A stretch of 64,000 bases of DNA from Escherichia phage dw-ec. The notes beneath the pieces were generated by a model. That model worked only from the letters and a program-made list of their open reading frames with translations, had not been told where the DNA came from and did no database searches. The stretch lies in the sequence record OL739525.1; one strand, 5' to 3'. The position numbers and the translations under genes were made by a program. Positions 1-64,000 of the stretch are shown piece after piece (within the stretch, counting starts at the first letter, position 1; each line of letters opens with the position of its first letter).

Positions 1-211
1 AGGTTAAACACCCAAGCAGACGCCGCAATATCAGCACCAACAGAAACACAAAGACACCGACAACTTTCTTGTCACGGTAGGCGATGATCTGGCTAAACAC
101 CCAAATCTGAAACTGAACGAAGTACAATGAATGTAGACAAGAAAGTTGTCGGTGTCTTTGTGACTTGCCTGTCGCTGCTGATCTTGCGGCGTCTGCTTGG
201 GTGTTTAACCT
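1..211. repeat. large imperfect palindrome (arms about 75 bp, spacer about 62 nt)
   Basis: 1-28 is the exact reverse complement of 184-211; 49-73 is the exact reverse complement of 136-160; arms diverge at 29-48 vs 161-183. Confidence 0.8.
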
Positions 212-376
212 AGCATCTTCTCTTAAACGTAAATAAAATCAGAAAATTCTTGATTTATTCTGGTTTTTATGTTAATAAACGTTTAAATAATAATCATTCT
301 CATATGAATAATAGTCCGTCTGTCATGAGCGGCATTAGTTGACATTGTTCCGTCATATGATGAAGTTGCCAAACCA

Positions 377-407
377 TTGATAAATAAGCGTTTGTGTGAT
401 TTATAAT
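377..407 (+). promoter_or_regulatory. sigma70-like promoter (TTGATA, 18-19 bp spacer, TATAAT)
   Basis: TTGATA at 377-382, TATAAT at 402-407. Confidence 0.4.
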
Positions 408-558
408 CAAGTGGCCCACCTTGTCGCTATGTTGGCATAAGCCTTGCATAAGTCATTGAATACGAATGATAATTATTCTCATTCGCATGATATTTGGGAA
501 TTGTCGCTGCGTGGACCTGACGGCCCGAAAATTCGCGTTAAGCACTTCTTACGTATGC

Positions 559-801
559 GCCATGATTTTTGCCATATCATATTGATTCTATTAGATATTC
601 TTGCCATGATTGCCATGAAACAGGGTGTCCCGAAATAATCTCTCCCCGTAGATATTTTGGGTTACTTTTTATACAAGAATGGGGTGTCAAAAATAATCGG
701 TATATATAGGATAATTGATAGGAATCCCCTATGATAATTCGATTGTAATTCCTTAAGATTGATCGTATGATGTTGGTGATTGATGATTGCCATGAAAGAT
801 G
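559..801. repeat. direct repeats in non-coding leader
   Basis: ttgccatgaaaca at 610-622 vs ttgccatgaaaga at 786-798; gggtgtcccgaaataatc at 623-640 vs ggggtgtcaaaaataatc at 681-698. Confidence 0.5.
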
Positions 802-824
802 GCTAACGATGAGAGGAGATTATC

Positions 825-1169
825 ATGCAAGAGAGTAAAAATGTTCCGTTGAGTAGTTTACGTCTAATGAAGTTTTACAAAGCTTGGCTTGCTGGTGAGG
901 TAGAAGGTCACACAACGAGTGGTTTGTGCATATGTTTGATTAAGTATGTAGAGGGAACATACCCTGATGAACTGTTACCTCGTCTACAACAGGAGATGAA
1001 ATCACAGTTTATTAGTGCAGGACTAGATTACAATTTCCCGTTTAATGAAGGTGGTTATGAGGAATACACCTTCGAACATAAAAAACATATTTGCCATAAA
1101 AACAAACATCGTATACAATGGGTGCTAGATAGAATTCAGGATTACGAAGGAGAGAAAAATGACAAATAA
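825..1169 (+). CDS. hypothetical protein, paralog family A member 1
   Basis: RBS gagaggag before ATG; shared motifs FYKxWL, GLCxCL, PFN, CHxN..RIQWVxDRI. Confidence 0.65.
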   Translation: MQESKNVPLSSLRLMKFYKAWLAGEVEGHTTSGLCICLIKYVEGTYPDELLPRLQQEMKSQFISAGLDYNFPFNEGGYEEYTFEHKKHICHKNKHRIQWVLDRIQDYEGEKNDK

Positions 1170-1557
1170 TATTCCGTTGAGTAGTGCAGAATTGATTCGA
1201 TTCTACAAAGCATGGATGGCTGATCACTTCAGCATGGATCGCACGAAGAATGGTCTGTGCACTTGTCTTGTAAATTTCCTAGCTTCAACACTGCAACCTG
1301 AAAACCCGACAGAGGATCAATGGATAACCTACTTAAAGATACGTAATAAGATTGTAAGAGAGATGAAATCTCAATTTCTTTGTGCTAACCTGTCTTATGT
1401 CTTTCCATTTAATATGGGCTTCCAAGATTATGAAAATGAAGTCAAACACAAAAGGTGTCATGAAAACCCACTCCGTGTGCAATGGGTTAAGGACAGAATT
1501 GAAGATTGTTTGAATAATTATGAGGATGTGTTATGCGAACAAAACAAATCTCGTTAA
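1159..1557 (+). CDS. hypothetical protein, paralog family A member 2
   Basis: family A motifs (FYKAWM, GLCTCL, PFN, CHEN..RVQWVKDRI); start overlaps upstream stop. Confidence 0.65.
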   Translation: MTNNIPLSSAELIRFYKAWMADHFSMDRTKNGLCTCLVNFLASTLQPENPTEDQWITYLKIRNKIVREMKSQFLCANLSYVFPFNMGFQDYENEVKHKRCHENPLRVQWVKDRIEDCLNNYEDVLCEQNKSR

Positions 1558-1898
1558 GTAGTACAATGTTGTTGATGTTTTATAAAAGGTGGTTGGAAGG
1601 AGATACTTCCCTTAATCGCACAGAGCACGGGTTGTGTTTATGTATTAATCATTTTGTGCGAAGTCATTATGCAAAGGATGTGCACAGTCCTAGATGGTAT
1701 GATGACATGGTGAACAGTTTGTTATATGAAATGCGTAAGCAATTTGAGGAAGCTGATCTTAGTGCTATTAATCCATTTAACAAAGCATATGCAGATTACT
1801 TCCTTGAAGTTGAGAACAAAATGTGTCATCTGAATCCGCTTCGCATTCAGTGGGTGAAAGATCGCATTGAAGATGCAAATAATGCTTGCATTGAATAA
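1533..1898 (+). CDS. hypothetical protein, paralog family A member 3
   Basis: family A motifs (FYKRWL, GLCLCI, PFN, CHLN..RIQWVKDRI). Confidence 0.65.
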   Translation: MRTKQISLSSTMLLMFYKRWLEGDTSLNRTEHGLCLCINHFVRSHYAKDVHSPRWYDDMVNSLLYEMRKQFEEADLSAINPFNKAYADYFLEVENKMCHLNPLRIQWVKDRIEDANNACIE

Positions 1899-1957
1899 AA
1901 ATGTCTGTATAGTGGTTTGCATACCGCGCATAACAGATAGCCAATGAGGAGATTGAA

Positions 1958-2167
1958 ATGTCAAATATGAAAACTGTATCCTTGTATTTAGCTAACACTG
2001 ATCGTGTGCACACCCTTGCTAATGCAAGTCGTGTACTCGTGCAGTTCCGAAACTTCGCACCGTCCGTTGTGACAGGCAGTGAAACGTGTGTGATCGATTT
2101 CATCAATGAATATTTCCACGGGAATCCTGTTGCTCGTCACTTCGTGGAGAATATGAAAGATGCATAA
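1958..2167 (+). CDS. hypothetical protein
   Basis: ORF with RBS (ggagattgaaATG), dominant strand. Confidence 0.45.
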   Translation: MSNMKTVSLYLANTDRVHTLANASRVLVQFRNFAPSVVTGSETCVIDFINEYFHGNPVARHFVENMKDA

Positions 2168-2390
2168 CATGAAACGTATGAAAATTCGTATTGAGAATGA
2201 TGGTGGTTATAAAGGATTGGCACATGCAAAATTTCCACTTGTGTTGGAAGCTACAGTGGAATACAGTGGGCTTGCTCATGTGCGATTCTCGAAGATGATG
2301 GAAGTGCAGGAGTGGTTTTGGGACGAGATAGATGCACGAGAAGGGGAAGATTATGTTTTCTTTCCTCACGAATATGAAATTGTCTATTAA
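2160..2390 (+). CDS. hypothetical protein, paralog pair B
   Basis: shares MKIR start, EWF and DYVFF motifs with 6876..7097. Confidence 0.5.
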   Translation: MHNMKRMKIRIENDGGYKGLAHAKFPLVLEATVEYSGLAHVRFSKMMEVQEWFWDEIDAREGEDYVFFPHEYEIVY

Positions 2391-2393
2391 AGG

Positions 2394-2627
2394 TTGTGTG
2401 CAATGATCACACCACAACAGAACGAAGCAGCAATGGATCTTCTTGACAGTTTGTATTTCGATAATTGGTACTCTGAATGTGAATGGATGAATGTGCAAAC
2501 TCTGAAAGAGAAGACGGAAGCGTTGATTACAGTAGATCAATTTCTTGCAGAGACAGAAAGAATGAATTATGATATGGCATCTCGCGCACGACGCGTTTCC
2601 ATTTTCAATAAAATGTTAGCATTATAG
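2394..2627 (+). CDS. hypothetical protein
   Basis: ORF on dominant strand, tight spacing. Confidence 0.4.
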   Translation: MCAMITPQQNEAAMDLLDSLYFDNWYSECEWMNVQTLKEKTEALITVDQFLAETERMNYDMASRARRVSIFNKMLAL

Positions 2628-2638
2628 GGAGGTAGAAA

Positions 2639-3100
2639 ATGAGACAATTCACTATACTGGCAGCTTATGTGCAATGTGTTCACGATTATGTTAGTGCTCA
2701 TACAGGTTTGCTGGAAGTTACCAGTAAAATTGAAGGTAATATGGGTACTGTCTGTGTGCAACATACTTTATCCAATGTGCCGTTTAAAGTGTTCACTGTT
2801 GTAGCTGCCGATTACAATCGTGTAGATGTGCGTTTCTTGGATCATAATTTTCGTAACGCATTAGATAATATTGAAGATTATCTTCCCGTGAAACCTTTGT
2901 CATTTCCACCGAGTCGTGCAAATAATGTAGCGACAAACCTTAATGAAAGGAATGTGGCTATGCACAAAAAAGTCCGTCAACTGAAAACGCTGATGGAAAT
3001 GCAAGAAGAGATTGAAAAAGAACTGAAAGAAGATTTTGGTATGCTTCCAAAAGACGCTTTGAAATGGTATGATGAACTAGGAGGAGAAAGTTATGAATAA
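2639..3100 (+). CDS. hypothetical protein
   Basis: ORF with RBS gggaggtagaaaATG. Confidence 0.5.
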   Translation: MRQFTILAAYVQCVHDYVSAHTGLLEVTSKIEGNMGTVCVQHTLSNVPFKVFTVVAADYNRVDVRFLDHNFRNALDNIEDYLPVKPLSFPPSRANNVATNLNERNVAMHKKVRQLKTLMEMQEEIEKELKEDFGMLPKDALKWYDELGGESYE

Positions 3101-3287
3101 AGAAACTACTGTATATTTAGTGACTAAGAACACCCCAGGTTGGAGCCAATGCAGCACTGTTCCTTACAAGATCTGTGCAACACTGGAATTAGCACAACGT
3201 GCAGAAGCAGAAGTTGATGCTATGCGATACAGCTACGGTGAAATCATTCCTTTTACTCTTGAACAAGAAGGAGCACATCGTGTTTAA
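3093..3287 (+). CDS. hypothetical protein
   Basis: ORF with RBS ggaggag; overlaps upstream stop. Confidence 0.45.
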   Translation: MNKETTVYLVTKNTPGWSQCSTVPYKICATLELAQRAEAEVDAMRYSYGEIIPFTLEQEGAHRV

Positions 3288-3735
3288 AGTAGGGTTTACT
3301 TATAAATTCAAAAGTGTTGCTGACCAAGGAGCTATGGCAACACAGGACAAAGCAAATATTGCTGTTTGCCAAGCGATTGGAAACGAAGTTTTCAAAGTTA
3401 TGAATACAGATGATAAGTATGGTCATGTTCTTGAGTTTTATACCAATGGTACCCTTTATACAGCAGGTGTTACCCCAGGGTTTAATTCGTATACTTATTT
3501 GATTGATAACGAAGAATTTAAATATTTTGAAGAAGTAAAGGAGGAAACAATGGGTAAAGCAGAACCACAATGGCATGTTGTGATCGTAGGATCAGAGTGT
3601 GTAGATGTTTGTTCTAGTTTTGAAAAAGCTTCTGAAGTCGCTACAAAAGCTAAGAAGGATTATCCGTCGAAGACGGTTGAGATTTACGCTCGTGTTGCAG
3701 TAGCAAACGCCACAATCACTATTGATAAGGAGTAA
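3280..3735 (+). CDS. hypothetical protein, tandem paralog family C member 1
   Basis: probable GTG start at 3280 after RBS gaaggag (the track ORF 3199..3735 starts upstream in the same frame); N-terminus MFKVGFTYKFKS resembles the next two genes. Confidence 0.45.
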   Translation: MFKVGFTYKFKSVADQGAMATQDKANIAVCQAIGNEVFKVMNTDDKYGHVLEFYTNGTLYTAGVTPGFNSYTYLIDNEEFKYFEEVKEETMGKAEPQWHVVIVGSECVDVCSSFEKASEVATKAKKDYPSKTVEIYARVAVANATITIDKE

Positions 3736-3740
3736 AGCCA

Positions 3741-4196
3741 ATGTTCAAAGAAGGTCATGTCTACCGTTTCCAGGATGAAGATTATATGCAATTATATTCT
3801 ACCTTTGATAACAGTATGGCTGCTATCATTGGAGAGAATTTTTTCGAGGTGTTGAGCACTGATGCAAATGGTAATATCTTGTCAATTGTTGTGATAGGGA
3901 GAGACGGTATTATCACTGCTAGTGATGGGGATCGTTACATAATCAATTCTGCTCATATAGATTATTTTGTTGACGGTGGTATTCGTGGTAGTCGTGGAAA
4001 ACCCCAAGAAGAACCTGTTGATACAACAAAAGAAGAGTGGTATGTTGTAATGACTGATGACACCTGTATTTCTGGATTTGAAAGTTATGAAGAAGCTTTG
4101 AAAGAAGCAGCAGAGCATAAAATGGCTAATCCTACAGAAGAGGTTGAAGTTTATAAACGTTTGGTTGTTGCTACCATCGGCGTATCTTTTGTTTAA
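3741..4196 (+). CDS. hypothetical protein, tandem paralog family C member 2
   Basis: N-terminus MFKEGHVYRF and C-terminal WYVV..VEVYKRLVVA resemble neighbours. Confidence 0.5.
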   Translation: MFKEGHVYRFQDEDYMQLYSTFDNSMAAIIGENFFEVLSTDANGNILSIVVIGRDGIITASDGDRYIINSAHIDYFVDGGIRGSRGKPQEEPVDTTKEEWYVVMTDDTCISGFESYEEALKEAAEHKMANPTEEVEVYKRLVVATIGVSFV

Positions 4197-4208
4197 AAGG
4201 GGAATGTT

Positions 4209-4646
4209 ATGTTTAAAGTTAATGCTGTTTACTGTTTCAAAAGTAAAGCTGCCTGTGAAGCTTTCTCTATGATCTCTGATGAAAATTTCAAAATGGCAGC
4301 TTTGATTGAAGGGTCTTGTTTCCGCGTCGAAAATGTTAGTGAATCGGGGTCTGTTTGCTCATTGACTTTATTGGACAGTGGAGATATTATTGAAGCTGGA
4401 CAGTATCCGTTCAGGAGTTGGGAGATATTGTTAGCTCGCGGAGAGCGTAACTTTTTTATGTGCGTGTCTGCGGGGGAAGCTGTGAAAGAAACTAAGGATG
4501 TTTCTGTTTACAATTCTGAATTTATAAGTTATAGTGAGTATCAACATCTGGAAGGCATTGTTGGTCACTTGTTATCTCTGATTGACATTGAATGTGACCT
4601 GCCTGAATCATTGAAAGAAGAGTTGAAAGCATTAGATCTGCTGTAA
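4209..4646 (+). CDS. hypothetical protein, tandem paralog family C member 3
   Basis: N-terminus MFKVNAVYCFKS resembles 3280 and 3741 genes. Confidence 0.5.
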   Translation: MFKVNAVYCFKSKAACEAFSMISDENFKMAALIEGSCFRVENVSESGSVCSLTLLDSGDIIEAGQYPFRSWEILLARGERNFFMCVSAGEAVKETKDVSVYNSEFISYSEYQHLEGIVGHLLSLIDIECDLPESLKEELKALDLL

Positions 4647-4673
4647 TGTTTCGCACAACGAAAGGAGAATAAG

Positions 4674-4973
4674 ATGAATCTGACCGAACAGTTACGCCGT
4701 ATTGCAAAAGAAGCTTCCTTCAACTTCCCTGTTGAAGAAGTGATCGAGACATGTTTTGCTGAAGCACGAGCGGGAAACTCTTCAAGAAATTTCACGCCAT
4801 CCGATTTTGGTCTGAATAATTCTCCCACCCACCCAGAGCAGATCTACAATCAGGTGAAGTGGATGGATGAAGCAGTAGCAATTCTTCGTGAGCGTGGGCT
4901 TATTGTTTATAAAGAAATGGATCTGAACGGGGCATACGAGTGGATCACTATTGATTGGTCCGAGGTGAAATAA
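4674..4973 (+). CDS. hypothetical protein
   Basis: ORF with RBS aaaggagaataagATG. Confidence 0.5.
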   Translation: MNLTEQLRRIAKEASFNFPVEEVIETCFAEARAGNSSRNFTPSDFGLNNSPTHPEQIYNQVKWMDEAVAILRERGLIVYKEMDLNGAYEWITIDWSEVK

Positions 4974-5206
4974 TGAAAGGTAACAAGATGAAAGTTAATC
5001 AAGTGCCGAGCGCATACACTTTGTGGCTTGCGCGAGCATTACACCAGACGATCAAAAACCCTAAGAAGCCAATGAAGAGCGGGAAGAAGTTTATGTCTAA
5101 GGGCAAAACAACCTTTGGCTTCACTCGTATGTCTGTCAAGATGAAAAGGCTGGGGTACAAGCCAAACTACGCTCGTTACCCTTCTGAATACAACTGGTTT
5201 GACTAA
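4973..5206 (+). CDS. hypothetical basic protein
   Basis: ATG at 4973 after RBS gaggtg, overlapping upstream stop (TAATG); Lys/Arg-rich. Confidence 0.4.
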   Translation: MKGNKMKVNQVPSAYTLWLARALHQTIKNPKKPMKSGKKFMSKGKTTFGFTRMSVKMKRLGYKPNYARYPSEYNWFD

Positions 5207-5218
5207 AAGGAAAAAGCA

Positions 5219-5692
5219 ATGGCAGGTTTGAAACTGGAGATGTTGACAAAGCAAGAATTTGTTCCCGAACACGGTGAAACTTACATTGCTTTCTTGATTA
5301 GTGATTTTTATGGGGATTTAGAGTATGTTGAACTGGAGTGTGAGTTTCACTACCAAATGATCGACGCAGAAACTGGTTATTGTCTGGGTACGTCTGCGGT
5401 GTATAATGGTGATAATGGCATTCCTTTTCATACCCCAATGAGGTACGAAGCGAAAAACCGATTCAAACTTCTCACAGAAGAAGAAAAAGAGACATATAAA
5501 TATCACGAAGAGGAGGATCAACGCTTCTGGTGGGAGAAAACTTGGTTCCTGTCTGATCGCCGTAATCTTCAGATTCACCCAGAAGAACTGGATGAAATGT
5601 CTATTGGCATTATGAAGAAGAAAGACTTCATGTTCCAGGTGAGAGAAGCTAATAAGCTCCGTATTGCAATTAAAGAGGAGAACAAAATATGA
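5219..5692 (+). CDS. hypothetical protein
   Basis: ORF with RBS aaaggaaaaagcaATG. Confidence 0.5.
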   Translation: MAGLKLEMLTKQEFVPEHGETYIAFLISDFYGDLEYVELECEFHYQMIDAETGYCLGTSAVYNGDNGIPFHTPMRYEAKNRFKLLTEEEKETYKYHEEEDQRFWWEKTWFLSDRRNLQIHPEELDEMSIGIMKKKDFMFQVREANKLRIAIKEENKI

Positions 5693-5973
5693 AAACATCT
5701 ATTCGCGTAAAACATGATCCAAACAGCAGTTACCCATACGCGGATGTTGAACGTCATGAAGGAGACTATTACACCATAAAACGTAAAGTCCCAACTGATA
5801 CAGGGTTTAACTTTGATGTTATTGCGCTGGATGATCAAGGTGTTGATAATCTGGTGAACGCATTACTCGCATTGAAGGAAGTACGACATGAAAATCAGAC
5901 TAAAGGTAAAGTGGCTTTCGATTCTTGTGATCGTTTAGCCGAAGAGATTGCCGAATGGCGTGACACTAACTAA
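5689..5973 (+). CDS. hypothetical protein
   Basis: ORF with RBS aaagaggagaacaaaatATG. Confidence 0.5.
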   Translation: MKTSIRVKHDPNSSYPYADVERHEGDYYTIKRKVPTDTGFNFDVIALDDQGVDNLVNALLALKEVRHENQTKGKVAFDSCDRLAEEIAEWRDTN

Positions 5974-5988
5974 AACAGGAGAAAGATT

Positions 5989-6165
5989 ATGGCTACTTTT
6001 CAACAACTGAAAGATGTTTCACGTTTAGTAAGAAAAATCCGAGAAGCAGACGCTGCTGTGCGGAATGCACTAACGCCAGCAGAGCGTGAAGATCTTGAAG
6101 AGGAGGTGAAAACAGCCGAGAATGCTTTTGCTGTGTATCTTGCAACACTGCATACAGGAGGTTAA
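5989..6165 (+). CDS. hypothetical small protein (58 aa)
   Basis: unlisted short ORF with RBS acaggagaaagattATG filling an intergenic gap. Confidence 0.3.
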   Translation: MATFQQLKDVSRLVRKIREADAAVRNALTPAEREDLEEEVKTAENAFAVYLATLHTGG

Positions 6166-6471
6166 ATGTCAGAAGAACTTAAAGAATTTTATCAAGCATA
6201 TCATAACTGGCTGTTAGCTGGTGCTCCAGATAATAATCCTTTCTGGCATGATAAAGGATTATGTAGTTGCCTCTACCTTTGGACTGGAGGTTATGATGAT
6301 CTAAATTATGAAATGCAAATGCAATTCCGTGAGGCAGGATTGTCTGAAGAATACCCGTTTGATGACGGAGACTGGTTTAAATATGATTTTGCACAAAGAA
6401 ACGGGCTATTGCATTTGAATGCTGCCCGTATAAAATGGGTAAAAGACCATGCTACACAGGAGGATGTGTAA
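6166..6471 (+). CDS. hypothetical protein, paralog family A member 4
   Basis: family A motifs (FYQAYHNWL, GLCSCL, PFD, LHLN..RIKWVKD). Confidence 0.6.
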   Translation: MSEELKEFYQAYHNWLLAGAPDNNPFWHDKGLCSCLYLWTGGYDDLNYEMQMQFREAGLSEEYPFDDGDWFKYDFAQRNGLLHLNAARIKWVKDHATQEDV

Positions 6472-6671
6472 TGCCAATAGTGTTTAGTTTCTTAGTAATT
6501 GTTATGGTTGTTCTTTTCGCGGCATGGCTTTGGGATTTTGACCCAGGAGCAGCGCAGCAAAGAGCTACAGACTGGAAAGAACAATGTATTGTGCTCAAAC
6601 ATGAACGAAATGCGGAGAAATTTCTTGACCTAGAGTGTGATCGCCTTGTAAGATACAAGCAAGATAAATAA
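6471..6671 (+). CDS. hypothetical membrane protein
   Basis: ATG overlapping upstream stop; hydrophobic N-terminus PIVFSFLVIVMVVLFAAWLW. Confidence 0.4.
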   Translation: MPIVFSFLVIVMVVLFAAWLWDFDPGAAQQRATDWKEQCIVLKHERNAEKFLDLECDRLVRYKQDK

Positions 6672-6685
6672 CCTTGAGGTGCAAA

Positions 6686-6874
6686 ATGGTAATTGAGATT
6701 AAACTTGAATATGCTGGGGCTGTTGCTCTGATCGCACAAACGCTTGGAGCAAAGATTGAAGAAGTGTATATCAATGCCTGGAGCGTAGAGATTGATGTTC
6801 CTATGGACAGCATTGCTAATCGCTTGTTGGTGGCAGAGTGTGAACGCACCAACATAATCTACAAAGGAGCATAA
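6686..6874 (+). CDS. hypothetical protein
   Basis: RBS gaggtg then ATG at 6686. Confidence 0.4.
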   Translation: MVIEIKLEYAGAVALIAQTLGAKIEEVYINAWSVEIDVPMDSIANRLLVAECERTNIIYKGA

Positions 6875-6875
6875 T

Positions 6876-7097
6876 ATGAAAATTAGAGTTTGCGATGTAT
6901 TGGGTTATGTTGGTTTTGAGAATGTTCAGATTCCTTTTGTTGTTGAAGCACATCTTGTTAGCGATGACATGACAACATTCTTTGTTACGATAGAAGAAAT
7001 GTCCAAAGTTGAGGGATGGGAGTGGTTTGAAGAAGATGTTTGGGAAGGTTGTGATTACGTATTTTTCTCTGATGAAGTGAATGTTCTTTCGGAGTAG
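6876..7097 (+). CDS. hypothetical protein, paralog pair B
   Basis: MKIR start, EWF and DYVFF motifs shared with 2160..2390. Confidence 0.5.
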   Translation: MKIRVCDVLGYVGFENVQIPFVVEAHLVSDDMTTFFVTIEEMSKVEGWEWFEEDVWEGCDYVFFSDEVNVLSE

Positions 7098-7099
7098 GT

Positions 7100-7306
7100 A
7101 TGTCTTGTTTTACAAAAGCAGTGTCCATATGTAAGAAACAGTATGAAAGTGATTACGGAATATTTAATATTCCAGTGGATCATACGGAGTATTGTTCATG
7201 TGGTGGCAGAATGAAGAAAACAGTGATTTATGCGGATAATGGAGATGAACTTGTTCCGGTTATGGTTTGCAAAGCTTGTCATTCTGTTAAAACATTAAAA
7301 GCGTAA
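7100..7306 (+). CDS. hypothetical protein with 4-Cys zinc-ribbon-like motif
   Basis: CSCGG ... CKAC cysteine pairs. Confidence 0.4.
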   Translation: MSCFTKAVSICKKQYESDYGIFNIPVDHTEYCSCGGRMKKTVIYADNGDELVPVMVCKACHSVKTLKA

Positions 7307-7401
7307 GGAGTCGGGACACCCGACGATTGGAGCTAAAAATTTTGCGTACAACCCTTTCCGCCCAACAGGGGCGCGTCGGGTAAATAAAGAGGAGAGTTTA
7401 T

Positions 7402-7800
7402 ATGAAAAAGATCATCGTAGGTTTATTGTTACTCATTGCATCACTCGGAACAGCAAATGCGTCTCAAGTTTATGAGTGTGTGTCAGATGTGGTTGTTAAA
7501 AATCTGAAAGGTGAAGTGATTTCTGGTCCTAAGAAAATGGCTTCTGTTGTCATTAATAAAGATAACTCCTTTATCCTTAAAAATTCAGGTGGTGCTTTGA
7601 TGAGTGGCATTCTGCAACACACAGGAGAAAAAAGTAAAGATGGTAGTGCTATGTATGGTTCACAACAGTTTATTGGCACTACTGAAGTAGTAATGATGCG
7701 CACAGAGTATCGAGACACTTTAGCTTGGTTTGCATTTCTAAAAAATGATAAAACAATAACGAATGTTCTTACTCTAGAAGCTGATTGTACGCAACGATAA
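7402..7800 (+). CDS. hypothetical secreted protein
   Basis: RBS agaggagag; N-terminal signal peptide KKIIVGLLLLIASLGTANA. Confidence 0.55.
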   Translation: MKKIIVGLLLLIASLGTANASQVYECVSDVVVKNLKGEVISGPKKMASVVINKDNSFILKNSGGALMSGILQHTGEKSKDGSAMYGSQQFIGTTEVVMMRTEYRDTLAWFAFLKNDKTITNVLTLEADCTQR

Positions 7801-7810
7801 GGTGGTATTT

Positions 7811-8257
7811 ATGACTAAAGTGCGACATTACGCTGTAAACTGCAACGATGTTTGGCGTTTGTGTCCTGATGATCCGACAGAAGGCACATTTGTAAGATAT
7901 GAGGATTATAAAGAGTTATCGGATGCTGTGATCGCATTGTTAACCGATATCCGTTCACGTTATCCAGGACAAGATTTCACTTGCCCTCACATCAAACTTC
8001 TTGCTTGTCTGGTAGAAGGTGAGAAAGAAGTGGAAGATGGCTTCAAGCGTGTAGAGTATCAAGGTGAAACTTTAGATGTTCCTGAATTTGTTAATTATAT
8101 TGCAACAGACTCGGATGGTGATCGTTATGGTTACAGCCATAAGCCAGAGATTCCTGATTGGATTCCCGCTTGGCGTATTTCCGTTAGTACCGGAGACTAT
8201 ATCTTCCTTGGCGTAGGTAGTAGTAAGGATTGGCGTTTCTCTTTGACAGAGGTTTAA
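7811..8257 (+). CDS. hypothetical protein
   Basis: ATG at 7811 after RBS aaggtgg. Confidence 0.45.
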   Translation: MTKVRHYAVNCNDVWRLCPDDPTEGTFVRYEDYKELSDAVIALLTDIRSRYPGQDFTCPHIKLLACLVEGEKEVEDGFKRVEYQGETLDVPEFVNYIATDSDGDRYGYSHKPEIPDWIPAWRISVSTGDYIFLGVGSSKDWRFSLTEV

Positions 8258-8261
8258 TAAT

Positions 8262-8525
8262 ATGAAAGAGACATTGCCAGCAGCATACCGTTTGAATGAT
8301 GAACGTATTTGGGAGTGGACCGACGTTTCTTGTTTTTACCCTGAAATAGTTCAATATTGGCGAGCAAAAGGGTGTGTTGTAGTTATCAACCCTTGTGGAC
8401 CAGTAGATGAAGATTGTTTGTATCTCAATGGAAAGTGGCACAGTTATTGTCGCTGGCCTTTTGAGTGGATGTGTAAAGAAGATCTCCCAGAGGGTTGGGA
8501 GTATCCGAAAGCAAATAGGAGATAA
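8262..8525 (+). CDS. hypothetical Cys-rich protein
   Basis: ORF on dominant strand. Confidence 0.4.
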   Translation: MKETLPAAYRLNDERIWEWTDVSCFYPEIVQYWRAKGCVVVINPCGPVDEDCLYLNGKWHSYCRWPFEWMCKEDLPEGWEYPKANRR

Positions 8526-8526
8526 T

Positions 8527-8889
8527 ATGTCTAAAGATTTTGTTGAAGTGTTTGTCAAAGACGAAGAAACTGGTTTAGGCACAGGTTTCATTTGCGAAGA
8601 AACTTTTAAGCGTGAACAAGAAAAAGCTATTCTTATGCACCGCTATGATCATGCATTAGAACAATGGAAAAATGCAGAACAAAAATGCAAAAACCTTTAC
8701 GCAGAAAATAGAAAACTACAAGATCAAATGGAGTTGTTAGCTATCAGTTTACGATCTCTCATTTTGGCTGTAGAAGATGGTTTTAAAAATCCAGATGGTT
8801 TTCCTGTGAGCGATATTGAACATGATTTGTATCTTGCTCGTGGTGCTTACTTTTATGTTAAACAGAAGCCTGTAGAAGGAGAGAAATGA
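8527..8889 (+). CDS. hypothetical protein
   Basis: ATG at 8527 after RBS aataggagataat; in frame with track ORF 8407..8889. Confidence 0.45.
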   Translation: MSKDFVEVFVKDEETGLGTGFICEETFKREQEKAILMHRYDHALEQWKNAEQKCKNLYAENRKLQDQMELLAISLRSLILAVEDGFKNPDGFPVSDIEHDLYLARGAYFYVKQKPVEGEK

Positions 8890-9086
8890 TGGAAGAAAAA
8901 CTGGAACGTATTATCGAGTTAGCCATGTCTATTGGCTACGACGATTGTTTTCTCCAAACTATTGGAGAAACACAGGACGATTACGACTCTTGGGTGAAAG
9001 AGTTGGAAGAACTCAAAACTTCCTTGATTGCTGACTTTGCTGAAGCAGAGGATAAAGCAGATCGTTACAACTATCTGTGTCGATAA
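8886..9086 (+). CDS. hypothetical protein
   Basis: ORF with RBS gaaggagag. Confidence 0.45.
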   Translation: MMEEKLERIIELAMSIGYDDCFLQTIGETQDDYDSWVKELEELKTSLIADFAEAEDKADRYNYLCR

Positions 9087-9089
9087 GCC

Positions 9090-9118
9090 TTGACATTTAT
9101 TTTATGTATGGTATACAT
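9090..9118 (+). promoter_or_regulatory. sigma70-like promoter
   Basis: TTGACA at 9090-9095, TATACA about 16 bp downstream. Confidence 0.45.
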
Positions 9119-9148
9119 ACATTATCAACGTGAGAAAGGTGGTGTAAT

Positions 9149-9421
9149 ATGAATAAAGATCGGTTTCTTTCTTTAGTCGCGGAAGCGCCTTTTGATGTTC
9201 TTGGGGTGAGATTATGGAAAGACAGAAACTATGGGTTAGATGTTCAAACATATTCTCTTTGGTTGGTTGGGGAGCACAGCTTAGATGAAAGCTTGTGCAT
9301 GGGTAGGGATTCTCGTTCCCTTTGTTTAAAGTTTAGAAGCTTAGAACGCGCAAACAAAGAGCAAGAAAAACTAACGAGGTGGCTAAATGAAAACAAGCGC
9401 AGGGTTGATGGAGTTTTATAA
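9149..9421 (+). CDS. hypothetical protein
   Basis: ORF with RBS gaaaggtgg. Confidence 0.45.
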   Translation: MNKDRFLSLVAEAPFDVLGVRLWKDRNYGLDVQTYSLWLVGEHSLDESLCMGRDSRSLCLKFRSLERANKEQEKLTRWLNENKRRVDGVL

Positions 9422-9713
9422 AATTTATCTAGCATGGATTGATGTTGGTGCTCCTGATGGTAAACCTTTTCGGCGAGATTGCGGTTTGTGTGCCAATTTG
9501 TTCGATTATGTGCACGCAGATGGCTACAATCTCCTTATAACAACCTTGTCAGACGAAATGCACTCACAGTTTTACTACAAAGGGTTGAGTCAAGAACTCC
9601 CTTTCAATGAGAACTACGATGCATATGTCTTAGAATCAGATGCAGAGGTATGTCACCTGAACGTGGACAGGATTAATTGGGTAAGAGATCGTATTGCAGA
9701 GGAGGATGAATAA
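9387..9713 (+). CDS. hypothetical protein, paralog family A member 5
   Basis: family A motifs (FYKIYLAWI, GLCANL, PFN, CHLN..RINWVRDRI). Confidence 0.6.
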   Translation: MKTSAGLMEFYKIYLAWIDVGAPDGKPFRRDCGLCANLFDYVHADGYNLLITTLSDEMHSQFYYKGLSQELPFNENYDAYVLESDAEVCHLNVDRINWVRDRIAEEDE

Positions 9714-9940
9714 TGTCGGATTATAACTGGTATGAACTTGAGGCTGTTTGTCAGTTTTACGACTCAATAGTTCTGCGTGATCCAATCTGTCAAGAATTAA
9801 GTCGCCGTGCAAGTGCATTGGCAATCAATGTTAAAGTGCACGATTGGAACGCAGATCTGGAAAAAGAATTGGAATTCCTTTTGGAAACAACCCGTGTCTT
9901 CCATAAAGTGTTCCCTGAATGGTTTGAGATGGAGGAATAA
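9713..9940 (+). CDS. hypothetical protein
   Basis: ORF overlapping upstream stop. Confidence 0.4.
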   Translation: MSDYNWYELEAVCQFYDSIVLRDPICQELSRRASALAINVKVHDWNADLEKELEFLLETTRVFHKVFPEWFEMEE

Positions 9941-9942
9941 GC

Positions 9943-10155
9943 ATGTGGATTGTCCGTCTTAAGTATGATGGCAAGTTTCCGTGGGAGAAAGATGTTTGTG
10001 CCTGTGATTCAGCAGCACATGCCAAAGCAGCGGGTCAGGCAGTAGTTGACATGTATAACAACACCCCCTTTGATCCAGAAATGGCAGGTGTTACAATGAG
10101 CATGTTCACTTACTATTCTTTTGAGGTTTACTATCACGAAGGAGAGTGGAAATGA
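9943..10155 (+). CDS. hypothetical protein
   Basis: ORF with RBS ggaggaataagcATG. Confidence 0.45.
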   Translation: MWIVRLKYDGKFPWEKDVCACDSAAHAKAAGQAVVDMYNNTPFDPEMAGVTMSMFTYYSFEVYYHEGEWK

Positions 10156-10472
10156 GCGAAGAGCTATTAACATTTTACCGCACGTATTTGGCATGGTTGG
10201 AAGCTGGTGCTCCTGAAGGTGAACCGTTCACCCGTTGCACAGGTTTGTGCACGAACCTCTATGATTTTTACGACATAGGAGAAAGCGAACGATACGAACC
10301 TGTACTGGATGAAATGCATGAGCAGTTCTACCTCAAAGGTTTGGTTATGGTGTTGCCTTTCAACAGTAATTTTGGAAAGTACACCTTAGAAGCGGAAAAA
10401 GGCCGTTGTCATTTGAATGTGGATCGTGTGAACTGGGTAAAAGAACGTGTAGCAGAAGAAATAATTGGTTGA
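10146..10472 (+). CDS. hypothetical protein, paralog family A member 6
   Basis: family A motifs (FYRTYLAWL, GLCTNL, PFN, CHLN..RVNWVKERV). Confidence 0.6.
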   Translation: MEMSEELLTFYRTYLAWLEAGAPEGEPFTRCTGLCTNLYDFYDIGESERYEPVLDEMHEQFYLKGLVMVLPFNSNFGKYTLEAEKGRCHLNVDRVNWVKERVAEEIIG

Positions 10473-10497
10473 CAGAAGGATCTGTCTTTGTCATAAT
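10469..10497 (+). promoter_or_regulatory. sigma70-like promoter (TTGACA, 17 bp spacer, CATAAT)
   Basis: TTGACA at 10469-10474, CATAAT at 10492-10497, followed by RBS and the 10527 ATG. Confidence 0.6.
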
Positions 10498-10526
10498 CAT
10501 CTCATCGAAACAGAGAGGAGAAAATC

Positions 10527-10940
10527 ATGAAAAAGTTTATTTGCACCCGTTCCACTAACAGTGATATCCTTGTAGGTAAGGTTATCAAAGGAGAACTCTT
10601 CCATGCAAACGGTAAGAAATATATTCTGCTGAAAGATTCTTTCAACGGGGAATATCCGCGCTGCACTTTCTTCAATTACAATACTCCATTTGCTTTAGAA
10701 GGAGATGCTTGGGACTGGGCTGAACTTCATCCTTGTTGTGAGGAAGAAGAATCTATGTTCTTAGGTTTAAACGTTTACCGTGTAGATTACACCATGTGCG
10801 GAGCGGAATATTCTGTTCGCGTAGAAGCCGAATCCAAACTACAAGCACCTTTCAAGGCGGGATTGACTTTGGGTCATTGTTTGGCAAACATTGAAGATGT
10901 TGTGATCCAAAGAGTTGTTTTAGAGAAAGAGGCTATTTGA
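10527..10940 (+). CDS. hypothetical protein
   Basis: RBS agagaggag; promoter upstream. Confidence 0.55.
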   Translation: MKKFICTRSTNSDILVGKVIKGELFHANGKKYILLKDSFNGEYPRCTFFNYNTPFALEGDAWDWAELHPCCEEEESMFLGLNVYRVDYTMCGAEYSVRVEAESKLQAPFKAGLTLGHCLANIEDVVIQRVVLEKEAI

Positions 10941-10965
10941 CAGAAGACGGTACAATATTTAAAAT
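10937..10965 (+). promoter_or_regulatory. sigma70-like promoter (TTGACA, 17 bp spacer, TAAAAT)
   Basis: TTGACA at 10937-10942, TAAAAT at 10960-10965. Confidence 0.5.
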
Positions 10966-10992
10966 ATAAAGATTAACCACAAAGGAGAGAAT

Positions 10993-11292
10993 ATGCAAGT
11001 TGAAGACCTGATCCACATTCTGAATAAAGCTAAAGAGAAGGGTGCTATCAAAGACTGGAAACGTGAAACAAGTGAAGATTTATCTCATTGTTGCCGAGAA
11101 TTTTACATCGAAGGTATTGCTGACGATCATTATACTATTGAATGGTATATCAACTTAATGACTCTTAAGCACGGTTCATTTGAGGTTTGGTTTGATGATA
11201 TTGATGTAAATGGTTTCCATCCTGGCTATAAAATCGCTATGCAGTTATCTTATCGTAGAGAAGTTGTAGCACATTTGGGTTTACATAACTAA
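10993..11292 (+). CDS. hypothetical protein
   Basis: RBS aaaggagag. Confidence 0.5.
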   Translation: MQVEDLIHILNKAKEKGAIKDWKRETSEDLSHCCREFYIEGIADDHYTIEWYINLMTLKHGSFEVWFDDIDVNGFHPGYKIAMQLSYRREVVAHLGLHN

Positions 11293-11302
11293 GGAGAAAA
11301 GA

Positions 11303-11626
11303 ATGCAAGCAGTTGTTAACGAAGCTATTATGAACTTATCCTTCTTGTTAGCTGGTTTAGGAGGTGTCCTCATAGGTTTGGCTCTTATCTGGTGTATTCG
11401 TCGATTAATCGGGTACCGACAAAAAGGTGTTTCATGTTTTGTATCTTATAATTTTACAACTGCTTACAGCAATGAGGTGGGATCTGGTAACGCTCAAGCA
11501 TTTTTACCAACATATCCTCCTACAGTGGAAGATATTCGAAACTTGGAAGTAGAACTTATGGGACTAAGTGATAATTATACATCTCTCGTTATTCAAAATA
11601 TTTTTCGACTAAAACAGGAGGCGTGA
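11303..11626 (+). CDS. hypothetical membrane protein
   Basis: RBS aaggagaaaag; hydrophobic segment LSFLLAGLGGVLIGLALIWCI. Confidence 0.5.
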   Translation: MQAVVNEAIMNLSFLLAGLGGVLIGLALIWCIRRLIGYRQKGVSCFVSYNFTTAYSNEVGSGNAQAFLPTYPPTVEDIRNLEVELMGLSDNYTSLVIQNIFRLKQEA

Positions 11627-11839
11627 ATGAAGGCACATTACCCTCATCCCTTTGATCCTAAAAACAAAGCCGTAATTCTTCGTCAGTGGCAACGGGTTTG
11701 TCGTACTAAATGTCCAATTAATAGCCCACACAATGTAGACAAGGATTATCTTGGGACATTTGTTGAATACACTTACATAGACAAAAACAAGCGTAAACAA
11801 CATGTCGAGGAATACTGCTTAAGAGTAGAATGGCTGTAA
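11627..11839 (+). CDS. hypothetical protein
   Basis: RBS acaggagg; Cys/His-containing small protein. Confidence 0.45.
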   Translation: MKAHYPHPFDPKNKAVILRQWQRVCRTKCPINSPHNVDKDYLGTFVEYTYIDKNKRKQHVEEYCLRVEWL

Positions 11840-11851
11840 ATAATAAATACC

Positions 11852-11880
11852 TTGACAAGTGTTTATTCATTTTGTAAAGT
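11852..11880 (+). promoter_or_regulatory. sigma70-like promoter
   Basis: TTGACA at 11852-11857, TAAAGT at 11875-11880. Confidence 0.45.
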
Positions 11881-11909
11881 GAGAATACAGCAATGGTTTA
11901 GGAGTGGTT

Positions 11910-12581
11910 ATGAAAAAGTTTGTTGTTTACAGTCGTCTTTCTAAACAGAAAAAAGGCGAGGCACAATATGGTATGGAGAGCCAAGAGAACGATATCCGTT
12001 ACTTCTTAGACTCTGTGCCTGATGCGGAAGTTATTGGTCAATTTTCTGAATACTATTCGGGTAAGGGCGATTGGAAGCAACGTAAGGAACTGGTTAAAGC
12101 GGTTGAAATGTGTAAAGCTACCGGAGCAACTTTATTGGTAGCTAAAGTTGACCGCTTGGGTCGTAACAACGCCTCCGTAGCAACTCTTCTAGAAATGATC
12201 GATGTTAAGATAGCCATTATGCCAGATGCAGATAAAATGGTTATACAGCTTCTGTCTGTTCTGGCTGAACAAGAGGTTAGAGGTATTGCTGATCGTATTA
12301 AAAAGGGTCTTGCTGTAGCAAAAAGCAAAGGTGTTTTATTAGGCAGTGCTAATCCTAAAACTGCCGCTGCACGTAGAAAAGGAAAAATGGAATACAACTC
12401 TGTTAAAGCAGACGCTTTTGCAGAGACATTTCGTGAACGTTTGGAGATCCTTAGAGATTTAAATACACCTTACAAAACTATTGCTGAAAAATTCAATAGT
12501 AAGAAAATAGCAACAGCACGTGGTGGTAAATGGGATGCTAAAACTGTTTCTCGTTTGTGTGCCAGACTGAACATTAAATAG
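11910..12581 (+). CDS. small serine recombinase (resolvase/invertase family)
   Basis: N-terminal catalytic motifs VVYSRLSKQ and VAKVDRLGRN typical of resolvase-type serine recombinases; basic C-terminal tail; RBS aggagtgg. Confidence 0.65.
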   Translation: MKKFVVYSRLSKQKKGEAQYGMESQENDIRYFLDSVPDAEVIGQFSEYYSGKGDWKQRKELVKAVEMCKATGATLLVAKVDRLGRNNASVATLLEMIDVKIAIMPDADKMVIQLLSVLAEQEVRGIADRIKKGLAVAKSKGVLLGSANPKTAAARRKGKMEYNSVKADAFAETFRERLEILRDLNTPYKTIAEKFNSKKIATARGGKWDAKTVSRLCARLNIK

Positions 12582-12589
12582 GAGAGGAT

Positions 12590-13012
12590 ATGAAACAAGA
12601 AAATGAATCTGTAGATCACTTAATCATGCTGTCAGCCCTTTTTGCCGGATGGGACGTATTTTTTGAAAATTTGTTCAATTCTGCTACAGATGGTTCCGAT
12701 TTTATGCGCCAGTTTAAACGACGAACTGTTGAGGACTATGCTTTCTATTCAGGTCGGATTGAAAAAGGTTACGAAGATACAAATACAACACTCACTATTA
12801 AAGTTTTAGATGTGATGTTTAGTGTTATAGATGCTATCGACGAAAGCCTTCCGATCCTAGACAATTGTAATACGAAAGCCTATGTTTACAAAATAGCTCG
12901 TGCTTATGTGTCTGCAAACAGTTGTCTTCTTTCCACCCAGATTGCCGTGAACAATCTTGCCAACTTGTTTGATGAAGGAGAAACTTTTTATGACAATCGA
13001 TTTGAAGTGTAA
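12590..13012 (+). CDS. hypothetical protein
   Basis: RBS ggagaggatATG. Confidence 0.45.
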   Translation: MKQENESVDHLIMLSALFAGWDVFFENLFNSATDGSDFMRQFKRRTVEDYAFYSGRIEKGYEDTNTTLTIKVLDVMFSVIDAIDESLPILDNCNTKAYVYKIARAYVSANSCLLSTQIAVNNLANLFDEGETFYDNRFEV

Positions 13013-13355
13013 GAGGATTCTTTTAGATTTCTATAATAATTGGTTAGAACACCTCCGTCTCTTTCCAAGAGAAAGTGGTTACGCTGATGTTGGCTTATGC
13101 CGAGGTCTGCGTATGTATATAAGTGATGAATTTCGGGCAGAGCATTCTTTAGCATATTCTGTTTATGGTATGCAATTAGCCAGTTTTGAAAACGCTGGCT
13201 TAGATACAACTTTCCCATTTAACACAGCAAAATCTTTTGAGCAAGAGTGTAAGGAAAAACGTTGTATGTTTAATGAAAAACGTGTACAGTGGGTTAAGGA
13301 TCGAGTTAAACAACTGGAACAAGAGTTGGATTTCTTCTATGATGAGGCAGAATAA
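12990..13355 (+). CDS. hypothetical protein, paralog family A member 7
   Basis: family A motifs (FYNNWL, GLCRGL, PFN, CMFN..RVQWVKDRV); start taken at internal ATG 12990. Confidence 0.55.
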   Translation: MTIDLKCKRILLDFYNNWLEHLRLFPRESGYADVGLCRGLRMYISDEFRAEHSLAYSVYGMQLASFENAGLDTTFPFNTAKSFEQECKEKRCMFNEKRVQWVKDRVKQLEQELDFFYDEAE

Positions 13356-13627
13356 TGGATAGACAAACCTTAAAAACAATGGCAGATGCTACTAATTCCC
13401 CGTACTTTGAAAAAGTAAGTAAGTTGGTAGCTCAAGCCGCAGAGGAAGGATATTATAACATAAACATCCACAACCCAAGTCTTATACTAGAAATGCCAAG
13501 TGATAAGAAGATACAAGAAAGTATCTGCGAAGGTATTGTTAGTTACTGGCGCGAGCGTGGGTGTGGTGCAAACATGGCTTTAGACAGTGCAAACATTGTA
13601 AGATATATAAATATTTCTTGGGGGTGA
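13355..13627 (+). CDS. hypothetical protein
   Basis: ORF overlapping upstream stop. Confidence 0.4.
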   Translation: MDRQTLKTMADATNSPYFEKVSKLVAQAAEEGYYNINIHNPSLILEMPSDKKIQESICEGIVSYWRERGCGANMALDSANIVRYINISWG

Positions 13628-13631
13628 TTTT

Positions 13632-14243
13632 ATGATTCAATGCACTCATATCCAAATTACTTGGAGAGATGAACTTTACCATTTGGGACAATTTACTGTA
13701 GGGGAGACATACCCTGTCATTAAACATAATCCTAACATCGCAAACTTTGATAGGATGGTTCTTGTTGAGGACGATCTGGGTCAAACTTATTCTTTAGATC
13801 TAAAATATCCGTTTTCTTACGGCTACGATTGGATCGTTACTTTTGAAGACGTGGAGGAAAATAAAACAATGAACGAAAAAAATTCTTGGTATTATCGTTG
13901 TGAACTGCCGCCAGTAGGTGAAAAGGTTATCTTTGTTCCTGATTTGGAAAGATATTCTTGGGACAGTTCTTATTCTGTTCCTAAAGAAGGCACCGAAGTT
14001 GAAGTTATTGCACATCGCACGACTTCGCATGGTAACGATGTAGCAGTTGTTTTCTGGGATGATGAAGGCGCTGCTTGTGCAGGTGGCTTTGTTGCAGGTA
14101 ACTTTGAACCCCTGCCAGATCCTTTGAAGGAGGCAATTTTAGGCGTAGCTTCTTTTGGACTCTCTTACACGTCTGCACAGGAGATCGTAGAAGGTATTTT
14201 AAACGGTACTGTTCCAAACGAAATTTTCAAACAGATTAAATAA
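13632..14243 (+). CDS. hypothetical protein
   Basis: ORF with RBS gggggtgattttATG. Confidence 0.5.
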   Translation: MIQCTHIQITWRDELYHLGQFTVGETYPVIKHNPNIANFDRMVLVEDDLGQTYSLDLKYPFSYGYDWIVTFEDVEENKTMNEKNSWYYRCELPPVGEKVIFVPDLERYSWDSSYSVPKEGTEVEVIAHRTTSHGNDVAVVFWDDEGAACAGGFVAGNFEPLPDPLKEAILGVASFGLSYTSAQEIVEGILNGTVPNEIFKQIK

Positions 14244-14258
14244 CAGTTGCACCCCGTT

Positions 14259-14283
14259 CTGCGGGGTGTTATTGTATATGTAA
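14259..14283 (+). terminator. putative weak intrinsic terminator
   Basis: hairpin caccccg/cggggtg followed by TTATT. Confidence 0.35.
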
Positions 14284-14294
14284 AGGAGGCGCTA

Positions 14295-14633
14295 ATGTAT
14301 TACACTGAAGACTACATATTGTATAACTTTTTTAAAGGTTGGTTGAAATGGGCGGAACAAGCTCCTGTCGGAGATTGTGTTTTTCCTTGGGATTCTCGTC
14401 AAGGCTTGTGTCGTTGTTTGGAAGATTGGCTTATAACCACAAACTACAATTCAGAAACTAAGAAATCTACATCAAACAGATTAAAAATGTTGTTTGAAGA
14501 AGATGGTTTAGATCCAATTTATCCTTTCGGTGAGGAAAGTTTCCACAATGGTCTTTTCCTTGGCACTCAACATTATGATAAAGATCGTGTAGATTGGGTA
14601 AAAGAAAAGGTAGCACAGTATGAATGGGGTTAA
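14295..14633 (+). CDS. hypothetical protein, paralog family A member 8
   Basis: RBS aaaggagg then ATG at 14295; motifs FFKGWL, GLCRCL, PFG, RVDWVKEKV. Confidence 0.55.
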   Translation: MYYTEDYILYNFFKGWLKWAEQAPVGDCVFPWDSRQGLCRCLEDWLITTNYNSETKKSTSNRLKMLFEEDGLDPIYPFGEESFHNGLFLGTQHYDKDRVDWVKEKVAQYEWG

Positions 14634-14823
14634 GAATTATCACCGCTGGTTAGAAAGCTATCTTAAGAAATGTGAACTTGGTGTTCCAGGTTATACTTAC
14701 GACACGGACGAGATCCTTGATGAAATGGAAGTTTGGTTTAAAGAGCCTCGTGAACTATTGGAAAACATTCTAATGGCTTGGGATGGTACGGCACAAAGCA
14801 TTGAAGGAGGTAGAAATGAGTAA
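14620..14823 (+). CDS. hypothetical protein
   Basis: ORF overlapping upstream gene end. Confidence 0.4.
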   Translation: MNGVKNYHRWLESYLKKCELGVPGYTYDTDEILDEMEVWFKEPRELLENILMAWDGTAQSIEGGRNE

Positions 14824-14958
14824 GAAATTGTTTAATATTCGTGAGAATCGTGATGGATCGTTCTCTGTAGTCAATGAGTTTAACGTTTCAGTTGGGACTT
14901 TTATTACTAAACGTCAAGCAGAACAAGTAAGAGATACTTTAAACAAGTAAATTTTTAA

Positions 14959-14968
14959 GGGGGGGGGG
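14959..14968 (+). repeat. G10 homopolymer tract in the ribosome-binding region of the 14973 gene
   Basis: ten consecutive G at 14959-14968, 4 nt before the ATG at 14973. Confidence 0.9.
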
Positions 14969-14972
14969 ACTT

Positions 14973-15392
14973 ATGTTAGGTAAGATCAAAGCCTTTTTCA
15001 AACGTATTATCGAAGGAAGTCCAACAGAAGGTGCATTAGGAAGATCCCTAACAGGAGAACCACTTGCCATAATTTCTATCAGTCGGCATGGTGGATATTC
15101 CATTCGACAAACACCTTTAGGTATAAAAGGTAGTATGCTTTCTTGGACAATATCTCAAGTTGGTGATAACAGGCTTGCAGCTATAGCGTTACTTCGTGGG
15201 GAGTATGACTACTGTTTATCAGCATCTTCTAAAAAGCACCTCATAGAGCACATTAGAGACAGAGTAGAAAGAGAAGGCGGATACTTCTTCGAAACTAAGA
15301 GAAACGAACAAGGAACTCTTGACTTCACTAAGGTTTACTGGGACAATCATACTCGTCAAACTGTTGAACAACTTCTGGAGGAAAGATGTTAA
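14973..15392 (+). CDS. hypothetical protein
   Basis: ORF immediately downstream of the G10 tract. Confidence 0.5.
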   Translation: MLGKIKAFFKRIIEGSPTEGALGRSLTGEPLAIISISRHGGYSIRQTPLGIKGSMLSWTISQVGDNRLAAIALLRGEYDYCLSASSKKHLIEHIRDRVEREGGYFFETKRNEQGTLDFTKVYWDNHTRQTVEQLLEERC

Positions 15393-15595
15393 AAGCTTTT
15401 GCTGTATACTCTACTGTAGGATTCTTTTATTGGATTATAGTTGTTGTTGGATGTTGGTTGGGTTCTTCTGTTGTGATGGGAGAATGGTTAACATACAATG
15501 TATTTGAATGGGATGTAGTTTGTAGATCATTACTTGTTATATGGACTGCTATTGTTTGTTGGATAACTGTTAGTCTAACATTAGATCTATATTGA
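15386..15595 (+). CDS. hypothetical membrane protein
   Basis: two hydrophobic segments (FFYWIIVVVGCWLG, LLVIWTAIVCWITVSL). Confidence 0.45.
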   Translation: MLKAFAVYSTVGFFYWIIVVVGCWLGSSVVMGEWLTYNVFEWDVVCRSLLVIWTAIVCWITVSLTLDLY

Positions 15596-15762
15596 TTAAT
15601 AGATGGTAGATAGATGATCATAGTTTATCTACCTTCACTTACGTTTCATACCTCACTATCGTGAGTAACATGAAACATTATTATATAGAAATCTACTACT
15701 CGCTATCGCTCGTAAACATATGTTTAGGGTACCATATTTTTTTGAAAAAGTCAATGCTGACT

Positions 15763-15859
15763 CACCTATCAATTATCCGTTTAAGATAAGTCTTACCTAT
15801 CAATCTAACTCTTAACTAGTATTGCACCTATAGTAAGACTATTCCTATAGTTATTAACC
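15763..15859. repeat. iteron-like direct repeats (CCTATCAAT x2, CCTATAGT x2)
   Basis: cacctatcaat 15763, tacctatcaat 15794, cacctatagt 15825, ttcctatagt 15843. Confidence 0.6.
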
Positions 15860-15888
15860 CTCTTCTTCTGTAGAATGTAATTAGATCC

Positions 15889-15918
15889 TTGACAAACTCA
15901 CAAAGCTTGTGTTACATT
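15889..15918 (+). promoter_or_regulatory. sigma70-like promoter
   Basis: TTGACA at 15889-15894, TACATT about 18 bp downstream; precedes the 15956 gene. Confidence 0.5.
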
Positions 15919-15955
15919 GTGTCTCACAGGTGAATAATACCAAACAGGAGGAAGA

Positions 15956-16171
15956 ATGAGTTCCAATTTTCTATACAAAGCAAAAGATTCACGAGATGGA
16001 GAGAACCATTGGTGGTTGATCACAGGAGATGGTGTTATCATCCTGCCGTGGGACGGAGAGACGAAAGTTCAAATACTAGAGAAAGTAAAAGGTGTTAGTT
16101 TTAATGTTAGTCATGACATAACAACTTTCAAAGCTTTTGCTATGAATCCTAGTCTTGTTGCTGAATGGTAA
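15956..16171 (+). CDS. hypothetical protein
   Basis: RBS acaggaggaagaATG. Confidence 0.5.
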   Translation: MSSNFLYKAKDSRDGENHWWLITGDGVIILPWDGETKVQILEKVKGVSFNVSHDITTFKAFAMNPSLVAEW

Positions 16172-16184
16172 TCCAGGAGAAAAT

Positions 16185-16403
16185 ATGACTAAAATGTATG
16201 CAGCCGTTGATAAGCTGGATGGGTCTGATTCTGTTTTTATTTTGAATAAAATGGGTGTCTTAGTTTATGCCCGAACTTCTCAAAACATAGAACACCAAGT
16301 GGAAGCAGCACAAATTTTAGAGCAAATAACCCCTCCATACCTATACTCAAATGTTGAGCGTTTTAACGATGCACTTGGTTTGACGTTAATAGCGGAATGG
16401 TAA
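16185..16403 (+). CDS. hypothetical protein
   Basis: ATG at 16185 after RBS ccaggagaaaat. Confidence 0.45.
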   Translation: MTKMYAAVDKLDGSDSVFILNKMGVLVYARTSQNIEHQVEAAQILEQITPPYLYSNVERFNDALGLTLIAEW

Positions 16404-16603
16404 TAATGGCGAAAATGTTGGAAATTGATAATGTCGTAACAATCACTACGTCCACACCTTGTTCTCCTATGCCTTGCCCCTATTGTGGTGGTGCAGGATA
16501 TGTTATGGCGGATGTAGGTCAAATTTACGAGTGTAACCCGTGCAAAACCACAGGTTATATCCAAATAGAATCAGAGGAGAAACACTATGAGCCAAAACAC
16601 TAA
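16397..16603 (+). CDS. hypothetical protein with CxxC...CxxC motif
   Basis: CPYCGG ... CNPCKTTG zinc-ribbon-like cysteines. Confidence 0.4.
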   Translation: MVIMAKMLEIDNVVTITTSTPCSPMPCPYCGGAGYVMADVGQIYECNPCKTTGYIQIESEEKHYEPKH

Positions 16604-17036
16604 AGAAAAAGAAGTAATCACGGTAATCCGTCAGATGGAAGGTGCCGAAAACAATGCTTTTGTTACTAAGATTCTTCTTAATATCTTTGAAGATGTTATT
16701 TTAAACAATCCTGGTCATAAAGATTATCAGTATGATGTTATGATGGGTGCTTTGCTTGAGATTAACAAAAACACTTTTGCTGAATATGAGCAACACATGC
16801 TTTTACCAGAGGAAGATCAGGATTATTTGTTATCTGGTGCTTTAAGTGCACAAGAAAATTTCTACCACGTTCTTAATATGGCTTATGCAGATGAACTTGC
16901 TGTTTCCCTTGAAGAGCGTATTCAAATGGTTCGTGATGTGATGAATGAACAAATCCAAGAAGTTGAAGACTTGGTAGCAGAACCTTTAGCAGAAATTCGT
17001 GCAGCTATTGAAAAACAAAAAGGAACTCAATCATGA
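16587..17036 (+). CDS. hypothetical protein
   Basis: RBS agaggagaaacactATG. Confidence 0.5.
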   Translation: MSQNTKEKEVITVIRQMEGAENNAFVTKILLNIFEDVILNNPGHKDYQYDVMMGALLEINKNTFAEYEQHMLLPEEDQDYLLSGALSAQENFYHVLNMAYADELAVSLEERIQMVRDVMNEQIQEVEDLVAEPLAEIRAAIEKQKGTQS

Positions 17037-17200
17037 TGCAAGTAGGTGATGTGGTTTGCCTTAAAGGTGCAAACAAACAAATGACAGTAATAGAAAGTTA
17101 TGGTGAATCTTGTAAAGTAACTTGGTTCGATGAAAACGGGGAATTGCAACACGCTATATTCGATCAAAAAGCTTTGAGGAAGGTTGAAGAAAAAGAATGA
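17033..17200 (+). CDS. hypothetical small protein (55 aa)
   Basis: unlisted short ORF, ATG overlapping upstream stop (ATGA), fills gap. Confidence 0.3.
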   Translation: MMQVGDVVCLKGANKQMTVIESYGESCKVTWFDENGELQHAIFDQKALRKVEEKE

Positions 17201-17460
17201 ACCATCCGTCAATATTTTTCTGTTTTGTAGATCTTGAAAACGAGTCTTTAATCGTTGATAGTGAGGGTTACTTCACTTATTGGGAATCCGAGCACGAAAC
17301 TATAAGTGTAGTGAAAGAAATTATGCAAACCAATCCAAACCTACCAGCGCATAAGTACGGTATTGCAAAAGTGTTTGTTACTAAAACAGAGTACACAAAA
17401 GAGCGAAGCACTTTGTACCATAATATTGAAGTGATTCACTATTTCAAAGATGTTATTTAG
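17197..17460 (+). CDS. hypothetical protein
   Basis: ORF overlapping upstream stop. Confidence 0.4.
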   Translation: MNHPSIFFCFVDLENESLIVDSEGYFTYWESEHETISVVKEIMQTNPNLPAHKYGIAKVFVTKTEYTKERSTLYHNIEVIHYFKDVI

Positions 17461-17468
17461 GAGGTTAT

Positions 17469-18077
17469 ATGGAAGAGAAGATTTGGGATGGTAAAGATCC
17501 TTTAGAAGTTGGACACGTAGCGCGTGTCAAAAAATCTACCACAGGTCCTGGTTTTTCTGGTTTGTATCATATACCAGAAGAAGGTCAGCACGTTACAATT
17601 TTGGCTCGTGACAAACAAAACGGAGCAACGCCTGTGTGGATTGTTCGTTGGTATGACAAAGATCTTAACATTTGCTTGTCACCTATTATGGCTCATTTGC
17701 TGGAAGCCCCTTGCTCTGAAGAAGCTCTAATTTTTGTTTCGGCTTTTCAGAAAGCCACAGGTTTAACATTAGATGCAAAAGATGTGCAAAAAGCATTTGA
17801 CATTATTCAGGAAGACAACGATACTACATCTAACGACGAACTGGTTGAAGTTACAATCTTATCTTCAGCAGATATCCGAGAGATTGATAATTGTGATTTT
17901 CCAATCACATTTAAAATGTCGCAGAAAGACATGCAGTCATCTGGAAGTTGTTTTGGTATACCTCGTTGGTTTTTTGATTCTATCAAAAATTCTACTACAG
18001 AGGGATCAGACTATGATCAAGATGACGTGCTTTGGTTCTTAAAAAACCGAGAGATTGTTCTCTCACCACTTAAATAA
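17469..18077 (+). CDS. hypothetical protein
   Basis: RBS taggaggttatATG. Confidence 0.5.
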   Translation: MEEKIWDGKDPLEVGHVARVKKSTTGPGFSGLYHIPEEGQHVTILARDKQNGATPVWIVRWYDKDLNICLSPIMAHLLEAPCSEEALIFVSAFQKATGLTLDAKDVQKAFDIIQEDNDTTSNDELVEVTILSSADIREIDNCDFPITFKMSQKDMQSSGSCFGIPRWFFDSIKNSTTEGSDYDQDDVLWFLKNREIVLSPLK

Positions 18078-18240
18078 GGAGAAATAATGGTTTCATTTAT
18101 CGTAGGTGTAGTTGTAGGCTATCTTATTAACAAATATCAAGACGTTATCACGGCAAAAGTAAAAGACATTTTAGACTCATCTAAATAATCTATCAAAGCT
18201 GCATCTTCAATAGGTGCAGCCTTTTAAAAGGAGATATGGC

Positions 18241-18414
18241 ATGACTAAACGCACTGATTTTAAATGTATGCATTGTGGGAAATCTTTTGGGGATCATCAA
18301 GCTCGCACATTCAACTGTCCACGTAAAGGTCGCGGAAATTTTAAAGGTTTTAATCCGGCACATGTTTATTCTCCAGATTACGATAAGCCAGAAGAAGAAA
18401 AATTTGTTATTTAA
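18241..18414 (+). CDS. hypothetical small zinc-finger-like protein
   Basis: RBS aaaggagatATGGCATG; CMHCG...CPRKG cysteines. Confidence 0.4.
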   Translation: MTKRTDFKCMHCGKSFGDHQARTFNCPRKGRGNFKGFNPAHVYSPDYDKPEEEKFVI

Positions 18415-18426
18415 TAAGGAGGTCAT

Positions 18427-18708
18427 ATGGAACTCGTTCAAGAACTGTATAATGCTTTAGGAGCAAAAGGAAAAGATTGGCCCGAACATGCGCTTATTGC
18501 TATAAGAGACTCCGATGGTGAGATTAAGTTTTCAAGCGTAAGTAAAGAGCACATCGTAGAAACAAAACTGGGTATTTACATGCGTGGAACTTATTGTTTA
18601 TTCAACACCAGAATGGTAGAAGCTCCTGTTATTGAAGATGGAACAAAAGATTGCCCCACAATCGTAACAAAAGCTGAATATGAGAAGTTTTTCTACGCTA
18701 AGGCTTGA
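18427..18708 (+). CDS. hypothetical protein
   Basis: RBS taaggaggtcatATG. Confidence 0.5.
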   Translation: MELVQELYNALGAKGKDWPEHALIAIRDSDGEIKFSSVSKEHIVETKLGIYMRGTYCLFNTRMVEAPVIEDGTKDCPTIVTKAEYEKFFYAKA

Positions 18709-18752
18709 CACAGAAACAATACTATAGGATAGTGATCCTATCGTAGCAATAG

Positions 18753-18775
18753 AACCCGCTTCGGCGGGTTTTTTC
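18753..18775 (+). terminator. intrinsic (rho-independent) terminator
   Basis: hairpin aacccgc-ttcg-gcgggtt followed by TTTTT. Confidence 0.75.
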
Positions 18776-18799
18776 ATATCTGTAGCAATAGGAGGTCGT

Positions 18800-19030
18800 G
18801 TGTTAAATAAAATCGAAGAAGGTTGTATGGCATTTTTGGTAGATAACCCGTTTCCCTTTATGGTTAAGGTCCATGTAGGAGAGTATTTAGGTTATGACGA
18901 ATGGGATTGTAGTATCAATAGTGAAATGCACCACTACCAACCAACAATACTTAAGACGGATCAAATGGCGCGTATTACAGTAGAGGATGAATTGATCATT
19001 GAGTTATACGAGAGAGCACTACACAAGTAA
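18800..19030 (+). CDS. hypothetical protein
   Basis: RBS aataggaggtcgtg; last plus-strand gene before strand switch. Confidence 0.45.
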   Translation: MLNKIEEGCMAFLVDNPFPFMVKVHVGEYLGYDEWDCSINSEMHHYQPTILKTDQMARITVEDELIIELYERALHK

Positions 19031-19069
19031 GCTAGAACCCACCTAAATCGAACAGAGACGCTCTAAAAT

Positions 19070-19105
19070 AGAAAAGGCACCCACTTGGGTGCCTTTGTTT
19101 TATTC
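19070..19105. terminator. bidirectional intrinsic terminator at convergence of plus and minus blocks
   Basis: hairpin ggcaccca-ct-tgggtgcc flanked by A-run upstream and T-run downstream. Confidence 0.7.
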
Positions 19106-19114
19106 TTCGTTAGA

Positions 19115-19372
19115 TTACGTTTCAGACGCGTTAAATTCGGTTTCAGTACAACTTGCTAGGTAACTTATGTTTTGCATCACTACAACTACAGGTGTTTGAA
19201 GTTTATCTTCTAGCCCCGCAGCCACTTGAGCCAAGGCATTATCAATATTTGATTTCCTAACGCCTGTTCCATGTCCTGTTGCCAAGTAAAGATTACCTTC
19301 GCCTTTTTGTGTGGCATTGGCAAAGTAGTAAACGTAATGTGCAAGGTAGTAATCACGGATTTCTTCAGTCAT
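19115..19372 (-). CDS. hypothetical protein
   Basis: ORF with RBS; last gene of the minus block. Confidence 0.45.
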   Translation of the reverse strand: MTEEIRDYYLAHYVYYFANATQKGEGNLYLATGHGTGVRKSNIDNALAQVAAGLEDKLQTPVVVVMQNISYLASCTETEFNASET

Positions 19373-19383
19373 TTTATTCTCCT

Positions 19384-19406
19384 AATAAGAAAGGGGCCGA
19401 AGCCCC
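19384..19406 (-). terminator. intrinsic terminator (minus strand)
   Basis: hairpin ggggcttcggcccc followed on the minus strand by TTTCTTATT. Confidence 0.55.
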
Positions 19407-19415
19407 TTGAGTGGT

Positions 19416-20231
19416 TTATTTGTTTAAGTGGTCTTCGACCATTTTAATGAAACCTTCATTGCTGAAGGCTGTTGCAGCTTTTTCTCGGTAAACAAAAACT
19501 CCACGATCTTCATAGAGAAGTGTTTCTTCGTAATTAACTCCAGGGTTAACTACAACCATTTTTGTACCCATACTAAGTGCAGGAAATAATTCCCAATTAA
19601 AATTGATAACTTGGTTTGAACATCCTACTACTACAACCAAATCTTGCATGGTCAAAGTATCGAACAAGTGAGCCATATCTGCATACAAAGGTGCAGCCTC
19701 ACCAAAAAATACAACATTAGGCTTCACCCAGTTATAATCATCTATGTTTATACTATTGTAACCGATATCTACCAGTGTTTTGTAATCTCCAGGATGCATA
19801 CGGTAAACCACTTCAGGAAGATATCCGTGCACGTGAATAACAGAATCTCTGTCTACACCTGCTCGCTCTAGTAGATCATCAACGTTTGTTGTCAAGTTTA
19901 CTACTTGGTTAGGATATTCTTTAAACCATTTTGCTATTTGAATATGTGCAGCATTAGGCTGTACATCTTTAAGTTCAACACGTCTTTTGTTATAAAATTC
20001 GTGTGTTTTGGCATACAAATCCATGCCGTTCTCGTCTACACCACCGACCACTGGAAGATCTGGAGATGTTCTAACACGATAACCTGCTTGGAAAGCTCCA
20101 ATATCGCAGACCTCTTCTAAATCATATTCTTCCCATAAGGCACGACCACTGTCGGTGTCTGTTCGGAATGTTCTAATACCACTATCTGCACTTAAACCTG
20201 CACCGCTTACAAAAATCACTCGTCTTGGCAT
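19416..20231 (-). CDS. Sir2 (sirtuin) family NAD-binding protein
   Basis: motifs VIFVSGAGLSADSGIRTFR, LTTNVDDLLERAG, HVHG, VVFFGE, VVVGCS match the sirtuin Rossmann core. Confidence 0.6.
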   Translation of the reverse strand: MPRRVIFVSGAGLSADSGIRTFRTDTDSGRALWEEYDLEEVCDIGAFQAGYRVRTSPDLPVVGGVDENGMDLYAKTHEFYNKRRVELKDVQPNAAHIQIAKWFKEYPNQVVNLTTNVDDLLERAGVDRDSVIHVHGYLPEVVYRMHPGDYKTLVDIGYNSINIDDYNWVKPNVVFFGEAAPLYADMAHLFDTLTMQDLVVVVGCSNQVINFNWELFPALSMGTKMVVVNPGVNYEETLLYEDRGVFVYREKAATAFSNEGFIKMVEDHLNK

Positions 20232-20701
20232 TCTTCCTCCTCAAATGGATCATAAGAATCGTACTCGTAAGTATCATCTTCTGAAAATTCTACTTCGAAA
20301 TAAATATCAAACTCTGCAAACAGACGTAGGATGTTAGACATGCTGTAATAATTATCGTAGGCAGATTCAGCTTCATAGTAAACATAAAGCAAATGGTTAG
20401 CCTTATCATCTTCCAAATATTTCCCGTCTGCATACGCATAGTCTGCATATGCTTTACCTGCATCTTCCACAAGAGAACGATCAAGCAGAGTAGGAAATGG
20501 TTTCTCTTTTTCTTTTAGTTTGCTCACCAACCAATGTGCAATATCATTCCATTCTGCATCCATACCACTAAAGCAACTTGCTTCTTCTCCAAAAGAAGCT
20601 TCTCCTAAATCGCCACTAATACGAACAACATTAGATGAATTATAGCCACACGTTTCACAATCAGAGTAACTATTATGCACATTGACATTTACTTGAAACA
20701 T
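20216..20701 (-). CDS. hypothetical highly acidic protein
   Basis: ORF; C-terminal half very rich in Asp/Glu/Tyr. Confidence 0.45.
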   Translation of the reverse strand: MFQVNVNVHNSYSDCETCGYNSSNVVRISGDLGEASFGEEASCFSGMDAEWNDIAHWLVSKLKEKEKPFPTLLDRSLVEDAGKAYADYAYADGKYLEDDKANHLLYVYYEAESAYDNYYSMSNILRLFAEFDIYFEVEFSEDDTYEYDSYDPFEEEECQDE

Positions 20702-20759
20702 ATTCCCTCCTATAAAAGAAAAGCCCCCTGAAACAGGAGGCTTTGTTCAGATATCGGCA

Positions 20760-21413
20760 CTATACCAGACTTTCAAGGTATTTGTCAAGGGCTTCTTGAT
20801 CACCTTGACAAACATAGCAACGGAAGTCTTGAGCCGAAGGTTGTTTATTTTCATCCCAGTCCCAATAAACATTACCCTTATAACGTGAACCAGGAAACTC
20901 AAAAGAGGCTGTATGTGTAATGTACCCTGGGCCACCAGTGAAATCACAGAATGAGAATTGGGGGTATGCCGCCTTTACTGCCTCAATAAACCAAGCTTTA
21001 CGATCTAAAGCTTCATTGATGCTATACGCATGTCTCTCCATTTCTTCCCACGTTTTCCAGACACTTCTCTCATCAGGAGAAAAGACAAGCCATTCTGGAA
21101 GGTATAGAGTGTCATAGTAATCATCATATTCGATCTCGGAGGCGCACGAAGCTGACTCCTCCAGTTTTGAGTAATCAAAAGCAGAATATACCCACCAACC
21201 ATCTTCCAGTAAGGCTTTGATAGGGACGAAGCCTTTATCAGCATATTGATCGAATTGTTTGACACGGTGGCTTGTGCAGTCTTCAAACTCACATTCTAAA
21301 CGATATGCACCTTTTCGACGAGCCTCAAGACCGTGTGTACTGAAAATAACAACACTTCCTTCACCATCATTACGATCTACTTGATAAGCAACCACTGGTT
21401 TTGAATTTGACAT
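20760..21413 (-). CDS. hypothetical protein
   Basis: ORF with RBS; 217 aa. Confidence 0.5.
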   Translation of the reverse strand: MSNSKPVVAYQVDRNDGEGSVVIFSTHGLEARRKGAYRLECEFEDCTSHRVKQFDQYADKGFVPIKALLEDGWWVYSAFDYSKLEESASCASEIEYDDYYDTLYLPEWLVFSPDERSVWKTWEEMERHAYSINEALDRKAWFIEAVKAAYPQFSFCDFTGGPGYITHTASFEFPGSRYKGNVYWDWDENKQPSAQDFRCYVCQGDQEALDKYLESLV

Positions 21414-22096
21414 TATTTCTCCTTATCTAGAAGATTGTTAGACAAAAACACTGCACGAGCAAAACCACGTGCGGTTAGTGATCTAAGTTGTTTTGTTTTT
21501 GCACTAGCTCCACCTAAGCTTTTCCAACCCCAGAAGCAGCCTATATGATCTACTGGTTTCTTCACTGGTTGAACAAAACCGTTGCCGTGCCAAATACAAG
21601 TTTTCTTTGTATACCCATCACGGGTAGGCATTTTAGGATGAAAGCTTCCTTCCTCTTCAAACAAATACCCACCATACTCATAAGGATCAAAGTAAAAATC
21701 GGGTTTACGCCATAAGGTTGAAAGTTTACCTACTGGGTTCTCAATCATCCAAGGAACATTATATTTGTTACCCAAAGCTTCCACTACACGAATATTAGCT
21801 AAAGCTTCATCCAATGCCTCTGTGCTGCGTTCGTGTTTGCTACCACTACCTGCTAACATAGTGCAAGGTGGAAATCCAAAAATAATATCGGGTTTAGGTA
21901 TCCCATGATCTTCAGGGTTGAATGTAGAATCTATCCAGGCATTCACATAGGTTATGTTTGGGTGCTCCATCCTAACCTCGTATTTACCGTGATCCCCTTC
22001 ATCAGCGTTTACACAAAAACATTTGTGACCTGCTTCGGCATAACGTAACACCATGATCCCAGATCCGTCAAACATAGACAAAACTGTTTTACTCAT
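21413..22096 (-). CDS. DNA (cytosine-5)-methyltransferase-like protein (short, catalytic core only)
   Basis: motif I-like SMFDGSG, motif IV GFPPCTMLAG (PC), motif VI IENPVG (ENV); start set at internal ATG with RBS ggagggg. Confidence 0.5.
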   Translation of the reverse strand: MSKTVLSMFDGSGIMVLRYAEAGHKCFCVNADEGDHGKYEVRMEHPNITYVNAWIDSTFNPEDHGIPKPDIIFGFPPCTMLAGSGSKHERSTEALDEALANIRVVEALGNKYNVPWMIENPVGKLSTLWRKPDFYFDPYEYGGYLFEEEGSFHPKMPTRDGYTKKTCIWHGNGFVQPVKKPVDHIGCFWGWKSLGGASAKTKQLRSLTARGFARAVFLSNNLLDKEK

Positions 22097-22502
22097 TACC
22101 CCTCCATTCAAGACAAGCCATAACTTTACGCCAATCACTTTCTGTAAGAAAAATCTCGTTTGCTTTCTTCCACAAATCTAAATCGTGAAGGGTTGGAATA
22201 CGATATGTTAGTTCACAGAATCTATGCTCTTCTTCTGTAATATAACCAAAATGCAGAGCCACATCGTGAAACCAACACCAACCATGCATCTCTCGAACAA
22301 CATGGTCATGTTGAGACATTATTTTATGCCGTAAACCTAACCAACAAGGAACAGATACTTTAGTAGTCTTTAATCTGTGATCAACAGTATTAGAGTATTC
22401 AATAATAGCTGTCAGTTTCAATCGTGCTTTTTCTAAATCCTCATGGGTCACTTTGAAATAACTTTCTGAAAGATATCCACACATATTAATAACCTCCTTC
22501 AA
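22089..22502 (-). CDS. hypothetical protein
   Basis: ORF in operon, 137 aa. Confidence 0.45.
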   Translation of the reverse strand: MKEVINMCGYLSESYFKVTHEDLEKARLKLTAIIEYSNTVDHRLKTTKVSVPCWLGLRHKIMSQHDHVVREMHGWCWFHDVALHFGYITEEEHRFCELTYRIPTLHDLDLWKKANEIFLTESDWRKVMACLEWRGNE

Positions 22503-23427
22503 AAGGCTTAACTACATGTTGATTAGCTTTAAAACGTTCAACATAGTCGTTTTCGCCCATGTTTTCATATAGCTTAGTAATAACATAAAAGTTTTCCCAA
22601 GCATATTCCCTAAACCAACCACTAGTGATGGATGTGCAGACTTTAGATAAAGCCATTATAAAACTTTGCTTAGGGGTTGGACCTCCGATCTCTTCACCGA
22701 AAGGAATTTGTGAACGTTCCAAAGCCAAAACACACGCTTCTTCATAAACACCTAACAGGCGCACATGTTTTGGTTGAGCAAAAAACTTTTCTTTGCTGGT
22801 CATAACTTCACTTCCATCTTTCATATAAGATTTATATGCTGGAGCATCCATTACCGCGATTGCTTCATGGATAGAATCATGATCATAAACATACGGAACC
22901 TCATCACCTTTAAAGAAGTCTTTACTTTTTACGTTTAAGTTCGGATGAGAGTAAGTGTATGTTTCTTTCTCACGCAACTCATAAATACTCTTAAGATTTT
23001 CTGGGATCTTTGCACCCAGTGACCGCATGAAATGAATATCTTTCATAGTTTTAAAGAAGTGAGGACTATCCTTTTTAAAACGATGACTCATTTTAAGAAG
23101 GTAGAGCACATCTAAAGGAGCAACAACATGTCCAGCGTAAGTTCGACGAACATCATCAGAATCTTCACAATAACTAATCAAAGCTTCTGTGCTATCTCCT
23201 TGAGAAGCAATATCGTATTCCAAATGTGCACCAGCTATCATTTTGACATGGCCTTTGTTTCCTTTACGTTCTACAAGTTCAACAAACTCATCTTGAGAGA
23301 ACATTTTTGATAATTCTTCCCACTCTTGTTCTGTACACAGGTAATCTAAATCTACACAAGGGCGATACAAGTCTTTTCCCATGTCCATAGTATGAATTTG
23401 TAATGCACGGCTACCAATTAACACCAT
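22486..23427 (-). CDS. hypothetical protein (possible Pol-beta-type nucleotidyltransferase motif)
   Basis: N-terminal LIGSRAL...DLDYL resembles the GS...DxD nucleotidyltransferase signature, but spacing is atypical. Confidence 0.4.
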   Translation of the reverse strand: MVLIGSRALQIHTMDMGKDLYRPCVDLDYLCTEQEWEELSKMFSQDEFVELVERKGNKGHVKMIAGAHLEYDIASQGDSTEALISYCEDSDDVRRTYAGHVVAPLDVLYLLKMSHRFKKDSPHFFKTMKDIHFMRSLGAKIPENLKSIYELREKETYTYSHPNLNVKSKDFFKGDEVPYVYDHDSIHEAIAVMDAPAYKSYMKDGSEVMTSKEKFFAQPKHVRLLGVYEEACVLALERSQIPFGEEIGGPTPKQSFIMALSKVCTSITSGWFREYAWENFYVITKLYENMGENDYVERFKANQHVVKPFEGGY

Positions 23428-23483
23428 AATATTTCTCCTCTATTGGTTGATAGGTTAAGTTTATCAAGCTTCCAGATTCCTGT

Positions 23484-23508
23484 CAATAAAAAACCCGCCG
23501 AAGCGGGT
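23484..23508 (-). terminator. intrinsic terminator (minus strand)
   Basis: hairpin acccgcttcggcgggt followed on the minus strand by TTTTTATT. Confidence 0.6.
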
Positions 23509-23517
23509 TATTATTTA

Positions 23518-23790
23518 CTAACACATTGAGGAAGAAGAGATCCAAACACCTCTTGTGGTTAAACCATTTTCATCCAACTCTACACCATAATCTTCACAAA
23601 TGAAATCAATATAGTGATCTGCGGCTGGCGTTCCTGTAGGGTAATAAGTTTCTCCGTTACCGTAGTCACCTATCCAAGCTTGTTCCTGAAACTGTTCACA
23701 AAGTTCTTCAATTTCCTTACGAAACTTTCTTTGTGCTTGTTCCATCTCTTTAACTTTCTTTTTTATCAGCAGTTCGCCTTCAGACTCCAC
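23518..23790 (-). CDS. hypothetical acidic protein
   Basis: ORF, 90 aa. Confidence 0.4.
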   Translation of the reverse strand: MESEGELLIKKKVKEMEQAQRKFRKEIEELCEQFQEQAWIGDYGNGETYYPTGTPAADHYIDFICEDYGVELDENGLTTRGVWISSSSMC

Positions 23791-23799
23791 AATCCCTCC

Positions 23800-24060
23800 T
23801 TAACAGCTACTACTGTGCCAAACGCCTTGAGAATTAACGACGAAACCATCATCACCTTCACCATAACAAGAAGAGGATTGCCAATCTTCAAAACAGATTG
23901 CGTCATTTTCTAAACTAAGACCAAAACCAGCATCTTCAGCTTCTTTTGTAAGTTCGTCCACTAAAGCCATAATAGCTTGGGCTTTTTCAGTTAATTCTTC
24001 AACATTACGATCACTCATTAGTATTTCTCCTCTGGTTGGAAAACTGAACGACAAGCCCAC
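23800..24060 (-). CDS. hypothetical acidic protein
   Basis: ORF, 86 aa. Confidence 0.4.
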   Translation of the reverse strand: MGLSFSFPTRGEILMSDRNVEELTEKAQAIMALVDELTKEAEDAGFGLSLENDAICFEDWQSSSCYGEGDDGFVVNSQGVWHSSSC

Positions 24061-24332
24061 ATACTAGCTTCTTTTAAATGTTTAATAGCACAACGGATTT
24101 GATCAATACGTTCGTATGCAAGATCTAATTCTTTTTCTGTGCCGTCAAAAGACCCATGATATGCTTCACAATACTCTTCCTCTAAAGCTTTGAAGATTAA
24201 ACCTAAACGCTCTTCTGCATCTTTAATAGCGTTAACCTTGCCAATCTTATCGTCAGTATGCGCCTTATAACCTTTGATATCTTCGATTCCCACTTTACCT
24301 CCTATTAACAACTTAAAGAAGATGGATGCCAA
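24018..24332 (-). CDS. hypothetical protein
   Basis: ORF; overlaps both neighbours so the start is uncertain. Confidence 0.3.
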   Translation of the reverse strand: MASIFFKLLIGGKVGIEDIKGYKAHTDDKIGKVNAIKDAEERLGLIFKALEEEYCEAYHGSFDGTEKELDLAYERIDQIRCAIKHLKEASMWACRSVFQPEEKY

Positions 24333-24502
24333 TTTGTTCCAGTGTTCTCATTTTCATCCTCTGGATCATAATAACCACCCATCCCATATTCAGGGGAGAA
24401 ACGGAAACCTTTACCAGTCTCATCTGCTAACTGCTCTGCTTCCGCTAAAGCCTCATAAGCTGCTTTTACAGCTTCTTCTACTGTTTTAAACTTGGTCGTC
24501 AT
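24305..24502 (-). CDS. hypothetical acidic protein
   Basis: ORF, 65 aa. Confidence 0.35.
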   Translation of the reverse strand: MTTKFKTVEEAVKAAYEALAEAEQLADETGKGFRFSPEYGMGGYYDPEDENENTGTNWHPSSLSC

Positions 24503-24776
24503 AAAATTTCTCCTCTCCTAAAGACATGTTGACATGAAATGCACGATATGTAAATTCATTGTCCGTTGTGTTTGAATAAAACTCAAATTGAACAACACCG
24601 TCTTGAGAAGACAGATACATGCCAATTTGAACTGTTCCTTCTGGTACCAGGTAAGCATACTCTGGACGTAGTGTTACATTGTAAAAATAAAGTTCCCCAA
24701 CACCCATTTCATCCCAAGCTTCCCAAGCGGTAACGAAGTTACTTTCAAAACTTGTTACTGATCCGAACTCTGCCAT
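24486..24776 (-). CDS. hypothetical protein
   Basis: ORF, 96 aa. Confidence 0.4.
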   Translation of the reverse strand: MAEFGSVTSFESNFVTAWEAWDEMGVGELYFYNVTLRPEYAYLVPEGTVQIGMYLSSQDGVVQFEFYSNTTDNEFTYRAFHVNMSLGEEKFYDDQV

Positions 24777-25267
24777 AAAACCTCCTCAATCTTGTAGTTT
24801 GACTCCATCTCCAACACATTTCCACGAACGTCTCTCCGAAGAAAGGCATAAGCTTTATTAGGTATTGTAGACTCATATTTAACCATATCTGGCACAGCAA
24901 AAGATACTACTACTCCTGCTGGGCTTCTGTCAAGAGCCTTATTAATATTTCTAAGAATATCGTTAGCCAAGATTTCTGCCAATTCTCCAAGAACAGTTTC
25001 GGTTATATCTTTATATCCCATTAAGTATTTGTTGATATCTTTCATCTCTGTATTGTTCAGAGTATAGTCCAAAGGATAGAAATTCAAAGCGGAGTCACTT
25101 TTATGTGTCCACATGAAATGCACCCGATCAGAGCAGAATCGTAACCCTCTATGAAGAATATCTTCTACAACAGGGAGAATTTCTTTTGTCACATCATTAA
25201 CCATGTTGTAATCTAAGATTTCTGCCAAGTTTGTTCTTTGTTCACCACGTTTACGTTTAGGAATCAC
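24755..25267 (-). CDS. hypothetical protein
   Basis: ORF, 170 aa. Confidence 0.45.
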   Translation of the reverse strand: MIPKRKRGEQRTNLAEILDYNMVNDVTKEILPVVEDILHRGLRFCSDRVHFMWTHKSDSALNFYPLDYTLNNTEMKDINKYLMGYKDITETVLGELAEILANDILRNINKALDRSPAGVVVSFAVPDMVKYESTIPNKAYAFLRRDVRGNVLEMESNYKIEEVLWQSSDQ

Positions 25268-25838
25268 TTGTTATTGCCCTCATTACCAAAGGTCGTAGAA
25301 AATCGTAAATCTCTTGTTTTGTTTTCCCACGAATGTTTAAACAAGGAACATTATTGGCTTTAGCTATCTTCCAAGCCGTAGCTGTTCCACCTTTTGCATC
25401 TCCATGTTTATCAGTATTAGCACAAGCCAACAAGAAACAGGATGGAGCAGGATTTTCCAAATCTCTACCTAACACTTGATGCACATTACGTTGGTGCAAT
25501 TTTCTAGCACCCTGCTTAAGCTTTTCATAAGCTGGGTGAACATCTTTGATCCATTGCACAGAGATAGCATAGTTCATTGTATCTGGTTTTGCAAGAACAA
25601 TAACATCCCCTGGAATCTGATTACCTTTGAAATTTTCCCAAGGAACATAGATCTCCTTGTTAGTAGGATTTTCAGACTCTTGGACACCTGTTTCAAAAGC
25701 AGAATCACTACCCTCTGCCTTCCCAGACCTTAATTTAAACCCAAGGTTTGAAAGCCATTTCCCTATGCCTACCATCAAAGCCCACTCTTCTTCGGATATG
25801 TCTCTACTTCCAACTCCCGTATAGAACAGTTCTGCCAT
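25257..25838 (-). CDS. DprA/Smf-like (SLOG-type Rossmann) protein
   Basis: FYTGVGSRDIS ... LRSGKAEGSDSAFETG resembles the DprA signature GSR ... SG.A.G.D; start at internal ATG with RBS gaggtgatt. Confidence 0.4.
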   Translation of the reverse strand: MAELFYTGVGSRDISEEEWALMVGIGKWLSNLGFKLRSGKAEGSDSAFETGVQESENPTNKEIYVPWENFKGNQIPGDVIVLAKPDTMNYAISVQWIKDVHPAYEKLKQGARKLHQRNVHQVLGRDLENPAPSCFLLACANTDKHGDAKGGTATAWKIAKANNVPCLNIRGKTKQEIYDFLRPLVMRAITSDS

Positions 25839-25845
25839 AATCACC

Positions 25846-26154
25846 TCAACAAGTAATTTCAAAAGGTGTATACGGTTCCGTATTTCTCATGATCCAAGGA
25901 CTGCTAGGATTGCTCGGATCATAAGGACCAAAAGGTTTTATGGTCGGTTGTGTTTCTTTCTTCTGAATCTCTTCAAAAATACGACGAAGTTCAGAATATT
26001 CTTGATCCACCATAAGATTCGGTGCATCTGATTCTACAGCTTGCAGGTTATCTTCCTTAAGAACAATCTCACGAACAAGATTAACATCTTCTGTTTCTAA
26101 GATAACTTCTTTACGGATATTACCTACACTTTGAATAATTGTAATCTTATACAT
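25846..26154 (-). CDS. hypothetical protein
   Basis: ORF, 102 aa. Confidence 0.45.
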   Translation of the reverse strand: MYKITIIQSVGNIRKEVILETEDVNLVREIVLKEDNLQAVESDAPNLMVDQEYSELRRIFEEIQKKETQPTIKPFGPYDPSNPSSPWIMRNTEPYTPFEITC

Positions 26155-26897
26155 TAATCCTCCTCAAGAGTTGAATAAAATTGAAGACCACCGTCCATAT
26201 CGAAATAAGCAAATGTTAAGTTATTATTGAACACAGATCCAGTATCCATATAAACACGATTCGCATTGATAATAGGTGTTTTTACATAAGAGTGTCCATG
26301 AAACACATAATCCACACCCATCACAACAGGAAGTTTCATTCCCTCTTTAGCACAGTCTACCATATCTCTGTCCCACATAAGTGCTTCAGCAAAACGGTTT
26401 TCCTGTGTTTTTGTCATCTTCGAAATGTATTCTGGAATATCTGTTACAGGGAGATATTCCAAAGAAGATGGATACCCACCATGAATAAACGCAAGTTTCA
26501 TGCCTCTGTAGTTAACAATGAGAACAACAGGTAAATCTTCTGTCATCATTGCTAAGGCTGTAGCTCCTTCTTCACCACATTCTTCAAAGACCGTATATCC
26601 TCCGTTTTGATACCAACACTCGTAGTAGCTACGATCTCCTTCCAGCATACCTTTAATCATCATGTCTTCATGATTGCCACGAATAGCGTAGCGATTGTGT
26701 TTACGAGTAAATTCTAAAACACAACGAAAGTTTTGCTTTCCACGGTCAGTAAGATCTCCTAGAGATACAACCACATCTGTATCTCGGATACCTAACTTTG
26801 CCTTTCCTTTTTCATACAAATTATAACAACCGTGTAGATCTCCAATTATAAAAAGATCTTGATCGTTTTTAACAGTAATTTCTTTGTGTATGATCAC
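26154..26897 (-). CDS. Ser/Thr protein phosphatase (metallophosphoesterase, lambda-PPase type)
   Basis: GDLHG, GDLTDRG, GNHE metallophosphatase motifs in order. Confidence 0.7.
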   Translation of the reverse strand: MIIHKEITVKNDQDLFIIGDLHGCYNLYEKGKAKLGIRDTDVVVSLGDLTDRGKQNFRCVLEFTRKHNRYAIRGNHEDMMIKGMLEGDRSYYECWYQNGGYTVFEECGEEGATALAMMTEDLPVVLIVNYRGMKLAFIHGGYPSSLEYLPVTDIPEYISKMTKTQENRFAEALMWDRDMVDCAKEGMKLPVVMGVDYVFHGHSYVKTPIINANRVYMDTGSVFNNNLTFAYFDMDGGLQFYSTLEED

Positions 26898-27223
26898 TTA
26901 TCCTCCTCAAAATCTAAGAAAATAAAAATATTCACCTTTCCTTCAATCTCTTGTTCTAAAACAAGATCGGCAAATTCTGCATAAGCTTTCTCTTCAACTT
27001 TTTCAATATGTTCTGCGGCATCTTTAAAAGGCGTATCCCCATCCACCTTTACTAATAAGAAAAGAGATCGCATTTCGACGTTTTTACTGTTACGAGGAAG
27101 GAAATCTACAGCTTCAACAATTCTCCAACCCAAATAGCCAGGGGTTTTATGAATCTCCCCTAAATACTTTTCTAAGATTTTACGACCCTCGTCGATAAGG
27201 GCTTGTTCTGTAGTAATTTCCAT
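26894..27223 (-). CDS. hypothetical protein
   Basis: ORF, 109 aa. Confidence 0.45.
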   Translation of the reverse strand: MEITTEQALIDEGRKILEKYLGEIHKTPGYLGWRIVEAVDFLPRNSKNVEMRSLFLLVKVDGDTPFKDAAEHIEKVEEKAYAEFADLVLEQEIEGKVNIFIFLDFEEDK

Positions 27224-27233
27224 TCCTTCCTCC

Positions 27234-27824
27234 TCAAATTATTAACGAAACTGCATGACTAAATCTTGGTTCAGATATAACCTCTGCTACAGTCACATAT
27301 GTATCGTGCAGCCAAAAAGATTCTACTCTACAAACACAAATACCGTTGATAATGAAATCTACACAGGCTTTATTATTTTCGCACACTTGTTGACTATAAA
27401 CAACCCCTAAAGAGTCATAAAGTGATCTCACTGTTGCTACCATTTCATCTGTTTCGTCTTCCTGTGAAACAAAGAAAACGAATACAGACAAGTTATTAGC
27501 GAAAGTATTGCTATTCTCTACTTCAACCGACTTACAAGGTAAAAAGGAGTAATATTTACCGTTAGGTATCAATTTCGCCTCAACCTGGTTAAGTATGCTT
27601 TGAGATGGTTTTGTTACATAAAAAAGATTTTCTGTTGGGTTTTCAACATTACTCCTTACTATGCAACGAGTGGGGTTCGAAGGATCAAAAACATGATCGA
27701 AATCGACACACACAGGTAAGTTAACAACTTTAAACTTTTTGCTAAGAATGCTTACTGCTGTAAAAATCAAACCAGCATTTATTTTGCCAGTGAAAGTTGA
27801 ACGCATAACTACTCCTCGGATCAT
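27234..27824 (-). CDS. hypothetical protein
   Basis: ORF, 196 aa. Confidence 0.45.
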   Translation of the reverse strand: MIRGVVMRSTFTGKINAGLIFTAVSILSKKFKVVNLPVCVDFDHVFDPSNPTRCIVRSNVENPTENLFYVTKPSQSILNQVEAKLIPNGKYYSFLPCKSVEVENSNTFANNLSVFVFFVSQEDETDEMVATVRSLYDSLGVVYSQQVCENNKACVDFIINGICVCRVESFWLHDTYVTVAEVISEPRFSHAVSLII

Positions 27825-28015
27825 TCTACCAAAGAGAATTCCGCCTCTTCCAGGTAGATTACAGACCTTGTTGCATGATATTTAACGCTCCAGAAATTAC
27901 CTTCGCGCCGTAAAAGTATCTCATTCACATCAAGATTGCTTAGAAAAACCATATAACTTAAAGCTTGTTGACGCGTTGAGAATTGTTTCTCTAAAAGTTC
28001 TTCTCCGCTCTGCAT
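27821..28015 (-). CDS. hypothetical protein
   Basis: ORF, 64 aa. Confidence 0.35.
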   Translation of the reverse strand: MQSGEELLEKQFSTRQQALSYMVFLSNLDVNEILLRREGNFWSVKYHATRSVIYLEEAEFSLVE

Positions 28016-28060
28016 AATCCCTCCTTAAAATACTCCCTCCGAAAAGGGAGTATAAGTATA

Positions 28061-28264
28061 TCACGTAGTTGTTATGTTGTCTTCTTGGATACTAGAATCC
28101 ACTTCTGCAAACATATCTTCTGCACTGTAATTATTTCCAGTCCAGCGTGATAAAAGGATAGCACCAATCTCTTTTGCATGAGATTCGGACTCCGCATAAA
28201 CGTTAGTCCCAGTGTCACCTTTTTTCTTTTCATGTGCATAAATGCAGTAATAATTGTAAGCCAT
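28061..28264 (-). CDS. hypothetical protein
   Basis: ORF, 67 aa. Confidence 0.35.
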   Translation of the reverse strand: MAYNYYCIYAHEKKKGDTGTNVYAESESHAKEIGAILLSRWTGNNYSAEDMFAEVDSSIQEDNITTT

Positions 28265-28500
28265 TAATCTTCCCAGTCATTGCCCTCGGTAGAGTGAACT
28301 AAAGCTCGCACGATACCACCGTAATCTACTGCCTGATTTGCAGCATGTTCGGCATAAACTTCAATGGCTTTTTTGAAGAAAAGAGCAGTAGCTGCTTCAA
28401 TATTATCCATTTCGCCATCTACGTCAGTAGAAAGTGAAAGGTTGAGGCTTTCATCTACTTCATCAAAATCAATAGCCACTGTCATAATTAGTTTACCCAT
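28264..28500 (-). CDS. hypothetical acidic protein
   Basis: ORF, 78 aa. Confidence 0.4.
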   Translation of the reverse strand: MGKLIMTVAIDFDEVDESLNLSLSTDVDGEMDNIEAATALFFKKAIEVYAEHAANQAVDYGGIVRALVHSTEGNDWED

Positions 28501-28512
28501 AGTTCACACTCC

Positions 28513-29022
28513 TTAAACAAAATAAAATGGTTGAGAGAGGCCCAAACGATTCTTTGGGTCGTATACATACCAAGCGTATGCTGTCTTATCTGTTCCACCT
28601 GCAACAAACGAAGGCCGTTCTGAAAGGACTATAAGGTTTGTTGGTGGATTCTTTTGATGGAACTCTCGTCGTTTCTTTGACTCCAAGAAGCCCAACCGAA
28701 GAAGATAAATACAAACATCCGCCTCTTTTAAGCTCTTTTCCAAGAACTCCATTGCTAACTTAAATGGAGGGTTTGTAATTATAATGTCGGGACGATTTTC
28801 CCATTCATGACTAAAATAATCTTTACCTTCTTCAAGTTCGCAATATTCTGAACCTTCAGGAAAATGGCGATAAATCGCTTCAGCTTCACCTCTGCAAGGT
28901 TCTGCAAAAACCCAACCTTCTTCCTTTAGATTTTTGAAATCTATAACACTAAACAAACTATTGATTGCTTTTTGCGGTGTCGGATAATAATCGCTCGTTG
29001 GGCGATCATAATCTAATGCCAT
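28513..29022 (-). CDS. DNA N6-adenine methyltransferase-like protein (small phage Dam-type)
   Basis: YYPTP N-terminal motif and catalytic IIITNPPF (NPPF). Confidence 0.55.
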   Translation of the reverse strand: MALDYDRPTSDYYPTPQKAINSLFSVIDFKNLKEEGWVFAEPCRGEAEAIYRHFPEGSEYCELEEGKDYFSHEWENRPDIIITNPPFKLAMEFLEKSLKEADVCIYLLRLGFLESKKRREFHQKNPPTNLIVLSERPSFVAGGTDKTAYAWYVYDPKNRLGLSQPFYFV

Positions 29023-29440
29023 CTAAAATCTCCTCTTTTGTAATATTATCCAACTCTTTAAAAGATGAAATCTCGTTTAATAATCCTATTTGATCAGCCT
29101 CTAGAGGATAAGTGTTTTTATCTGTTTTTCTAGACAGAATATCTTCAACAAACTTATCAATAGCCAAAGAAGAATCATAAAATTTTAAAAGTTGGTAATC
29201 CATAGGAGATATTTTATCATCTCTTAGAAATATTTCTAACATGTTTTCAGGAGTATCGTGGTTTAGTTTATGTTCACCAAAAATATTAACTTCGTAAACA
29301 TCTTTGCCAAACCAACGTTTTTTCTTTTCAACAGTATAGGTTTTTGCCACCAGACCATCTAAACAGTTTCTTGCTCTCTTACATGTTTGACGGTAAGAGT
29401 GGATAGCGCCTTCAACAAACTTAGCAGGAACTTGTAACAT
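29006..29440 (-). CDS. hypothetical protein
   Basis: ORF, 144 aa. Confidence 0.45.
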   Translation of the reverse strand: MLQVPAKFVEGAIHSYRQTCKRARNCLDGLVAKTYTVEKKKRWFGKDVYEVNIFGEHKLNHDTPENMLEIFLRDDKISPMDYQLLKFYDSSLAIDKFVEDILSRKTDKNTYPLEADQIGLLNEISSFKELDNITKEEILDGIRL

Positions 29441-29454
29441 TATTAATCTCCTAT

Positions 29455-29477
29455 GTTTAAGAAATGCCCCCGAAGGG
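29455..29477 (-). terminator. intrinsic terminator (minus strand)
   Basis: hairpin gcccc-ttcg-ggggc followed on the minus strand by a T-rich run. Confidence 0.5.
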
Positions 29478-29485
29478 GCAGTTTG

Positions 29486-30178
29486 TTAAATAGCGGTTTC
29501 TTCGAAATCCGCCACATTTACGAGATTAATATTTTCAGATTTAGAAGTCAAGTTGTTTTCTGCAACAGATTTTTCTTCAGTATCCGCCTCGTTACCTGCC
29601 ACGTTACGAGGTTCTTCTTCACCGTAGGGATTACCGAATTTCAAAAGATTGATTAATTCTTCTTTGGAGAAGTTTTCTAAATCATCATCTGTTAATTCAA
29701 TAATCTCATCTTGTTCTTCAATAAATGTTTCACCACCAGAAAAAGCATCTCGCTTTTTAGCTACTTCCATAGCCTGTTCTGGTGTTGCTCCTGCATCAAG
29801 AGCAGCTAAAGCAAAGTCTGACCCGCTTCCTACCGCATAATATTCTTCATCAATCGGATATGCACGTGTTGGGTTGTTACCTTCGTGCAGGAAAATACGT
29901 CCATCTGGATGAACAACAAGTGCAATAAACTCTTCATCTTCTTTATCTGGATCAGAGTGAATCATCAAACCAGGGACAGCATCACGTGCTGCTTCGCACT
30001 GTAGATTTTGTTCAAACCATTGAAAGAAAGAAAGCACGGAGGTCAGACGACCAGCACCGCCTACAAGGTAATCTCCAATTTTTCGGACCTTTTTGAAATT
30101 AATAGAATCTACACGTCCACCAAAAGTTACCTTACCGTCACTCAAAATCTTATTTTTGGTCGCAATAATTGTCGTCAC
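29486..30178 (-). CDS. HslV-like Ntn-hydrolase peptidase with acidic C-terminal extension
   Basis: N-terminus MTTIIATK (Thr nucleophile after Met), GSGSDFALAAL resembles the HslV GSGG motif; about 60-aa acidic tail. Confidence 0.55.
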   Translation of the reverse strand: MTTIIATKNKILSDGKVTFGGRVDSINFKKVRKIGDYLVGGAGRLTSVLSFFQWFEQNLQCEAARDAVPGLMIHSDPDKEDEEFIALVVHPDGRIFLHEGNNPTRAYPIDEEYYAVGSGSDFALAALDAGATPEQAMEVAKKRDAFSGGETFIEEQDEIIELTDDDLENFSKEELINLLKFGNPYGEEEPRNVAGNEADTEEKSVAENNLTSKSENINLVNVADFEETAI

Positions 30179-30681
30179 TATTCTTCCTCCTCTGTTAATG
30201 TTTTAAGAACCGCTTTCCCGCCATTCACATATTTGCAGATGTATTCTATCGCACGTAGTGTCTCTTTGTCAACAAAAATTTGATCAGACGTTGCGAGCGG
30301 GTTATTAAGAAGATCACTGCAATCACGAACAAGCAGTGCTTTCTTATTAAACAAATTACTTAAGAACAGTAACTTCGCCTCTTCTTCTGTTATGTGCAGA
30401 AGGCTAGGATCGGAGCCAGCTATTCCTATTATACAATCAAACAAGCTTTCTTTACTATCAGAAAGTTCTTGAAAATGGTTTAAAAGCCAATCTTCTCCTA
30501 GACACCAACATTTAAACATTTCCAGTTTATCTCGGAGGGTCATATTCTCTAAAGTAAGAGCAATCTCTTTTTCAATATGGTTTACACAAATTTGACGAAA
30601 TTCGTTAGGTTTTACGAGTCCCGTTTGATAGCACTCATCTATACCGCTTCTTCCGATAGCTATTGTTGCTACACCCATCAA
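30178..30681 (-). CDS. hypothetical protein
   Basis: ORF, 167 aa. Confidence 0.45.
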   Translation of the reverse strand: MMGVATIAIGRSGIDECYQTGLVKPNEFRQICVNHIEKEIALTLENMTLRDKLEMFKCWCLGEDWLLNHFQELSDSKESLFDCIIGIAGSDPSLLHITEEEAKLLFLSNLFNKKALLVRDCSDLLNNPLATSDQIFVDKETLRAIEYICKYVNGGKAVLKTLTEEEE

Positions 30682-30713
30682 TCCTCCTTATAAATGGCTT
30701 CCCTGCCACATTA

Positions 30714-31472
30714 TTAAATAAACACTTCAGTAATCAGTTTAGACAAACGTCCACGTTTATTATCGTCCGTTGTCAGTTCAACATATCCAATAAAATCTAC
30801 AATTGGCTCACGAACACCCTCTTCGTTCTCTGGATATAAAAGTTCCAAAATTTGATGCAGACCATTGCTACGTTTTTTAATTGCATATGTCTGGCGAACA
30901 TCGCCTAATACAATAACATGCGTATTAATACCTGCACGTTCAATAAGAAGTTTAAGTGTTTCTGTTGACATAAGTTGTGCTTCGTCAATAATGACGATTG
31001 TATTATCCAGGGTAGCCCCCAACAAATAGTTAGGAATATTCAATTCGATCTTACCTGATCCAATATCGTTTTCCAATTTGTTGGCTGTCATGAATTGCTG
31101 GAAAATACGTTTTGTAGATTCATAGTGTGCTGCTAGTTTATCTGTTTTATCCCCAGACAAGAAACCAATCTGGTCATCTCCGACTTCAGTAGGGTTCTTG
31201 ATAAAAAGTAGTTTACGGAAGTCTCCTGAACGAAGCATCTGCAAAGCTTTCCATAAAGCAACAGAGGTTTTACCAGTCCCTGCCGGAGCATTTACAACAG
31301 TCAGATCATTCCAAATCATGCTTTGAACAATCTTATTTTGGTCCCCTTCAGGCATAAATTCATCTAAACGGTAATCGTCATTACCTACCGCTTTTGCTGC
31401 ATAACGGCTTTCAATCTTTGCTGAATTAGCCAGTTTCTGCCGTTGTGTTTTAGCTGCGGTTTTATTTCCCAT
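30714..31472 (-). CDS. phoH: PhoH-like ATPase
   Basis: Walker A APAGTGKTS, IIDEAQ, VLGDVRQ motifs; start set at ATG 31472 (RBS aaaaggag) downstream of the lysozyme stop. Confidence 0.75.
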   Translation of the reverse strand: MGNKTAAKTQRQKLANSAKIESRYAAKAVGNDDYRLDEFMPEGDQNKIVQSMIWNDLTVVNAPAGTGKTSVALWKALQMLRSGDFRKLLFIKNPTEVGDDQIGFLSGDKTDKLAAHYESTKRIFQQFMTANKLENDIGSGKIELNIPNYLLGATLDNTIVIIDEAQLMSTETLKLLIERAGINTHVIVLGDVRQTYAIKKRSNGLHQILELLYPENEEGVREPIVDFIGYVELTTDDNKRGRLSKLITEVFI

Positions 31473-31509
31473 AGTAGCACTCCTTTTAGAAGGGGCCGAA
31501 GCCCCTTTA

Positions 31510-32010
31510 TTAGTTGTAAGCATCTAAAGTTCCAGAAGTCAGAACTTTAATTACTCGTTCAGCACGGTTTGGCGTCTGGCTATACCATCGGCTTTTACGC
31601 ATGTTTTTACCTGCTTGAGTATAATATGCATTGCTGATTAAAGTCAAGCTATTTTGAAACCCTTCAGCACCTTTTAACCCCAACTGGAAAACCATGTTGA
31701 TTATTCCCAATTTACGAGTATCACTAACCTTATCATAGATTGGTGATAAGATAGTACTGTTTTTTATGTCTCTCTTCACTTTTGCAACATCGTCAGCAAA
31801 GATTTGACGGGCTTCTTTTTCTGTGATAACTCCATTAGTCTTACGACCAAGAAGATTATCTAAGATTTGAATAGCCTTTGCTTTATCTTTTATTTTAGTC
31901 AGAAGGTGTCCTATGCCGACTGTCCAATAACCAAGATGGTCTTGATAAACAGTAAGCTTCAGTCCTTCATCGACTCGTAGCATATCAAACTCATCTACTA
32001 CTTTAGCCAT
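31510..32010 (-). CDS. T4-type lysozyme (endolysin, glycoside hydrolase family 24)
   Basis: N-terminal FDMLRVDEGLKLTVYQDHLGYWTVGIGHLL closely matches the T4 lysozyme catalytic region. Confidence 0.85.
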   Translation of the reverse strand: MAKVVDEFDMLRVDEGLKLTVYQDHLGYWTVGIGHLLTKIKDKAKAIQILDNLLGRKTNGVITEKEARQIFADDVAKVKRDIKNSTILSPIYDKVSDTRKLGIINMVFQLGLKGAEGFQNSLTLISNAYYTQAGKNMRKSRWYSQTPNRAERVIKVLTSGTLDAYN

Positions 32011-32172
32011 TTACTTCCTATTCGTCGTCTCCTACTCCGTGATCCAACTCGTTAAACAACAGATGTTCTGGAGAAGTTTCACGTTTTGGTTTCGTTTTCT
32101 TTATGTTGGACTTCAGCTCATTTGCCAAAGCACGAGAAAAGATCTTACGTTTCTGTTTACTTTTCATAATTG

Positions 32173-32433
32173 TTACTCCGCAATTTGAGCCATGAGATCA
32201 CGCAGTTCGGTAAAACCGCCTACGTATGTTACCTCCCCGTTCACTTCAGACAGAATTTGTGGAAATGTGCGTGGAGGAACTCCGGTAAGATCAACAACTG
32301 TTTTAGTCATTGATTCTAAATCATAGTCTTGATCAAGACTTAAATATTCAAACTGTTTATTGCGCATGGTTAATAGTTGTTTTGACATTTCGCAAAATTG
32401 ACAGTTAGGTTTACCAAAAATTACAAATTCCAT
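32173..32433 (-). CDS. glutaredoxin-like protein
   Basis: N-terminal beta strand plus CQFC redox motif; adjacent to RNR genes. Confidence 0.65.
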   Translation of the reverse strand: MEFVIFGKPNCQFCEMSKQLLTMRNKQFEYLSLDQDYDLESMTKTVVDLTGVPPRTFPQILSEVNGEVTYVGGFTELRDLMAQIAE

Positions 32434-33275
32434 TACCTCTCCTTATTAAGTAATACTGCTAAAGACTGTTCAATACCTTTATTTAAATCTGATTTTGTAA
32501 GATAGTGACTGGTTACTAGTTGTGACTTCACCGGACGTGCTGCTGGAGCATTATAGGTTGAAGCTGATACCGCCGATATCTTAACAGGTTCTGGCATCTG
32601 TGTCAAGATCTTTTCCGCAAACTCCGCCCAAGAAATAAAATGGCTTCCTGCAAAATGGTAAGTCTTAACAGACCTTGACCAACCTGTTTTTAATACTTCA
32701 AAAATAGCTTCTGCTAAATCTGGAGCATATGTTGGGCAAGAGAACTGATCAGCAACAACAATAAAATCACGTTGTCCATCATTATAGCGAGACAACATGG
32801 TTTTTAGAAAGTTATTTCCAAATTCGCTATATACCGAGGCTGTTCGAATAATATATGCATTTGGGTTAACTCCTCGCACCATTTTTTCACCAAGTTCTTT
32901 CGTATACCCATAATTGTTTATTGGGTTAGGTGTAGTATCTTCAAAAATAGGATGAGAATAATTAAAAATATAATCTGTAGAAATATGCACAAAATCAATT
33001 TTAAGTTTGCTGCACACTGCCGCAATATTTGCAGGTCCATATGCATTAACAGCCAAAGCAGTAGCAAAATCATGTTCTGCTTTATCTACAGCCGTATAAG
33101 CAGCGCAGTTAATAACACCGTCTACATAATCTTCAACAATAGCGTTTCGCACAGCTTCAAAATTTGTAATATCTACACGTTCTTTAGGATAAATTAAAGA
33201 TACATTTGAAGGAACCACTTTACGTAAAGCTTGTCCCAGTTGTCCATTACCACCCAATACCAGATATATTAGCAT
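32433..33275 (-). CDS. dTDP-4-dehydrorhamnose reductase-like (RmlD family, SDR fold)
   Basis: N-terminal LVLGGNGQLG nucleotide-binding motif, AAYTAVDKAE, STDYIF motifs typical of RmlD. Confidence 0.6.
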   Translation of the reverse strand: MLIYLVLGGNGQLGQALRKVVPSNVSLIYPKERVDITNFEAVRNAIVEDYVDGVINCAAYTAVDKAEHDFATALAVNAYGPANIAAVCSKLKIDFVHISTDYIFNYSHPIFEDTTPNPINNYGYTKELGEKMVRGVNPNAYIIRTASVYSEFGNNFLKTMLSRYNDGQRDFIVVADQFSCPTYAPDLAEAIFEVLKTGWSRSVKTYHFAGSHFISWAEFAEKILTQMPEPVKISAVSASTYNAPAARPVKSQLVTSHYLTKSDLNKGIEQSLAVLLNKER

Positions 33276-33835
33276 ACACCCTCACTACGCAACTGTTGAA
33301 AAGATTTAGCCATTGCATCTTTTGTTGATAAGATAGGTTTAAAATCTTCATCAAAAATCATATCAAAGCCCCAATCGATCCCTATATCAGGATCATCCCA
33401 ACGTAAACTTTGTTCGCTAGAAGGGTCGTATGGAGTTGTGCATTTGTATTCAAAGATAGCATCCATACTCAAAACTATAAAACCATGTGCCAAACCAGGT
33501 GGAAGCCAAAATTGCGTATGGTGTCGTGCACGAAGAACAACACCGTCCCAAGCACCGTAAGTTGGACTATCTTTACGTAAATCTACAGCGAAATCCAATA
33601 CTTCTCCACTTACACAACGAACAAGCTTACCTTGCGGGTTGTTTGTTTGGAAGTGCATTCCTCGCAAAACACCGAAGTTTGATTTAGACATGTTATCTTG
33701 AACGAAAGTTTGTCTACCAATAATATCTTCGTATTTTTGTTCATTGTATGTTTCTAAAAAGAAACCACGATCATCTTTATAAACGTCTGGTTTGATAATT
33801 ACCGCACCTTCAATTTTTGTTTTTTCTACTTTCAT
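33269..33835 (-). CDS. dTDP-4-dehydrorhamnose 3,5-epimerase-like (RmlC family, cupin)
   Basis: DDRGFFLETY, VQDNMSKS..GVLRGMHFQ, GKLVRCVSGEV.DFAVDLRK, GLAHGF motifs match RmlC. Confidence 0.7.
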   Translation of the reverse strand: MKVEKTKIEGAVIIKPDVYKDDRGFFLETYNEQKYEDIIGRQTFVQDNMSKSNFGVLRGMHFQTNNPQGKLVRCVSGEVLDFAVDLRKDSPTYGAWDGVVLRARHHTQFWLPPGLAHGFIVLSMDAIFEYKCTTPYDPSSEQSLRWDDPDIGIDWGFDMIFDEDFKPILSTKDAMAKSFQQLRSEGVC

Positions 33836-33844
33836 TTTCTCTCC

Positions 33845-34171
33845 TTACCAGACATGTTGAGAAATAATAGTTTCCGTTTTAATGTTATATTTTTCAAGTA
33901 GCTCTGCATAGGCTTCTTTTGCATTCTCATTTAATTGCTCAAGATCTACAGCTACGCTTCCTTCTCCGCCTTCTAAATAAATACCATATATGCAATAAGA
34001 CTCATCAGCATCGTAGAAAGGAGAGATGCGACTTAAGTCCAGACCTTCTTGTAAGAACCAGTTAAAATCTCCGTCAAATTCTTCTTCAATTCTAGGATCT
34101 TCTCCTACAGCCTCTTCCCACTTATTAAAAGGTGCACCCTGTAACATACGCCATTCGATATCAATACCCAT
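33845..34171 (-). CDS. hypothetical acidic protein
   Basis: ORF, 108 aa. Confidence 0.45.
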   Translation of the reverse strand: MGIDIEWRMLQGAPFNKWEEAVGEDPRIEEEFDGDFNWFLQEGLDLSRISPFYDADESYCIYGIYLEGGEGSVAVDLEQLNENAKEAYAELLEKYNIKTETIISQHVW

Positions 34172-34463
34172 TTTTCATCTCCTCCTCTTGAGCAGCTTTA
34201 ATAATTGCTTCATAAATATCGTAAGCAATGCCTCCACAACATCTAGCTTCGAAAGCTATTGCTTCTGCAATGTGGTCTGTTAGTTCTCGTGGAATTCGGA
34301 CATACTCTTTTTCACTCTCCATCTTCTACCTCCGACCCTGCTTTTTCAAATACTACTACTCGTCCTTCACCATGACAATTCAGGCAAGGAAATGTTACCA
34401 TAATTTCCACTTCCATCTGTCCAGTCCCACCACACACAGGACAAAAAATAAGTTTTTCAGCCA

Positions 34464-34673
34464 TTATTCCTCCTTAATTATTTCAAACTTGGCAACACCA
34501 TTTACAATAATATGACCACAAGACATAACTCCTAGCCAAGGATCGCCGTTTTTCTTCAGGCGTTTACCGAATACATCACAAAAACCATTCTTCATTTCGG
34601 AGGCTTCATAAGAAGCCCCTTTGTCAAAAACGTCTTTGAATGTGTCGATTATACCAACACATCTCAAAATCAT
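34464..34673 (-). CDS. hypothetical protein
   Basis: ORF, 69 aa, immediately downstream of nrdB. Confidence 0.4.
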   Translation of the reverse strand: MILRCVGIIDTFKDVFDKGASYEASEMKNGFCDVFGKRLKKNGDPWLGVMSCGHIIVNGVAKFEIIKEE

Positions 34674-35758
34674 TAGAAGTCAAGCTCCTCATCATCAGAG
34701 AGATCTTTGTTAGCTGAATTCAATTTGTAATTAGTTAACTGAATCTCTTGGGCTGCTGACTGAATCAAATCAGGATTCAACCATTTTTCCATCCAAGCTA
34801 AAGGACTATGTTTAGGTGCTTTAAACTTGGCTTTCATTTTCAATCGACGATAAATAGGAGCAGCATTGAAATAAACCCACTGTTTAGACAATTCGGCGTT
34901 AAGACCTACAATAAAACGACCTTCACTAAACAGGTAGTCACACCACTGTTCCTCTTGTTCAACAACAGTGTCGAGGATCAAAGTCAACTCTTCAATATTG
35001 TCTTCGTAAATTTTACGCCAAATTGGGTCATGCATCAATGCATCAATTACAGCATAATCCATCTTAACATGCAAGATTTCATCTAGCATAATTTTCTGGA
35101 TCAGCTTACAAGCCCCAACAAACAATTGTTGTTCTGCCATAGCAAAAGTAGCAGAGAAGGAAGATATAAACTGAATACCTTCTAATCCAATCAGGGCTAC
35201 CATCCCTTTAAGAATCAGCAATCGAAGTTCATCGTTAGCTTCAATCAATCCTAGAGCATACTTATGACCAGCTTCTTCCAACTGACCCATGATATCAGCA
35301 ATGATACCCATACGATTGAAAATTTTATCATTAATCATAATCTGATTGATGACTTCAATTGGATCTGGAGTACATTGACGAATTATTTCAGAATACGTTA
35401 ACGCATGGAGAACTTCCATTTCACTCTGCTTCATCATCATAGCACAGGCTTCATTGTTACTCAAGAATGGAGAGAACAAAGTGATGATTGATTTTGCAAG
35501 AGAATCATTTTCCCATTGGAACGATAAGTTTTTAATCATAACATCATAGTTGTTTTTAGAACAAGCTACGAAATCTTTACGTGTCTGATCCAAGTTAACT
35601 TCGTTTTCATCCCAATCTTGTGCTTTTTGAAGTTTGTAGAGTTTGTGCATTTCTGGATAAGTTACGTTAACAGAATCAAAGATCCCTAATTGCTCCCCCA
35701 AAAATACTGGATATTTTCCTGTTTTGTAAACTTCGTTGTGTAAATTAATTGCTGCCAT
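34673..35758 (-). CDS. nrdB: ribonucleotide reductase small subunit (class I beta)
   Basis: size 361 aa, E..H iron-ligand pairs (DEILH), adjacent to nrdA. Confidence 0.7.
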   Translation of the reverse strand: MAAINLHNEVYKTGKYPVFLGEQLGIFDSVNVTYPEMHKLYKLQKAQDWDENEVNLDQTRKDFVACSKNNYDVMIKNLSFQWENDSLAKSIITLFSPFLSNNEACAMMMKQSEMEVLHALTYSEIIRQCTPDPIEVINQIMINDKIFNRMGIIADIMGQLEEAGHKYALGLIEANDELRLLILKGMVALIGLEGIQFISSFSATFAMAEQQLFVGACKLIQKIMLDEILHVKMDYAVIDALMHDPIWRKIYEDNIEELTLILDTVVEQEEQWCDYLFSEGRFIVGLNAELSKQWVYFNAAPIYRRLKMKAKFKAPKHSPLAWMEKWLNPDLIQSAAQEIQLTNYKLNSANKDLSDDEELDF

Positions 35759-36083
35759 TTAAATCCTCCACTATTTCACAAAAACCTCTTAAGCTTAAAA
35801 TATCTTCTTCCTCAAAATCATTGCTCCGGTAGAAAGCTTCCAGTGCTTCCCATACGCTTCTACCAAGTATAACAGTCACTGTTTCTTCACTTCTTGCCCT
35901 TGTTATTGCGTAAGCCGTGGCTTCTGGATAAAAAGATTCCCAAATCTGCATGTTAGCTATTTCAAGACCGCCAAGATAATGGTGACACCAAGTAGGGGTA
36001 AAATCTTCAGGGCGAATCAACAGAGGCTTAAACCCAGGTCGGTAGATTGGGGTTACTCCAGGTAAAACTATAAGTGTGCTCAT
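35745..36083 (-). CDS. hypothetical protein between nrdA and nrdB
   Basis: ATG at 36083 with RBS gaggagg. Confidence 0.4.
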   Translation of the reverse strand: MSTLIVLPGVTPIYRPGFKPLLIRPEDFTPTWCHHYLGGLEIANMQIWESFYPEATAYAITRARSEETVTVILGRSVWEALEAFYRSNDFEEEDILSLRGFCEIVEDLNGSN

Positions 36084-36092
36084 AATCCTCCT

Positions 36093-36115
36093 CAATAAAA
36101 AGGGGCTGAAGCCCC
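36093..36115 (-). terminator. intrinsic terminator or attenuator (minus strand) after nrdA
   Basis: hairpin ggggcttcagcccc followed on the minus strand by TTTTTATT. Confidence 0.55.
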
Positions 36116-36123
36116 TAGTTTCA

Positions 36124-38364
36124 TCACATCTTGCAAGCTTCACAACCACCATCAGAATCTTCTTGTGCTAAAGAGTCTGCTGATTTTGTTCTACTATTAA
36201 GGTAATACAACGACTTACCACCCAGTCTAGCAAAATTCAGAATAAACTGCATCTCAGCTTTCACTGATAAACGTCCACCTACCAATTTAGAATAATCTAG
36301 CCAAGAATCACAAGAAATTCCTTGGTCCGTAAACTTGGTAAAGATACCATACATTTCTGCAAGGTCTTTAGCCGGAGTGTCCCAGGCGGACTGGTAGAAC
36401 ATTTTCAGTTTTTCGTAGTCTGGAACAATAAATAATACACTACCTTTCTGACTTTGTTTATACATAATAGTATCACGAACAGGATACAGAGAGTTAGTAG
36501 TATTGCTTACCAAACTGCTGGACTCATTAGGTGCGATAGCAGCCAAGACACTGTTACGGATACCACCTTGTTCAATGATTTCAGCACGTAAGCCTTCCCA
36601 GTCCATTTTAAGATCAAAATTACCGATACTATCTACTGTTTTAGCATAAGTGTCAATTGGTAGCCAACCTTGAGGCCATTTGGTCTTATCAATCCATTCC
36701 GCATTACCTTTTTCCTTAGCCAGACGCAGAGAGGCTTTTGCCAACCAGAAGTAATGACGTTCTGCAAGTTCATGCATTAATTTTTTAGCGTAAGCATCTG
36801 AATAATTTACAAAATTACTTGCCAAGTAATGCGCTAAGTTTGTAATGCCTACACCAATAGATCTACGTGCTTTAGCAGTTATTTCGTTATGTTTAAATGG
36901 ATAATCCATTGTTTCAATAACGTTGTCAATTGTCAATACAGTGTAGTATGCAACATCCTCATATTCTTCAGGTAAGACACGACCAGCAACAATAGAAGAT
37001 AAGAAGCATAAAGCCAACTCTTGATCTTCTGTATTCTCACCAGTAAAGAGATCCGGCATACTGTGGAAAGCTTTAGTTGGTAAGAAGATCTCTTGACACA
37101 GGTTTGATTGATACACCGTATCCAGGAAAGGTGTATGGTTGTTAACGTTGTCAGCAAAGAACATGTAAATACGTCCTGTTTCTGCACGTTGAACAATAAT
37201 CTCTGTCAGAAGATCACGAGCCTTAACAAATTTTTTCTTAATGCGACGACGGCTTACTTTGTCATAAACTGCATCAAACTCTTCTTCACTTTTATACAAA
37301 GCTTCATAAAGTTCAGGAGCATCATCACAACTAACTAACATCCAATCTTCGTTTTTTGCTGCTCGACGCAAGAATGAACGGTTAACAACAATAGAATAAT
37401 CCAGTTTGTCTACTCGTTTATCTATAGGTGTTGTTGGATTCTTCAGTCGAATCAGATCGTCGAAGTCTGGTTCAAGTATGGTAAAGGTAACTGTAGCACT
37501 ACCTCCACGGCTTGCTTGCTTCGAAGCTCCAACACTATCTTCCATCCATTTCAGATACGGAAGAAGACCACCATGAATAATACGATTATTCTTAACACCT
37601 TGACCTGTGGCACGAGTTTGAAGATTAACACCAATACCTGCGTTATTCAACGTATACTCATGAGCTAAGTAATTAGCAATGGCTAAAGACTCTGCTGTGT
37701 CATCTGCACGGAATAAACAACAAGACGCACTTCCTTTGATTGGAGTTCGTAGAGTTGTCAGATATGGTGATGGCAGATTAATCTTAAGATCGCTAACATA
37801 AGTATACAGTTTTTTAATATCTTCTATACGGCGTTCTTTTGGTTGGATCTCCATAACCTTCATTGCGATACCAATGAAAAGAAACTGTGGAGACTCATGC
37901 ACCACATCGTTTACTGCATCTCGGATAAGATATTTATCCACCATCTGACGTAAAACAGAATAGCCATAAGTTAGATTTTTATTATGCTTTACAATCTTAC
38001 CAATTTCTTTGATCTCTTCATCAGTATAATCCATTTTAGCCCAATGTCCACGTTCTACCATATCATGATAAAAGGTATTCAGTGAAGGGATACTGTGGTA
38101 TCCCCCATGAGCCTGTTTGTAAATCATACCCAGAAGAAGTCTTCCTGCCATATCACTGTAAGCTTGTGTTTTCTTGTCAATACACGCTGCAATCATTGCT
38201 TTATGCAGATCACGTGTAGACACACCGTCATAACACCGCTTCACAGCTTCTAATTCAATTTCAGACCAGTTTAGTTTACCTGCTGCAAATTCAGACCACT
38301 TGCGAAGTTTTTCTGGATTAAACTCCTCTGTCTTACCGTTAGATTTAGTTACAAAACGAATCAA
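36124..38364 (-). CDS. nrdA: ribonucleotide reductase large subunit (class Ia alpha)
   Basis: N-terminal ATP-cone (VTKSNGKTEEFNPEKL), 746 aa, C-terminal Cys pair CEACKM as in class I NrdA. Confidence 0.9.
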   Translation of the reverse strand: MIRFVTKSNGKTEEFNPEKLRKWSEFAAGKLNWSEIELEAVKRCYDGVSTRDLHKAMIAACIDKKTQAYSDMAGRLLLGMIYKQAHGGYHSIPSLNTFYHDMVERGHWAKMDYTDEEIKEIGKIVKHNKNLTYGYSVLRQMVDKYLIRDAVNDVVHESPQFLFIGIAMKVMEIQPKERRIEDIKKLYTYVSDLKINLPSPYLTTLRTPIKGSASCCLFRADDTAESLAIANYLAHEYTLNNAGIGVNLQTRATGQGVKNNRIIHGGLLPYLKWMEDSVGASKQASRGGSATVTFTILEPDFDDLIRLKNPTTPIDKRVDKLDYSIVVNRSFLRRAAKNEDWMLVSCDDAPELYEALYKSEEEFDAVYDKVSRRRIKKKFVKARDLLTEIIVQRAETGRIYMFFADNVNNHTPFLDTVYQSNLCQEIFLPTKAFHSMPDLFTGENTEDQELALCFLSSIVAGRVLPEEYEDVAYYTVLTIDNVIETMDYPFKHNEITAKARRSIGVGITNLAHYLASNFVNYSDAYAKKLMHELAERHYFWLAKASLRLAKEKGNAEWIDKTKWPQGWLPIDTYAKTVDSIGNFDLKMDWEGLRAEIIEQGGIRNSVLAAIAPNESSSLVSNTTNSLYPVRDTIMYKQSQKGSVLFIVPDYEKLKMFYQSAWDTPAKDLAEMYGIFTKFTDQGISCDSWLDYSKLVGGRLSVKAEMQFILNFARLGGKSLYYLNSRTKSADSLAQEDSDGGCEACKM

Positions 38365-38380
38365 CTTCTCCTCCCTATTA

Positions 38381-38635
38381 TTAATGCATATTCAAAACAT
38401 CTACATCATAACCGAACTTCATTTCATTAAAAAGTCCATTAGCATATAGAAAACCTTCAAAATGAGTTATGTCATCAAACCCTTTTGCTTTTGCTCGACG
38501 GTCTGCTTCTTGTCTTTTAGGAGATAAACGTTTTGAAGTGTCTAGAATTACAGTTACATTACAACCAACAGTTTCATCAAAATAGACTTCGATTTCACAG
38601 CCTTCATATTTATTATCAGTCATTGTCCCTCTCAT
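38381..38635 (-). CDS. hypothetical protein
   Basis: ORF, 84 aa. Confidence 0.4.
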   Translation of the reverse strand: MRGTMTDNKYEGCEIEVYFDETVGCNVTVILDTSKRLSPKRQEADRRAKAKGFDDITHFEGFLYANGLFNEMKFGYDVDVLNMH

Positions 38636-39042
38636 TGATTAGTATCATCTGCTTTCGCAGGATCATAAGAGTTACCGAAATCATCCATCTTAATATGTGA
38701 CGCACCCCAACCTGTAAATTCTTCATCACCAAAATGAAAAATATCATTTTCTTGATAGATTCGTTTAAAACCACAATTAGGTGAAACAGGGAAAGTGAAA
38801 AGCGTTGTATTTGCAAACACTACTCGCTTATCGTTATTGCTTCGGATATTCACATTACGCTCAACAGAATAGTGTGAATCTTCAGCCATACCCAGCATTA
38901 CAAGCGACGCTCTAATAACAGCATTTTGTTTCTCGTGTGGGATATTGCCATTGTGTTTATTTGATTCTAGTTTCCAGATAGGGGTAGACATTACAGTAGA
39001 CATGCTTACGGTAGCCCAAGTTGTAGTATTTACTAATGACAT
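38632..39042 (-). CDS. hypothetical protein
   Basis: ATG at 39042 with RBS ggagaaaat; the track start at 39075 is GTG. Confidence 0.45.
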   Translation of the reverse strand: MSLVNTTTWATVSMSTVMSTPIWKLESNKHNGNIPHEKQNAVIRASLVMLGMAEDSHYSVERNVNIRSNNDKRVVFANTTLFTFPVSPNCGFKRIYQENDIFHFGDEEFTGWGASHIKMDDFGNSYDPAKADDTNQ

Positions 39043-39140
39043 ATTTTCTCCTTCGTTTTGAATGGGAGGACTCACCTCCTCCCAGTATTGTGCTATATTA
39101 TACTAAAACTAATACTAAAGTCAATAACTATTTAAACAGA

Positions 39141-40139
39141 TCACCATTTAGTATGATTTGTTAAAAGTTGACGATGTTGAATCCAGCCTTTGAAATTGCC
39201 AGACCAAAACTTACCATTACGATCTACATGGGTAATACCTGGTTCCCAAGAGTTAAAATCCCAAGGAGCATTGATAAACAAATCTTCAAAACAGTTCTCT
39301 CCATATTGTTCGTATGTTTCTTGCATTGGAGTGGCTTGATGTTCAAACGGAGAAGCATGAACCTTGCGCCCAGTCAGCAAACGACCATAGATATCTAAAG
39401 CTTTATCTTTAGTTGCATTTAAACGACGATAGCTAACCTGTGCACAACACGAAGCTGAAATAGCTTTGGCTTCTTCCAAAGTAAGCACAACAACTTCTCC
39501 AGATTCATCTTGAACATAGTATCCACCAAAAACAAAATGATCGTCACCTTCTGTGCCAATATTATCATAGAAATGGTTTACATAAGGTGTGTGCCATTGC
39601 CCTGGTTTCAGCACTTCTGGTGTAGATTCTTCATACTCTTTGTGCATCTCTTTAGCCAAAGCTTCGATAGTAGGATCGGCTTCTTTGTCATCACGTAGCC
39701 ACCAGAAATTTTCATATTCTGTTGCTGTCAGAACTGTTTTAATTCGTTGGAAAGGTTCCAGAAGACGGTTTGCAACTTGTTTGTGGTACCCTGCCAAAGA
39801 GAATTCTTCTGCAAAACGTGCTGCACTAAGCGCGGCAAGATCCCACCACTCTTGAGCAGTATAACCTGCATCAATAAGAGCATCATGGTCAACACCTTTG
39901 TCCTGCATACCAGGTTGGTTAGCCCCGAAACGATAAGGACGAGCAGGCTGATTTCGAACCATTTCGATCAGTGTTTTAACAGGTATAGCACGGCTAGAAG
40001 CAGCATTACGACTGAACAGGCGGTGAGTCATCAGTTCTGAATGAATAATACGTGGATATTCAAGTTCGAAAGTTACAATCTCTTTTCCGTCTTCAGTGAT
40101 GGAATGTGCAATAATACTAGCCGAAATCTGTTTTGTCAT
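39141..40139 (-). CDS. thyX: flavin-dependent thymidylate synthase-like (ThyX family)
   Basis: HRLFSRNAASSRA fits the ThyX signature RHR-x7-S region; nucleotide metabolism context. Confidence 0.55.
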   Translation of the reverse strand: MTKQISASIIAHSITEDGKEIVTFELEYPRIIHSELMTHRLFSRNAASSRAIPVKTLIEMVRNQPARPYRFGANQPGMQDKGVDHDALIDAGYTAQEWWDLAALSAARFAEEFSLAGYHKQVANRLLEPFQRIKTVLTATEYENFWWLRDDKEADPTIEALAKEMHKEYEESTPEVLKPGQWHTPYVNHFYDNIGTEGDDHFVFGGYYVQDESGEVVVLTLEEAKAISASCCAQVSYRRLNATKDKALDIYGRLLTGRKVHASPFEHQATPMQETYEQYGENCFEDLFINAPWDFNSWEPGITHVDRNGKFWSGNFKGWIQHRQLLTNHTKW

Positions 40140-40148
40140 TTTTTCTCC

Positions 40149-40757
40149 TTAGTTTTTAAAATTGTTCAAAGTGTTAAAAACATCCAAACATGTTAGCCAC
40201 TGATCTTCTAAACCTGTGATCACAACATTTGGTTTTTTCTTTAGTTCTTCTAGATGGTTATCTTTATAAGGCGTATTAAAATATATTTTAACCACTTCAT
40301 CTGGAAAATATAGTAGGTTATCAGCCCTGTCATCTATTGCTATATCACAAGGCAATAAGTATTTTTCTTTCGTAGCAAAAAAGCCGTTGCCAGATCCTTT
40401 GCTAAAATCAATCGTATCTAATGTTCTTAAAACATGCTTATGTTTAGAACTTAAGTGACCACCTTTTGTCACACTTGCGATCAAAAGATTGCTACCTTTC
40501 CTTGAAACATACTTTAAGAAATCTGGCATACCTGGAACAAAACCCATTGTATCATAGAGATGAGGATTATCCAGAAATCCGTAAGGATCTATATTGAACT
40601 CCTCCCTGAAACCAGGAAAGTAGTTGGTAAGATCGTAATCTGCATTTTTTGTGAATGTGTCGATTTTAACACCAAGGCCACTAATCTTATTCAACCATTC
40701 TAACCAAGCAACATCTAACGGAGCCACAACTAAATCCCAATCACATACTATCTGCAT
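40149..40757 (-). CDS. HAD-family 5'(3')-deoxyribonucleotidase-like phosphatase
   Basis: N-terminal CDWDLVVA (DxDx[TV] HAD motif I). Confidence 0.5.
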   Translation of the reverse strand: MQIVCDWDLVVAPLDVAWLEWLNKISGLGVKIDTFTKNADYDLTNYFPGFREEFNIDPYGFLDNPHLYDTMGFVPGMPDFLKYVSRKGSNLLIASVTKGGHLSSKHKHVLRTLDTIDFSKGSGNGFFATKEKYLLPCDIAIDDRADNLLYFPDEVVKIYFNTPYKDNHLEELKKKPNVVITGLEDQWLTCLDVFNTLNNFKN

Positions 40758-40793
40758 AAAACCTCCTCTCTCTTTTAGTATAGTTATCTTATA

Positions 40794-41369
40794 CTAACTT
40801 TCAATTTCCTGCAATAGGATTTTGACTATTTGTTTACGGCGTTTCGCTACTGTGCTTTCAGGTTCTATTTTACGCTTCTTCAGCCATGCTTTATCTTTCT
40901 TAGCTCTGCACAAAGCTATCGCTTCTTTTTCAGCTTTCGCTTCTTCAAAAGATATGCCTTGCTTGTCTGCATAAGCAAGAATAGAGTTGCACAATTTACA
41001 AACCATTCGCAAATCTTCTTCTTTCACATAGATCAAACGGAAAACAAAAAGGGGAATATCCTCAAAACATTGAAGTTGTTTTGCTGCGTGAATATGATCC
41101 ACTTGGAAGTCTTTCATTCCTCCTCTGTGTCCACATATTTCGCACTCACAATTCCAAACTTGTTTTGGTTTTCCAGTTTTCTTGTCTATCATTACATTGC
41201 CGTCTTTATCTACACGATCAACTTTAAAACGCCTTGCATTGATAACCTTAATTTTATTAGGGTGTCTCATCCATGCTTTTCTAAAACATCCCCTAAGATA
41301 AGTATAAAATTCAGCTTGTGTTTTCCAGGGTGTTCCTTCACCCCACATTATTTTTGGTTCACCTGCCAA
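40794..41369 (-). CDS. HNH endonuclease
   Basis: CECEICGH ... QVDHIHA ... CKLCNSIL (HNH core with zinc-binding cysteines). Confidence 0.6.
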   Translation of the reverse strand: MAGEPKIMWGEGTPWKTQAEFYTYLRGCFRKAWMRHPNKIKVINARRFKVDRVDKDGNVMIDKKTGKPKQVWNCECEICGHRGGMKDFQVDHIHAAKQLQCFEDIPLFVFRLIYVKEEDLRMVCKLCNSILAYADKQGISFEEAKAEKEAIALCRAKKDKAWLKKRKIEPESTVAKRRKQIVKILLQEIES

Positions 41370-41415
41370 TATTGCTCACCTTTTTAGCTGTATATTCCCC
41401 TGGTGGGATATTGTG

Positions 41416-41448
41416 TTTAAAAAACAAAAGGCGGTCTAACCCCGCCTT
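41416..41448 (-). terminator. intrinsic terminator (minus strand)
   Basis: hairpin aaggcgg-(7 nt)-ccgcctt followed on the minus strand by TTGTTTTTT. Confidence 0.55.
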
Positions 41449-41536
41449 GCACATTGTTTCTGGAATAGTCAAAGTTAGTAAAAGTTTATCACCTTTTCGG
41501 TTGAATATTTTATAAACTTCTCCTGCTCCATATTGT

Positions 41537-41938
41537 TTAGTATTGCTCGCCACTAATACGTTCCTTAAGTTGTTTAATAGCTTCGATTGCATCTACATAA
41601 GAAGAGTTATACATGTGTTTCAGTGCTACTCGTACTAAAGGATCTTTTGTGAAGAAATCAATAAGAAGCATAGCTTGATCATGTTTAGCTGCATTTGTCA
41701 TAGATGGATAATTTTCACGAACCATATACGTGTTATTTTGCATAAGGGTTCTTTCTAGTTCAATACAATGAATAGCTTTATCTAGGTTAATCTGACGTTC
41801 ACCTTTAATACGTGTTGCGTATTTTGCCAATTTGCAAAAACAAGGTGTGCCACCAACCAAATAAGCTAGTTCAATAGGTTGCATTGCCATTTTTGTGTAG
41901 TGATCACCGTCAACCTGATTATCAAAAGCATTAGACAT
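41537..41938 (-). CDS. hypothetical protein
   Basis: ORF, 133 aa. Confidence 0.45.
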   Translation of the reverse strand: MSNAFDNQVDGDHYTKMAMQPIELAYLVGGTPCFCKLAKYATRIKGERQINLDKAIHCIELERTLMQNNTYMVRENYPSMTNAAKHDQAMLLIDFFTKDPLVRVALKHMYNSSYVDAIEAIKQLKERISGEQY

Positions 41939-42203
41939 AATTTTCCTCCTGAATTCCTACTGCGCCTTCTTCTGGGTAATCTGTATAATAAGCTACCCTA
42001 CCTTGATAGATAACATCACCATCATCATTGTAGATTGCTGTATCTTCTTGAATTGTTATTTCAACGTCAAGTAAATCTGGGTCTTTCTCGATGGTATAGT
42101 TTAAACCTAACATTTCAAACAGTTCGAAAATTTCGTTACCTGTTAATGTAATGCTCATATTTCCTCCTTTTATTGTGGTTAGCAGAGTATACACTAATAT
42201 CAA
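41931..42203 (-). CDS. hypothetical protein
   Basis: ORF, 90 aa. Confidence 0.4.
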   Translation of the reverse strand: MILVYTLLTTIKGGNMSITLTGNEIFELFEMLGLNYTIEKDPDLLDVEITIQEDTAIYNDDGDVIYQGRVAYYTDYPEEGAVGIQEENYV

Positions 42204-42244
42204 ATTTTTGTCAATAAAAAAGGGAGCAATAAGCTCCCTGATTA

Positions 42245-43204
42245 TTAGATTCCAATAATAGTTGCTGCTCGTTTATCTTTGGATCTGGTGTTTGCTCTAC
42301 TACGTGACAAACCTCCACAAGATTCACAACGAATGATATCGAAAGAACTTACCGCAGTGTGGTATTGCTTACCAGTAACAACGTGAACATGATCACTGCC
42401 GCAACGAGAACAACGGACTTTCTCATCTGGGTAATAAGCGGATAAGTTAGGATGCTGTGGAATCCACGGAAGGATTTTCATATACAAATCACGAAGTGAA
42501 ACAACATCACCATCATTGTAAATCTGCATACGTTCAAAAGCATCACGATCACCTTCACAACATGCTTTCCATAAAGGGAACCCCTCGTTATCCAGTTTTT
42601 CACTTTCTGTTTCAAAATACGCTCCCATCTCTTTAAGAGAATTGGAAGGAAGTGCAAACTGTTTCTTAGCTGCCTTCAAGGTATCAACAACTACATAGTT
42701 AGAAGGTGGAGCCATATCATGATATGCGAAGCGTTGGTTAATGTATGCACGGTCAAACTTGTACCCATTGTGAGCCACAACAACATCAGCTTCATTCAGA
42801 AGATTCCAAAGATCTTGGCAAAGTTCCCAATCATCTGTATGATCGATATCGAAAAGAGGATAAGAAGATAAGTTCTTACCTTCTACTTCACCTGTATACA
42901 AATCAGCAGAAGAGTAAGATAACAAATAACCCCTACGAATTACCTGGTCTGGAGAAATGAAGGCTTTGAATCGACGGAAAGTATATGCAATCTCTGGTGC
43001 AGTTTCAACATCAATAATTTTAATAACTGGTTGTTTCTTTTTAACTGGCTCTTGTTTACTTGCACCGAAACGTGCAAGAAAATCATTTACTGTGCTTTTT
43101 CTTGTTGGACTACCTAAAACAATTGCTGCAATATTGCGAGAAGACATACCCTCTGCACTCATACTAAGGATATCTGCTTTCTGCTCTTCTGTTAATCTGC
43201 TCAC
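42245..43204 (-). CDS. DEDDy-type 3'-5' exonuclease with N-terminal HTH and C-terminal zinc ribbon
   Basis: Exo motifs IIDVETAPE, AHNGYKFDRAYI, YNDGDVVSLRDLY; C-terminal CSRCG...CESCGG. Confidence 0.6.
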   Translation of the reverse strand: MSRLTEEQKADILSMSAEGMSSRNIAAIVLGSPTRKSTVNDFLARFGASKQEPVKKKQPVIKIIDVETAPEIAYTFRRFKAFISPDQVIRRGYLLSYSSADLYTGEVEGKNLSSYPLFDIDHTDDWELCQDLWNLLNEADVVVAHNGYKFDRAYINQRFAYHDMAPPSNYVVVDTLKAAKKQFALPSNSLKEMGAYFETESEKLDNEGFPLWKACCEGDRDAFERMQIYNDGDVVSLRDLYMKILPWIPQHPNLSAYYPDEKVRCSRCGSDHVHVVTGKQYHTAVSSFDIIRCESCGGLSRSRANTRSKDKRAATIIGI

Positions 43205-44319
43205 TCTGCCTCCTGTTGTGAGATGTATGACTGAAGCATACTCTCAAATGTTGTATCGTCATTATCCCAGCGTTTCATGTATACCAACTGGAAAATTGTT
43301 TCTATCCATTCATCTGTTGTCATATGGACTTCTTCTCCATCCCAAGAAGTAAAATTAACGCCATCTGGGAACCACGAGTAGTAAGTATCTTTAACTGTTT
43401 GGAAAAGTTCTGCTTGAGTTTTACAAGCTGAAAGAAGATTAAAACAAGTAATATCTCCGAACTTAATATCAAAATCTTGATAAGGTCGGATACTATCTGT
43501 TTTATCTCCCATTAGCATCTGATAGGCTAACCAATAACTTCCCCAACCTTTAACTTCTTTCTTTTTACCTTTATCTACGATCCATATGTCGCCAATAGAC
43601 TCGTCAATAAGAATTATATCTGGATTTTTAAATACTCCATCCTCTTTGTAGAAATTAAAAAGGATACTAGGAGTATGTAAACTATCTTTATCTATAGACA
43701 CTACGATATAAGAAAATTTACCCGTCCTTTTATAATCTTTATAACCTTGGAAACCATACTTCTCTAACTCATCGTCAGCCTCTATTACAGTAACAACATC
43801 ACCATTGTGGAACTCCACAAGATAATCTTTGGTTTCTGAAAGCTGAAGTGGTTTGATATCTAATCGTTCAGATTTATATTCTACAGGCATTTTGAAGGCG
43901 TGTCTGAAAGTTTTTCCTACGCCAATAACCCCGCAATATTTTTCTAAACGTAGATGTTTTAGAATACCTAAGACTTTTGTTTTAGCTGCTTGGAAGGTGT
44001 GTCCGATATCTTCTGGCGGGTATTGCTTATCAATAATTTCGAACTCTTCCTTTGTGAAGGGACGTTTGTTTTTGGAGGCTCTTTCTGCATTTGTATCTCC
44101 TAGCCAACCTCCAATTTTAGTCTTACTTTTACCCCAAAACTCTGTCTTATTTTTAAATTCCTTTTGAGCACCTGAAGGGATGTGCTTCGCAATGATTGTT
44201 CTTTTCTCTAATGCAGACGCTGCTTGGAAAGCGATCTGATCATAATCAATTGCAGCTATTGTTTCTTCGTTGACATATAAATGAAGATCTTCAGGTTTAA
44301 TTAAAATATAACCGCTAAT
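43201..44319 (-). CDS. RNase H-like 5'-3' exonuclease (T4 RNase H / flap endonuclease family), start codon uncertain
   Basis: reading frame open from 44331 to 43201 with no ATG/GTG/TTG before 43890; upstream part AAIDYDQIAFQAASAL resembles the T4 RNase H N-terminus and MLMGDKTDSI resembles the H3TH motif; putative AUU start after GGGGGA. Confidence 0.5.
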   Translation of the reverse strand: MSGYILIKPEDLHLYVNEETIAAIDYDQIAFQAASALEKRTIIAKHIPSGAQKEFKNKTEFWGKSKTKIGGWLGDTNAERASKNKRPFTKEEFEIIDKQYPPEDIGHTFQAAKTKVLGILKHLRLEKYCGVIGVGKTFRHAFKMPVEYKSERLDIKPLQLSETKDYLVEFHNGDVVTVIEADDELEKYGFQGYKDYKRTGKFSYIVVSIDKDSLHTPSILFNFYKEDGVFKNPDIILIDESIGDIWIVDKGKKKEVKGWGSYWLAYQMLMGDKTDSIRPYQDFDIKFGDITCFNLLSACKTQAELFQTVKDTYYSWFPDGVNFTSWDGEEVHMTTDEWIETIFQLVYMKRWDNDDTTFESMLQSYISQQEAE

Positions 44320-44331
44320 ATTTCCCCCTAA

Positions 44332-44541
44332 TTATTCATCGTCATCCTCTGTTGAGAATGTTTTAGTATACGGACATTGACGACTTTTCGGGATTGCTAT
44401 AACTTCATCTTGGTTAGCGTTAGAATAGTAGCAATATTTTGTGTTGCCATTAACTTCAGAATCAGACAAGATTAAAGTAATTTGACCTGCTGCTACTGTG
44501 AAACTAAAAGCTAAAAGAACGACTGTCAGAATCTTTTTCAT
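44332..44541 (-). CDS. hypothetical secreted small protein
   Basis: RBS aggagg; signal-peptide-like N-terminus KKILTVVLLAFSFTVAAG. Confidence 0.5.
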   Translation of the reverse strand: MKKILTVVLLAFSFTVAAGQITLILSDSEVNGNTKYCYYSNANQDEVIAIPKSRQCPYTKTFSTEDDDE

Positions 44542-44550
44542 AACGCCTCC

Positions 44551-44580
44551 TAAAAAGCCTACCTCATTAAGTAGGTAGGC
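44551..44580 (-). terminator. intrinsic terminator (minus strand)
   Basis: hairpin gcctacct/aggtaggc followed on the minus strand by TTTTTA. Confidence 0.5.
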
Positions 44581-44613
44581 ATAATATCATAACTAATCCC
44601 GCAAGTCAAGAAC

Positions 44614-45492
44614 TTATTTAAGGATTGTTGCTTTGGTTAAATCTTCCATCAGACCTCGAATCTCATTGAAGCACAGAAGGACTGAAGCTTCAATACTACC
44701 TTCTTCGTCTGCAAAATATTTCGGAAAACGTAGTTTAGAAAGTTTAAACTCTTTATCCACTACAAAATCTACAACACCGTCATATTCAAGACCGATTGCA
44801 ACCACATCTTTACCATCTTCTTTTAGTTCGACAGCTTTAGACTCATATAAGGATTCTTTACTCCAAACAACAACGCCCTCGCTATCCTCCATTTTGATAT
44901 AATTTCCGAGAGTAATACGATCTGCTTCGTGATTCTCCAGCAATTCACCAAAACCTTTTACAATAGCTTCTTCGTGCACACTAAAACCTACTGAAGGGAA
45001 AGTCCCCAGAACGGAACGGAGGAAAGAAGTAATCTCTTCTGCAACCTTTTTACTTCCATTAAGAACATAAAGAAGATTCGTAGTTTTATCCAAGACAACA
45101 TAGTTAAAGAAATCTTCAGGTTCTGTTTCAGGCAATAGTGCAAATTCAATATCTTCCTTCATTGCTTTGACTACTTCTTTATCGACATAAAACTCTTTAC
45201 CCTCGCTCTCCATGTCCTGACGCATTTCTTCTAGACGTTCATTCAGAATACGTTTAACTTTCTTTTTATCTACCTTCTTCACAGATTGACCTACATTAAG
45301 TAGTTCAAGATCTGAAAACTCTTTTACAAATTTAGAGTCATCTTCGAAACGAACAAGACCGATGGTGTGGGACTGGGAGCCTTCTGCTGTTACAAATTCC
45401 AGAGGAATATCTGTAATGCTGTTAAGGGATGCTACAGAAGCATTGTCACCAACAACCATAGGCAGAGCGGATTTAAAAGATTTTACAAACAT
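44614..45492 (-). CDS. hypothetical protein
   Basis: ORF, 292 aa. Confidence 0.5.
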   Translation of the reverse strand: MFVKSFKSALPMVVGDNASVASLNSITDIPLEFVTAEGSQSHTIGLVRFEDDSKFVKEFSDLELLNVGQSVKKVDKKKVKRILNERLEEMRQDMESEGKEFYVDKEVVKAMKEDIEFALLPETEPEDFFNYVVLDKTTNLLYVLNGSKKVAEEITSFLRSVLGTFPSVGFSVHEEAIVKGFGELLENHEADRITLGNYIKMEDSEGVVVWSKESLYESKAVELKEDGKDVVAIGLEYDGVVDFVVDKEFKLSKLRFPKYFADEEGSIEASVLLCFNEIRGLMEDLTKATILK

Positions 45493-45548
45493 GTTTCCTC
45501 CTATTTAATACATCTCACATTACCGCCCGTAAAGGGCGGCTTACAACA

Positions 45549-46274
45549 TTACTTGTTAATAATACCTGCAATATTAGGTTTGACAAAGGTCGATGGTTTC
45601 ATGATCTTACCTTTATCATCAAAGAACACATACACTTTCTGTTTTTCATTATAAACAGCATGAACACCAGTGTATGCCCCTTCTGGACGATTGGCATTTC
45701 GTTCTTCAATTGCAGCGCATTCTTGTGCAATGGCTGAATCGATATCCGAAGTTTTCCAAGTTTTCAGCAACTGTTGTTTAGTTGGATACTTGGAATCATT
45801 ACTTTTCAATACCTCTTTAATAACTTTCTTTTCTGGATATTTTGAACGGATTAGAGTGTCACGAGACATACGCATAATACCAGCAGCCATTAGTGCCATT
45901 TGAACTGGCTCTGTAAATGTTTGTTCCAAAGCATCAAAATCAGTATACACAGTTGGAGTAAAAACATCGCCTACAGCATAGTCCAAGAAATTCATCGTAT
46001 GTTCTTCACCAAAGAACATGTAAGTCAGATAACTGGATACTACAAAAATATCTGCTGCTGCATCCAAGAGTTCTACATGATCGTTTACTTTCGCGGCTGT
46101 TTCATACTCTTTAAGCTCTTCACGAACGAACCCGATTTGGGACATAAATAGCTCTTGAGTGAATTCAGGTTGTTCACCACCTCGTGCTTTGGCATTCCAA
46201 TCAATCACGTGCTTTGCTGCATTTTTGAAAAATTCAGTATCGAATTTAATATCTTTAAAAAAATTCTCGATCAT
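45549..46274 (-). CDS. MazG-like nucleotide pyrophosphohydrolase domain protein
   Basis: EELKEYETAAKVNDHVELLDAAADI fits the E-x2-E ... E-x2-D all-alpha NTP-PPase motif. Confidence 0.45.
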   Translation of the reverse strand: MIENFFKDIKFDTEFFKNAAKHVIDWNAKARGGEQPEFTQELFMSQIGFVREELKEYETAAKVNDHVELLDAAADIFVVSSYLTYMFFGEEHTMNFLDYAVGDVFTPTVYTDFDALEQTFTEPVQMALMAAGIMRMSRDTLIRSKYPEKKVIKEVLKSNDSKYPTKQQLLKTWKTSDIDSAIAQECAAIEERNANRPEGAYTGVHAVYNEKQKVYVFFDDKGKIMKPSTFVKPNIAGIINK

Positions 46275-46283
46275 TATAACTCC

Positions 46284-46544
46284 TTATTTAAAATAGCTTT
46301 CTAGAAAGTTGCTAATATTTACTACAGTCTCACCCATGTAAATTCCTGCGAAACCGAAAACAAGCATACGTGGAATATTGAAATACCATTTATCCGCCGG
46401 AAAAGATGCCAGAATTACAATAGCAATTGCTATCAACATCATAAGAATTGTTGCTAAAATTATCATAAAAATGCCTCCAGGTATTTTGCACAATGGTAAG
46501 CTAAGAAACAAGAAACTACCGCATACCCAACTCCAGACATACAT
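46284..46544 (-). CDS. hypothetical membrane protein
   Basis: two hydrophobic helices. Confidence 0.45.
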   Translation of the reverse strand: MYVWSWVCGSFLFLSLPLCKIPGGIFMIILATILMMLIAIAIVILASFPADKWYFNIPRMLVFGFAGIYMGETVVNISNFLESYFK

Positions 46545-46657
46545 GAATCAATCGCAATACATACGGTTCTTTTCTTTGAATTCTTAGGAAAGCTTTCCGA
46601 AGCATTCATACAATAAAAAGAAAGCACACTGAAAACGATTAAAATGGCTAAGAACAT
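46463..46657 (-). CDS. hypothetical small membrane protein
   Basis: hydrophobic N-terminus; overlaps neighbour. Confidence 0.3.
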   Translation of the reverse strand: MFLAILIVFSVLSFYCMNASESFPKNSKKRTVCIAIDSCMSGVGYAVVSCFLAYHCAKYLEAFL

Positions 46658-46666
46658 TTTTCCTCC

Positions 46667-47794
46667 TTATTCTGCTGGTTCCCAAGTGCCTGGGATCATT
46701 TCTCGAATACGAACACCAACAGGTTTTGTTGGAATACCTTCATCTGAAAATTCTTCATACTCTATTTCAACGAACTGATTAATCAAGGTAGAAGCATTCT
46801 CTGCTTTACGATAATTGATAGTCTCATGAGCATCTTTACGCATTAAGAATTCGACTACTTTACCATTTTCCATCTCACCTGTCAACACTCCATCACCATT
46901 TTTATCACTTTTTGAATTTGTTACTTTAACTTCAAGGGTGTGGCGAGGCTTACGTTTAATAACGTCATAAGAACGTTTATCAAATTCGTAAACTCCGTGA
47001 GCATTACGATATACTACACCTTCAGCTTTCTCAAGTAAAGCTTTTTCATAGAAAGCATCAAACTGTTCTTGGTTTTCAATATACTCTGTATGAACTACAC
47101 AAATAAGCTCGTCAAGACCATAATCTTCAACTACTGCCTTAAGAGCAGTAAGAACATCAACACGTTTTTCAAACGGTAGATCTGGAACTGGAATATCGTA
47201 TACGTAATAATTCAGCAAAGGTGTATTTGCATTATGCTTCTTCCAGGCACTGTTAATTTGTTGCAGACTAAGGACACCTAACCCAGCAAACACTTCACCA
47301 TCAAGAGGATGACCAACAACTTCACTAATAAAGTTTGGAATACCTTTCCAATGAGGTGGCAGGTTATACACTTCCCCAGCTTTTGATAAACACTCCCCTT
47401 TCATGTTAATCATAGAACGTAACCCGTTCAGTTTGTATTGTGCATAACCAGGGAACACAACCCTTTCAGGATAATCTTTATAATCCTGGCATTTCATTGG
47501 TGTAGAAGGAACATGGTTTTCAGCTTCTTCTTTTGTTTTATAATAGCCATTCTTTAACTGTTTTGTCCATTTGGCAAAAGCTTCAAGTTCAGCTTGTTCT
47601 TCTGGTGTTGTTTCATTGGAACGACCGATGTTTTTTGCTTCTGCTGTATAAGATTTTTCTGTGATTTTTCCACCTACCCTTCCATGAGCTACAGTAACAA
47701 CTGCACCATCTGTATACACTGTCCACTGTTTAAGTTTTCCTTTTGAATCTTTACCATACAGCGTTTGATTTGTTTGTTGCATTAGTCCTCCCAT
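46667..47794 (-). CDS. ATP-dependent polynucleotide ligase (covalent nucleotidyltransferase superfamily)
   Basis: motif I KLNGLR, motif III LDGEVF, motif IV-V AEGVVYR, KRK; unusual N-terminal domain. Confidence 0.55.
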   Translation of the reverse strand: MGGLMQQTNQTLYGKDSKGKLKQWTVYTDGAVVTVAHGRVGGKITEKSYTAEAKNIGRSNETTPEEQAELEAFAKWTKQLKNGYYKTKEEAENHVPSTPMKCQDYKDYPERVVFPGYAQYKLNGLRSMINMKGECLSKAGEVYNLPPHWKGIPNFISEVVGHPLDGEVFAGLGVLSLQQINSAWKKHNANTPLLNYYVYDIPVPDLPFEKRVDVLTALKAVVEDYGLDELICVVHTEYIENQEQFDAFYEKALLEKAEGVVYRNAHGVYEFDKRSYDVIKRKPRHTLEVKVTNSKSDKNGDGVLTGEMENGKVVEFLMRKDAHETINYRKAENASTLINQFVEIEYEEFSDEGIPTKPVGVRIREMIPGTWEPAE

Positions 47795-48003
47795 TTAAAA
47801 ACTGAAATTTTCAATCTGTTACACACTTCATCCAAATCTGCGTCGAGTAACGTTGTGGATGTTGCCAACATATAATCAATGCTTGTGAAACCTTGCCCTT
47901 TGGCATAGTCAAGCATATCTTCATACATATCTTCAAGATCACCGTCATCAAAAGTAGCTAGAAAATCCTCGTCCCCGCTACGAACATAAAATGCAGTACT
48001 CAT
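47782..48003 (-). CDS. hypothetical acidic protein
   Basis: ORF, 73 aa. Confidence 0.4.
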   Translation of the reverse strand: MSTAFYVRSGDEDFLATFDDGDLEDMYEDMLDYAKGQGFTSIDYMLATSTTLLDADLDEVCNRLKISVFKWED

Positions 48004-48191
48004 TCATCTTCATCCCAAGATTCAAAAACGCAGCAATCATCGGTTTCTATAATACCAACACGTCCGCAGGTATTGCAAGTGATTTTATCACCGTAGAATA
48101 AATAATTTTTATCACCCTCTGTGTTTACAGTTATGTCATTACTACCACAAGGGCAAGTCAGCCAACCAACAACAACGATATCTTTTTTCAT
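48000..48191 (-). CDS. hypothetical zinc-ribbon protein
   Basis: CPCG ... CNTCG cysteine pairs. Confidence 0.4.
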   Translation of the reverse strand: MKKDIVVVGWLTCPCGSNDITVNTEGDKNYLFYGDKITCNTCGRVGIIETDDCCVFESWDEDE

Positions 48192-48200
48192 AATCCCTCC

Positions 48201-48527
48201 TTAAGCGTTCAGTTCGTTGTTGAGTTCGTAAATCTCTTCTTGAAGAGCATCAATCTCTTCCTCCAAACGGGAGATCTCTTCTTTTAGATATACCGTTTCT
48301 GATTCTTTCTCTTCTAATTCATTTTCAAATTTTACTTTATTCGCCTCATTTTCATAATGCAGTTCAGCGTAATCATCACGCATTTGTTCAATAAGATGAA
48401 TCAGAGATAAGATATAGTTATCCCCAGTTTCATCTCGCCACTCTTCCCCGTGGCGCAAGATTGTGATTCGTCCCGTGTTTTCATCTAAAATTGTCTCATA
48501 TTTACGATCATCTGTATAAATCTGCAT
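48201..48527 (-). CDS. hypothetical coiled-coil protein
   Basis: ORF, 108 aa, heptad-rich C-terminus. Confidence 0.45.
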   Translation of the reverse strand: MQIYTDDRKYETILDENTGRITILRHGEEWRDETGDNYILSLIHLIEQMRDDYAELHYENEANKVKFENELEEKESETVYLKEEISRLEEEIDALQEEIYELNNELNA

Positions 48528-48536
48528 TATTACTCC

Positions 48537-48941
48537 TTATTGAAGTTTAAGTGAACCACGAAGACGTTTCTCTTGCTGATCACGAATATATTGTGGAACC
48601 TCGTGAATTGAATCATTACCGTGCCTATTTTCAACAACTAAAGAGATAACTTGATAACCAAACTCTTCAGCAAGAGTTAGATAAGGTTTAAGTTCTTTCT
48701 CTGTGGTTGAAGTGTTAGAAACAATAATCTTGTTAAGATTAGATGCCATAGCATCACGAACAATACTCTGACACCATGCGTGTGCTTTACCTACATTTTC
48801 TGGCTTCCAATCGTAAACACCACTTTCTGTATAATGATATTGATCTGCCTCACAGATAGGCCAATAACCTTCAGAAATAATTTCTGCTACCGTAGATTTA
48901 CCAGCACCTGAAACGCCACGTAAAATGATAAGTTGTTTCAT
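48537..48941 (-). CDS. P-loop polynucleotide kinase-like protein
   Basis: Walker A GVSGAGKST; N-terminus resembles the kinase domain of T4 polynucleotide kinase. Confidence 0.55.
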   Translation of the reverse strand: MKQLIILRGVSGAGKSTVAEIISEGYWPICEADQYHYTESGVYDWKPENVGKAHAWCQSIVRDAMASNLNKIIVSNTSTTEKELKPYLTLAEEFGYQVISLVVENRHGNDSIHEVPQYIRDQQEKRLRGSLKLQ

Positions 48942-49874
48942 TTATCCTCCAAAGAAGTTTTCGATTTTTTCACGTCGCTCTTGCTGATTTAAAGCAGCCC
49001 ATTGAGTCTTCGTAAAATTATTTCGAATCCATTCTAACAAAGCGTAATATTCTTCGTCAACAATTTGTTTGGCATTTTTTGGATTATCCCAAATCAGATC
49101 CCACTTTTTATCTCCACCACGCATAAGAAACTTCTTAGTAAGATAGTGTGGTGATTTAATTTTTAAAAGTAAGTTGAACGGATAGTTTGTTTCACGAACT
49201 ACAAACCCTTCGTGTTTACAATGTTTAGACATTTCAACAACATCTGAAAACTTAACCATTGGATGAACTTCAGGACGCTTAAATTTGGTGACAGAAGCAA
49301 TTCCATCAAGAGCACCTTCAGGTAACATAAAACTTGTCCCATCAGGATTTTGAATTCTGGCACCAATTAAGTATGCACCTGGTTCTTCTTCGACAATATG
49401 TGGATCAGAAGGATCACAGATTTCAAACAGGAAAGTTGCTTTTGCACTCTCTGCCCATTTGATGAAATGTTCTATGTCATCGCACTCTGAAACAATATGA
49501 TTCTTTGCAATACTTGCAAAATCTGATTCAAGGCTTCCTGTTGTCGATACAATAAGTTGACCTTTATATACACCTACAGAGGCCATAAAACCATTTACTT
49601 TACGAACCACATCTACAAGTTCATCCGCTGGTAGATCTGTGCCATTCTCAAAACGATTAAAAATCTTAGTGAAAGGCCAAATAACAACATTGTCATCAGC
49701 ATCAACAACGATTCCGCGACATTCTAGAAGACGAGAATCAATGCTCCATAAATTATCCCAGAAAACTTTGTTCTTATACTTAAGAACAGATAGACCAGAA
49801 TACTCTCCTTCTTTATATGTTTTCTTATGAACTAAACCTTTTTCAACCAAATCGTCGCAATTAAATTTAGTCAC
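48942..49874 (-). CDS. RNA ligase (Rnl1 family, T4 gp63-like)
   Basis: LLECRGIVV and FNRFEN match T4 Rnl1 ALECRGIMF and EKFFNLNEN; motif I KVNG, motif IV EGFVVRE, motif V KIKSPHY. Confidence 0.65.
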   Translation of the reverse strand: MTKFNCDDLVEKGLVHKKTYKEGEYSGLSVLKYKNKVFWDNLWSIDSRLLECRGIVVDADDNVVIWPFTKIFNRFENGTDLPADELVDVVRKVNGFMASVGVYKGQLIVSTTGSLESDFASIAKNHIVSECDDIEHFIKWAESAKATFLFEICDPSDPHIVEEEPGAYLIGARIQNPDGTSFMLPEGALDGIASVTKFKRPEVHPMVKFSDVVEMSKHCKHEGFVVRETNYPFNLLLKIKSPHYLTKKFLMRGGDKKWDLIWDNPKNAKQIVDEEYYALLEWIRNNFTKTQWAALNQQERREKIENFFGG

Positions 49875-49875
49875 A

Positions 49876-50427
49876 TTACTCTCCTTTGATTATTTTGTGA
49901 TGGTCTACAGTCACGATATCTCGTTTACTCATCATAGAAATTATCTCATCAAAATGCAAGATTTTTCCGTGTGCATCCCAACCCACATCTAACATTTTAC
50001 CATAAGCTTCATCAGGGAAAGATCCGTGGGAATGCCCGTGTAGCATGATTGATCCACGACCTTGTTTATTCCAGGAGGCAATAGGGTAATGACTTAAGAC
50101 GAAGAACAGCTTCTGGTATTTCACTTCGTCATAATACACCACTTCGCCATACTCTGCAAGCACTTCTCGGTGCTTGCTGTAATCATGATTCCCAACAAGA
50201 TAAGTGATATCCCCTTGCAGACGGGAAGCAATCTTACGGGTATCTTCTTCAGTCCCGAAACAGAAGTCGCCCAAATGCCACATCTTAACACCAGGGGTAG
50301 TAGCACATTTGTTCCATGCTTCGATCAAGGCTTCTGTCATGTGGTCCATATCTTCCCACGGACGATATTCAGGAGCAAACTCTCGAATGCGTTTATGCAT
50401 AAAATGCAAATCGCTTGTAATAAACAT
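49876..50427 (-). CDS. calcineurin-like metallophosphoesterase
   Basis: SDLHFMH, LGDFCFG, GNHD, HGHSH motifs. Confidence 0.65.
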   Translation of the reverse strand: MFITSDLHFMHKRIREFAPEYRPWEDMDHMTEALIEAWNKCATTPGVKMWHLGDFCFGTEEDTRKIASRLQGDITYLVGNHDYSKHREVLAEYGEVVYYDEVKYQKLFFVLSHYPIASWNKQGRGSIMLHGHSHGSFPDEAYGKMLDVGWDAHGKILHFDEIISMMSKRDIVTVDHHKIIKGE

Positions 50428-50783
50428 TAGTATAATCCCTCGCTAAATAATTCATGGTCGTGACCATTACGCTCATGGTCGATCTGGTCAGCATTTTCCG
50501 CGATGATGTAAGCATCCGCACGACTCCACCAATTGTAATACTGATCGATAAAGCCTTGATTATCTGGTGTGCACAAAGTTTTGTTGATTACACCTGCTTC
50601 TTTCAACACGTTTAACTGTGCATATAGTACAGGATTTGCATGTCGAACACAAGGAATAATTAACTCTTCGCCATTATTCAAAATATACTTATTTGCAGCA
50701 CAGACAATAACACGTTGCGCATAATGACCCTCACCCATCCAGGTAAGAGGTTGGTAACAAATGTTGTTTTCAATACCACTCAT
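50427..50783 (-). CDS. hypothetical protein
   Basis: ORF, 118 aa. Confidence 0.45.
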   Translation of the reverse strand: MSGIENNICYQPLTWMGEGHYAQRVIVCAANKYILNNGEELIIPCVRHANPVLYAQLNVLKEAGVINKTLCTPDNQGFIDQYYNWWSRADAYIIAENADQIDHERNGHDHELFSEGLY

Positions 50784-50942
50784 TGTTTCCTAATCCTCCT
50801 CTCTTAAATTATCCTCGAAAAAACTAGTATCTGGAAGTAAAAGATCATTGCTTGTGTCGGGCGAATCCTCTTCTTCTCTGTAGATAAAGTAACCTTCGTC
50901 CTCTTCTTGTTCCGACCAAACCGAATGATGCATGTTCTCTCC

Positions 50943-51299
50943 TTAGTAGTGCACACGAATCATTTTAATACCATAACGCTGCATGGATTCTTTTGCAAGC
51001 ATGAATTTATCCCCAGCGGCGGGATTAGAAGTATGCACGAAAATGGTAGGTGAACCAAAGCAAGGTTTACCAAACGCCAGAAGTTCTTCCAGGTGCAGGA
51101 AAACATCATACCCATCTTGGTCTGACTCCATACCTAAATCGTTGTCAAAATGCCACTCGTCTACAAAACGATAACCCTTCTGCACCTCATTCATGTAACG
51201 AGAGGCAAGAAGTTCCTGTGAGGTTTTAAACCAGATTGCATCTGGACAACCATAATCTTTTGGATCACGTAAATCATCAAGCCAAATAATAGTACCCAT
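50943..51299 (-). CDS. hypothetical protein
   Basis: ORF, 118 aa. Confidence 0.45.
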   Translation of the reverse strand: MGTIIWLDDLRDPKDYGCPDAIWFKTSQELLASRYMNEVQKGYRFVDEWHFDNDLGMESDQDGYDVFLHLEELLAFGKPCFGSPTIFVHTSNPAAGDKFMLAKESMQRYGIKMIRVHY

Positions 51300-51309
51300 A
51301 TAACCTCCT

Positions 51310-51780
51310 CTAAGCTGGCATGATTAAAAAAGAACTCTCCACTTCAAAATGCCAATCATCCACAAGCCCTGATTCCCAATCCTTCTCTTCATGGAAAGAG
51401 CAAATCCAACGGTACATACCTGGCGGTGTATTCTCAACATCTTCTGGCAACCCATAATCCAAAGCTGTCTTACCGTTCTCTGTAAAACCAGGATGGAGAT
51501 TAGGAGCTTTCAGTACAGAAACCATACCTCCAACATCCACAGCTACGATCCACTCTGTCATGTATGGGCTGTCATATTGAGGCTCATCAGAACCTACCTC
51601 AACAGCCTCTGTGCGTAAGATGATAATAGCCTGCTCTGTGATTGGGGCTTTGACAATATACCCGTGATCCTCAAAAAGATCGATAACCTCGAACTCATCG
51701 CCGTTTTCGACACCATAACTCTTATTCAAAGAGATAAACTTCGGGTTATCATCATAAGCTTTAGTTACTTTAATTCTCAT
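51310..51780 (-). CDS. hypothetical protein
   Basis: ORF, 156 aa. Confidence 0.45.
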   Translation of the reverse strand: MRIKVTKAYDDNPKFISLNKSYGVENGDEFEVIDLFEDHGYIVKAPITEQAIIILRTEAVEVGSDEPQYDSPYMTEWIVAVDVGGMVSVLKAPNLHPGFTENGKTALDYGLPEDVENTPPGMYRWICSFHEEKDWESGLVDDWHFEVESSFLIMPA

Positions 51781-52001
51781 TTTTCCTCCTTCACTTTAAC
51801 CTCAAATTCTACAGGCTTACCCTCAATGTAAAAACACTGATACTCTGCCTTATCATCCTCATCATGAGGCCAAGTTACCAAGGAGTTATAGCAATCTTCT
51901 GGTGCTTTGAAGATGGTTTTAGTCTCCACAGTAACATTCCCATTAAGTGTTGCCAATACCACCCACCCAGCTACATGGATCATAGTGCCTCCACTTTCCA
52001 C
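51777..52001 (-). CDS. hypothetical protein
   Basis: ORF, 74 aa. Confidence 0.4.
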   Translation of the reverse strand: MESGGTMIHVAGWVVLATLNGNVTVETKTIFKAPEDCYNSLVTWPHDEDDKAEYQCFYIEGKPVEFEVKVKEEK

Positions 52002-52162
52002 GTTTTACCCTTATCAACCAAGGTCTTTGCTACAGCATACTCCTTCCCATTAACAAGGAAATAATAAACGATAAAAGATTTCCCGATTGTTACTGTCTTA
52101 GTAACCTCTACACGTTTAACACCTTGCATGTATTTTGCCTTACCGGAATAGAGTAGAATCAT
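51980..52162 (-). CDS. hypothetical protein
   Basis: ORF, 60 aa. Confidence 0.35.
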   Translation of the reverse strand: MILLYSGKAKYMQGVKRVEVTKTVTIGKSFIVYYFLVNGKEYAVAKTLVDKGKTWKVEAL

Positions 52163-52440
52163 TTTGCATTCCTCTTGTTGTTGATAACATCCATAGCAGT
52201 ATATGGTTTATTAGTGCCATGATACTCCAGAATCATTGGAGAGCCTTCTTGCACTACTTCAAAGATACCATAAACAGAACTTTCAGCAAATACCATTTGC
52301 TTCGTTCCTTCATCATTTACAACAAGAGAAAACTTCTTGCCTGTTCCGTTGAGGATCTCGTATTTCTTGCCAGCAGTGAATAATCCAGAGTACCACTCAT
52401 TATCTGTTGCTTTTACACACTTCAGAAAAGTCTTGATCAT
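52159..52440 (-). CDS. hypothetical protein
   Basis: ORF, 93 aa. Confidence 0.4.
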   Translation of the reverse strand: MIKTFLKCVKATDNEWYSGLFTAGKKYEILNGTGKKFSLVVNDEGTKQMVFAESSVYGIFEVVQEGSPMILEYHGTNKPYTAMDVINNKRNAK

Positions 52441-52790
52441 TTCTTTTTGCTCCTCTTTTTAGATTTCTCATACAAACCTAACACAGCCGCTTCTTTTGCA
52501 CAAGTAGGAACTGAAGTCATTCCTCTTCTTTTTGCTTCTGGTAGTTGCAAAGTCCATATTCCCCACCAATAAATTTGGTCTGCCGTGAGTGGTTCAGCCA
52601 TTGGATCTGCCTCCTGCTCCTCAAGACGTTGCAACGCTTCTTCAATCTTCTCGATTGGTGTGTCAAAGACGAATGCCTCCGTATCAAATTTATCTTTCTT
52701 AGGAACTGATTTGGCTACTTTGAGAACCTCGTTTTTCGGTTTCTTAGTAACGTTCTTTGGCTTTGATAACTTCTTCGGTGTTTTCGCCAC
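52437..52790 (-). CDS. hypothetical protein with Lys-rich N-terminus (possible nucleic-acid binding)
   Basis: N-terminal KTPKKLSKPKNVTKKPKN. Confidence 0.4.
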   Translation of the reverse strand: MAKTPKKLSKPKNVTKKPKNEVLKVAKSVPKKDKFDTEAFVFDTPIEKIEEALQRLEEQEADPMAEPLTADQIYWWGIWTLQLPEAKRRGMTSVPTCAKEAAVLGLYEKSKKRSKKK

Positions 52791-52983
52791 TTACTACCTC
52801 CATACGATCTAAAAAGTCATTCACAAATCTCCAGTAACGTTGACCTGTTCTAAGATCTTCATAGATAACCACAGGATCAAACACTTTAGATATTCCGGCA
52901 GGTTTTGGAAATTCCACTACCGTATATAAACCACCTTTTGCTACACAAGAATAGGTTACGCCTGTAATTGGATAGTTGCTCAT
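52744..52983 (-). CDS. hypothetical protein
   Basis: ORF, 79 aa. Confidence 0.4.
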   Translation of the reverse strand: MSNYPITGVTYSCVAKGGLYTVVEFPKPAGISKVFDPVVIYEDLRTGQRYWRFVNDFLDRMEVVSGENTEEVIKAKERY

Positions 52984-53174
52984 TTCTTTACGTACTCCAT
53001 GATTGGGGTATGGTCGCCAGTAAGCGTAACACGGCTGTAGGACACATCTTGTGTCTTCAGTGTATCAATCCACTCTAAGAAGTGTTCTTTCGCTTCTGTG
53101 TAGTTCTGTGTGCCTTTAACAACGTGTATACCATCTAGAGTTACACGGAATACCATTTGAATAACGTCTTTCAT
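52980..53174 (-). CDS. hypothetical protein
   Basis: ORF, 64 aa. Confidence 0.4.
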   Translation of the reverse strand: MKDVIQMVFRVTLDGIHVVKGTQNYTEAKEHFLEWIDTLKTQDVSYSRVTLTGDHTPIMEYVKK

Positions 53175-53270
53175 TTCTTACCTCCTTTGTTGTCAAAATA
53201 ACTTACCAGAACATCGTGAACCACACACATGGCAAAAATCAGAACAATTGTTGTCAGGACTGGATTCTCA

Positions 53271-53594
53271 CTAATTAGTGCTATCATCTTCAACCACCTC
53301 CAATTGCCTTTCGAGTTTGACTTTGTTTGAGAACTGATAATGACACAACTTACATTGCATGTCAACAATCTGATCGTGATTTAACCCTACAATTTTAACT
53401 TCCTTTGCACCATCCCATTCCAAATACTCAAAGCCATCCAAATGATTACTCTTGTCCAACAAGAATGCTATCTGCTGCCATTCAATCTGAATGTCATTTA
53501 AATGATATGCTGCACAGAAGATATCCTCGTAGTAAAAGACGATCATTGTCATTGCTTCGTCCAGCACAACTACCTCTTGTCTTGTAAATCTCAT
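53271..53594 (-). CDS. hypothetical protein (first gene of minus block)
   Basis: RBS ttaggagg before ATG at 53594. Confidence 0.5.
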   Translation of the reverse strand: MRFTRQEVVVLDEAMTMIVFYYEDIFCAAYHLNDIQIEWQQIAFLLDKSNHLDGFEYLEWDGAKEVKIVGLNHDQIVDMQCKLCHYQFSNKVKLERQLEVVEDDSTN

Positions 53595-54064
53595 TCTAGC
53601 CTCCTAAACGCGTCTCTGACGCACTTTTTATATATAAGATGATAAATCACCTTACCTAGTAAGTGAACTTGCTCTACGAGCCTCTTATGAAGCTTATGTT
53701 ATAGGCTATACTATTGCTACCTGTTTAAGCAAGGTTTTTGCACACAGAAAATAATTTTTAATTAAACTCTTGACTTTTGTGTTCGAAGTATGCTACCCTA
53801 GAAATCTATTAACGAGCGCAGCGAGTTAAGGTTTTAGGTTGTTGATGTAGTACTCTGTACTCCGTACTAGATTAATAATTATTAAATATTAATAATAAAT
53901 AATTATTAGATCTAACAAACAGGTACAGTGTATCAGAACTGGTACGTACAGATCAACTTCTATCAATTAAAAAAATAAAATAATAAATTATTATAAATAA
54001 TACTTGATCTATAGATCAGTATGAAGTACAGTACGTAACATCTTAACAAGAATGGAGGTGTGCA
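53595..54064. promoter_or_regulatory. AT-rich divergent control region with palindromes and clustered GTAC motifs
   Basis: separates the divergent gene blocks; palindromes ttaataattattaa (53871-53885) and gatctatagatc (54006-54017); nine GTAC within about 190 bp. Confidence 0.5.
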
Positions 54065-54250
54065 ATGATTAGTGAGAATCCGTGCAAATGGCATCATGTG
54101 CCTATTAAAGATTGTATGTCTTGTAATCCACGTTCTATTTATAACATTGCATCTTATGATGATGACAATGTGTTAGACGATGATGAAGGCTGGGAGGATT
54201 TGGATTGGACTGGTTATGAAACCAAAAAGGATAAAATTATTCCTAGTTGA
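54065..54250 (+). CDS. hypothetical protein
   Basis: RBS aatggaggtgtgcaATG. Confidence 0.45.
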   Translation: MISENPCKWHHVPIKDCMSCNPRSIYNIASYDDDNVLDDDEGWEDLDWTGYETKKDKIIPS

Positions 54251-54287
54251 CTTAAGATATCCTTCGTGCTAAACTAGAAGTGAGGAG

Positions 54288-54539
54288 ATGCCGATCACTC
54301 CCCATTTGGGGTTCGAAGGATATATGCAAAATAGCTTTTATTTTAGGTGCCGTGCTTGTAATAGGCATTTGACAAACCACTCCAGACGTGATAAAAATGG
54401 AGTCATCAAGGAATCAGACCTCTGTTCTATTTGCACAGGTTTGGCTTTTGATGATAGTCCCGAAAGGGTTTATCAGCATCAATGTATAACAGACGTTCTC
54501 GTGTCAAACTTGGTAGAGGACGAACAACTAACAGATTAG
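54288..54539 (+). CDS. hypothetical zinc-finger-like protein
   Basis: CRACNRH ... CSIC cysteine pairs. Confidence 0.4.
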   Translation: MPITPHLGFEGYMQNSFYFRCRACNRHLTNHSRRDKNGVIKESDLCSICTGLAFDDSPERVYQHQCITDVLVSNLVEDEQLTD

Positions 54540-54547
54540 GAGGAACA

Positions 54548-54796
54548 ATGTCTCTATTAGAAAAACACGTGTTTGAAGATGGTAACGGCAATGCAGTTTT
54601 TCTTTTCCATCCAGAAAAATACACATCTGAAAACAATGGTACAACTTCTATTGTAATCACTAAAGATGTTAAAGTTATTGATTTCTTGGCTCTGATGCGA
54701 GAGATGGATCTTGAAATTAATACTTTTAACGCAGAAGCTTTGGTTGTTGCTCTTCTGGAAAAGAAAGATAGTGAAGAAGTAGCAGAATATGCTTAA
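54548..54796 (+). CDS. hypothetical protein
   Basis: ATG at 54548 after RBS ttaggagg; in frame with track ORF 54482..54796. Confidence 0.45.
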   Translation: MSLLEKHVFEDGNGNAVFLFHPEKYTSENNGTTSIVITKDVKVIDFLALMREMDLEINTFNAEALVVALLEKKDSEEVAEYA

Positions 54797-54803
54797 ATAA
54801 CTA

Positions 54804-54833
54804 TTGACAAACGTATCCTTCATATGTTAGGAT
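54804..54833 (+). promoter_or_regulatory. sigma70-like promoter driving the tRNA cluster
   Basis: TTGACA at 54804-54809, TAGGAT 18 bp downstream. Confidence 0.5.
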
Positions 54834-55042
54834 ACGTTCATCAAGTGTGGTAACAGGGTCGTTGACTTTTGTTAAGAGGGGCTTGCACTGCGGTAGTGTT
54901 AGAGACTACTTCTTCAGAGGTTAGCTACCAAAGAGGAAAAGGAATAGTCTCGGCTCAAGAACTTTTACGCTGAAAGTTGGGCTTGGTCTTAGAGAATGTA
55001 GCGGTTCTCTACAATCGTCAGCGTCTCTGTTACCACATTTAT

Positions 55043-55117
55043 GGCCCTGTAGCTCAATGGGAGAGCTGTCGGCTCATAACCGATAGGTAGCTGGATCGAA
55101 ACCAGCCAGGGCCACCA
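55043..55117 (+). tRNA. tRNA-Met (anticodon CAU)
   Basis: acceptor ggccctg/cagggcc, anticodon loop ctCATaa, T-arm and encoded CCA (hand fold). Confidence 0.7.
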
Positions 55118-55119
55118 AC

Positions 55120-55194
55120 GTCTTTATGGTGTAATGGATAGCACAGGAGTCTTCTAAACTCTTAGTCAAGGTTCGATTCCTTGTAAAGACACCA
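55120..55194 (+). tRNA. tRNA-Arg (anticodon UCU)
   Basis: acceptor gtcttta/taaagac, anticodon loop ctTCTaa, T-loop ggttcgattcc, CCA (hand fold). Confidence 0.65.
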
Positions 55195-55390
55195 GAACAT
55201 TTTAACATGAATTAGCTCAAGTGATTTGAACCCACTACTGATCATGGTGGCAGAGAATGAGGCAAGTATGTCAGACATTATAAACAAAGGCCACGGTTAT
55301 ATTAGAAGACATAAATGCTCGAAGAGCACCGTTCGTTGAGAACGGGGGTTGGTGGAGTCACCATTCATGGTAAAATGTTTTAAAAAACTA

Positions 55391-55420
55391 TTGACAACTA
55401 ACATTATTTTATGTTAGATT
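55391..55420 (+). promoter_or_regulatory. sigma70-like promoter inside the tRNA cluster
   Basis: TTGACA at 55391-55396, TTAGAT/TAGATT 17-18 bp downstream. Confidence 0.45.
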
Positions 55421-55428
55421 ATAAGTAT

Positions 55429-55519
55429 GGAAGGGCAAATCGATGTGGCGACGAAAACGGTCTTGAAAACCGCCGAGCTTGAAAGAGCCTTGGGAGTTCG
55501 ACTCTCCCTCCTTCCGCCA
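55429..55519 (+). tRNA. tRNA-Ser (anticodon UGA), type II
   Basis: acceptor ggaaggg/tccttcc, anticodon loop ctTGAaa, long variable arm, CCA (hand fold). Confidence 0.6.
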
Positions 55520-55524
55520 GATTA

Positions 55525-55610
55525 GGTAGATTGGTGAAATGGTAGCCACAACAGTTTGCTAAACTGTAGTCGGAAACGGCGTGTAGGTTCGAGTCCTACA
55601 TCTACCGCCA
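55525..55610 (+). tRNA. tRNA-Ser (anticodon GCU), type II
   Basis: acceptor ggtagat/atctacc, anticodon stem acagt/actgt with loop ttGCTaa, long variable arm, CCA. Confidence 0.65.
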
Positions 55611-55740
55611 AGTTCTTTTTAATATAGCTTACTTTAATAGAGTAAACTTTCGGCAGATGGCCTCCACCATCTTACCGATAACTCATAGTTAGTGGTGTGA
55701 ACACTGGCTATTTTAAAAAGAATTTAAATATTAGTATTTA

Positions 55741-55828
55741 GGTGAGTTAATTCCGTAGGGGTAGCGGGGCAGACTGTAAATCTGTTATCATTGCGATTCG
55801 GGTGGTTCGACTCCATCACTCACCACCA
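55741..55828 (+). tRNA. tRNA-Tyr (anticodon GUA), type II
   Basis: acceptor ggtgagt/actcacc, anticodon loop ctGTAaa, long variable arm, CCA. Confidence 0.65.
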
Positions 55829-55834
55829 AATTAA

Positions 55835-55920
55835 GATGAGTTGGCTGAATGGTTTAAGCGGCGGACTGTTAATCCGTGTTCGAAAGAACGATATAGGTTC
55901 AAATCCTATACTCATCGCCA
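55835..55920 (+). tRNA. type II tRNA, anticodon apparently GUU (Asn-reading), identity uncertain
   Basis: acceptor gatgagt/actcatc, 3-bp D stem, anticodon stem gcgga/tccgt with loop ctGTTaa, variable-arm hairpin gttc-gaaa-gaac, CCA (hand fold). Confidence 0.5.
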
Positions 55921-55927
55921 GAATTAT

Positions 55928-56004
55928 GGACTTGTAGAGTTAAGGTAAACCCCCAGTCGCCAAGAGGCTTCTGGAATTGCAGGTATCGAATCCTGCCGAG
56001 TCCC
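55928..56004 (+). ncRNA. tRNA-like sequence, fold unresolved (possible degenerate tRNA)
   Basis: acceptor-like pairing ggacttg/cgagtcc and T-arm-like gcagg..cctgc, but no clean anticodon arm. Confidence 0.3.
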
Positions 56005-56010
56005 AGTTTT

Positions 56011-56085
56011 GCTCCTATAGTATAATGGCTATTACAACGGTTTTGTAATCCGTGGATCTCTGTTCGATTCAGAGTGGGAGCACCA
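56011..56085 (+). tRNA. tRNA-Thr (anticodon UGU), tentative
   Basis: acceptor gctccta/tgggagc, T-arm ctctg-ttcgatt-cagag, anticodon loop ttTGTaa with a U-U at the stem end, CCA. Confidence 0.5.
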
Positions 56086-56358
56086 ACATAACATTAAGAG
56101 CACTGTGATTGATCGTCGTATCCTGTGCACAAGGTCTGCTCGAAAGACAGTGTTCTTAGTATTGTGTTGATCACACAAAGAGTTACCTGAAACTTGACCG
56201 GAGTAGGGTTGGATGGGGCAAAAGAAGAAGCGGCTCTCCCATCGACAGCAACGAAGAATAATATTTGACTTTGGTTTTGTATTATTTTAAGTTAGCTTAC
56301 CGAACGTAGGGCTAGTCACCCAATGGGATACTCGTCACTGTCCCACTCAATAAAACTA

Positions 56359-56388
56359 TTGACAACCAATAGTAAAATGTAGTATAGT
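56359..56388 (+). promoter_or_regulatory. sigma70-like promoter inside the tRNA cluster
   Basis: TTGACA at 56359-56364, TATAGT at 56383-56388. Confidence 0.55.
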
Positions 56389-56399
56389 AAAGATGTAGG

Positions 56400-56473
56400 G
56401 CGTTCTTGGTGTAGCGGTAGCATTCCGTCCTTCCAAGTCGGCGGCACGAGTTCGATCCTCGTAGAACGCTCCA
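56400..56473 (+). tRNA. tRNA-Gly (anticodon UCC)
   Basis: acceptor gcgttct/agaacgc, T-arm acgag-ttcgatc-ctcgt, anticodon loop ctTCCaa, CCA. Confidence 0.6.
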
Positions 56474-56571
56474 AATTATTTAATAAAGGGTTGCCAGAAA
56501 ACTTTCTCTTTTACTCATGGTTTTCTCCTTCTCTCACACCTCTTCTGGTTGCCCTTCATTAAATGATTTAT

Positions 56572-56647
56572 TGGTTTGTAGTGTAGTCCGGTAGCACACG
56601 ACACTTTGACTGTCGTAGGTTTGGTTCAAATCCAGACAGACCAGCCA
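56572..56647 (+). tRNA. tRNA-Gln (anticodon UUG)
   Basis: U1-A72 acceptor tggtttg/cagacca, D stem gtgt/gcac, anticodon stem cgaca/tgtcg with loop ctTTGac, CCA. Confidence 0.65.
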
Positions 56648-56652
56648 TATAA

Positions 56653-56729
56653 CGGAATTTAGCTCAGTTTGGTAGAGCATACGCTTTGGGAGCGTAGGGT
56701 CGCAGGTTCGAATCCTGCAATTCCGACCA
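56653..56729 (+). tRNA. tRNA-Pro (anticodon UGG)
   Basis: acceptor cggaatt/aattccg, anticodon stem tacgc/gcgta with loop ttTGGga, T-loop ggttcgaatcc, CCA. Confidence 0.7.
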
Positions 56730-56735
56730 ATCAAA

Positions 56736-56809
56736 TGTTTCGTAGTTCAATGGTAGAACCCACGACTGATAATCGTGAGACACAAGTTCGATTCTTGTCG
56801 AAACAACCA
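56736..56809 (+). tRNA. tRNA-Ile (anticodon GAU)
   Basis: acceptor tgtttcg/cgaaaca, anticodon stem cacga/tcgtg with loop ctGATaa, T-arm acaag-ttcgatt-cttgt, CCA. Confidence 0.65.
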
Positions 56810-56811
56810 GT

Positions 56812-56881
56812 TTCCCGTTAGACTTACAGGATAAGAGTTCCACAACTTATTGTGATGCTGGTTCGAATCCAGCACGGGATA
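56812..56881 (+). ncRNA. tRNA-like sequence with canonical T-arm but aberrant anticodon region
   Basis: T-arm gctgg-ttcgaat-ccagc and partial acceptor pairing; anticodon arm would need a 10-nt loop; no CCA. Confidence 0.3.
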
Positions 56882-56887
56882 CATAAT

Positions 56888-56966
56888 AGCGGGATAGAGG
56901 AGTCTGGTCGTCCTCGCCAGTTTCATATGCTGGAGATCATCGGTTCAAATCCGATTCCCGCCTCCA
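56888..56966 (+). tRNA. tRNA with anticodon CAU (Met or lysidine-Ile), A1-C72 mismatch
   Basis: acceptor agcggga/tcccgcc, D stem gagg/cctc, anticodon loop ttCATat, T-arm atcgg-ttcaaat-ccgat, CCA. Confidence 0.6.
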
Positions 56967-57082
56967 AATATCGCTTGCCAGCGGTATCTTTGAAGACCTT
57001 GCCTGGTTCCTTCTAAGATGGAGGGGTGCGACTCCTTAACGCACAATTATAATAAAGCATTTCAAATTAACAGTATTTATTA

Positions 57083-57105
57083 GCCTCCTTATTGGAGGCT
57101 TTTTG
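57083..57105 (+). terminator. intrinsic terminator ending the tRNA cluster
   Basis: hairpin gcctcc-ttatt-ggaggc followed by TTTTT. Confidence 0.75.
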
Positions 57106-57123
57106 CTATCTATTGAATAAAAC

Positions 57124-57152
57124 TTGACTTATTATTTTTTATATGTTAAGAT
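57124..57152 (+). promoter_or_regulatory. sigma70-like promoter (TTGACT, 17 bp spacer, TAAGAT)
   Basis: TTGACT at 57124-57129, TAAGAT at 57147-57152. Confidence 0.5.
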
Positions 57153-57173
57153 AAAGTTTAGGAGGATTTTATT

Positions 57174-57470
57174 ATGCCTAAACTAAAACGTGGTCGTGGA
57201 AGACCAACAGCCGAAATGCAACAGATCTACGCAATGGATGCGGCGCAAGCAAGTGTAAAAGAATTATTTGCAGAGCATTATTTAGAAGCTATGCGATATA
57301 TTGTTGAACTTGTTAATGATAAGGATGCAGCAAAACCTCTCCGCTTCCAAGCAGCTAAAGCTATTAAAGAGCAAGTAGAAGAATGGTTAGAAGAACATTA
57401 TGAAGCTATGGAAGAAGAAACCCCTGCCGTGCAGAATACAGATGACGTTCCTAAAAAGATCGTAATCTAA
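57174..57470 (+). CDS. hypothetical DNA-binding protein with N-terminal KRGRGRPT motif (possible small terminase subunit)
   Basis: RBS taggagga; GRP[ST]-type motif common at small-terminase N-termini; lies upstream of the large terminase. Confidence 0.35.
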   Translation: MPKLKRGRGRPTAEMQQIYAMDAAQASVKELFAEHYLEAMRYIVELVNDKDAAKPLRFQAAKAIKEQVEEWLEEHYEAMEEETPAVQNTDDVPKKIVI

Positions 57471-57485
57471 TCCCTCTCCTCTCTT

Positions 57486-57555
57486 GGGGCTTTGCCCCTC
57501 CTCCTTGTTATTTTTAACACCCCTCTCCGAAAGGTTAGGGGCTTTTTTTATTTTT
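57486..57555 (+). terminator. tandem intrinsic terminators
   Basis: hairpin ggggc-ttt-gcccc with T-rich tail, then cccct...agggg hairpin followed by CTTTTTTTATTTT. Confidence 0.6.
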
Positions 57556-57611
57556 AATGCTTGCAATTGTATATCATTTTGTGATAAGATCAGATATGAG
57601 GAGGATAAAAT

Positions 57612-57782
57612 ATGCGCAATTTTGTAGTTAAAAATGATTTTAACCGTTCTTCTTATCATAAAGATAAAAAGAATGATTACACACGGGTTTGGAACTTGGA
57701 GGAAGAACTTTATGATGACAGAGAAGACTTGGGAAGAGATCCTAGCGGAGGCTCAACCAATGGAAGTGAAGAAGATAGTTAA
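57612..57782 (+). CDS. hypothetical small protein
   Basis: unlisted ORF with strong RBS gaggagga before ATG at 57612. Confidence 0.3.
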   Translation: MRNFVVKNDFNRSSYHKDKKNDYTRVWNLEEELYDDREDLGRDPSGGSTNGSEEDS

Positions 57783-57832
57783 CAACGCCCCTTCTCTTCC
57801 TAAAATAAAATTTTATGAGGAAGTAGAAGATA

Positions 57833-58225
57833 ATGAATCTAAAGACTAAAACTGTATTAAGTTTTGTTTTAATTGTTGTTCTTATTCTTGCCGGAATGTT
57901 TGCTTATAACAAGATACGTGAGTCTGGTTACAAAGATGGTGTTGCCTATCAAACGCAAGTATATCAAGCAGCCCAAGCAAAAGCAAAACAAGATTTCGAT
58001 GTTCTTCAAAAAAGAGCGGATGAAGAAAGAGCATTATTAAATACTCAAATAAACAACTTGTCTAAAAACAATGCACAATTAAAAGCAGATTTAGAGAAGA
58101 AGAAACAAACGATCAATGAGGATACAACGAATTATGCAAAAACTAATTCTGGCAGTATGTCTTGCTTTGCCCCTAATGATGACGGGTTGTTCATCATCAA
58201 CAAAAGTTTCCCCAGTTCTTATTGA
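57833..58225 (+). CDS. putative i-spanin (inner-membrane spanin subunit)
   Basis: N-terminal TM helix VLSFVLIVVLILAGMFAY followed by coiled-coil periplasmic domain; embedded partner gene. Confidence 0.5.
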   Translation: MNLKTKTVLSFVLIVVLILAGMFAYNKIRESGYKDGVAYQTQVYQAAQAKAKQDFDVLQKRADEERALLNTQINNLSKNNAQLKADLEKKKQTINEDTTNYAKTNSGSMSCFAPNDDGLFIINKSFPSSY

Positions 58226-58460
58226 TGAGTGTAAGGCTGTAGCCATAGAAAAGGTTAAAGGTCCAGATTCGGACTTGATGGATAAAGTATCGACACCTGT
58301 GCCATACACTAAAAATCAAATTGCAAAAGGGGCTAGTAGATCTGAAGTTGTTAACAACCAAACTCAAAACAATGCTCTTTGGGAGCAAGATAGACGAAAG
58401 GTTCTAGGTTTACAAACATATATTAAAACACTGCAAGAAAAAGGTATTATTGCTGAATAA
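58134..58460 (+). CDS. putative o-spanin (outer-membrane lipoprotein) overlapping the i-spanin gene
   Basis: lipoprotein signal ILAVCLALPLMMTGC with lipobox-like MTGC; starts inside the i-spanin gene in another frame. Confidence 0.45.
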   Translation: MQKLILAVCLALPLMMTGCSSSTKVSPVLIDECKAVAIEKVKGPDSDLMDKVSTPVPYTKNQIAKGASRSEVVNNQTQNNALWEQDRRKVLGLQTYIKTLQEKGIIAE

Positions 58461-58469
58461 GGAGGGAAT

Positions 58470-60545
58470 GTGGCAAAGAAAAAGGCAGCAGGTAGTTTAG
58501 CTGGAGTAGATATTGAAGTAAAGGCTCAACCAGGTAAACAGACTCTTGCAATGGATTTAATGCCAGAAGTTATGATTTATGGTGGTGCCGCTGGATGTGT
58601 TTCTGCTGAAACGGAATATCTTACAAAAGATGGTTGGAGGCAGATTAGTGAATATTCGGGAGAGGATATTTACCAATACAATCCTAAGAATAAGCGTTTA
58701 GAATTGGTAACACCTTATTTTGTAGAATACGATTTAAATGGAGATAACCTATACAGAATAACAAATGGTGTAGGATTGTTCCAAGAACTTAGTATGGAAC
58801 ACCGTTTTGTATTCTATAAGAAAAAGAAATCAAAGAAACATTTCGAGATTCTTGTAGGAGATCTTATTGCATTACAGCAAATAGGAAAACCCCTTCAAGG
58901 TTATGTAGAAAATCCATTCGGTAAACGTGTTCCTTTTAACATACCTGGTAAAAAGAGCACTTACTTAAAAATACACGAGGTTATTTCAACAGATGATAAG
59001 AAATATTGTTTTGAGACTCCAAGCAGTTATATTGTCTTTAGACGTGGCGATCACTGCTTCGTTACTGGGAATAGCGGCAAGTCTCGTCTGCTATTGCTGA
59101 AAGCTTTAAAATACGCCTACAAAGACCCTTTGTTTGGTGGAATACTTTTCCGTAAGAACACCACTGCTCACCGTAAACCAGGTGGTCTGTTTACAGAAGC
59201 AAAACGTTTGTATCTTCCTTTACAACCGCACGTAAAAGAAAGTACAATGGATATCATTTTTGAAGCCACTGGTGGTGGAACCCTCAAATTTGACCATTTG
59301 GAAAATGATAACGTAACAGCAGAAACAAACCATCAGGGTACACAGTATTCAATGGTAGGTTTTGACGAGTTAACCCACTTCACACAATATGAAATGCTCT
59401 ATCTTCTGGGACGTATGCGTTCAGAGTCAGAAACAAGTTTCATGTTGTGCACATGTAACCCTGACGCAGATAGTTGGGTTTTGAATTGGGTGTTACCTTA
59501 TCTTGATGAGGGTGGTTATCCTAGAGAAGATATGTGTGGTAAACAAAAATATTTCATCATTGTTAACGATGAACCTGTTTTTGCTGACACACCTGAAGAA
59601 CTGAAAGAAAAATATCCAGAAAACTGTTTCATGGAAAACCCTAATACAGGGGAGACAGTTGTTATTGAACCACAAACTTTCGTATTTATTGGTGGGACAA
59701 TATTTGATAACCCAGAACTCATTAGGCTTAACCCTAATTACTTAGCACAGCTTAAATCACAAACAGCGATTAAAAGAGCACAGCTTCTGGACGGTTGTTG
59801 GTTTGCACGTATTCAGAAAGAATCTTTCTTTCAACGTGAATGGTTACATAAAATATCTTATAAAGATGTTCCTAACAATCTTAAACTAATGCGAGCATGG
59901 GATAAAGCTGTTTCAGTTCCTACAGAAACTTACCGTTATCCAGACTATACAACATCTGTCAAAATGGGTAAAGACCAAGATGGTAATATCTACATCTTTG
60001 GCGACTATGATTATGATGCTGTGGATGAGAAAAGTAAAATTTTTGGAAGGTTTCGAAGACTACCTGGGGAAAGGGATAACCTGATTCTAAATCAATGTAA
60101 GATCGATGGACCAGAAGTTACAGTAGTTCTTCCTAAAGACCCATCTGGTGCTGGGACAATAGAATATACAGAGTCTGCAAAGAAACTCATTCTGGAAGGT
60201 TTTGTTGTTAAACCAGATGCTATGCCAGGTAACAAGAAAAAGCTTCAGCGTTTTATGCCTTTTAGTAGTGCGTGTCAAAACGGTTTTGTTTATATTGTTG
60301 AAGATTCTTTCCCTAATGTGGAAACTTTAACCCACTTTTATAAAGAATTGGAATCTTTCAATGGTGAAAGATCTACAGCCACTATTAAAGATGACATTCC
60401 CGATGCTGCTGCCTCTTGTTTTAATACTCTGTCAAAAGAGAATACTTTCAAGGCAGTAGCTATCCCTACAACAACAAATGCTCCTACAGGATACAGTAGA
60501 ATGAACAGCGGATTTCACCAACCGTATAGTGTCCGTAAAAGATAA
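58470..60545 (+). CDS. terminase large subunit (intein-containing precursor)
   Basis: Walker A split as GGAAG / SGKS around the insertion, Walker B MVGFDELTHF, nuclease domain downstream. Confidence 0.8.
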   Translation: MAKKKAAGSLAGVDIEVKAQPGKQTLAMDLMPEVMIYGGAAGCVSAETEYLTKDGWRQISEYSGEDIYQYNPKNKRLELVTPYFVEYDLNGDNLYRITNGVGLFQELSMEHRFVFYKKKKSKKHFEILVGDLIALQQIGKPLQGYVENPFGKRVPFNIPGKKSTYLKIHEVISTDDKKYCFETPSSYIVFRRGDHCFVTGNSGKSRLLLLKALKYAYKDPLFGGILFRKNTTAHRKPGGLFTEAKRLYLPLQPHVKESTMDIIFEATGGGTLKFDHLENDNVTAETNHQGTQYSMVGFDELTHFTQYEMLYLLGRMRSESETSFMLCTCNPDADSWVLNWVLPYLDEGGYPREDMCGKQKYFIIVNDEPVFADTPEELKEKYPENCFMENPNTGETVVIEPQTFVFIGGTIFDNPELIRLNPNYLAQLKSQTAIKRAQLLDGCWFARIQKESFFQREWLHKISYKDVPNNLKLMRAWDKAVSVPTETYRYPDYTTSVKMGKDQDGNIYIFGDYDYDAVDEKSKIFGRFRRLPGERDNLILNQCKIDGPEVTVVLPKDPSGAGTIEYTESAKKLILEGFVVKPDAMPGNKKKLQRFMPFSSACQNGFVYIVEDSFPNVETLTHFYKELESFNGERSTATIKDDIPDAAASCFNTLSKENTFKAVAIPTTTNAPTGYSRMNSGFHQPYSVRKR
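58596..59072 (+). mobile_element. mini-intein (Hint domain, about 159 aa) inserted in the terminase Walker A motif
   Basis: begins CVSAETEYLTKDGW (Cys1, block A), ends ...HCFVTGN followed by Ser+1; flanking exteins rejoin to GGAAGSGKS. Confidence 0.65.
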
Positions 60546-60548
60546 TTG

Positions 60549-60577
60549 TTGACAAAAGTCACTTTAAAGTGTATTAT
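60549..60577 (+). promoter_or_regulatory. sigma70-like promoter upstream of portal gene
   Basis: TTGACA at 60549-60554, TATTAT at 60572-60577. Confidence 0.55.
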
Positions 60578-60646
60578 AACTAGATAGGTGAGGTTGTATA
60601 TAATACAGCCTTGCCTTAACGATTTTATACCTGACTGGAGGAACAA

Positions 60647-62212
60647 GTGTCAACAGGAAAAAGAACGTACACTAAAAAGTCAGAATACTGGGACAAAGGT
60701 GCTGCAAATAAAGCTGCTCTCTCTCCAACAAAAGAAGCAGAGAAAGAGAAAACGTTACTCCTGTCACCTGAAATAGGAACGATCGGATTAAACTCAATCA
60801 AAGCATTTACGAATTTCATGCAACCCTATGAGACTCGTTTCCCAGAATGTATTCGCACTTTTAAAGAGATGGGTGAAGACCCTGATGTAGCTACTGCTCT
60901 TGACGCTACATATATCTTTGTAGATAGAGCATTCTTTGATTTCAAGATAAAATACAATGTAAACTCGGCAAAGTCAAGAAAAGCTGCTAAGTTTATTGAT
61001 TACATGTTACGCAATATGCAAGCCCCTCTACGTCAATATGTTAGATCACTTTTGACATATAAGCAATATGGTTTTGCATTCGCAGAGAAAGTTTATGAGT
61101 TGGATGAAGATCCTAAAAGTCCTTACTTTGGGTATTGGCGATTGACCAAATTGGCTTTTAGACCACAAGACACTCTTCACATGGCTCAACCTTTTACATA
61201 TTCGGCAGACGGACGTTCTATTCTATCTGTTAACCAGAATATCACCAATACGATGTTAGCTCCAGGTAATACAACTTTAGAAACGGGTATTAAAGAAATT
61301 CCTTTCAGTAAAGTTTTATTTGTTGGTAGCAACATTACAGAGAATAACCCATTAGGAGTTAGTCCGCTTTTAGCTGTATATCGTAGCTGGCGTGAAAAAT
61401 CTCTTATTCAGGAATTTGAGGTTATTGGGGTATCTAAAGATTTAGGCGGTATGCCAGTTCTTAAGGTTCCAAGTGACATTCTAAACAGGGCATCTTTAGA
61501 TCCTGCGGGGGATGAAGCACAATCTCTTCGAGTTCTCCAAGCCAACATCGCTAACCTGCACTCTGGTGAGCAAGCCTACATGGTGTTGCCTTCAGACGTT
61601 TATGAAGGCACAGTGATGCGTCAATACGATCTTGTATTCCAAGGTGTTGATGGCACGGGTAAACAGTTTGACACTCAAGCACTAATCAAACAACGTAAAC
61701 TGGATATTTATAACCGCTTTGGTGCGGGTGTGTTGATTATGGGTGATGGTGACGCAGGAAGTTTTGCGCTTTCTGACAACAAACAAACACTATTGTCTCA
61801 TTTTATTGAGCGAGATGTAGATATTGTTGTAGAAGCTATAAACTCTCAACTGATTCCTCAAACACTACGACTAAACAATATCTTCCTTTCTGATGAAGAT
61901 ATGCCTAAGTTTGTCAGTGGTGAAATGGGTGATCCTGATATTGAAGTAAATGCTAAAGCTATTCAGCAGTTGGTAGCCTCTGGTGCAATACCTTTAACCC
62001 CAGAAGTTATTAACGAGTTTCTTGAAAAAATTGGTTTTGAATATCGCATCCCTGATGATATTGTTGCCAATAAAGAGAAATTCTTTGAATTCATGGATAA
62101 CTATATGCCTGACAAAACTTCACGATCAGGAGATGGTTTAGCTACAGCGGGAACTGGAACGTCTGATACTGTTTCTGCTCTAGATCCTTCAGCACAAAAC
62201 CTGTCGAATTAA
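60647..62212 (+). CDS. portal protein
   Basis: 521-aa ORF directly downstream of the large terminase; size and position typical of portal. Confidence 0.6.
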   Translation: MSTGKRTYTKKSEYWDKGAANKAALSPTKEAEKEKTLLLSPEIGTIGLNSIKAFTNFMQPYETRFPECIRTFKEMGEDPDVATALDATYIFVDRAFFDFKIKYNVNSAKSRKAAKFIDYMLRNMQAPLRQYVRSLLTYKQYGFAFAEKVYELDEDPKSPYFGYWRLTKLAFRPQDTLHMAQPFTYSADGRSILSVNQNITNTMLAPGNTTLETGIKEIPFSKVLFVGSNITENNPLGVSPLLAVYRSWREKSLIQEFEVIGVSKDLGGMPVLKVPSDILNRASLDPAGDEAQSLRVLQANIANLHSGEQAYMVLPSDVYEGTVMRQYDLVFQGVDGTGKQFDTQALIKQRKLDIYNRFGAGVLIMGDGDAGSFALSDNKQTLLSHFIERDVDIVVEAINSQLIPQTLRLNNIFLSDEDMPKFVSGEMGDPDIEVNAKAIQQLVASGAIPLTPEVINEFLEKIGFEYRIPDDIVANKEKFFEFMDNYMPDKTSRSGDGLATAGTGTSDTVSALDPSAQNLSN

Positions 62213-62240
62213 AAATATTTAATATTTTTTAATTTTTCTA

Positions 62241-62269
62241 TTGACAAAACAACAAATATCCTGTAGACT
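62241..62269 (+). promoter_or_regulatory. sigma70-like promoter
   Basis: TTGACA at 62241-62246, TAGACT at 62264-62269. Confidence 0.5.
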
Positions 62270-62305
62270 AAGATTTATGGGATATCTGTTTTTAAGAGGT
62301 TTCAA

Positions 62306-62785
62306 ATGGAACTCAATAAAGATACACTGTGGGAACTCTTCAAAACCTTCGCTGGTTTTAAAGAGAATTCTGAATCCCAACAAGATTCTATACCATCTCA
62401 AAAACCTGAAACTCTAGTCAAACAAAATAAATTTGATGAAGAAAAGATGCAGGTTATTGAGGTCTTGTATTGTCCACCTGAAGAAGACGATCTCCACGGA
62501 GAGCGCATGTCTGATTTGGAAATCAGGAAGATGGTTGACAACTTCAATGAGAATATTACCAATATTAGCGGTAATCTTGGTCACATGAAGAACACCGATA
62601 AGTTTGCTCCAATTAAAGCTTGGGTAAATGAAGTCGATTGTTACATTGGTGACGAACTCGTTGTGGAAGGAACTCCCCTCGTTAAAATCCAATTCAACGA
62701 CCCTGAATTATATCAAGCTCGTAAAGACGGCGTTCTTAAAGGTTTGAGTATAGGCGCAATGGGCGTTAAAGTCAAGAAGGACTAA
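62306..62785 (+). CDS. hypothetical head-morphogenesis-associated protein
   Basis: ORF between portal and scaffold-like gene. Confidence 0.4.
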   Translation: MELNKDTLWELFKTFAGFKENSESQQDSIPSQKPETLVKQNKFDEEKMQVIEVLYCPPEEDDLHGERMSDLEIRKMVDNFNENITNISGNLGHMKNTDKFAPIKAWVNEVDCYIGDELVVEGTPLVKIQFNDPELYQARKDGVLKGLSIGAMGVKVKKD

Positions 62786-62787
62786 TC

Positions 62788-63903
62788 GTGGCAAATACAT
62801 ATTTAACTAACGTAGACTTTTCAGGAAAAGCTACGGAAGAGTCACTAGGTGCTCATATTGCTTACACTTTTGATTTTCAAGGTGGAGCGGCATCTGGTTA
62901 TAATACCCCCCTTTTATTTAAGTCAGACGGATCTCCAGACATAACTTTTGAAAAGTTAGAAGCTCTCACTAAAATGGGAGAAGATGTTACAGAGTTACGT
63001 AAAAGCTATATTCAACAAGTGATGGATCGCATTTCTGAAAAAGTGCGTGAAAAATTTGAAGCTGGTTGGGATTGGGTTTACGTTATTGATGCTGACTTCG
63101 ATGCGAACGTTGCAATTTTCTGTTCAGATAACGGTATGTTCTCTGTTGGCTTTAAAGTTGACGGACTGAATGTTGAAGTTGAAGAGGTTGCTAAACCTGT
63201 TGTTCGTGTTACTGATTATCAAGTTGTTGATGGTGATGTAATGATCTCCATTGATTTCTTTGAGGACGTTTTAGACGATGCTTTGAGTAATCTCGTTAAG
63301 AGTTCCTTAAAACAAAGTCAAGTTAAAGATTATTTAGTGAAAGCTCACGCTAAAGCTAATACAAACTCTGTGGATGCAGAGGCTAACCCCGCAGGTGATA
63401 AATCTGCAAACACAACTGGAATCAATAAAGGAGAAACCCCTTTGGAAAATATCAACAAAGAAGAATTCCTGAAATCTGCTGAATTCCAAGAACTGATGAA
63501 AGCACAGATCGCTGAAGCTGTAGAAAAAGCAGCCGCAGATGCACGTGCAGCCGCAGAACTTGAAGCACAGGAAAAAATCGCTAAGGCAGAACAGGAAGCA
63601 GAAGAACTTCGTAAAGCTGAACAAGCTCGTATCGAAGAAGAATATACAACTGTTGTTAAATCCTATTCTTTCGTAGAAGAAGACAAAGTTGAAGCTCTCG
63701 TTAAATATCTGGTAGACAATAAAGATATCGCTGAAACTATCGTCAAAGCATTCGAAAAAGCACGTGCAGAAGTGGACGCAGTTAAGAAAGAATTTGGAAC
63801 AGAACGTGGTGTTGACGTGATCAATACTCAACCTGTAGCTAAATCTTCTTCTGAACTGATTAGTCAGAAAGCTGCTGAACTTAAAAAAGCCCAGAAACAA
63901 TAA
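62788..63903 (+). CDS. putative head scaffolding or decoration protein
   Basis: 371 aa with Ala/Glu/Lys-rich coiled-coil C-terminal half (AKAEQEAEELRKAEQARIEEE). Confidence 0.45.
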   Translation: MANTYLTNVDFSGKATEESLGAHIAYTFDFQGGAASGYNTPLLFKSDGSPDITFEKLEALTKMGEDVTELRKSYIQQVMDRISEKVREKFEAGWDWVYVIDADFDANVAIFCSDNGMFSVGFKVDGLNVEVEEVAKPVVRVTDYQVVDGDVMISIDFFEDVLDDALSNLVKSSLKQSQVKDYLVKAHAKANTNSVDAEANPAGDKSANTTGINKGETPLENINKEEFLKSAEFQELMKAQIAEAVEKAAADARAAAELEAQEKIAKAEQEAEELRKAEQARIEEEYTTVVKSYSFVEEDKVEALVKYLVDNKDIAETIVKAFEKARAEVDAVKKEFGTERGVDVINTQPVAKSSSELISQKAAELKKAQKQ

Positions 63904-63922
63904 TCTTAGGAGATTAAATTAA

Positions 63923-64000
63923 ATGGCTAAAGGAATTACTTTATCTAACTCTCGCCAGGAATTCGGACACCTGGTTCTGGGTGGAGTGTTTAGCTCTGAC
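63923..64000 (+). CDS. hypothetical protein, 5' fragment truncated by window end (possible major capsid protein)
   Basis: RBS taggagattaaattaaATG; ORF runs off the window. Confidence 0.35.
   Translation, partial: MAKGITLSNSRQEFGHLVLGGVFSSD

Follow-up and report, generated by a model that had tools for sequence, protein, structure and literature searches.

Translation from near-cognate codons is started by fMet-tRNA, is inefficient, and is disfavoured by IF3. In Escherichia coli, AUA, AUC, AUU and CUG initiate at ~1-2% of the AUG level (PMC5499595, summarising a 64-codon survey). Other measurements for near-cognate starts are ~5-15% of AUG (PMC5499595, PMC3592434), and expression from AUU was 6-8 times lower than from AUG in one reporter system (PMC3592434). 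The E. coli gene infC starts at AUU or AUC and is subject to IF3 autoregulation (PMC5499595), and pcnB starts at AUU. In both genes the IF3-discriminated start lies behind a functional Shine-Dalgarno (SD) sequence (PMC5499595, PMC3592434) and is conserved among orthologues, interchanging within the near-cognate set. The infC start also has the stop of an upstream cistron close by, at the thrS-infC junction, which has been modelled as UAA GGU AUU (PMC3592434). In phage M13, gene VII likewise has a weak initiation site directly behind the stop of gene V (PMC2268962).

Here we investigate a gene in a 64,000-nucleotide stretch of Escherichia phage dw-ec [GenBank: OL739525.1], referred to below as the window. 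Over this region, phAPEC8-like Escherichia phages (genus Phapecoctavirus, subfamily Stephanstirmvirinae) are 99-100% identical to the window. The local order on the minus strand is an RdgC-like gene, a 69-aa signal-peptide ORF, the gene investigated, and an RNase_H_2 / polymerase-exonuclease-subunit gene whose GTG overlaps the preceding TGA as GTGA (43204..43201). We have good confidence that the gene at 44319..43201 encodes a complete 372-residue FEN-family nuclease and is started at AUU behind a GGGGG SD sequence (Table 1). Like infC and pcnB, it would combine an IF3-discriminated codon with a functional SD, and like infC it has an upstream stop nearby. It differs from infC in that infC encodes a translation factor, whereas this is a phage replication nuclease without an evident autoregulatory loop. 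Unlike M13 gene VII, which is without a good SD, the nuclease gene has a strong SD and a weak codon, and its coupling to the upstream ORF is only putative.

Table 1. Features of the nuclease locus, in window coordinates.
Feature	Position	Strand	Remarks
RdgC-like gene	45492..44614	minus	PF04381
Sigma-70-like promoter TTGACT-17-TATTAT with TG, upstream of the small ORF	44581..44609	minus	10/12 consensus, consensus scan only
GC-rich hairpin then TTTTT, between the promoter-like site and the small ORF's SD	44557..44580	minus	
69-aa signal-peptide ORF (phrog_4641)	44541..44332	minus	TAA 44334..44332, 12 nt before ATT
Shine-Dalgarno GGGGG	44324..44328	minus	GGAGG in most relatives
Proposed AUU initiation codon	44317..44319	minus	First in-frame near-cognate codon, 4 nt after SD
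FEN-family 5'-3' exonuclease / flap endonuclease gene, full length	43201..44319	minus	372 codons + TGA, ATT start
Codon of invariant Asp25 (IDYDQ motif), end of first beta strand	44245..44247	minus	Alignment and model
Internal ATG (Met144)	43888..43890	minus	Start in most database annotations
RNase_H_2 / DNA polymerase exonuclease subunit gene, downstream of nuclease	42245..43204	minus	Profile match

The preliminary description of this locus claimed that the frame of an ORF at 43201..43890 stays open upstream to 44331, that these 147 upstream codons contain no ATG, GTG or TTG, and that the 69-aa ORF at 44332..44541 is in the same frame and closes it with its TAA. Direct reading and translation of the minus strand bear out all of this. 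The nuclease frame is open from 44331 to the TGA at 43203..43201, and the first ATG, GTG or TTG within it is the ATG at 43890, 147 codons in. Start-type codons make up 5.3% of the codons in 41 long ORFs of the window, and at that frequency the chance of 143 codons without any of the three is ~4e-4. This is the longest start-less lead in the window and the next longest are on antisense frames; a scan of the whole window found no other genuine gene with a comparable lead.

Is the stretch upstream of 43890 part of the protein? Or is the database annotation right, with a 229-aa protein made from ATG 43890 and the upstream 143 codons decaying or untranslated? Most records use that ATG, but we consider it highly unlikely to be the start, and on comparative grounds the N-terminal 143 codons are coding sequence. 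Between the window and ECGD1 of the sister genus (78% identity), codons 1-143 comprise 44 that are identical, 48 with synonymous changes only and 51 that are non-synonymous, which indicates purifying selection on the protein. The frame is open in all relatives, at 50-100% identity. A tblastn search with the whole open frame matched 1,212 phage records, 900 of them with a query coverage of 80% or more; many of the alignments begin at query residue 1-5. Residues D25 (in IDYDQ) and R139, both upstream of Met144, are invariant in an alignment of 29 sequences that reaches down to 30% identity (alignment A1). In the predicted model the pLDDT is 87-97 across the first 30 residues. A protein begun at 43890 would lose residues 1-143, and with them D25, R139, strand beta-1 and about half of the PIN-like core, and no SD precedes this ATG. 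The 229-aa calls stem from gene finders that are unable to use ATT, and in relatives arbitrary internal GTG or TTG codons have been picked. The ATG at 43890 is thus internal, as had been proposed, and the 143 codons upstream of it code for part of a FEN / T4-RNase-H-like nuclease. The peptide AAIDYDQIAFQAASAL, cited earlier as matching the N-terminus of T4 RNase H, is indeed present in the upstream stretch; its match to T4 RNase H is by fold only, not by sequence.

The nuclease itself is recognised by fold and by one protein family. In PHROGs it falls in family 107, 'exonuclease' (E 1.4e-55). A Pfam search with the window protein gave no match, and PDB profile and single-sequence searches with the nuclease found nothing. 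Distant homologues reach 24-28 bits against PF02739 (5_3_exonuc_N), below the gathering cut-off of 34.3, and the sub-threshold Pfam matches of relatives begin near residue 80-140, at profile position ~30; no match to PF02739 was thus above the gathering score. The fold matches of the nuclease, with their scores, are plastid exonuclease 1 (9l55, 16.7), Mycobacterium smegmatis flap endonuclease (6c33, 15.0), E. coli ExoIX (3zd8, 14.7), T5 5'-exonuclease (1ut5, 14.3) and T4 RNase H (1tfr, 13.8), and Foldseek agrees with this list. The model has a PIN-like alpha/beta core with FEN topology. Invariant in the 29 sequences are D25, E180, D182, D183, D210, D212, D272 and D275, a putative carboxylate set for two-metal catalysis; the first of them, D25, closes strand E16-25 (beta-1) of the predicted model. 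The protein is thus predicted to be a divergent FEN-type 5' nuclease. It would fill the role of T4 RNase H (rnh) and T5 D15, which act in Okazaki primer removal and 5' flap processing, although it shares only 12-20% identity with these proteins, has no sequence-search match to them, and is ~70-100 residues longer than the T5 and T4 chains of 271-283 residues. The T4 and T5 nuclease genes start with ATG.

At the head of this gene is the sequence GGGGG (44328..44324), then AAAT, then the in-frame ATT at 44319..44317. GGGGG can pair with the anti-SD sequence like GGAGG, with one G-U pair, and a 4-nt spacing is at the short end of the optimal range in E. coli reporters. It is also the commonest spacing in the window, found in 30 of its 65 combinations of an SD with a canonical start opening an ORF of at least 60 codons. 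The flanking genes have the same 4-nt spacer (GGAGG-CGTT-ATG and GGAGG-CAGA-GTG). The strong SD 4 nt before ATT that had been pointed out is present as GGGGG; if it is counted as GGGGGA, the form first given, the spacer is only 3 nt. The AUU at 44319 is, on this sequence evidence, the most likely translation start. It is the sole combination of an SD with a near-cognate codon in the window that is not inside another gene. Near-cognate starts are not used generally by this phage, because the window-wide scan gave just one further candidate, at 58644, which lies within a gene with a normal start.

Other in-frame near-cognate codons are close by, and initiation slightly downstream, for example at ATT 44307 or ATT 44301, has to be weighed. 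Both are at most six codons from 44319, but their distances from the SD are 16 and 22 nt. In the clade of L015, L016, L054 and L055 the equivalent of ATT 44307 is GAA, and a different sequence precedes the equivalent of ATT 44301. Moreover, residues 2-8 (SGYILIK) are conserved as protein. We regard a downstream start as very unlikely. Two further features were considered for the AUU at 44319. The two tRNAs of the window with a CAU anticodon were inspected by eye and neither has three G:C pairs in the anticodon stem, and therefore a phage initiator tRNA is not invoked. An mRNA structural switch was rejected: the minimum free energy at the junction is not different from that of shuffled sequences (z = -0.19), and across 13 relatives the junction folds are variable, with no conserved fold and no consistent sequestering of the SD.

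The preliminary description had suggested comparing the junction in related phages. We collected junctions from annotated phages, IMG/VR contigs, metagenome contigs and contigs encoding database homologues, which gave 31 distinct junctions from more than 120 genomes, whose proteins share 50-100% identity with that of the window. At the codon homologous to 44319, 16 have ATT, 10 ATC, 4 ATA and 1 CTG; none of the 31 has ATG, GTG or TTG there. The distance from the SD to the start is always 4-5 nt; the SD is GGAGG or GGGGG except in one junction, which has the weaker GGAAAG. In a neighbour-joining tree the 31 junctions group as a single clade, in which the start has changed several times independently among the four codons. 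Outside the clade the gene starts with ATG in Certrevirus, where the N-terminus M-G-Y aligns with I-G-Y of the clade, and with TTG in Vequintavirus CarlMeissner. As a prospective prediction, we examined six homologues for which gene callers had given canonical-looking starts (TTG, GTG or ATG), and all six frames are open upstream to an SD with ATT or ATC. The SD lies in differing codon registers between lineages (GGA GGT vs GAG GAT) and is therefore conserved as RNA, not as protein. These comparisons demonstrate, at the level of sequence, that throughout the clade an SD with a near-cognate codon has been retained at precisely this site.

The codon pattern alone would also fit an ordinary hydrophobic sense codon. 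ATT, ATC and ATA all encode Ile, and replacement by CTG (Leu) is conservative. The reading of an ordinary sense codon is excluded only because of the flanking stops and the absence of an upstream start. In lineages L014, L043, L044 and L046 an in-frame TAA stands immediately before ATC, and therefore there is no in-frame translation from upstream there.

These junctions also bear on the explanations that had been offered for the missing start codon, which were AUU initiation, coupled re-initiation, stop-codon readthrough, and a sequencing or mutational lesion. A sequencing error or recent mutation that destroyed an ATG start in this genome has nothing in its favour beyond the oddity itself. 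Of 64 independently sequenced Phapecoctavirus genomes, 53 share the 66-nt junction at 99% identity or more; 56 Justusliebigvirus genomes have this ATT junction too, and metagenomic relatives have ATT, ATC, ATA or CTG. These independent genomes, over 100 in all, exclude a lesion.

Readthrough or another form of recoding, which would fuse the 69-aa ORF to the nuclease, is refuted by the junctions of relatives. The frame offset between the two is 0 in 19 of 26 tabulated junctions, that of the window included, and a database protein of 444 aa (P0005) resembles such a fusion. However, the offset is 1 or 2 in ETEC-TG (L003), all Justusliebigvirus (L004 group), L010, L048, L054 and L059; in ETEC-TG the spacer that separates the upstream stop from ATT carries one inserted G. 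Readthrough calls for a conserved common frame with a single intervening stop, and what is found are offsets of 0, 1 and 2 and, in the four lineages with TAA before ATC, a second in-frame stop. A cleavable signal peptide on a replication nuclease also makes no functional sense. As for P0005, its DNA has TAG, which was read as Gln by the gene caller, and it was discarded as an example of fusion. Among the explanations offered, initiation at the AUU at 44319 is favoured by the SD spacing and by the junctions of relatives.

The remaining explanation concerns the upstream ORF. For the phi92 homologue of the 69-aa ORF the annotation gives a SignalP probability of 1.000. A homologous small ORF stops 8-18 nt short of the nuclease start in almost every relative examined; in L068 it is instead a methyltransferase gene that ends at this point, and in L070 no small ORF is called before the nuclease. 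In relatives the upstream stop often overlaps the nuclease SD (TAGGAGG). The secreted-protein ORF has a conserved acidic C-terminal tail that ends on the nuclease SD. As in a coupled cistron pair, the upstream stop is within a few nt of the downstream start. Coupling to the upstream ORF may help AUU initiation and is compatible with the use of AUU. Is it, then, obligatory, such that only, or chiefly, ribosomes fresh from termination at the signal-peptide ORF start at AUU? The upstream stop lies 8-18 nt before the near-cognate start even with a methyltransferase upstream (L068), and at short intercistronic distances, including the infC-like UAA GGU AUU, the contribution of reinitiation was about equal to that of de novo initiation in published reporter experiments (PMC3592434). 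Against this, de novo initiation needs no more than the strong SD at the modal spacing, and tight gene spacing is the norm in this phage, as in the GTGA overlap, so that proximity is not specific. IF3 overexpression inhibits reinitiation as well (PMC2268962), and therefore coupling does not bypass codon discrimination. Obligatory termination-reinitiation is a possibility that we hold to be on the unlikely side.

Most database records do not contain the full gene. In the Phapecoctavirus records checked the nuclease is started at Met144, and in the Justusliebigvirus records checked (ECGD1, PaulScherrer and phi92) it is given a GTG start with loss of the invariant Asp25. In the phi92 record the GTG choice itself carries the remark 'No RBS identified; weak Prodigal statistics'. 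In some records spurious small ORFs fill the resulting gap. Well over 100 deposited genomes of Phapecoctavirus and Justusliebigvirus have this replication nuclease annotated in truncated form. In version 2 of the phage ESCO13 record [GenBank: KX552041.2], CDS ESCO13_00118 is the same gene, annotated independently from ATT with an RBS feature at homologous coordinates. This is a database annotation only, given without comparative or experimental support, and the ESCO13 genome announcement (PMC5374246) makes no mention of an ATT start. Our search of the literature on phAPEC8, ESCO13, phage ATT starts and the Stephanstirmvirinae exonuclease found no paper mentioning this start codon, and papers on retrons and defence that mention phage exonucleases gave no direct link. 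The clade-wide pattern of a weak start seems to be unreported.

The features of an infC-type start are found in this gene. A near-cognate codon is at a functional distance from an SD, no AUG, GUG or UUG is available for the coding N-terminus, and the non-canonical start is conserved among orthologues in 31 of 31 junctions. The nuclease gene can accordingly be placed, as a candidate, in the infC-type class of non-canonical start codons, with a putative dependence on IF3. The four codons used by the clade are exactly the four near-cognates of the ~1-2% class (PMC5499595), and the set also includes AUA and CUG, unlike that of infC and pcnB.

In the mechanism that we propose, fMet-tRNA would start translation at the near-cognate AUU at 44319..44317, placed by the GGGGG 4 nt upstream, and ribosomes ending the upstream ORF, with its stop 12 nt away, would probably add to this by termination-reinitiation. 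Selection would keep the start in the weak class that is discriminated against by IF3 (AUU, AUC, AUA and CUG). ATA is one transition from ATG, yet ATG, GTG and TTG are seen in 0 of 31 junctions. Synthesis of the nuclease would thereby be held at a few percent of the AUG level, as with infC, and this would most likely serve to keep a potentially harmful 5' nuclease scarce. Why the start is weak, be it for dosage, IF3-linked control or coupling-linked control, is entirely our inference. It is conceivable, though we put this forward tentatively and with some doubt, that the weak start is an actively maintained control device, that AUG would be deleterious, and that synthesis is tied to the IF3 and ribosome status of the host or to translation of the upstream ORF.

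The phage nuclease gene would add to infC and pcnB a clean natural case in which the start codon stays in the AUU/AUC/AUA/CUG class across a whole phage clade and switches repeatedly inside that class. This is the pattern expected if low or IF3-sensitive initiation is under selection. As the clade includes culturable E. coli phages, some of them in the BASEL collection, the role of the start codon is directly testable by codon change. If the weak start is indeed actively maintained, it would be a phage counterpart of infC-type start-codon control, and it might limit a 5' nuclease that is toxic or is sensed by host defences.

In relative L068 (junction at 353..401), which is 57% identical, a gene for an N6/N4 DNA methyltransferase precedes the FEN-family nuclease and replaces the small secreted-protein ORF. 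The methyltransferase TAG again overlaps the nuclease Shine-Dalgarno sequence (ATAGGAGG), and an ATT stands 4 nt beyond GGAGG. The start chosen by the gene caller in L068 is an in-frame ATG nine codons 3' of this ATT. At the other end of the gene in the window, the stop codon of the nuclease and the GTG that opens the next gene downstream, for the exonuclease subunit, overlap in GTGA (43201..43204), and GGAGG followed by 4 nt stands before the overlap. Judged from its sequence, this is a coupled junction of the typical form.

Both in the window (44332..44360) and in nearly all of the relatives (L004-L070), the signal-peptide ORF upstream of the nuclease has a C-terminal run of acidic residues, with variants that include STEDDDE, STDEDDE, QTDEEDE, ETDE and similar tails. 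The sequence coding for this tail immediately precedes or overlaps the nuclease Shine-Dalgarno. The acidic tail may be a feature of the protein or it may be a side effect of the purine-rich ribosome-binding region. Further upstream on the minus strand, a σ70-like promoter is followed by an adjoining GC-rich hairpin with TTTTT and then by the Shine-Dalgarno of the 69-aa signal-peptide ORF. The hairpin could be a terminator for transcripts of the RdgC-like gene, a stabilizing 5' stem-loop on the new transcript, or both.

Features of the window and of related sequence records
Feature	Location	Strand	Source or remark
σ70-like promoter, TTGACT-17-TATTAT with TG, then hairpin	within 44557..44609	minus	sequence scan
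Annotated small ORFs inside the nuclease N-terminal region	L003 (ETEC-TG) 1010..1234; L062 (phAPEC8) 542..664		
Annotated GTG start of the nuclease	L004 697; L063/L064 258		Justusliebigvirus records
Cluster of 10 tRNA genes	55043..56966	plus	two with CAU anticodon

The first of the CAU tRNAs (55043..55117) carries G1:C72 and resembles either an Ile2 (lysidine) tRNA or one of the elongator type. In the second (56888..56966, 79 nt) the acceptor stem is topped by an A1-C72 mismatch and the D-loop is long, and the anticodon stem lacks the three G:C pairs of the initiator type.

In the Justusliebigvirus records inspected (ECGD1, PaulScherrer and phi92) the nuclease is annotated from a GTG that corresponds to Val29 when numbered from the ATT (IDYDQ|V), which cuts off the invariant Asp25. 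This GTG start is not conserved, as the homologous codon in the window is ATC. Where the coding sequence for the nuclease N-terminus is left unannotated, the records for ETEC-TG and phAPEC8 carry 'hypothetical proteins' of 30–40 aa in other frames; these are almost certainly artefacts of gap filling.

Several unannotated 'Campylobacter phage' records (MG0656xx) match E. coli Phapecoctavirus, Justusliebigvirus or Vequintavirus genomes at 99–100% identity. Probably these have the wrong host label or are contaminant assemblies.

The 444-aa database protein P0005 (L022 2001..3335), in which the small ORF seems to be fused to the nuclease, is false, the Logan gene call having rendered an in-frame TAG as Gln. 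Recoded gene calls of this kind in the protein database can look like readthrough.

Follow-up and report, generated by a model that had tools for sequence, protein, structure and literature searches.

Organization of the locus

The locus raises the question of whether three contiguous minus-strand genes of Escherichia phage dw-ec together encode an enzyme set that repairs broken RNA. The window analysed was a stretch of 64,000 nucleotides from sequence record OL739525.1. Phage dw-ec infects E. coli and is a Phapecoctavirus of the phAPEC8-like kind (99.7% to phage BI-EHEC). The module genes already carry annotation in public records. The initial annotation, made from the sequence alone, had proposed an RNA end-healing and sealing module composed of a metallophosphoesterase (MPE), an Rnl1-like ligase, a P-loop kinase and a second ligase. 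The observation was confirmed, with all four open reading frames (ORFs) present on the minus strand at their coordinates; the interpretation held for the first three genes and not for the second ligase as a member. The features are listed in Table 1.

Table 1. Features of the module and its surroundings in the window
Feature	Coordinates	Strand	Description
MPE	49876..50427	-	dinuclear metallophosphoesterase, aq_1665/COG4186 type, 183 aa; proposed 3'-end healer
RNA ligase	48942..49874	-	ATP-dependent, T4 Rnl1 / fungal Trl1 clade, 310 aa, GTG start; sealing enzyme
Kinase	48537..48941	-	small stand-alone P-loop polynucleotide 5'-kinase-like protein, 134 aa; proposed 5'-end healer
cREC	50943..51299	-	cyclic-phosphate-processing receiver-like, 118 aa; lineage-specific module accessory; PF20274
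ORF upstream of MPE	50427..50783	-	118 aa, PHROG 839; stop overlaps MPE start (TAATG)
DNA ligase	46667..47782	-	ATP-dependent; PF01068, PHROG 114; neighbour, judged non-member of RNA module
MazG-like nucleotide pyrophosphohydrolase	45549..46274	-	PF01503, PHROG 671; role in module uncertain
Sir2-family protein	19416..20231	-	271 aa, PF02146; possible distant accessory
tRNA cluster	55043..56966	+	10-11 tRNA genes; context only

The junctions, described earlier as translationally coupled, measured -1 nt between the upstream ORF and the MPE, 1 nt between the MPE and the ligase, and 0 nt between the ligase and the kinase, with the Shine-Dalgarno sequences located within the preceding genes. Spacing elsewhere in the gene block was 6-10 nt. 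The three genes are probably one translationally coupled unit, with which the upstream 118-aa ORF is possibly co-translated. This ORF matched PHROG 839 (4e-47; 302 cluster representatives at E<=1e-3) and had no relatives in Pfam, NCBIfam or the PDB.

Family assignments and catalytic motifs

The likeness of the ligase to T4 Rnl1 was borne out by a score of 56.6 bits against Pfam RNA_lig_T4_1 (cut-off 28.3) and by the search of the PDB with the family profile, in which T4 Rnl1 was the sole match (3e-10). Motifs I (K92xNG95), III (E151), IV (E222 G223) and V (K238, K240) and the T4-like LECRG element did not vary among the 75 family members. Against the T4 RnlA equivalog the ligase reached 24.7 bits, far under the cut-off of 242, and its fold was equally near Trl1-LIG and T4 Rnl1. 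The C-terminal module, with about 68 aa in five helices, falls well short of the roughly 120 aa that make up the tRNA-specificity domain in T4 Rnl1, so any preference of the ligase for tRNA is hypothetical.

The kinase matched Pfam AAA_33 (4e-10), PHROG 2071 (3e-56) and PHROG 505 'polynucleotide kinase' (2e-8), and the P-loop, D33 and R106 were invariant in its family. The best PDB matches of the family profile were Pnkp1, a Mucorales RNA kinase, CthPnk and T4 Pnk at 3e-6, 2e-4, 3e-4 and 6e-4, respectively, which agrees with the resemblance to T4 Pnk claimed at first; the top matches were thus RNA-repair polynucleotide kinases, at modest E-values (3e-6 to 7e-4). However, the kinase carries an invariant His36 instead of an Arg at position +3 from the catalytic Asp, which speaks against a healing role, this Arg being the substrate-holding residue in T4 Pnk and CthPnk.

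The assignment of the third protein as a calcineurin-like phosphoesterase was upheld by its match to PHROG 547 'phosphoesterase' (1e-55) and by intact metal-ligand motifs, all of which (D6xH8, G53D54, G79N80H81, H113, G131H132xH134) were invariant across the family. Its profile retrieved aq_1665 (PDB 1xm7) at 1e-21, and the AF2 model (pLDDT 95) gave a TM-score of 0.71 to 1xm7. The protein is of the aq_1665 type rather than the bacterial Pnkp/lambda-phosphatase type, and lambda-phosphatase ranked only 33rd among the structural matches. Behind aq_1665 in this structural ranking came nucleases and other phosphodiesterases (PdeM, Mre11, LpxH), so the MPE may instead have a nuclease or other phosphoesterase role. 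We propose that the MPE acts as a 2',3'-cyclic phosphodiesterase/3'-phosphatase in 3'-end healing. The precedent is the MPE phosphatase domain of Clostridium thermocellum Pnkp, a proven 2',3'-cyclic phosphodiesterase/phosphatase (PMC2190708), and calcineurin-like phosphatases have been predicted in phage RNA repair (Iyer et al. 2021, PMC7824862).

The second ligase has the KLNG motif I reported earlier, and it belongs to a DNA ligase family (PF01068, 38.6 bits, cut-off 26.2; PHROG 114, 3e-74). All of its PDB matches were DNA ligases, including 4d05 and the ASFV ligase 6imj, and its N-terminal domain, previously called unusual, aligned with that of ASFV DNA ligase. Its start was given as 47794; ATG 47782 is more likely, being preceded by GGAGG and used in the GenBank records.

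Linkage of the three genes across viruses

A ligase-centred survey covered 80 diverse viral loci (ligase identity 36-88%), which were dereplicated at 70% identity to 42 clusters. Of the 80 loci, 67 had the kinase and 56 had the MPE within 1.5 kb of the ligase; the kinase adjoined the ligase in 42 loci and was fused to it in 11. After dereplication, kinase and MPE were each present in 35 of 42 clusters (83%), compared with 15 (36%) for the DNA ligase. The latter lay within 8 kb in 40 of the 80 loci, at 0.7-4.8 kb on either side; it never adjoined the three genes and was missing from half of the loci. Family, variable distance and side, and frequent absence led us to reject the second ligase as a member of the RNA module.

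Gene order varied among the loci (MPE-LIG-KIN in 24, KIN-LIG-MPE in 16, plus others). The 11 natural kinase::ligase fusions were 421-432 aa long and carried both AAA_33 and RNA_lig_T4_1, although the absence of the MPE from the examined flanks of this fusion clade counts against a three-enzyme unit. In the reciprocal kinase-centred scan the MPE was present in 48 of 80 loci. A PF09414 RNA ligase with an N-terminal OB domain lay within 5 kb in 23 loci that had no Rnl1-type ligase, and in about 15 of these the MPE-kinase pair was directly beside it. Nick-sealing ligases act on ordinary 3'-OH/5'-PO4 ends; as PF09414-type nick sealers require such ends, we argue that the MPE-kinase pair makes them. 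Two observations count against the unit: the MPE and kinase families were each at least 7 times more numerous than the ligase in viral contigs, and in the reciprocal scans a recognised RNA ligase was missing within 5 kb in about 45% of sampled loci.

The linkage of MPE and kinase to the ligase far exceeds chance or general synteny. Adjacency under shuffled order, fusion and the exchange of one ligase family for another would be difficult to account for if the proteins did not share a substrate, and together they are strong evidence for a heal-and-seal unit. They also bear out two earlier claims: that the MPE, the Rnl1-like ligase and the kinase belong together, and that the activities of T4 Pnkp are split here, the HAD phosphatase being absent and the MPE being the constant phosphoesterase partner. 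We consider it likely that the three enzymes encoded at 48537-50427 make up an RNA heal-and-seal unit.

Accessory genes and alternative pathways

The initial annotation did not include the cREC, MazG and distant Sir2 genes. The cREC protein matched PF20274 with 52 bits (cut-off 27) and has the conserved motifs WLDDLRDP, HFDNDLG and VHTSNP; its function is a published prediction. The Sir2 protein matched PF02146 (1e-22), is encoded 27 kb from the ligase, and is 51-64% identical to the module-adjacent SIR2 genes of loci L006-L018. MazG (PF01503, 3e-6) occurred in 13 of the 80 loci, all of the rV5/phAPEC8-like group, and the family of the 118-aa ORF was near the ligase in just 3.

These genes tie the locus to a published NAD-linked neighbourhood model. 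For Escherichia phage V5 (rV5) and Proteus phage Mydo, a 'type 2' RNA-repair neighbourhood centred on a sirtuin has been described (Iyer, Burroughs, Anantharaman, Aravind 2022, PMC9503650). It comprises a T4-like tRNA ligase, cREC, nucleotide kinase, MazG, calcineurin-like phosphoesterase and sirtuin; cREC is also treated in Iyer et al. 2021 (PMC7824862). The dw-ec genome encodes the same families, and its proteins are homologous. In rV5-like loci (L006-L010, L017) the order is MPE-LIG-cREC-KIN-SIR2-DNA ligase-MazG, in agreement with the published one, whereas in dw-ec cREC lies two ORFs upstream of the module instead of between ligase and kinase, and the sirtuin gene is not immediately downstream of the kinase.

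The NAD-dependent 'yeast-like' pathway of Iyer et al. 2022 overlaps with the heal-and-seal reading and departs from it in its chemistry and in the task given to the MPE. There, cREC (or the MPE) would open the cyclic phosphate to a 2'-phosphate and the kinase would phosphorylate the 5' end; the ligase would need the 2'-PO4, as Trl1 does, and the junction would keep it; Sir2 would transfer the 2'-phosphate to NAD+ as a Tpt1/KptA analogue, while MPE and MazG would clear the ADP-ribose products. The presence of cREC, MazG and Sir2 in this genome, the gene order of the rV5-like loci, the ligase fold, as near Trl1-LIG as T4 Rnl1, and the short five-helix C-module resembling fungal LIG are consistent with this, and PDB 9d8a, a stand-alone Mucorales kinase that may be the tRNA-splicing RNA 5'-OH kinase of PMC11571804, was the second-best match of the kinase profile. 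Furthermore, H159 (+8 from the motif III Glu), K248 and R252 (+8 and +12 from the motif V Lys) were invariant in 74-75 of 75 members and lie roughly where fungal ligases have the His-Arg-Arg triad for 2'-PO4 binding, but the match is one of spacing only, with offsets one residue apart. Sir2 and cREC were found in only 4 and 3 of 42 ligase clusters, respectively, and their activities are predictions. Of the 80 ligase contigs only 13 also carried this Sir2 clade, which occurred in about 40 contigs without the ligase, so the ligase family as a whole is independent of Sir2 and cREC; in other phages, moreover, the MPE-kinase pair accompanies a PF09414 ligase. We regard the NAD-dependent chemistry as unlikely for the module.

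It is very improbable that kinase and MPE instead process 5'-OH/3'-phosphate nicks or breaks made in DNA by host nucleases, with sealing by the neighbouring DNA ligase and the Rnl1-like enzyme as an auxiliary. T4 Pnkp also accepts DNA ends, the DNA ligase is nearby in half of the loci, and the second structural match of the MPE was the P. putida DNA nuclease MPE/PdeM of a ligase-associated DNA repair operon, with a weak NCBIfam match to PdeM (E 0.003); however, the TM-score was 0.41 to PdeM against 0.71 to aq_1665, the enzyme that adjoins or fuses with the kinase is the RNA ligase, and where the Rnl1-type ligase is missing another RNA ligase, not a DNA ligase, replaces it.

Equally hard to credit is a set of unrelated neighbours, with the ligase as tail-fibre attachment catalyst (a name among the PHROG and GenBank entries; cf. 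the second activity of T4 gp63) and kinase and MPE serving the metabolism of nucleotides or NAD, the former perhaps as a nucleoside/nicotinamide-riboside kinase and the latter as a nucleotide phosphodiesterase degrading defence signals: the 'nucleotide kinase' name used by Iyer et al., the NAPRTase-like and PRPP-synthetase-like or NADAR/Nudix/HD genes near the module or kinase in some phages, and weak PDB matches of the kinase to gluconate, uridine and NR kinases would fit, but RNA-repair polynucleotide kinases rank above small-molecule kinases, the conserved association described above is unaccounted for, and the catalytic ligase residues, which are invariant, would not have to be so for a role confined to tail-fibre structure.

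Proposed function and comparison with known systems

In the heal-and-seal reading, a metal-independent ribonuclease would have cut the target RNA, for which a tRNA anticodon loop is the most plausible candidate, and the ends left behind would be a 2',3'-cyclic phosphate and a 5'-OH. The MPE would open the cyclic phosphate and take off the 3'-phosphate, the small P-loop kinase would phosphorylate the 5'-OH, and the Rnl1/Trl1-type ligase would rejoin the ends by the classic lysyl-AMP route; we infer the substrates, the order of reactions and the exact MPE chemistry. The three genes would be expressed as one compact unit within an early/middle gene block, with cREC upstream and Sir2 and MazG elsewhere in the genome as lineage-specific additions and the DNA ligase as a neighbour.

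Kinase, metallophosphoesterase and ligase activities are likewise combined in Pnkp/Hen1 of C. thermocellum and Pnkp1-Rnl-Hen1 of Capnocytophaga gingivalis, whose Pnkp1 was the best match of the dw-ec kinase. Compared with fungal and plant Trl1 (LIG-KIN-CPD) plus Tpt1, the dw-ec proteins are separate and lack a 2H-type CPD domain, nor was any Tpt1/KptA identified. Such modules are already predicted computationally in related phages (rV5; Iyer et al. 2022), and no biochemical or genetic test of the MPE, ligase or kinase was found in the searchable literature. Iyer et al. 2022 placed the sirtuin as hub with the phosphoesterase occasional (PMC9503650); in our ligase-centred survey, by contrast, MPE and kinase are the constant partners, and sirtuin and cREC (7-10% of clusters) belong to one phage group.

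ARAGORN predicted 10 tRNA genes in the cluster, and Rfam added an 11th at 55741-55825 (39 bits); a distance of 4.6 kb separates the cluster from the module, which is on the other strand. In phage T4, Pnkp (PseT) and Rnl1 (gp63) form a tRNA repair pathway that counters the anticodon nuclease PrrC. The dw-ec genes differ from this pathway in being contiguous, in the stand-alone kinase without a fused HAD (DxDxT) phosphatase, and in the use of a dinuclear MPE as phosphoesterase. By analogy with T4, the module may be connected with host anticodon nucleases and with the tRNA cluster, and the RNA that it mends would probably be tRNA cut by host defences.

Genomic setting of the predicted RNA repair genes

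The four ORFs that the initial annotation proposed as an RNA end-healing and sealing module, encoding a metallophosphoesterase (MPE), an RNA ligase, a kinase and a second ligase, are all present. Their positions and those of the other features discussed here are listed in the table. As shown by GC skew and the ORF map, the four genes are part of a long block on the minus strand, extending from about 19 to 54 kb, whose genes serve replication and nucleotide metabolism. For the region 46000-52000 of the window, identity was 99.7% with Escherichia phage BI-EHEC and 97-99% with about 60 further phAPEC8-like myoviruses (Phapecoctavirus, Stephanstirmvirinae), which have genomes of about 150 kb. In GenBank records the MPE is named metallophosphatase or phosphoesterase, the RNA ligase is named putative RNA ligase and at times "RNA ligase and tail fiber protein attachment catalyst", the kinase is named ATPase or putative polynucleotide kinase, and the second ligase is named ATP-dependent DNA ligase.

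Coordinates of the predicted repair genes and other features in the window
Feature	Coordinates	Strand	Remarks
Sir2 (sirtuin)	19416-20231	-	27 kb from the RNA ligase, far end of the same minus-strand block
Second MPE	26154-26897	-	lambda-phosphatase/NinI type, PF00149 at 3e-13
ORF named "histidyl tRNA synthetase" in phage ETEC-TG	27234-27824	-	no Pfam match at E ≤ 0.01
Terminator hairpin	44580-44557	-	just 3' of rdgC-like gene
MazG-like pyrophosphohydrolase	45549-46274		
DNA ligase (second ligase)	46667-47782	-	PF01068 38.6 against 26.2
Kinase	48537-48941	-	134 aa
RNA ligase	48942-49874	-	310 aa, GTG start
MPE	49876-50427	-	183 aa
ORF upstream of MPE	50427-50783	-	118 aa, stop overlaps MPE start codon, PHROG 839
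cREC (cyclic-phosphate-processing receiver-like protein)	50943-51299	-	PF20274 52 bits against 27, two ORFs upstream of MPE
tRNA-like element	55429-55515	+	tRNA-Sec model 35.7 bits, below threshold of 47
tRNA	55741-55825	+	Rfam 39 bits, above gathering score

The junctions proved as tightly coupled as had been described: the spacing was -1 nt (TAATG) between the upstream ORF and the MPE, 1 nt between MPE and RNA ligase, and 0 nt between RNA ligase and kinase. At each of these three junctions the Shine-Dalgarno sequence of the downstream gene falls within the preceding gene; other genes in the block are spaced by 6-10 nt. A scan for sigma-70-like promoters returned 38 sites against a shuffled expectation of 33, which is no excess and gives no transcription-unit boundaries. 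The sole convincing minus-strand intrinsic terminator in 44-55 kb was the hairpin beside the rdgC-like gene, which is also annotated in phage Schickermooser. Since this terminator is downstream of rdgC, the repair genes, the DNA ligase gene, the MazG gene and rdgC may have common read-through transcripts.

The tRNA cluster, with 10-11 genes, is on the opposite strand and forms a block separate from the module. The 11th tRNA, found with Rfam between tRNA-Ser and tRNA-Asn, was not called by ARAGORN, and the near-identical phage ETEC-TG annotates a tRNA-Tyr at its position. The name "histidyl tRNA synthetase" given in the same phage to an ORF of the minus-strand block looks unsupported.

Metallophosphoesterase, RNA ligase, kinase and DNA ligase

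The MPE matched PHROG 547 at 1e-55. The metal-binding motifs of dinuclear metallophosphoesterases, D6xH8, G53D54, G79N80H81, H113 and G131H132xH134, were invariant in 28 homologues, down to 36% identity. Its own PF12850 score (22.6 against 27) is below threshold, and homologues carry PF12850 or PF00149. When the family profile was searched against the PDB, only Aquifex aq_1665 (1xm7) was found, at 1e-21, and the AF2 model (pLDDT 95) matched the same structure at TM 0.71. The next structural matches found by Foldseek, P. putida nuclease MPE/PdeM, Mre11, LpxH and MJ0936, were much weaker. Motifs, PHROG match and fold agree with the metallophosphoesterase originally named at this position. No function for aq_1665/COG4186 was found in a literature search. 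The lambda-phosphatase family includes the phosphatase domain of Clostridium thermocellum Pnkp (CthPnkp). An assignment of the MPE to this type was rejected, as the profile found no lambda-phosphatase or Pnkp chain in the PDB at E ≤ 1 and Foldseek placed 1g5b at rank 33 (E 0.015, TM 0.41).

The RNA ligase scored 56.6 bits with PF09511 (RNA_lig_T4_1), for which the gathering score is 28.3, and aligned over the full profile (1-227). Its family profile found T4 Rnl1 in the PDB (2c5u and 9do4) at 3e-10 and nothing else significant. Residues K92/N94/G95 (motif I), E151 (motif III), E222/G223 (motif IV) and K238/K240 (motif V) were invariant in 75 of 75 distinct family members, and so were R53 and G54 of the T4-like LECRG element. 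The protein has the Rnl1 adenylyltransferase fold, and the earlier reading of an Rnl1-like ligase with motifs I, IV and V is upheld. As an Rnl1-type ATP-dependent RNA ligase, it is predicted to form ligase-AMP and to seal 3'-OH/5'-PO4 RNA. The protein is not a T4 RnlA equivalog, scoring 24.7 bits with TIGR02308 against a cut-off of 242, and its HMM alignment to T4 Rnl1 ends at motif V, at residues 239/250. T4 Rnl1 has a tRNA-specificity C-domain of about 120 aa, whereas the phage ligase has a C-terminal module of about 68 aa with five helices. A pattern-based scan, which distant relatives could escape, covered about 185,000 species genomes of bacteria and archaea and gave one match; the 137-kb MAG contig that carries it is probably viral. 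In viral contigs the subfamily was confirmed in 83 places. Within the limits of such a scan, the subfamily is essentially viral and near-absent from these species genomes.

The kinase matched AAA_33 at 4e-10 and PHROG 505, "polynucleotide kinase", at 2e-8. Its Walker A motif is G9-V-S-G12-A-G14-K15-S16, in which G12, G14 and K15 are invariant. A32-D33 and the lid arginine R106 are also invariant, and D33, the catalytic Asp, lines up in the HMMER alignment with the Asp of the Pnkp1 "RDD" element. There is no Arg three residues past the catalytic Asp; the invariant His36 is found there instead, in the pattern A-D-x-[YF]-H. In polynucleotide kinases the Arg at this place, R38 in T4 and R41 in the C. 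thermocellum enzyme, contacts the substrate phosphate. The kinase profile matched Capnocytophaga Pnkp1 (3e-6), the Mucorales kinase 9d8a (2e-4), the kinase domain of C. thermocellum Pnkp (3e-4) and T4 Pnk (6e-4) in the PDB. Gluconate, uridine and nicotinamide-riboside (NR) kinases followed at 1e-3 or worse, below the polynucleotide kinases, so that the claimed resemblance of this P-loop kinase to the T4 Pnk kinase domain stands.

The second ligase had been included in the RNA module. It matched PHROG 114 at 3e-74 and NCBIfam PRK09125 DNA ligase at 2e-15, and its PDB matches (4d05, 6imj from ASFV, 6dt1 and 8u6x) were all DNA ligases. The KLNG motif I is indeed present, and the ASFV ligase also has Asn in motif I. 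The N-terminal domain described as unusual is ASFV-ligase-like: its alignment to the corresponding domain of 6imj begins at residue 43. Because every profile and PDB match was a DNA ligase and linkage was loose, its membership in the RNA module was rejected. Its likely start is ATG 47782 rather than 47794, since GGAGG precedes this codon and it is the start used in GenBank records.

Linkage of the predicted repair genes in viral loci

ORFs were called and profile searches run in 80 viral loci with relatives of the RNA ligase (36-88% identity). The kinase gene was within 1.5 kb of the ligase gene in 67 of the 80 loci and directly adjoining in 42; the corresponding numbers for the MPE were 56 and 25, and several partner-less loci are truncated at a contig end. 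Counted with a profile free of the ligase sequence of fusion proteins, the kinase was present in 71 loci. After dereplication to 42 ligase clusters at 70% identity, partners were kinase (35 clusters), MPE (35), DNA ligase (15), Sir2 (4), MazG (4) and cREC (3). With KIN and LIG denoting kinase and RNA ligase, the gene orders were MPE-LIG-KIN (24 of 80 loci), KIN-LIG-MPE (16), a KIN::LIG fusion (11), MPE-LIG-cREC-KIN-SIR2 (6) and others (23). Even in KIN-x-LIG-MPE loci the kinase and ligase genes abut. Linkage was thus kept while the order was shuffled, which points to selection on co-expression rather than inherited synteny. The second MPE in the window is unlinked to the ligase, and its relatives, in a family that includes the bacterial Pnkp phosphatase, were found in only 5 of the 80 ligase loci. 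In 15 loci (e.g., L083:6922-7404), the gene for a small protein with an HD-like motif and no Pfam match preceded the ligase gene by about 0.8 kb.

In the fusion proteins, of 421-432 aa, an N-terminal kinase domain (Pfam AAA_33, 16-115) is followed by a C-terminal ligase domain (RNA_lig_T4_1, 184-367). These proteins were found in loci L049, L050, L052, L053, L055-L057, L059, L061, L062 and L067 (e.g., L056:568-1866), which have no MPE within the flanks and have a thioredoxin gene and a Pyr_excise-like gene downstream. Such a fusion is a classic "Rosetta stone" that argues for a common pathway; it predicts an interface between kinase and ligase, and it gives indirect backing to the predicted role of the kinase as an RNA 5'-OH kinase.

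The MPE and the kinase are not confined to loci with this ligase. Confirmed viral matches numbered at least 588 for the MPE and at least 581 for the kinase, against the 83 of the ligase subfamily. Among the best 80 kinase-centred loci, 48 had an MPE and 28 an Rnl1-type ligase, and an Rnl1-type ligase was present in 38 of the best 80 MPE-centred loci. Twenty-three loci without an Rnl1-type ligase encode an RNA ligase of another family, with a PHA02142 OB-fold N-domain and PF09414, no more than 5 kb from the MPE, from the kinase or from both. In about 15 of these 23 it lies directly beside the MPE-kinase pair, typically as MPE-KIN-ligase (L184:4066-5196, L188, L207, L224, L241 and others). It looks as if the sealing enzyme had been displaced by a non-orthologous RNA ligase and the healing pair kept, which supports an RNA-end-healing role for MPE and kinase. 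N-terminal-OB ligases of the PF09414 architecture seal ordinary 3'-OH/5'-PO4 ends, which suggests by inference that the MPE-kinase pair would deliver such ends.

A role of kinase and MPE in nucleotide or NAD metabolism would fit the genes near some loci. NAPRTase-like and ribose-phosphate-pyrophosphokinase-like proteins, which resemble phage NAD+ reconstitution enzymes, recur 1-3 kb from the repair genes in one phage group (L025:4686-6269, L050:6121-6975; 17-19 of the 80 ligase loci). NADAR, Nudix and HD genes, with no recognised RNA ligase, accompany the kinase in separate loci (L176, L186, L189, L191, L212, L223 and L242). Such a role ranks below RNA repair, because the profile matches and the fusion point to the latter. 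A ligase acting purely in tail-fibre attachment, the function in some of its GenBank names, does not explain the data, as it fails to account for the invariant catalytic residues, the fusion and the ligase swap. DNA-end clean-up together with the neighbouring DNA ligase is unlikely, since the DNA ligase gene never adjoins the others and is often missing.

Comparative genomics therefore gives good support to MPE, RNA ligase and kinase as the core of the four-gene repair module first proposed, from which the DNA ligase has to be removed. The enzyme activities, substrates and phenotype of the module are predictions.

Accessory genes and relation to published systems

The initial annotation missed cREC, MazG and Sir2. 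The cREC motifs WLDDLRDP, HFDNDLG and VHTSNP, which hold the receiver-like acidic residues, and a conserved Lys were present in 11 of 11 aligned sequences, and no relatives turned up when the cREC sequence was searched against the PDB. The Sir2 of the window was 51-64% identical to sirtuins encoded directly beside the kinase in rV5-like phages, as in L006-L014, L017 and L018. The ORF overlapping the MPE start codon carries a domain of about 95 aa, the family of which has 302 cluster representatives; the domain is usually C-terminal, and the proteins that contain it have 90-430 aa. Among the conserved residues are R47-H48, Q76-G77-F78 and S114-E115. No relatives were found in Pfam, NCBIfam or, with the family profile, the PDB, nor in Pfam for ten longer homologues, and an exhaustive search of the representatives gave no identity.

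cREC was defined as a predicted cyclic-phosphate-processing enzyme linked to RNA ligases, and some RNA-repair systems of phages were noted to have a calcineurin-like or HD phosphatase instead of the HAD type (Iyer et al. 2021, PMC7824862). The sirtuin was proposed to remove 2'-phosphates in the manner of KptA/Tpt1 (Iyer et al. 2022, PMC9503650). The RNA ligase, cREC, kinase, MazG and optional calcineurin-like phosphoesterase of the rV5/Mydo-type neighbourhood in the latter study are all found within 45549-51299 of the window. That type couples a sirtuin in the neighbourhood, whereas the Sir2 of the window is distant. In the rV5-like loci of our survey the order was MPE-LIG-cREC-KIN-SIR2-DNA ligase-MazG, matching the published arrangement. 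Judged by gene content, the window is a rearranged member of the rV5 type with its putative sirtuin partner displaced by 27 kb. Bacterial Pnkp/Hen1 differs in having kinase, MPE and ligase in one polypeptide together with the 2'-O-methyltransferase Hen1, an organisation not found in the window.

Systems of this type had been predicted in earlier publications, and public records carried annotations of the genes. A literature search found no paper testing the ligase, kinase or MPE family; the 2016 RNA-repair survey of Burroughs and Aravind was outside this search and may overlap. Our survey adds a division into core and accessory genes and a candidate 2'-PO4 triad, along with the fusion of kinase to ligase and the displacement of the ligase by another family.

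Candidate 2'-PO4 pocket and choice of chemistry

In the RNA ligase, H159 follows the motif III Glu by 8 residues, and K248 and R252 follow the motif V Lys by 8 and 12. The three residues showed the same invariance across the family as the catalytic lysines. In fungal Trl1, a His-Arg-Arg triad binds the terminal 2'-PO4; its His comes 9 residues past the Glu of motif III, and in yeast the motif V residue K286 is followed by R295 and R298 of the triad (PMC11404444). In the HMMER alignment, the His position is occupied by Ile in T4 Rnl1. From the similar spacing in the phage and fungal ligases, H159, K248 and R252 are a candidate 2'-PO4 pocket, which we regard as a lead only.

For the core genes we favour chemistry like that of T4 and CthPnkp, in which the MPE would strip the cyclic phosphate fully, the kinase would phosphorylate the 5' end and the ligase would seal. 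A yeast-like, NAD-dependent route, in which the cyclic phosphate would be converted to a 2'-PO4, a 2'-PO4-dependent ligase would seal and the sirtuin would act as a Tpt1 analogue, draws on the invariant triad and on the ligase being as Trl1-like as T4-like. As a general mechanism it is opposed by the distribution of the accessory genes. Sir2 and cREC join the ligase in one phage group only, the Sir2 clade is shared by 13 of the 80 ligase contigs and also occurs on about 40 contigs (104-122 kb) without the ligase, and the MPE-kinase pair also serves a second RNA ligase family. For these reasons the T4/CthPnkp-like chemistry is preferred for the core, and the yeast-like route is a possible add-on in the rV5/phAPEC8 lineage. 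We think it rather improbable that the ligase is the phage counterpart of 2'-PO4-dependent Trl1/Rnl6 in a yeast-type pathway, in which cREC or the MPE would open the cyclic phosphate to a 2'-PO4, sealing would leave a junction 2'-PO4, and Sir2, as a non-homologous Tpt1 analogue, or host KptA would then remove it. If true, this would be the first yeast-type 2'-PO4 pathway in a bacterial virus and would supply a substrate for bacterial Tpt1/KptA homologues, the function of which is a long-standing puzzle.

Biological meaning

Defences that cleave tRNA or other RNA, such as PrrC, RloC, HEPN and Cas13-type nucleases and colicin-like toxins, are widespread. To our knowledge, T4 Pnkp/Rnl1 is nearly alone among repair-based phage responses in being understood from experiments. 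The TOPRIM tRNases (PARIS, OLD, Septu) differ from RNases that leave cyclic phosphates, in that their products have ligatable or different ends. By analogy with T4, we infer that the module may be linked to anticodon nucleases and to the tRNA cluster. The module represents a compact and widespread alternative to T4 Pnkp/Rnl1, with an MPE family in place of the HAD phosphatase and a minimal kinase. The survey separates a constant core of MPE, kinase and RNA ligase from the lineage-specific, NAD-linked accessories cREC, Sir2 and MazG, which refines the published model. If the predictions are confirmed, the aq_1665/COG4186 family would acquire a function, and the known enzymes would come to include an RNA 5'-kinase of minimal size and a short ligase of the Rnl1/Trl1 kind. 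Confirmation would also help to explain how the phAPEC8- and rV5-like phages of therapy collections withstand RNA-targeting immunity.

Follow-up and report, generated by a model that had tools for sequence, protein, structure and literature searches.

The primary replication origin of phage T7 consists of the promoters 1.1A/1.1B and a 61-bp AT-rich region, and the T4 origins oriF and oriG each pair a middle promoter with a downstream unwinding element. Clusters of the tetramer GATC act in oriC, P1 pac and Mu mom as methylation-sensitive sites. Phapecoctaviruses are widely isolated for therapy and biocontrol, and, to our knowledge, characterisation is lacking for about 70% of their genes and for every one of their control signals. 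Mini-hairpins have been defined by the sequences GCGNAGC/GCGNNAGC, and such motifs have been reported at the primase-dependent origins G4, St-1, alpha3 and RSF1010 ssiA (PMC13037366). In the ops element of E. coli, GGCGGTAGCGTG with core GCGGTAGC, RfaH reads G5 and T6, and the pause falls at T11 (PMC11213015).

Here we describe an intergenic locus that is most likely a compound early-promoter region, the main divergent one of a phAPEC8-like phage. The analysis maps a likely master early-promoter region and delineates a class of predicted promoters, present in three copies, whose leader carries a conserved mini-hairpin. It also provides targets for mapping start sites and locating the origin, and for engineering (strong portable promoters and safe insertion points).

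Locus and relatives

The stretch analysed here, which we call the window, is 64 kb of Escherichia phage dw-ec (OL739525.1); it was assigned to Phapecoctavirus and is 98.7% identical to DE16, ZCKP1 and ESCO13. In the ORF map, a gap at 53595–54064 is bounded by a leftward ORF (53271–53594) and a rightward ORF (54065–54250), exactly where a sequence-only reading had placed the switch from the minus-strand to the plus-strand block. Together with the tRNAs and the PHROGs functions of the flanking genes, this map delimits the whole interval as an intergenic control region. To its left lies a 34-kb leftward block of early and nucleotide-metabolism genes, and to its right a rightward block of small ORFs, ten tRNAs and structural genes. 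The first rightward gene encodes a conserved 61-aa protein, and its RBS (GGAGG) and ATG occupy 54054–54067 on the plus strand. Among 70 GenBank relatives, the gap carries no annotation apart from one 'repeat_region' tag.

We compared the gap across five Stephanstirmvirinae clades, with phiWec188/179, PsgM04F, PHB05, Klebsiella phi1_175008, Citrobacter Tr1 and four IMG/VR contigs as relatives. A protein-guided scan of IMG/VR found four loci, and an exact 26-mer scan found one contig only. A tblastn search with the 61-aa ORF reached only one Seunavirus, which was non-syntenic, and a 19-mer scan of genome contigs returned REP-like hairpins in Bacteroidota, Luteimonas and Clostridia and no phage relatives. 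Our literature search found no transcriptome for any Stephanstirmvirinae phage.

Predicted divergent promoters

The sequence-only reading had proposed either a bidirectional promoter region in which a phage regulator binds the GTAC motifs, or an origin with an unwinding element, to be checked against the same gap in related phages. This comparison upheld the promoter half of the first proposal, as sigma-70-type hexamers with the right spacing and orientation are kept in five clades, but not the regulator half, as the GTAC motifs are not conserved. The elements conserved across clades are two leftward promoters, a rightward promoter P1 with its leader box, and an AT tract adjoining the −35 of a second rightward promoter, P2. 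In the window, sites of the form TTGAC-N17/18-TANNNT number 32 against about 8 expected (4-fold), and most are co-oriented with genes. P1, P2 and the proximal leftward promoter, P_L1, match TTGACA/TATAAT at the key hexamer positions and have spacers within the 16–18 bp expected of sigma-70 promoters.

On the minus strand, a consensus scan placed P_L1 (TTCACT-N17-TATCAT) at 53639–53667, and its block GGTGATTTATCATC is kept in phiWec, PHB05, Klebsiella phi1 and Tr1. A putative distal leftward promoter, P_L2 (TTGCTT-N16-TATAGC), was read at 53705–53732; its equivalent in the phiWec clade, TTGTGT-N16-TATAGT, lies upstream of an extra 70-aa ORF. The predicted 5′ leader of the leftward mRNA contains a hairpin, GCGTC-AGA-GACGC (53610–53622, minus strand), just upstream of an AGGAGG RBS, and this hairpin is conserved in the phiWec clade. 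On the plus strand, P1 (53770–53799) reads TTGACT-N15-TGcTACCCT, with N18 to the −10 and an extended −10, and its segment TATGCTACCCTA is invariant in five clades. P2 (54004–54032) reads TTGATC-N17-TACAGT, and its orthologues in other clades have TTGACT/TTGACC with TAGAGT/TACACT. The hexamers and spacing of P1 and P2 are kept across the five clades and the IMG/VR contigs, while the sequence between the two promoters drifts. Two short elements overlie P2: a 14-nt palindrome, TGATCTATAGATCA (54005–54018), covers the −35 and the spacer, and GTACAGTAC (54026–54034) covers the −10.

These results suggest that host sigma-70 RNA polymerase would read the gap as the main divergent early-promoter region. 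Leftward, P_L2 (53732–53705) and P_L1 (53667–53639) would drive the 34-kb early and nucleotide-metabolism block; rightward, P1 and P2 in tandem would drive the small ORFs and the ten tRNAs, and the structural block would be expressed by read-through or from later promoters. Taken as a whole, the gap is probably best explained by divergent sigma-70 early promoters, with the GTAC cluster and one of two AT tracts (AT tract 1) as lineage-specific additions, an explanation that we hold with modest confidence.

The closest described promoters are the tandem sigma-70 systems E. coli rrnB P1-P2, T5 early and T7 A1-A3, and the predicted promoters of rV5, which have an extended −10. The gap shares with them a TTGAC-type −35, a TAnnnT −10 with TG, a spacing of 17–18 bp and an A/T run directly upstream of a −35, and it likewise places two promoters in tandem before a tRNA cluster, with a divergent partner. 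It differs in that its A/T run is 38 nt long and pure, about twice the canonical upstream element, and in that P1, itself a prediction like the other promoters here, has the −10 TACCCT and a mini-hairpin box in its initially transcribed region. Inspection by eye found neither a DnaA box nor a good IHF site in the gap. PHB05 has a boxA-like string, TGCTCTATACTAACAA, which was dropped as a candidate, as it is not kept in the window.

The P1 leader box

Downstream of P1, the plus strand carries a leader box, TTAAC-GA-GCGCAGC-GA-GTTAA (53809–53829; core 53813–53825), that contains a GCGNAGC mini-hairpin motif. Across clades and copies, its consensus is CGAGCG-N1-2-AGCGAG, in which the flanks are invariant and N varies (C, A, AT or GG). 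The window box has GCGCAGC, and paralogues and other contigs have GCGAAGC, GCGGAGC, GCGTAGC, GCGATAGC and GCGGGAGC, all of the form GCG-N(1-2)-AGC. The flanks could form tandem G.A pairs, and the closing stem differs between clades. The outer stem is 83% paired with 2 compensatory pairs, a score reached in 4/500 shuffles and equally by a control slid by +1. Lying at about +7 to +20 after P1, the box could form an ultra-stable GCGNAGC mini-hairpin in the non-template strand. This invariant box (53813–53825), to which the sequence-only reading made no reference, would be a better candidate operator than the GTAC motifs.

Each genome has P1 with its box at three places, and unrelated viral contigs carry this module too, marine ones among them as divergent pairs. 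The paralogues lie on the minus strand at about 15700–15762 of the window and at about 128.6 kb of Schickermooser; one of the two occupies a space between genes of a co-oriented block and has genes immediately downstream.

Two kinds of described signal resemble the box. Like ops, recognized by RfaH, and the Bacteroides UpxY opsX (YGCGNAGCR), DNA hairpins to which NusG paralogues are recruited, it has a GCG-N(1-2)-AGC core on the non-template strand of an operon leader and recurs within one genome at several transcription units. Copies 2 and 3 (GAGCGATAGCGAG) match ops at 9/12 positions and lack G5 and T11. The window box, GAGCGCAGCGAG, does not fit the 12-nt RfaH ops consensus, its loop being one base shorter. 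The box further differs from ops in lying only about 7–20 nt from the predicted start site and in its extra invariant GA/GA flanks, and we identified no NusG-like gene in the phage. With the G4/St-1/alpha3 origins, RSF1010 ssiA and the N4 early promoters, the box shares the GCGNAGC/GCGNNAGC form, with a free N and an invariant G and A, and a position beside starts of RNA synthesis, which here are predicted. Those sites work on single-stranded templates and use dedicated primases or a virion RNA polymerase, whereas the box lies in duplex DNA downstream of a sigma-70 promoter. If the box proves to be an ops-like or a priming signal, a motif of a few model systems would extend to large virulent phages and uncultured marine viruses.

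AT tracts and palindromes

Two 38-nt tracts of pure A/T, AT tract 1 (53871–53908) and AT tract 2 (53965–54002), have the highest AT content and the lowest duplex stability of any segments, both in the window and in the remainder of the genome. AT tract 1 is a near-palindrome and forms the core of a dyad of about 90 bp (53846–53935; centre 53890/53891); it is lineage-specific, and the corresponding sequence is not extreme in other clades. AT tract 2 ends 1 nt upstream of the P2 −35 in the window and in all clades, its position kept and its sequence not. AT tract 2 thus has the A/T-rich stretch at about −40 to −60 that characterizes an UP element and may act as an upstream or curvature element for P2; AT tract 1 does not qualify as one because no −35 lies beside it. 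A similar layout occurs at 62207–62269, where a 30-nt A/T run adjoins a TTGACA promoter. Next to AT tract 1 on the plus strand lies the block GATCTAACAAAC (53909–53920), which corresponds to GATCTAACAGAC in PHB05 and Tr1 and to GATCTTAAAGAC in phiWec.

The AT-rich palindromes to which the sequence-only reading had drawn attention are present, TTAATAATTATTAA at 53872 and GATCTATAGATC at 54006, as is its gtacgtac core, GTACGTAC at 53942, each once in the window. Two of the eight 14-nt palindromes in the window fall inside the gap. Perfect 12-nt palindromes number 21 in the window against 20 in shuffles, and we rejected palindromes as a special feature for want of a window-wide excess. AGATCT was rejected as a special motif because it is common genome-wide (34 copies).

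The GTAC cluster

The gap contains eight GTAC sites, at 53850, 53857, 53864, 53923, 53942, 53946, 54026 and 54031, which span 186 bp. The sequence-only reading had counted nine; its claim that GTAC is far denser here than in flanking DNA held, as did its coordinates and palindromes, with at most three sites in any other 200 bp of the window and of a relative's remaining 88 kb (a genome of about 151 kb). In the window, no tetramer is more under-represented than GTAC, with 58 observed against 177 expected from a second-order Markov model (ratio 0.33), and none is more clustered (Poisson p 1.6e-11). The excess must be read with the caveat that the eight sites derive from about 3–4 independent seeds via micro-duplication, on which count we estimate it to be borderline.

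The sites fall into repeats. On the plus strand, a GTACT array, GTACTCTGTACTCCGTACT (53850–53868), forms the left arm of two inverted repeats and has three units here and five in most relatives; because of these two further units, which a 13-bp deletion has removed from the window, most close relatives have 10 GTAC in the gap. GTACAGT, a copy of the P2 −10 segment, together with GTACGTAC occupies 53923–53949 on the plus strand as part of a direct repeat, D1, with 105-bp spacing, and the gap also holds inverted copies of the P2 core in addition to the dyad. GTACGTAC stands in place of a block, GCTCTATAC, that is conserved there in other clades, and aligned positions read otherwise in sister clades (GGTACGTACAGATC versus GCTCTATACTGATC).

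The GTAC cluster is restricted to the phAPEC8 species cluster. Sister clades have 0–3 GTAC at the homologous place, copy number varies even among near-identical strains, and in nieznany, which lacks a 72-bp module, the cluster is partly deleted, all of which argues against binding sites for a phage regulator. The cluster and AT tract 1 are best read as additions of the phAPEC8 lineage and not as a conserved operator. They probably arose by local direct and inverted duplication of 'AT tract - TAGATC - N8-10 - GTACAGTAC', with the GTACT array growing by slippage of its unit. The GTAC repeats would then be neutral, at most tuning P2 or the P1 leader within this lineage. The region has inverted arms but does not resemble a miniature inverted-repeat element, as homology between clades extends through its interior and the genome has only this one cluster.

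Alternative explanations

Genome-wide avoidance of GTAC is strong, so the retention of 8–10 copies suggests, against the explanation preferred here, that they are tolerated for a reason. The sites might be functional protein-recognition sites in this lineage, either an operator array for a DNA-binding protein specific to the clade or a cluster of modification sites that makes P2 or an origin methylation-sensitive, although we consider this rather improbable. It is consistent with the presence of a single cluster in a genome otherwise purged of GTAC, with the clade that carries the cluster being the most depleted (0.9 per kb versus 2–3.6 per kb in sisters), and with the layout, in which two sites cover the P2 −10 and inverted arrays flank the AT core. 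Modification is further suggested by the nanopore-only assembly of BI-EHEC, which has ATAC at 12/19 GTAC and two more broken by insertions, with constant strand sense, the signature of a modified motif, and by two NPPF-motif methyltransferase candidates encoded by the phage, one at 28513–29022 of the window and the other a 264-aa homologue beside Pol I. This pattern may alternatively be host-derived or reflect true site loss (3/5 coding changes are synonymous), and ETEC-TG has normal GTACs. The 264-aa methyltransferase candidate had no Pfam or PDB match, and assigning GTAC specificity to a phage methyltransferase failed. We also rejected BI-EHEC as evidence that GTAC is dispensable, since the ATAC in its reads resembles an artefact of nanopore sequencing. 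Against recognition sites, there is no conservation beyond one species cluster, the units are spaced irregularly, by 5, 7 and 8 bp, and out of helical phase, their number varies, with the window genome itself down two units, and no longer motif is common to the surroundings of the GTACs. Compared with the GATC clusters of oriC, P1 pac and Mu mom, the locus similarly has many 4-bp palindromes in about 200 bp around an AT-rich core and indirect indications that the word is modified; it differs in the word itself (GTAC, with no assigned enzyme), in its conservation within one species cluster and in having the genome termini elsewhere. The GTAC result joins strong avoidance of a restriction-type word, its probable modification and one tolerated cluster. 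That the gap is a packaging site or physical genome end (terminal repeat or pac), with the GTAC arrays as terminase signals, is extremely improbable. Relatives do have short terminal repeats (328–329 bp in Schickermooser, 342 bp in BME3 and 459 bp in Gotham), TerL lies 4.4 kb downstream, and one GenBank record (nieznany) begins inside the neighbouring ORF, an arbitrary start because it is inside a gene. However, the Schickermooser record has its 329-bp repeat at both ends and the gap at 54.5 kb, and the homologue of this repeat maps to 212–540 of the window (97% identical), placing the ends 53 kb away, and we rejected this reading. Very unlikely, too, is a non-coding RNA or RNase III-type processing hairpin encoded between P1 and P2, in which the GUACU array would pair with downstream AGUAC and enclose the AT core. 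The RNA fold of 53806–54035 has z = −2.98, with a predicted long-range stem between the two GTAC arms; in ESCO13-type relatives the inverted repeat reaches significance, and other clades have the conserved blocks GATCTAACAGAC and GCTCTATAC between P1 and P2. Yet the arms are not conserved beyond the species cluster, the stretch that they enclose consists of A/U only and has little structure, and the right arm overlaps the P2 −10, so that only P1 transcripts would contain it. At E<=1, Rfam returned only tRNA in 53000–55100, with no match in the gap, and no match in 15200–16100.

The locus may also be, or double as, a transcription-activated replication origin, a possible reading that we nevertheless consider unlikely. 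P1 would fire into the region, the non-template mini-hairpin would stabilise an R-loop or signal priming or helicase loading, the A/T tracts and the 90-bp dyad would unwind, and the T7-like primase-helicase and Pol I-type polymerase would take over. As in the T7 and T4 origins, extreme AT tracts lie within about 200 bp downstream of a promoter: the two segments of lowest stability in the genome are found 65 and 160 nt past P1, and the order of promoter and AT tract is kept in all clades. The phage has a gp4-like primase-helicase and a Pol I, that is, a T7-like replisome, and no obvious initiator-type gene lies nearby, as would be the case for origins primed by transcription. Dyad symmetry and single-strand folding both have z of about −3, and mini-hairpin motifs are found at primase-dependent origins (PMC13037366). 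The putative origin differs from those of T7 and T4 in that an AT tract also adjoins a second promoter and in that its promoter is of the host sigma-70 type. Against an origin, AT tract 2 adjoins a conserved −35, where a promoter upstream element explains its position; neither of the other two P1-type modules is accompanied by a comparable AT tract; and the relative nieznany lacks a 72-bp module that includes most of AT tract 2. Nor is there an iteron-like conserved repeat: iteron-type origins have at least three direct repeats of about 17–22 bp in helical phase and an initiator gene, whereas the repeats of the gap have units of 5–8 bp at irregular spacing and its neighbours are small ORFs and tRNAs. 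The cumulative GC-skew minimum falls at 52–54 kb, but we rejected it as origin evidence because the skew switches with gene strand everywhere and so carries no independent origin information, a conclusion also reached for rV5. It is doubtful that the locus is an origin of undescribed build, combining P1, 1–2 ultra-stable GNA mini-hairpins in the first 20 transcribed bases, an AT dyad and inverted GTAC arrays. The mini-hairpins on the non-template strand would then keep an R-loop open or signal priming or helicase loading, and the 90-bp AT-centred dyad downstream would be flanked by GTAC, an avoided and probably modified word. If true, the promoter-plus-hairpin module would represent a start signal, widespread and so far unrecognised, that serves replication or factor-dependent antitermination.

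Divergent sigma-70 early promoters are the explanation we prefer, and some observations speak against plain promoters. The P1 −10, TACCCT, is a weak match to the consensus, AT tract 1 stands apart from any −35, and the only GTAC cluster in 151 kb coincides with the two least stable duplexes, which exceeds ordinary promoter needs. The other divergent gap, at 130.3 kb of Schickermooser, is 118 bp long and plain.

Gene setting and genome ends

The window phage is a phAPEC8-like myovirus of the genus Phapecoctavirus (subfamily Stephanstirmvirinae), and phages DE16, ZCKP1 and ESCO13 share 98.7% identity with it over window positions 53000-55000, a segment that matches 70 GenBank records. An ORF map confirmed the limits of the gap (53595-54064) exactly as they had been read from the sequence, with flanking ORFs that run leftward (53271-53594) and rightward (61 aa; 54065-54250). 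The leftward block extends to about 19.4 kb and contains small early ORFs, RNA ligase, DNA ligase, a polymerase exonuclease subunit, thymidylate synthase and ribonucleotide reductase. In the rightward block lie small ORFs, ten tRNAs at 55043-56966, and the genes for large terminase (58470-60545) and portal (60647-62212). GenBank records of relatives do not annotate the gap beyond one 'repeat_region' tag. The whole genome of the related phage Schickermooser is organized in five gene blocks, with a second divergent gap at 130.3 kb that is plain and 118 bp long. At 103.7-106.8 kb (40702-43846 of Schickermooser segment L047), four successive glycosyltransferase-annotated genes adjoin its primase-helicase, and after them comes a tellurite-resistance-like cluster (TerD, TerF-like, TelA, TerC).

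Because relatives have short direct terminal repeats (Schickermooser, 328 bp; BME3, 342 bp; Gotham, 459 bp), we tested the gap as a possible terminus. The Schickermooser record has an identical 329-bp repeat at both ends, with the gap homologue at 54.5 kb, and window 212-540 is a 97%-identical homologue of this repeat. On these grounds we rejected the gap as a terminus, and the homologue suggests that a physical genome end probably lies within the window. What precedes the right-hand repeat in Schickermooser has no match in window 1-211.

Conserved architecture of a probable promoter region

We compared the gap with its counterparts in the phiWec188/179 and PsgM04F clade (about 80% identity), Justusliebigvirus PHB05, Klebsiella phage phi1_175008, Citrobacter phage Tr1 and four IMG/VR contigs. 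All of these relatives shared one architecture: predicted leftward promoters, a predicted rightward promoter (P1), a leader box, a variable stretch, an AT tract and a second rightward promoter (P2). The predicted leftward promoter P_L1 (TTCACT-N17-TATCAT; 53667-53639) is followed by a hairpin and AGGAGG, and the distal P_L2 lies at 53732-53705. Predicted P1 (TTGACT then TGcTACCCT; 53770-53799) includes an invariant 12-mer, TATGCTACCCTA, and the box, CGAGCG(C/A)AGCGAG (53813-53825), also invariant, lies 13 nt beyond P1. The next 130-190 nt vary around the small conserved blocks GATCTAACAGAC and GCTCTATAC. The conserved AT tract consists of 40-50 nt of A/T; its sequence drifts by slippage, and its end always abuts a -35. 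Predicted P2 (TTGATC-N17-TACAGT; 54004-54032), with a ribosome-binding site next to it, reads TTGACT or TTGACC with TAGAGT or TACACT in other clades.

The AT runs at 53871-53908 (AT tract 1) and 53965-54002 (AT tract 2) are the two most AT-rich 40-mers of the window (39/40). Both are pure A/T and form its two least stable 50-bp segments, about 5 sd off the mean, and the rest of the genome has no equal of them. Promoter-like TTGAC-N17/18-TANNNT sites number 32 in the window versus about 8 in shuffles, the majority being co-directional with genes. The third most AT-rich spot of the window, at 62207-62269 between the portal and the next gene, has a 30-nt pure A/T run immediately 5' of TTGACA-N17-TAGACT and is likely a strong promoter within the structural block. 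The conserved architecture, the promoter-class count and this parallel support the prediction that the gap is a compound early-promoter region in which AT tract 2 would serve as the upstream or curvature element.

In phiWec188/179 and PsgM04F (2573-2785 of L003-L005), the homologous gap contains an extra 70-aa leftward ORF; it is missing from the phAPEC8 species cluster, where remnants of its promoter alone persist. The EP57 record (130.7 kb, short for the genus) is missing about 38 bp that span the P2 -10 together with some of the leader, and the left half of its gap is shorter by about 20 bp; this may reflect an assembly problem or a natural deletion.

P1 module copies and the mini-hairpin box

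Paralogues of P1 were sought with TGNTACCCT. Copy 1 (TTGACTTTTGTGTTCGAAGTATGCTACCCTAGAAATCTATTAACGAGCGCAGCGAGT) is that of the gap (53770-53826, plus strand). Copy 2 (TTGACTTTTTCAAAAAAATATGGTACCCTAAACATATGTTTACGAGCGATAGCGAGT; about 15762-15700, minus strand) lies antisense inside a rightward block, in a 360-bp gap (15596-15955), with two TTGATAGGTRAG repeats upstream and a divergent partner promoter predicted at 15889-15918. The strong hairpin downstream of it (GTTTCATgttaCTCACgataGTGAGgtATGAAAC) and the lack of a convincing ORF there suggest that this locus may be a non-coding RNA; the 360-bp gap had no Rfam match. Copy 3 (TTGACTTTTTTCAAAAAATATGCTACCCTAACCCCGAAGGGTCGAGCGATAGCGAGT) is found in Schickermooser at about 128.65 kb (128590-128660, minus strand), between gp190 and gp189 and in the same orientation as these genes, and a CCC-GAA-GGG mini-hairpin overlaps its predicted start site. 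Scanning IMG/VR with TACCCTA-N10-15-CGAGCG-N1-2-AGCGAG returned 41 loci versus about 4 expected by our estimate, with three module copies in each complete Stephanstirmvirinae contig.

Across copies, the flanks of the box are invariant and its centre is free (C, A, G, T, AT or GG), features that identify it at the sequence level as the mini-hairpin DNA motif GCGNAGC/GCGNNAGC. Such DNA forms two G-C pairs and a sheared G.A pair, with a Tm of 70-76 °C for the seven-nucleotide GCGNAGC; Kimoto and Hirao place the mini-hairpin at the primase-dependent origins of G4, St-1 and alpha3, at RSF1010 ssiA and at N4 early promoters (PMC13037366). The non-template-strand hairpin of ops sites is built on the same core, both in E. 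coli RfaH (GCGGTAGC) and in Bacteroides UpxY opsX (YGCGNAGCR) (PMC11213015). Although the box and the RfaH ops have this core in common, G5 and T11 of ops are absent from the box, and we therefore rejected it as a member of that family. We infer that its GA/GA flanks could add tandem sheared pairs. The closing stem varies by clade (TTAAC/GTTAA, GCC/GGN, CCCA/TGGG); covariation in it is no more than suggestive. Many module copies have a second mini-hairpin, NNN-GAA-NNN, over the predicted start site, which speaks for action as non-template-strand DNA rather than as RNA. The box may function like ops or like a signal for single-strand initiation, or it may be an operator located at +7 to +20. 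Of all that the gap contains, it is our strongest candidate for a specific regulatory site, and one that the sequence-only reading did not contain.

A lineage-private GTAC cluster built by duplication

The sequence-only reading had reported nine GTAC tetramers within about 190 bp, far denser than in flanking DNA. The cluster is real, but it comprises eight sites within 186 bp (53850-54034); the three palindromic strings reported with it were all found, each unique within the window. Elsewhere, in the rest of the window and the remaining 88 kb of Schickermooser, GTAC does not exceed three per 200 bp. It is the most depleted tetramer of the window (58 observed versus 177 expected under a second-order Markov model) and also the most clustered (Poisson p 1.6e-11), and it occurs 0.9 times per kb there versus 2-3.6 in sister clades. 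Across the whole window CCGG and GGCC, like GTAC, stand at about one-third of their expected frequency and CTAG at 0.57 of expectation, and GATC is not depleted. Depletion of such tetramers is the usual signature of restriction avoidance. Perfect palindromes showed no excess window-wide; two of the window's eight 14-nt perfect palindromes fall inside the gap.

The idea that the motifs would be conserved in the same region of relatives failed: every sister clade lacks the cluster (0-3 GTAC), and homologous positions differ across clades, for example GGTACGTACAGATC versus GCTCTATACTGATC. We also compared twelve near-identical strains. The left array (53850-53868) has five GTACT units in these strains; the window, which carries a 13-bp deletion, has three. 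In anhysbys the site at 53923 is gone, and nieznany is missing 72 bp, among them GTACGTAC and the greater part of AT tract 2.

The cluster is a product of local duplications, comprising a direct repeat (D1), an inverted copy and a dyad. D1 is the unit 'AT tract - TAGATC - N8-10 - GTACAGT' repeated directly with a spacing of 105 bp. The left array reproduces the spacer and -10 segment of P2 in inverted orientation, matching at 18 of 21 positions in ESCO13 (equalled by none of 500 shuffles) and less strikingly in the window (equalled by 6 of 500). The dyad spans ~90 bp around 53890/53891, and as a single strand, RNA or DNA, the region folds more stably than shuffles do (z about -3 for each). Counting independent seeds instead of copies, we estimate that the GTAC excess is borderline; duplication may thus have produced the cluster as a by-product that is tolerated. 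Why a GTAC-purging genome has kept it still needs explanation.

Possible GTAC modification

BI-EHEC, 99.2% identical over 20 kb (window 43811-63576), reads ATAC at 12 of 19 compared GTAC sites, with constant strand sense in genes and in the gap; two more are broken by insertions, one reading GATAC and one GGTATGCATAC. This assembly was made from Oxford Nanopore reads only, with Guppy 4.0.11, Flye and Medaka (PMC8686590). The ATAC readings are probably a base-modification artefact, which would imply modified GTAC in BI-EHEC virion DNA. A modified base read with that nanopore chemistry yields a one-sided, motif-specific G-to-A error. Genuine site loss under restriction pressure would fit the three synonymous changes among five in coding sequence, but with all 12 changes running in one direction this reading is the less likely one. 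GTACs are normal in ETEC-TG, from the same laboratory, and the modification may therefore be host-derived. Two phage methyltransferase candidates (PHROG 799, NPPF motif) were found, one at window 28513-29022 (minus strand) and one of 264 aa in Schickermooser (L047 37305-38099, minus strand), between Pol I and primase-helicase; the latter had no Pfam or PDB match.

Weighing the explanations

Conservation, paralogy and promoter-class statistics give good support to a compound early-promoter region, which we judge moderately probable. A transcription-activated origin would fit the promoter, the mini-hairpin, the extreme AT tracts and a T7-like replisome; however, GC skew is uninformative, as was concluded for rV5, and P2 accounts for the AT tract, leaving an origin possible though unlikely. 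That GTAC acts as an operator or methylation switch is plausible in this lineage only and seems to us rather improbable. A discrete RNA or processing hairpin encoded in the gap is weakly supported and very unlikely, and a terminus or pac site, rejected, has next to no probability. These five readings are not mutually exclusive.

Phage early-promoter regions are a well-known kind of feature, and our literature search found no publication describing the gap, the three-copy P1 class or the box. New here are a predicted promoter that combines an extended -10 (TACCCT) with a mini-hairpin leader, the location of the genome's most extreme AT tracts in a probable early-promoter region, and a private GTAC cluster within a GTAC-purged genome. 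The map obtained is useful and can be tested, and two of its features are genuine oddities; nothing in it overturns current understanding.

Related motifs in other genomes

About 27 unrelated small viral contigs of IMG/VR, from marine and other samples (among L050-L089), carry TACCCTATCCCCCCC(A/T)ACGAGCG(A/G/C)AGCGAGTGGG, with further variants in L071, L067/L080 and L082. In those examined, the motif occurs as two inverted, divergent copies some 60 nt apart, sometimes at contig ends, and in two it lies just upstream of a putative terminase-like ORF. The exact 19-mer AACGAGCGCAGCGAGTTAA is present in 20 diverse bacterial genomes; these loci look like REP-like repeats based on the same mini-hairpin. 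In Bacteroidota the 19-mer lies within a longer hairpin, (C)AGGATCAAC-GAGCGCAGCGA-GTTAATCCT(G), and one Ignavibacterium contig has it twice, 118 bp apart.
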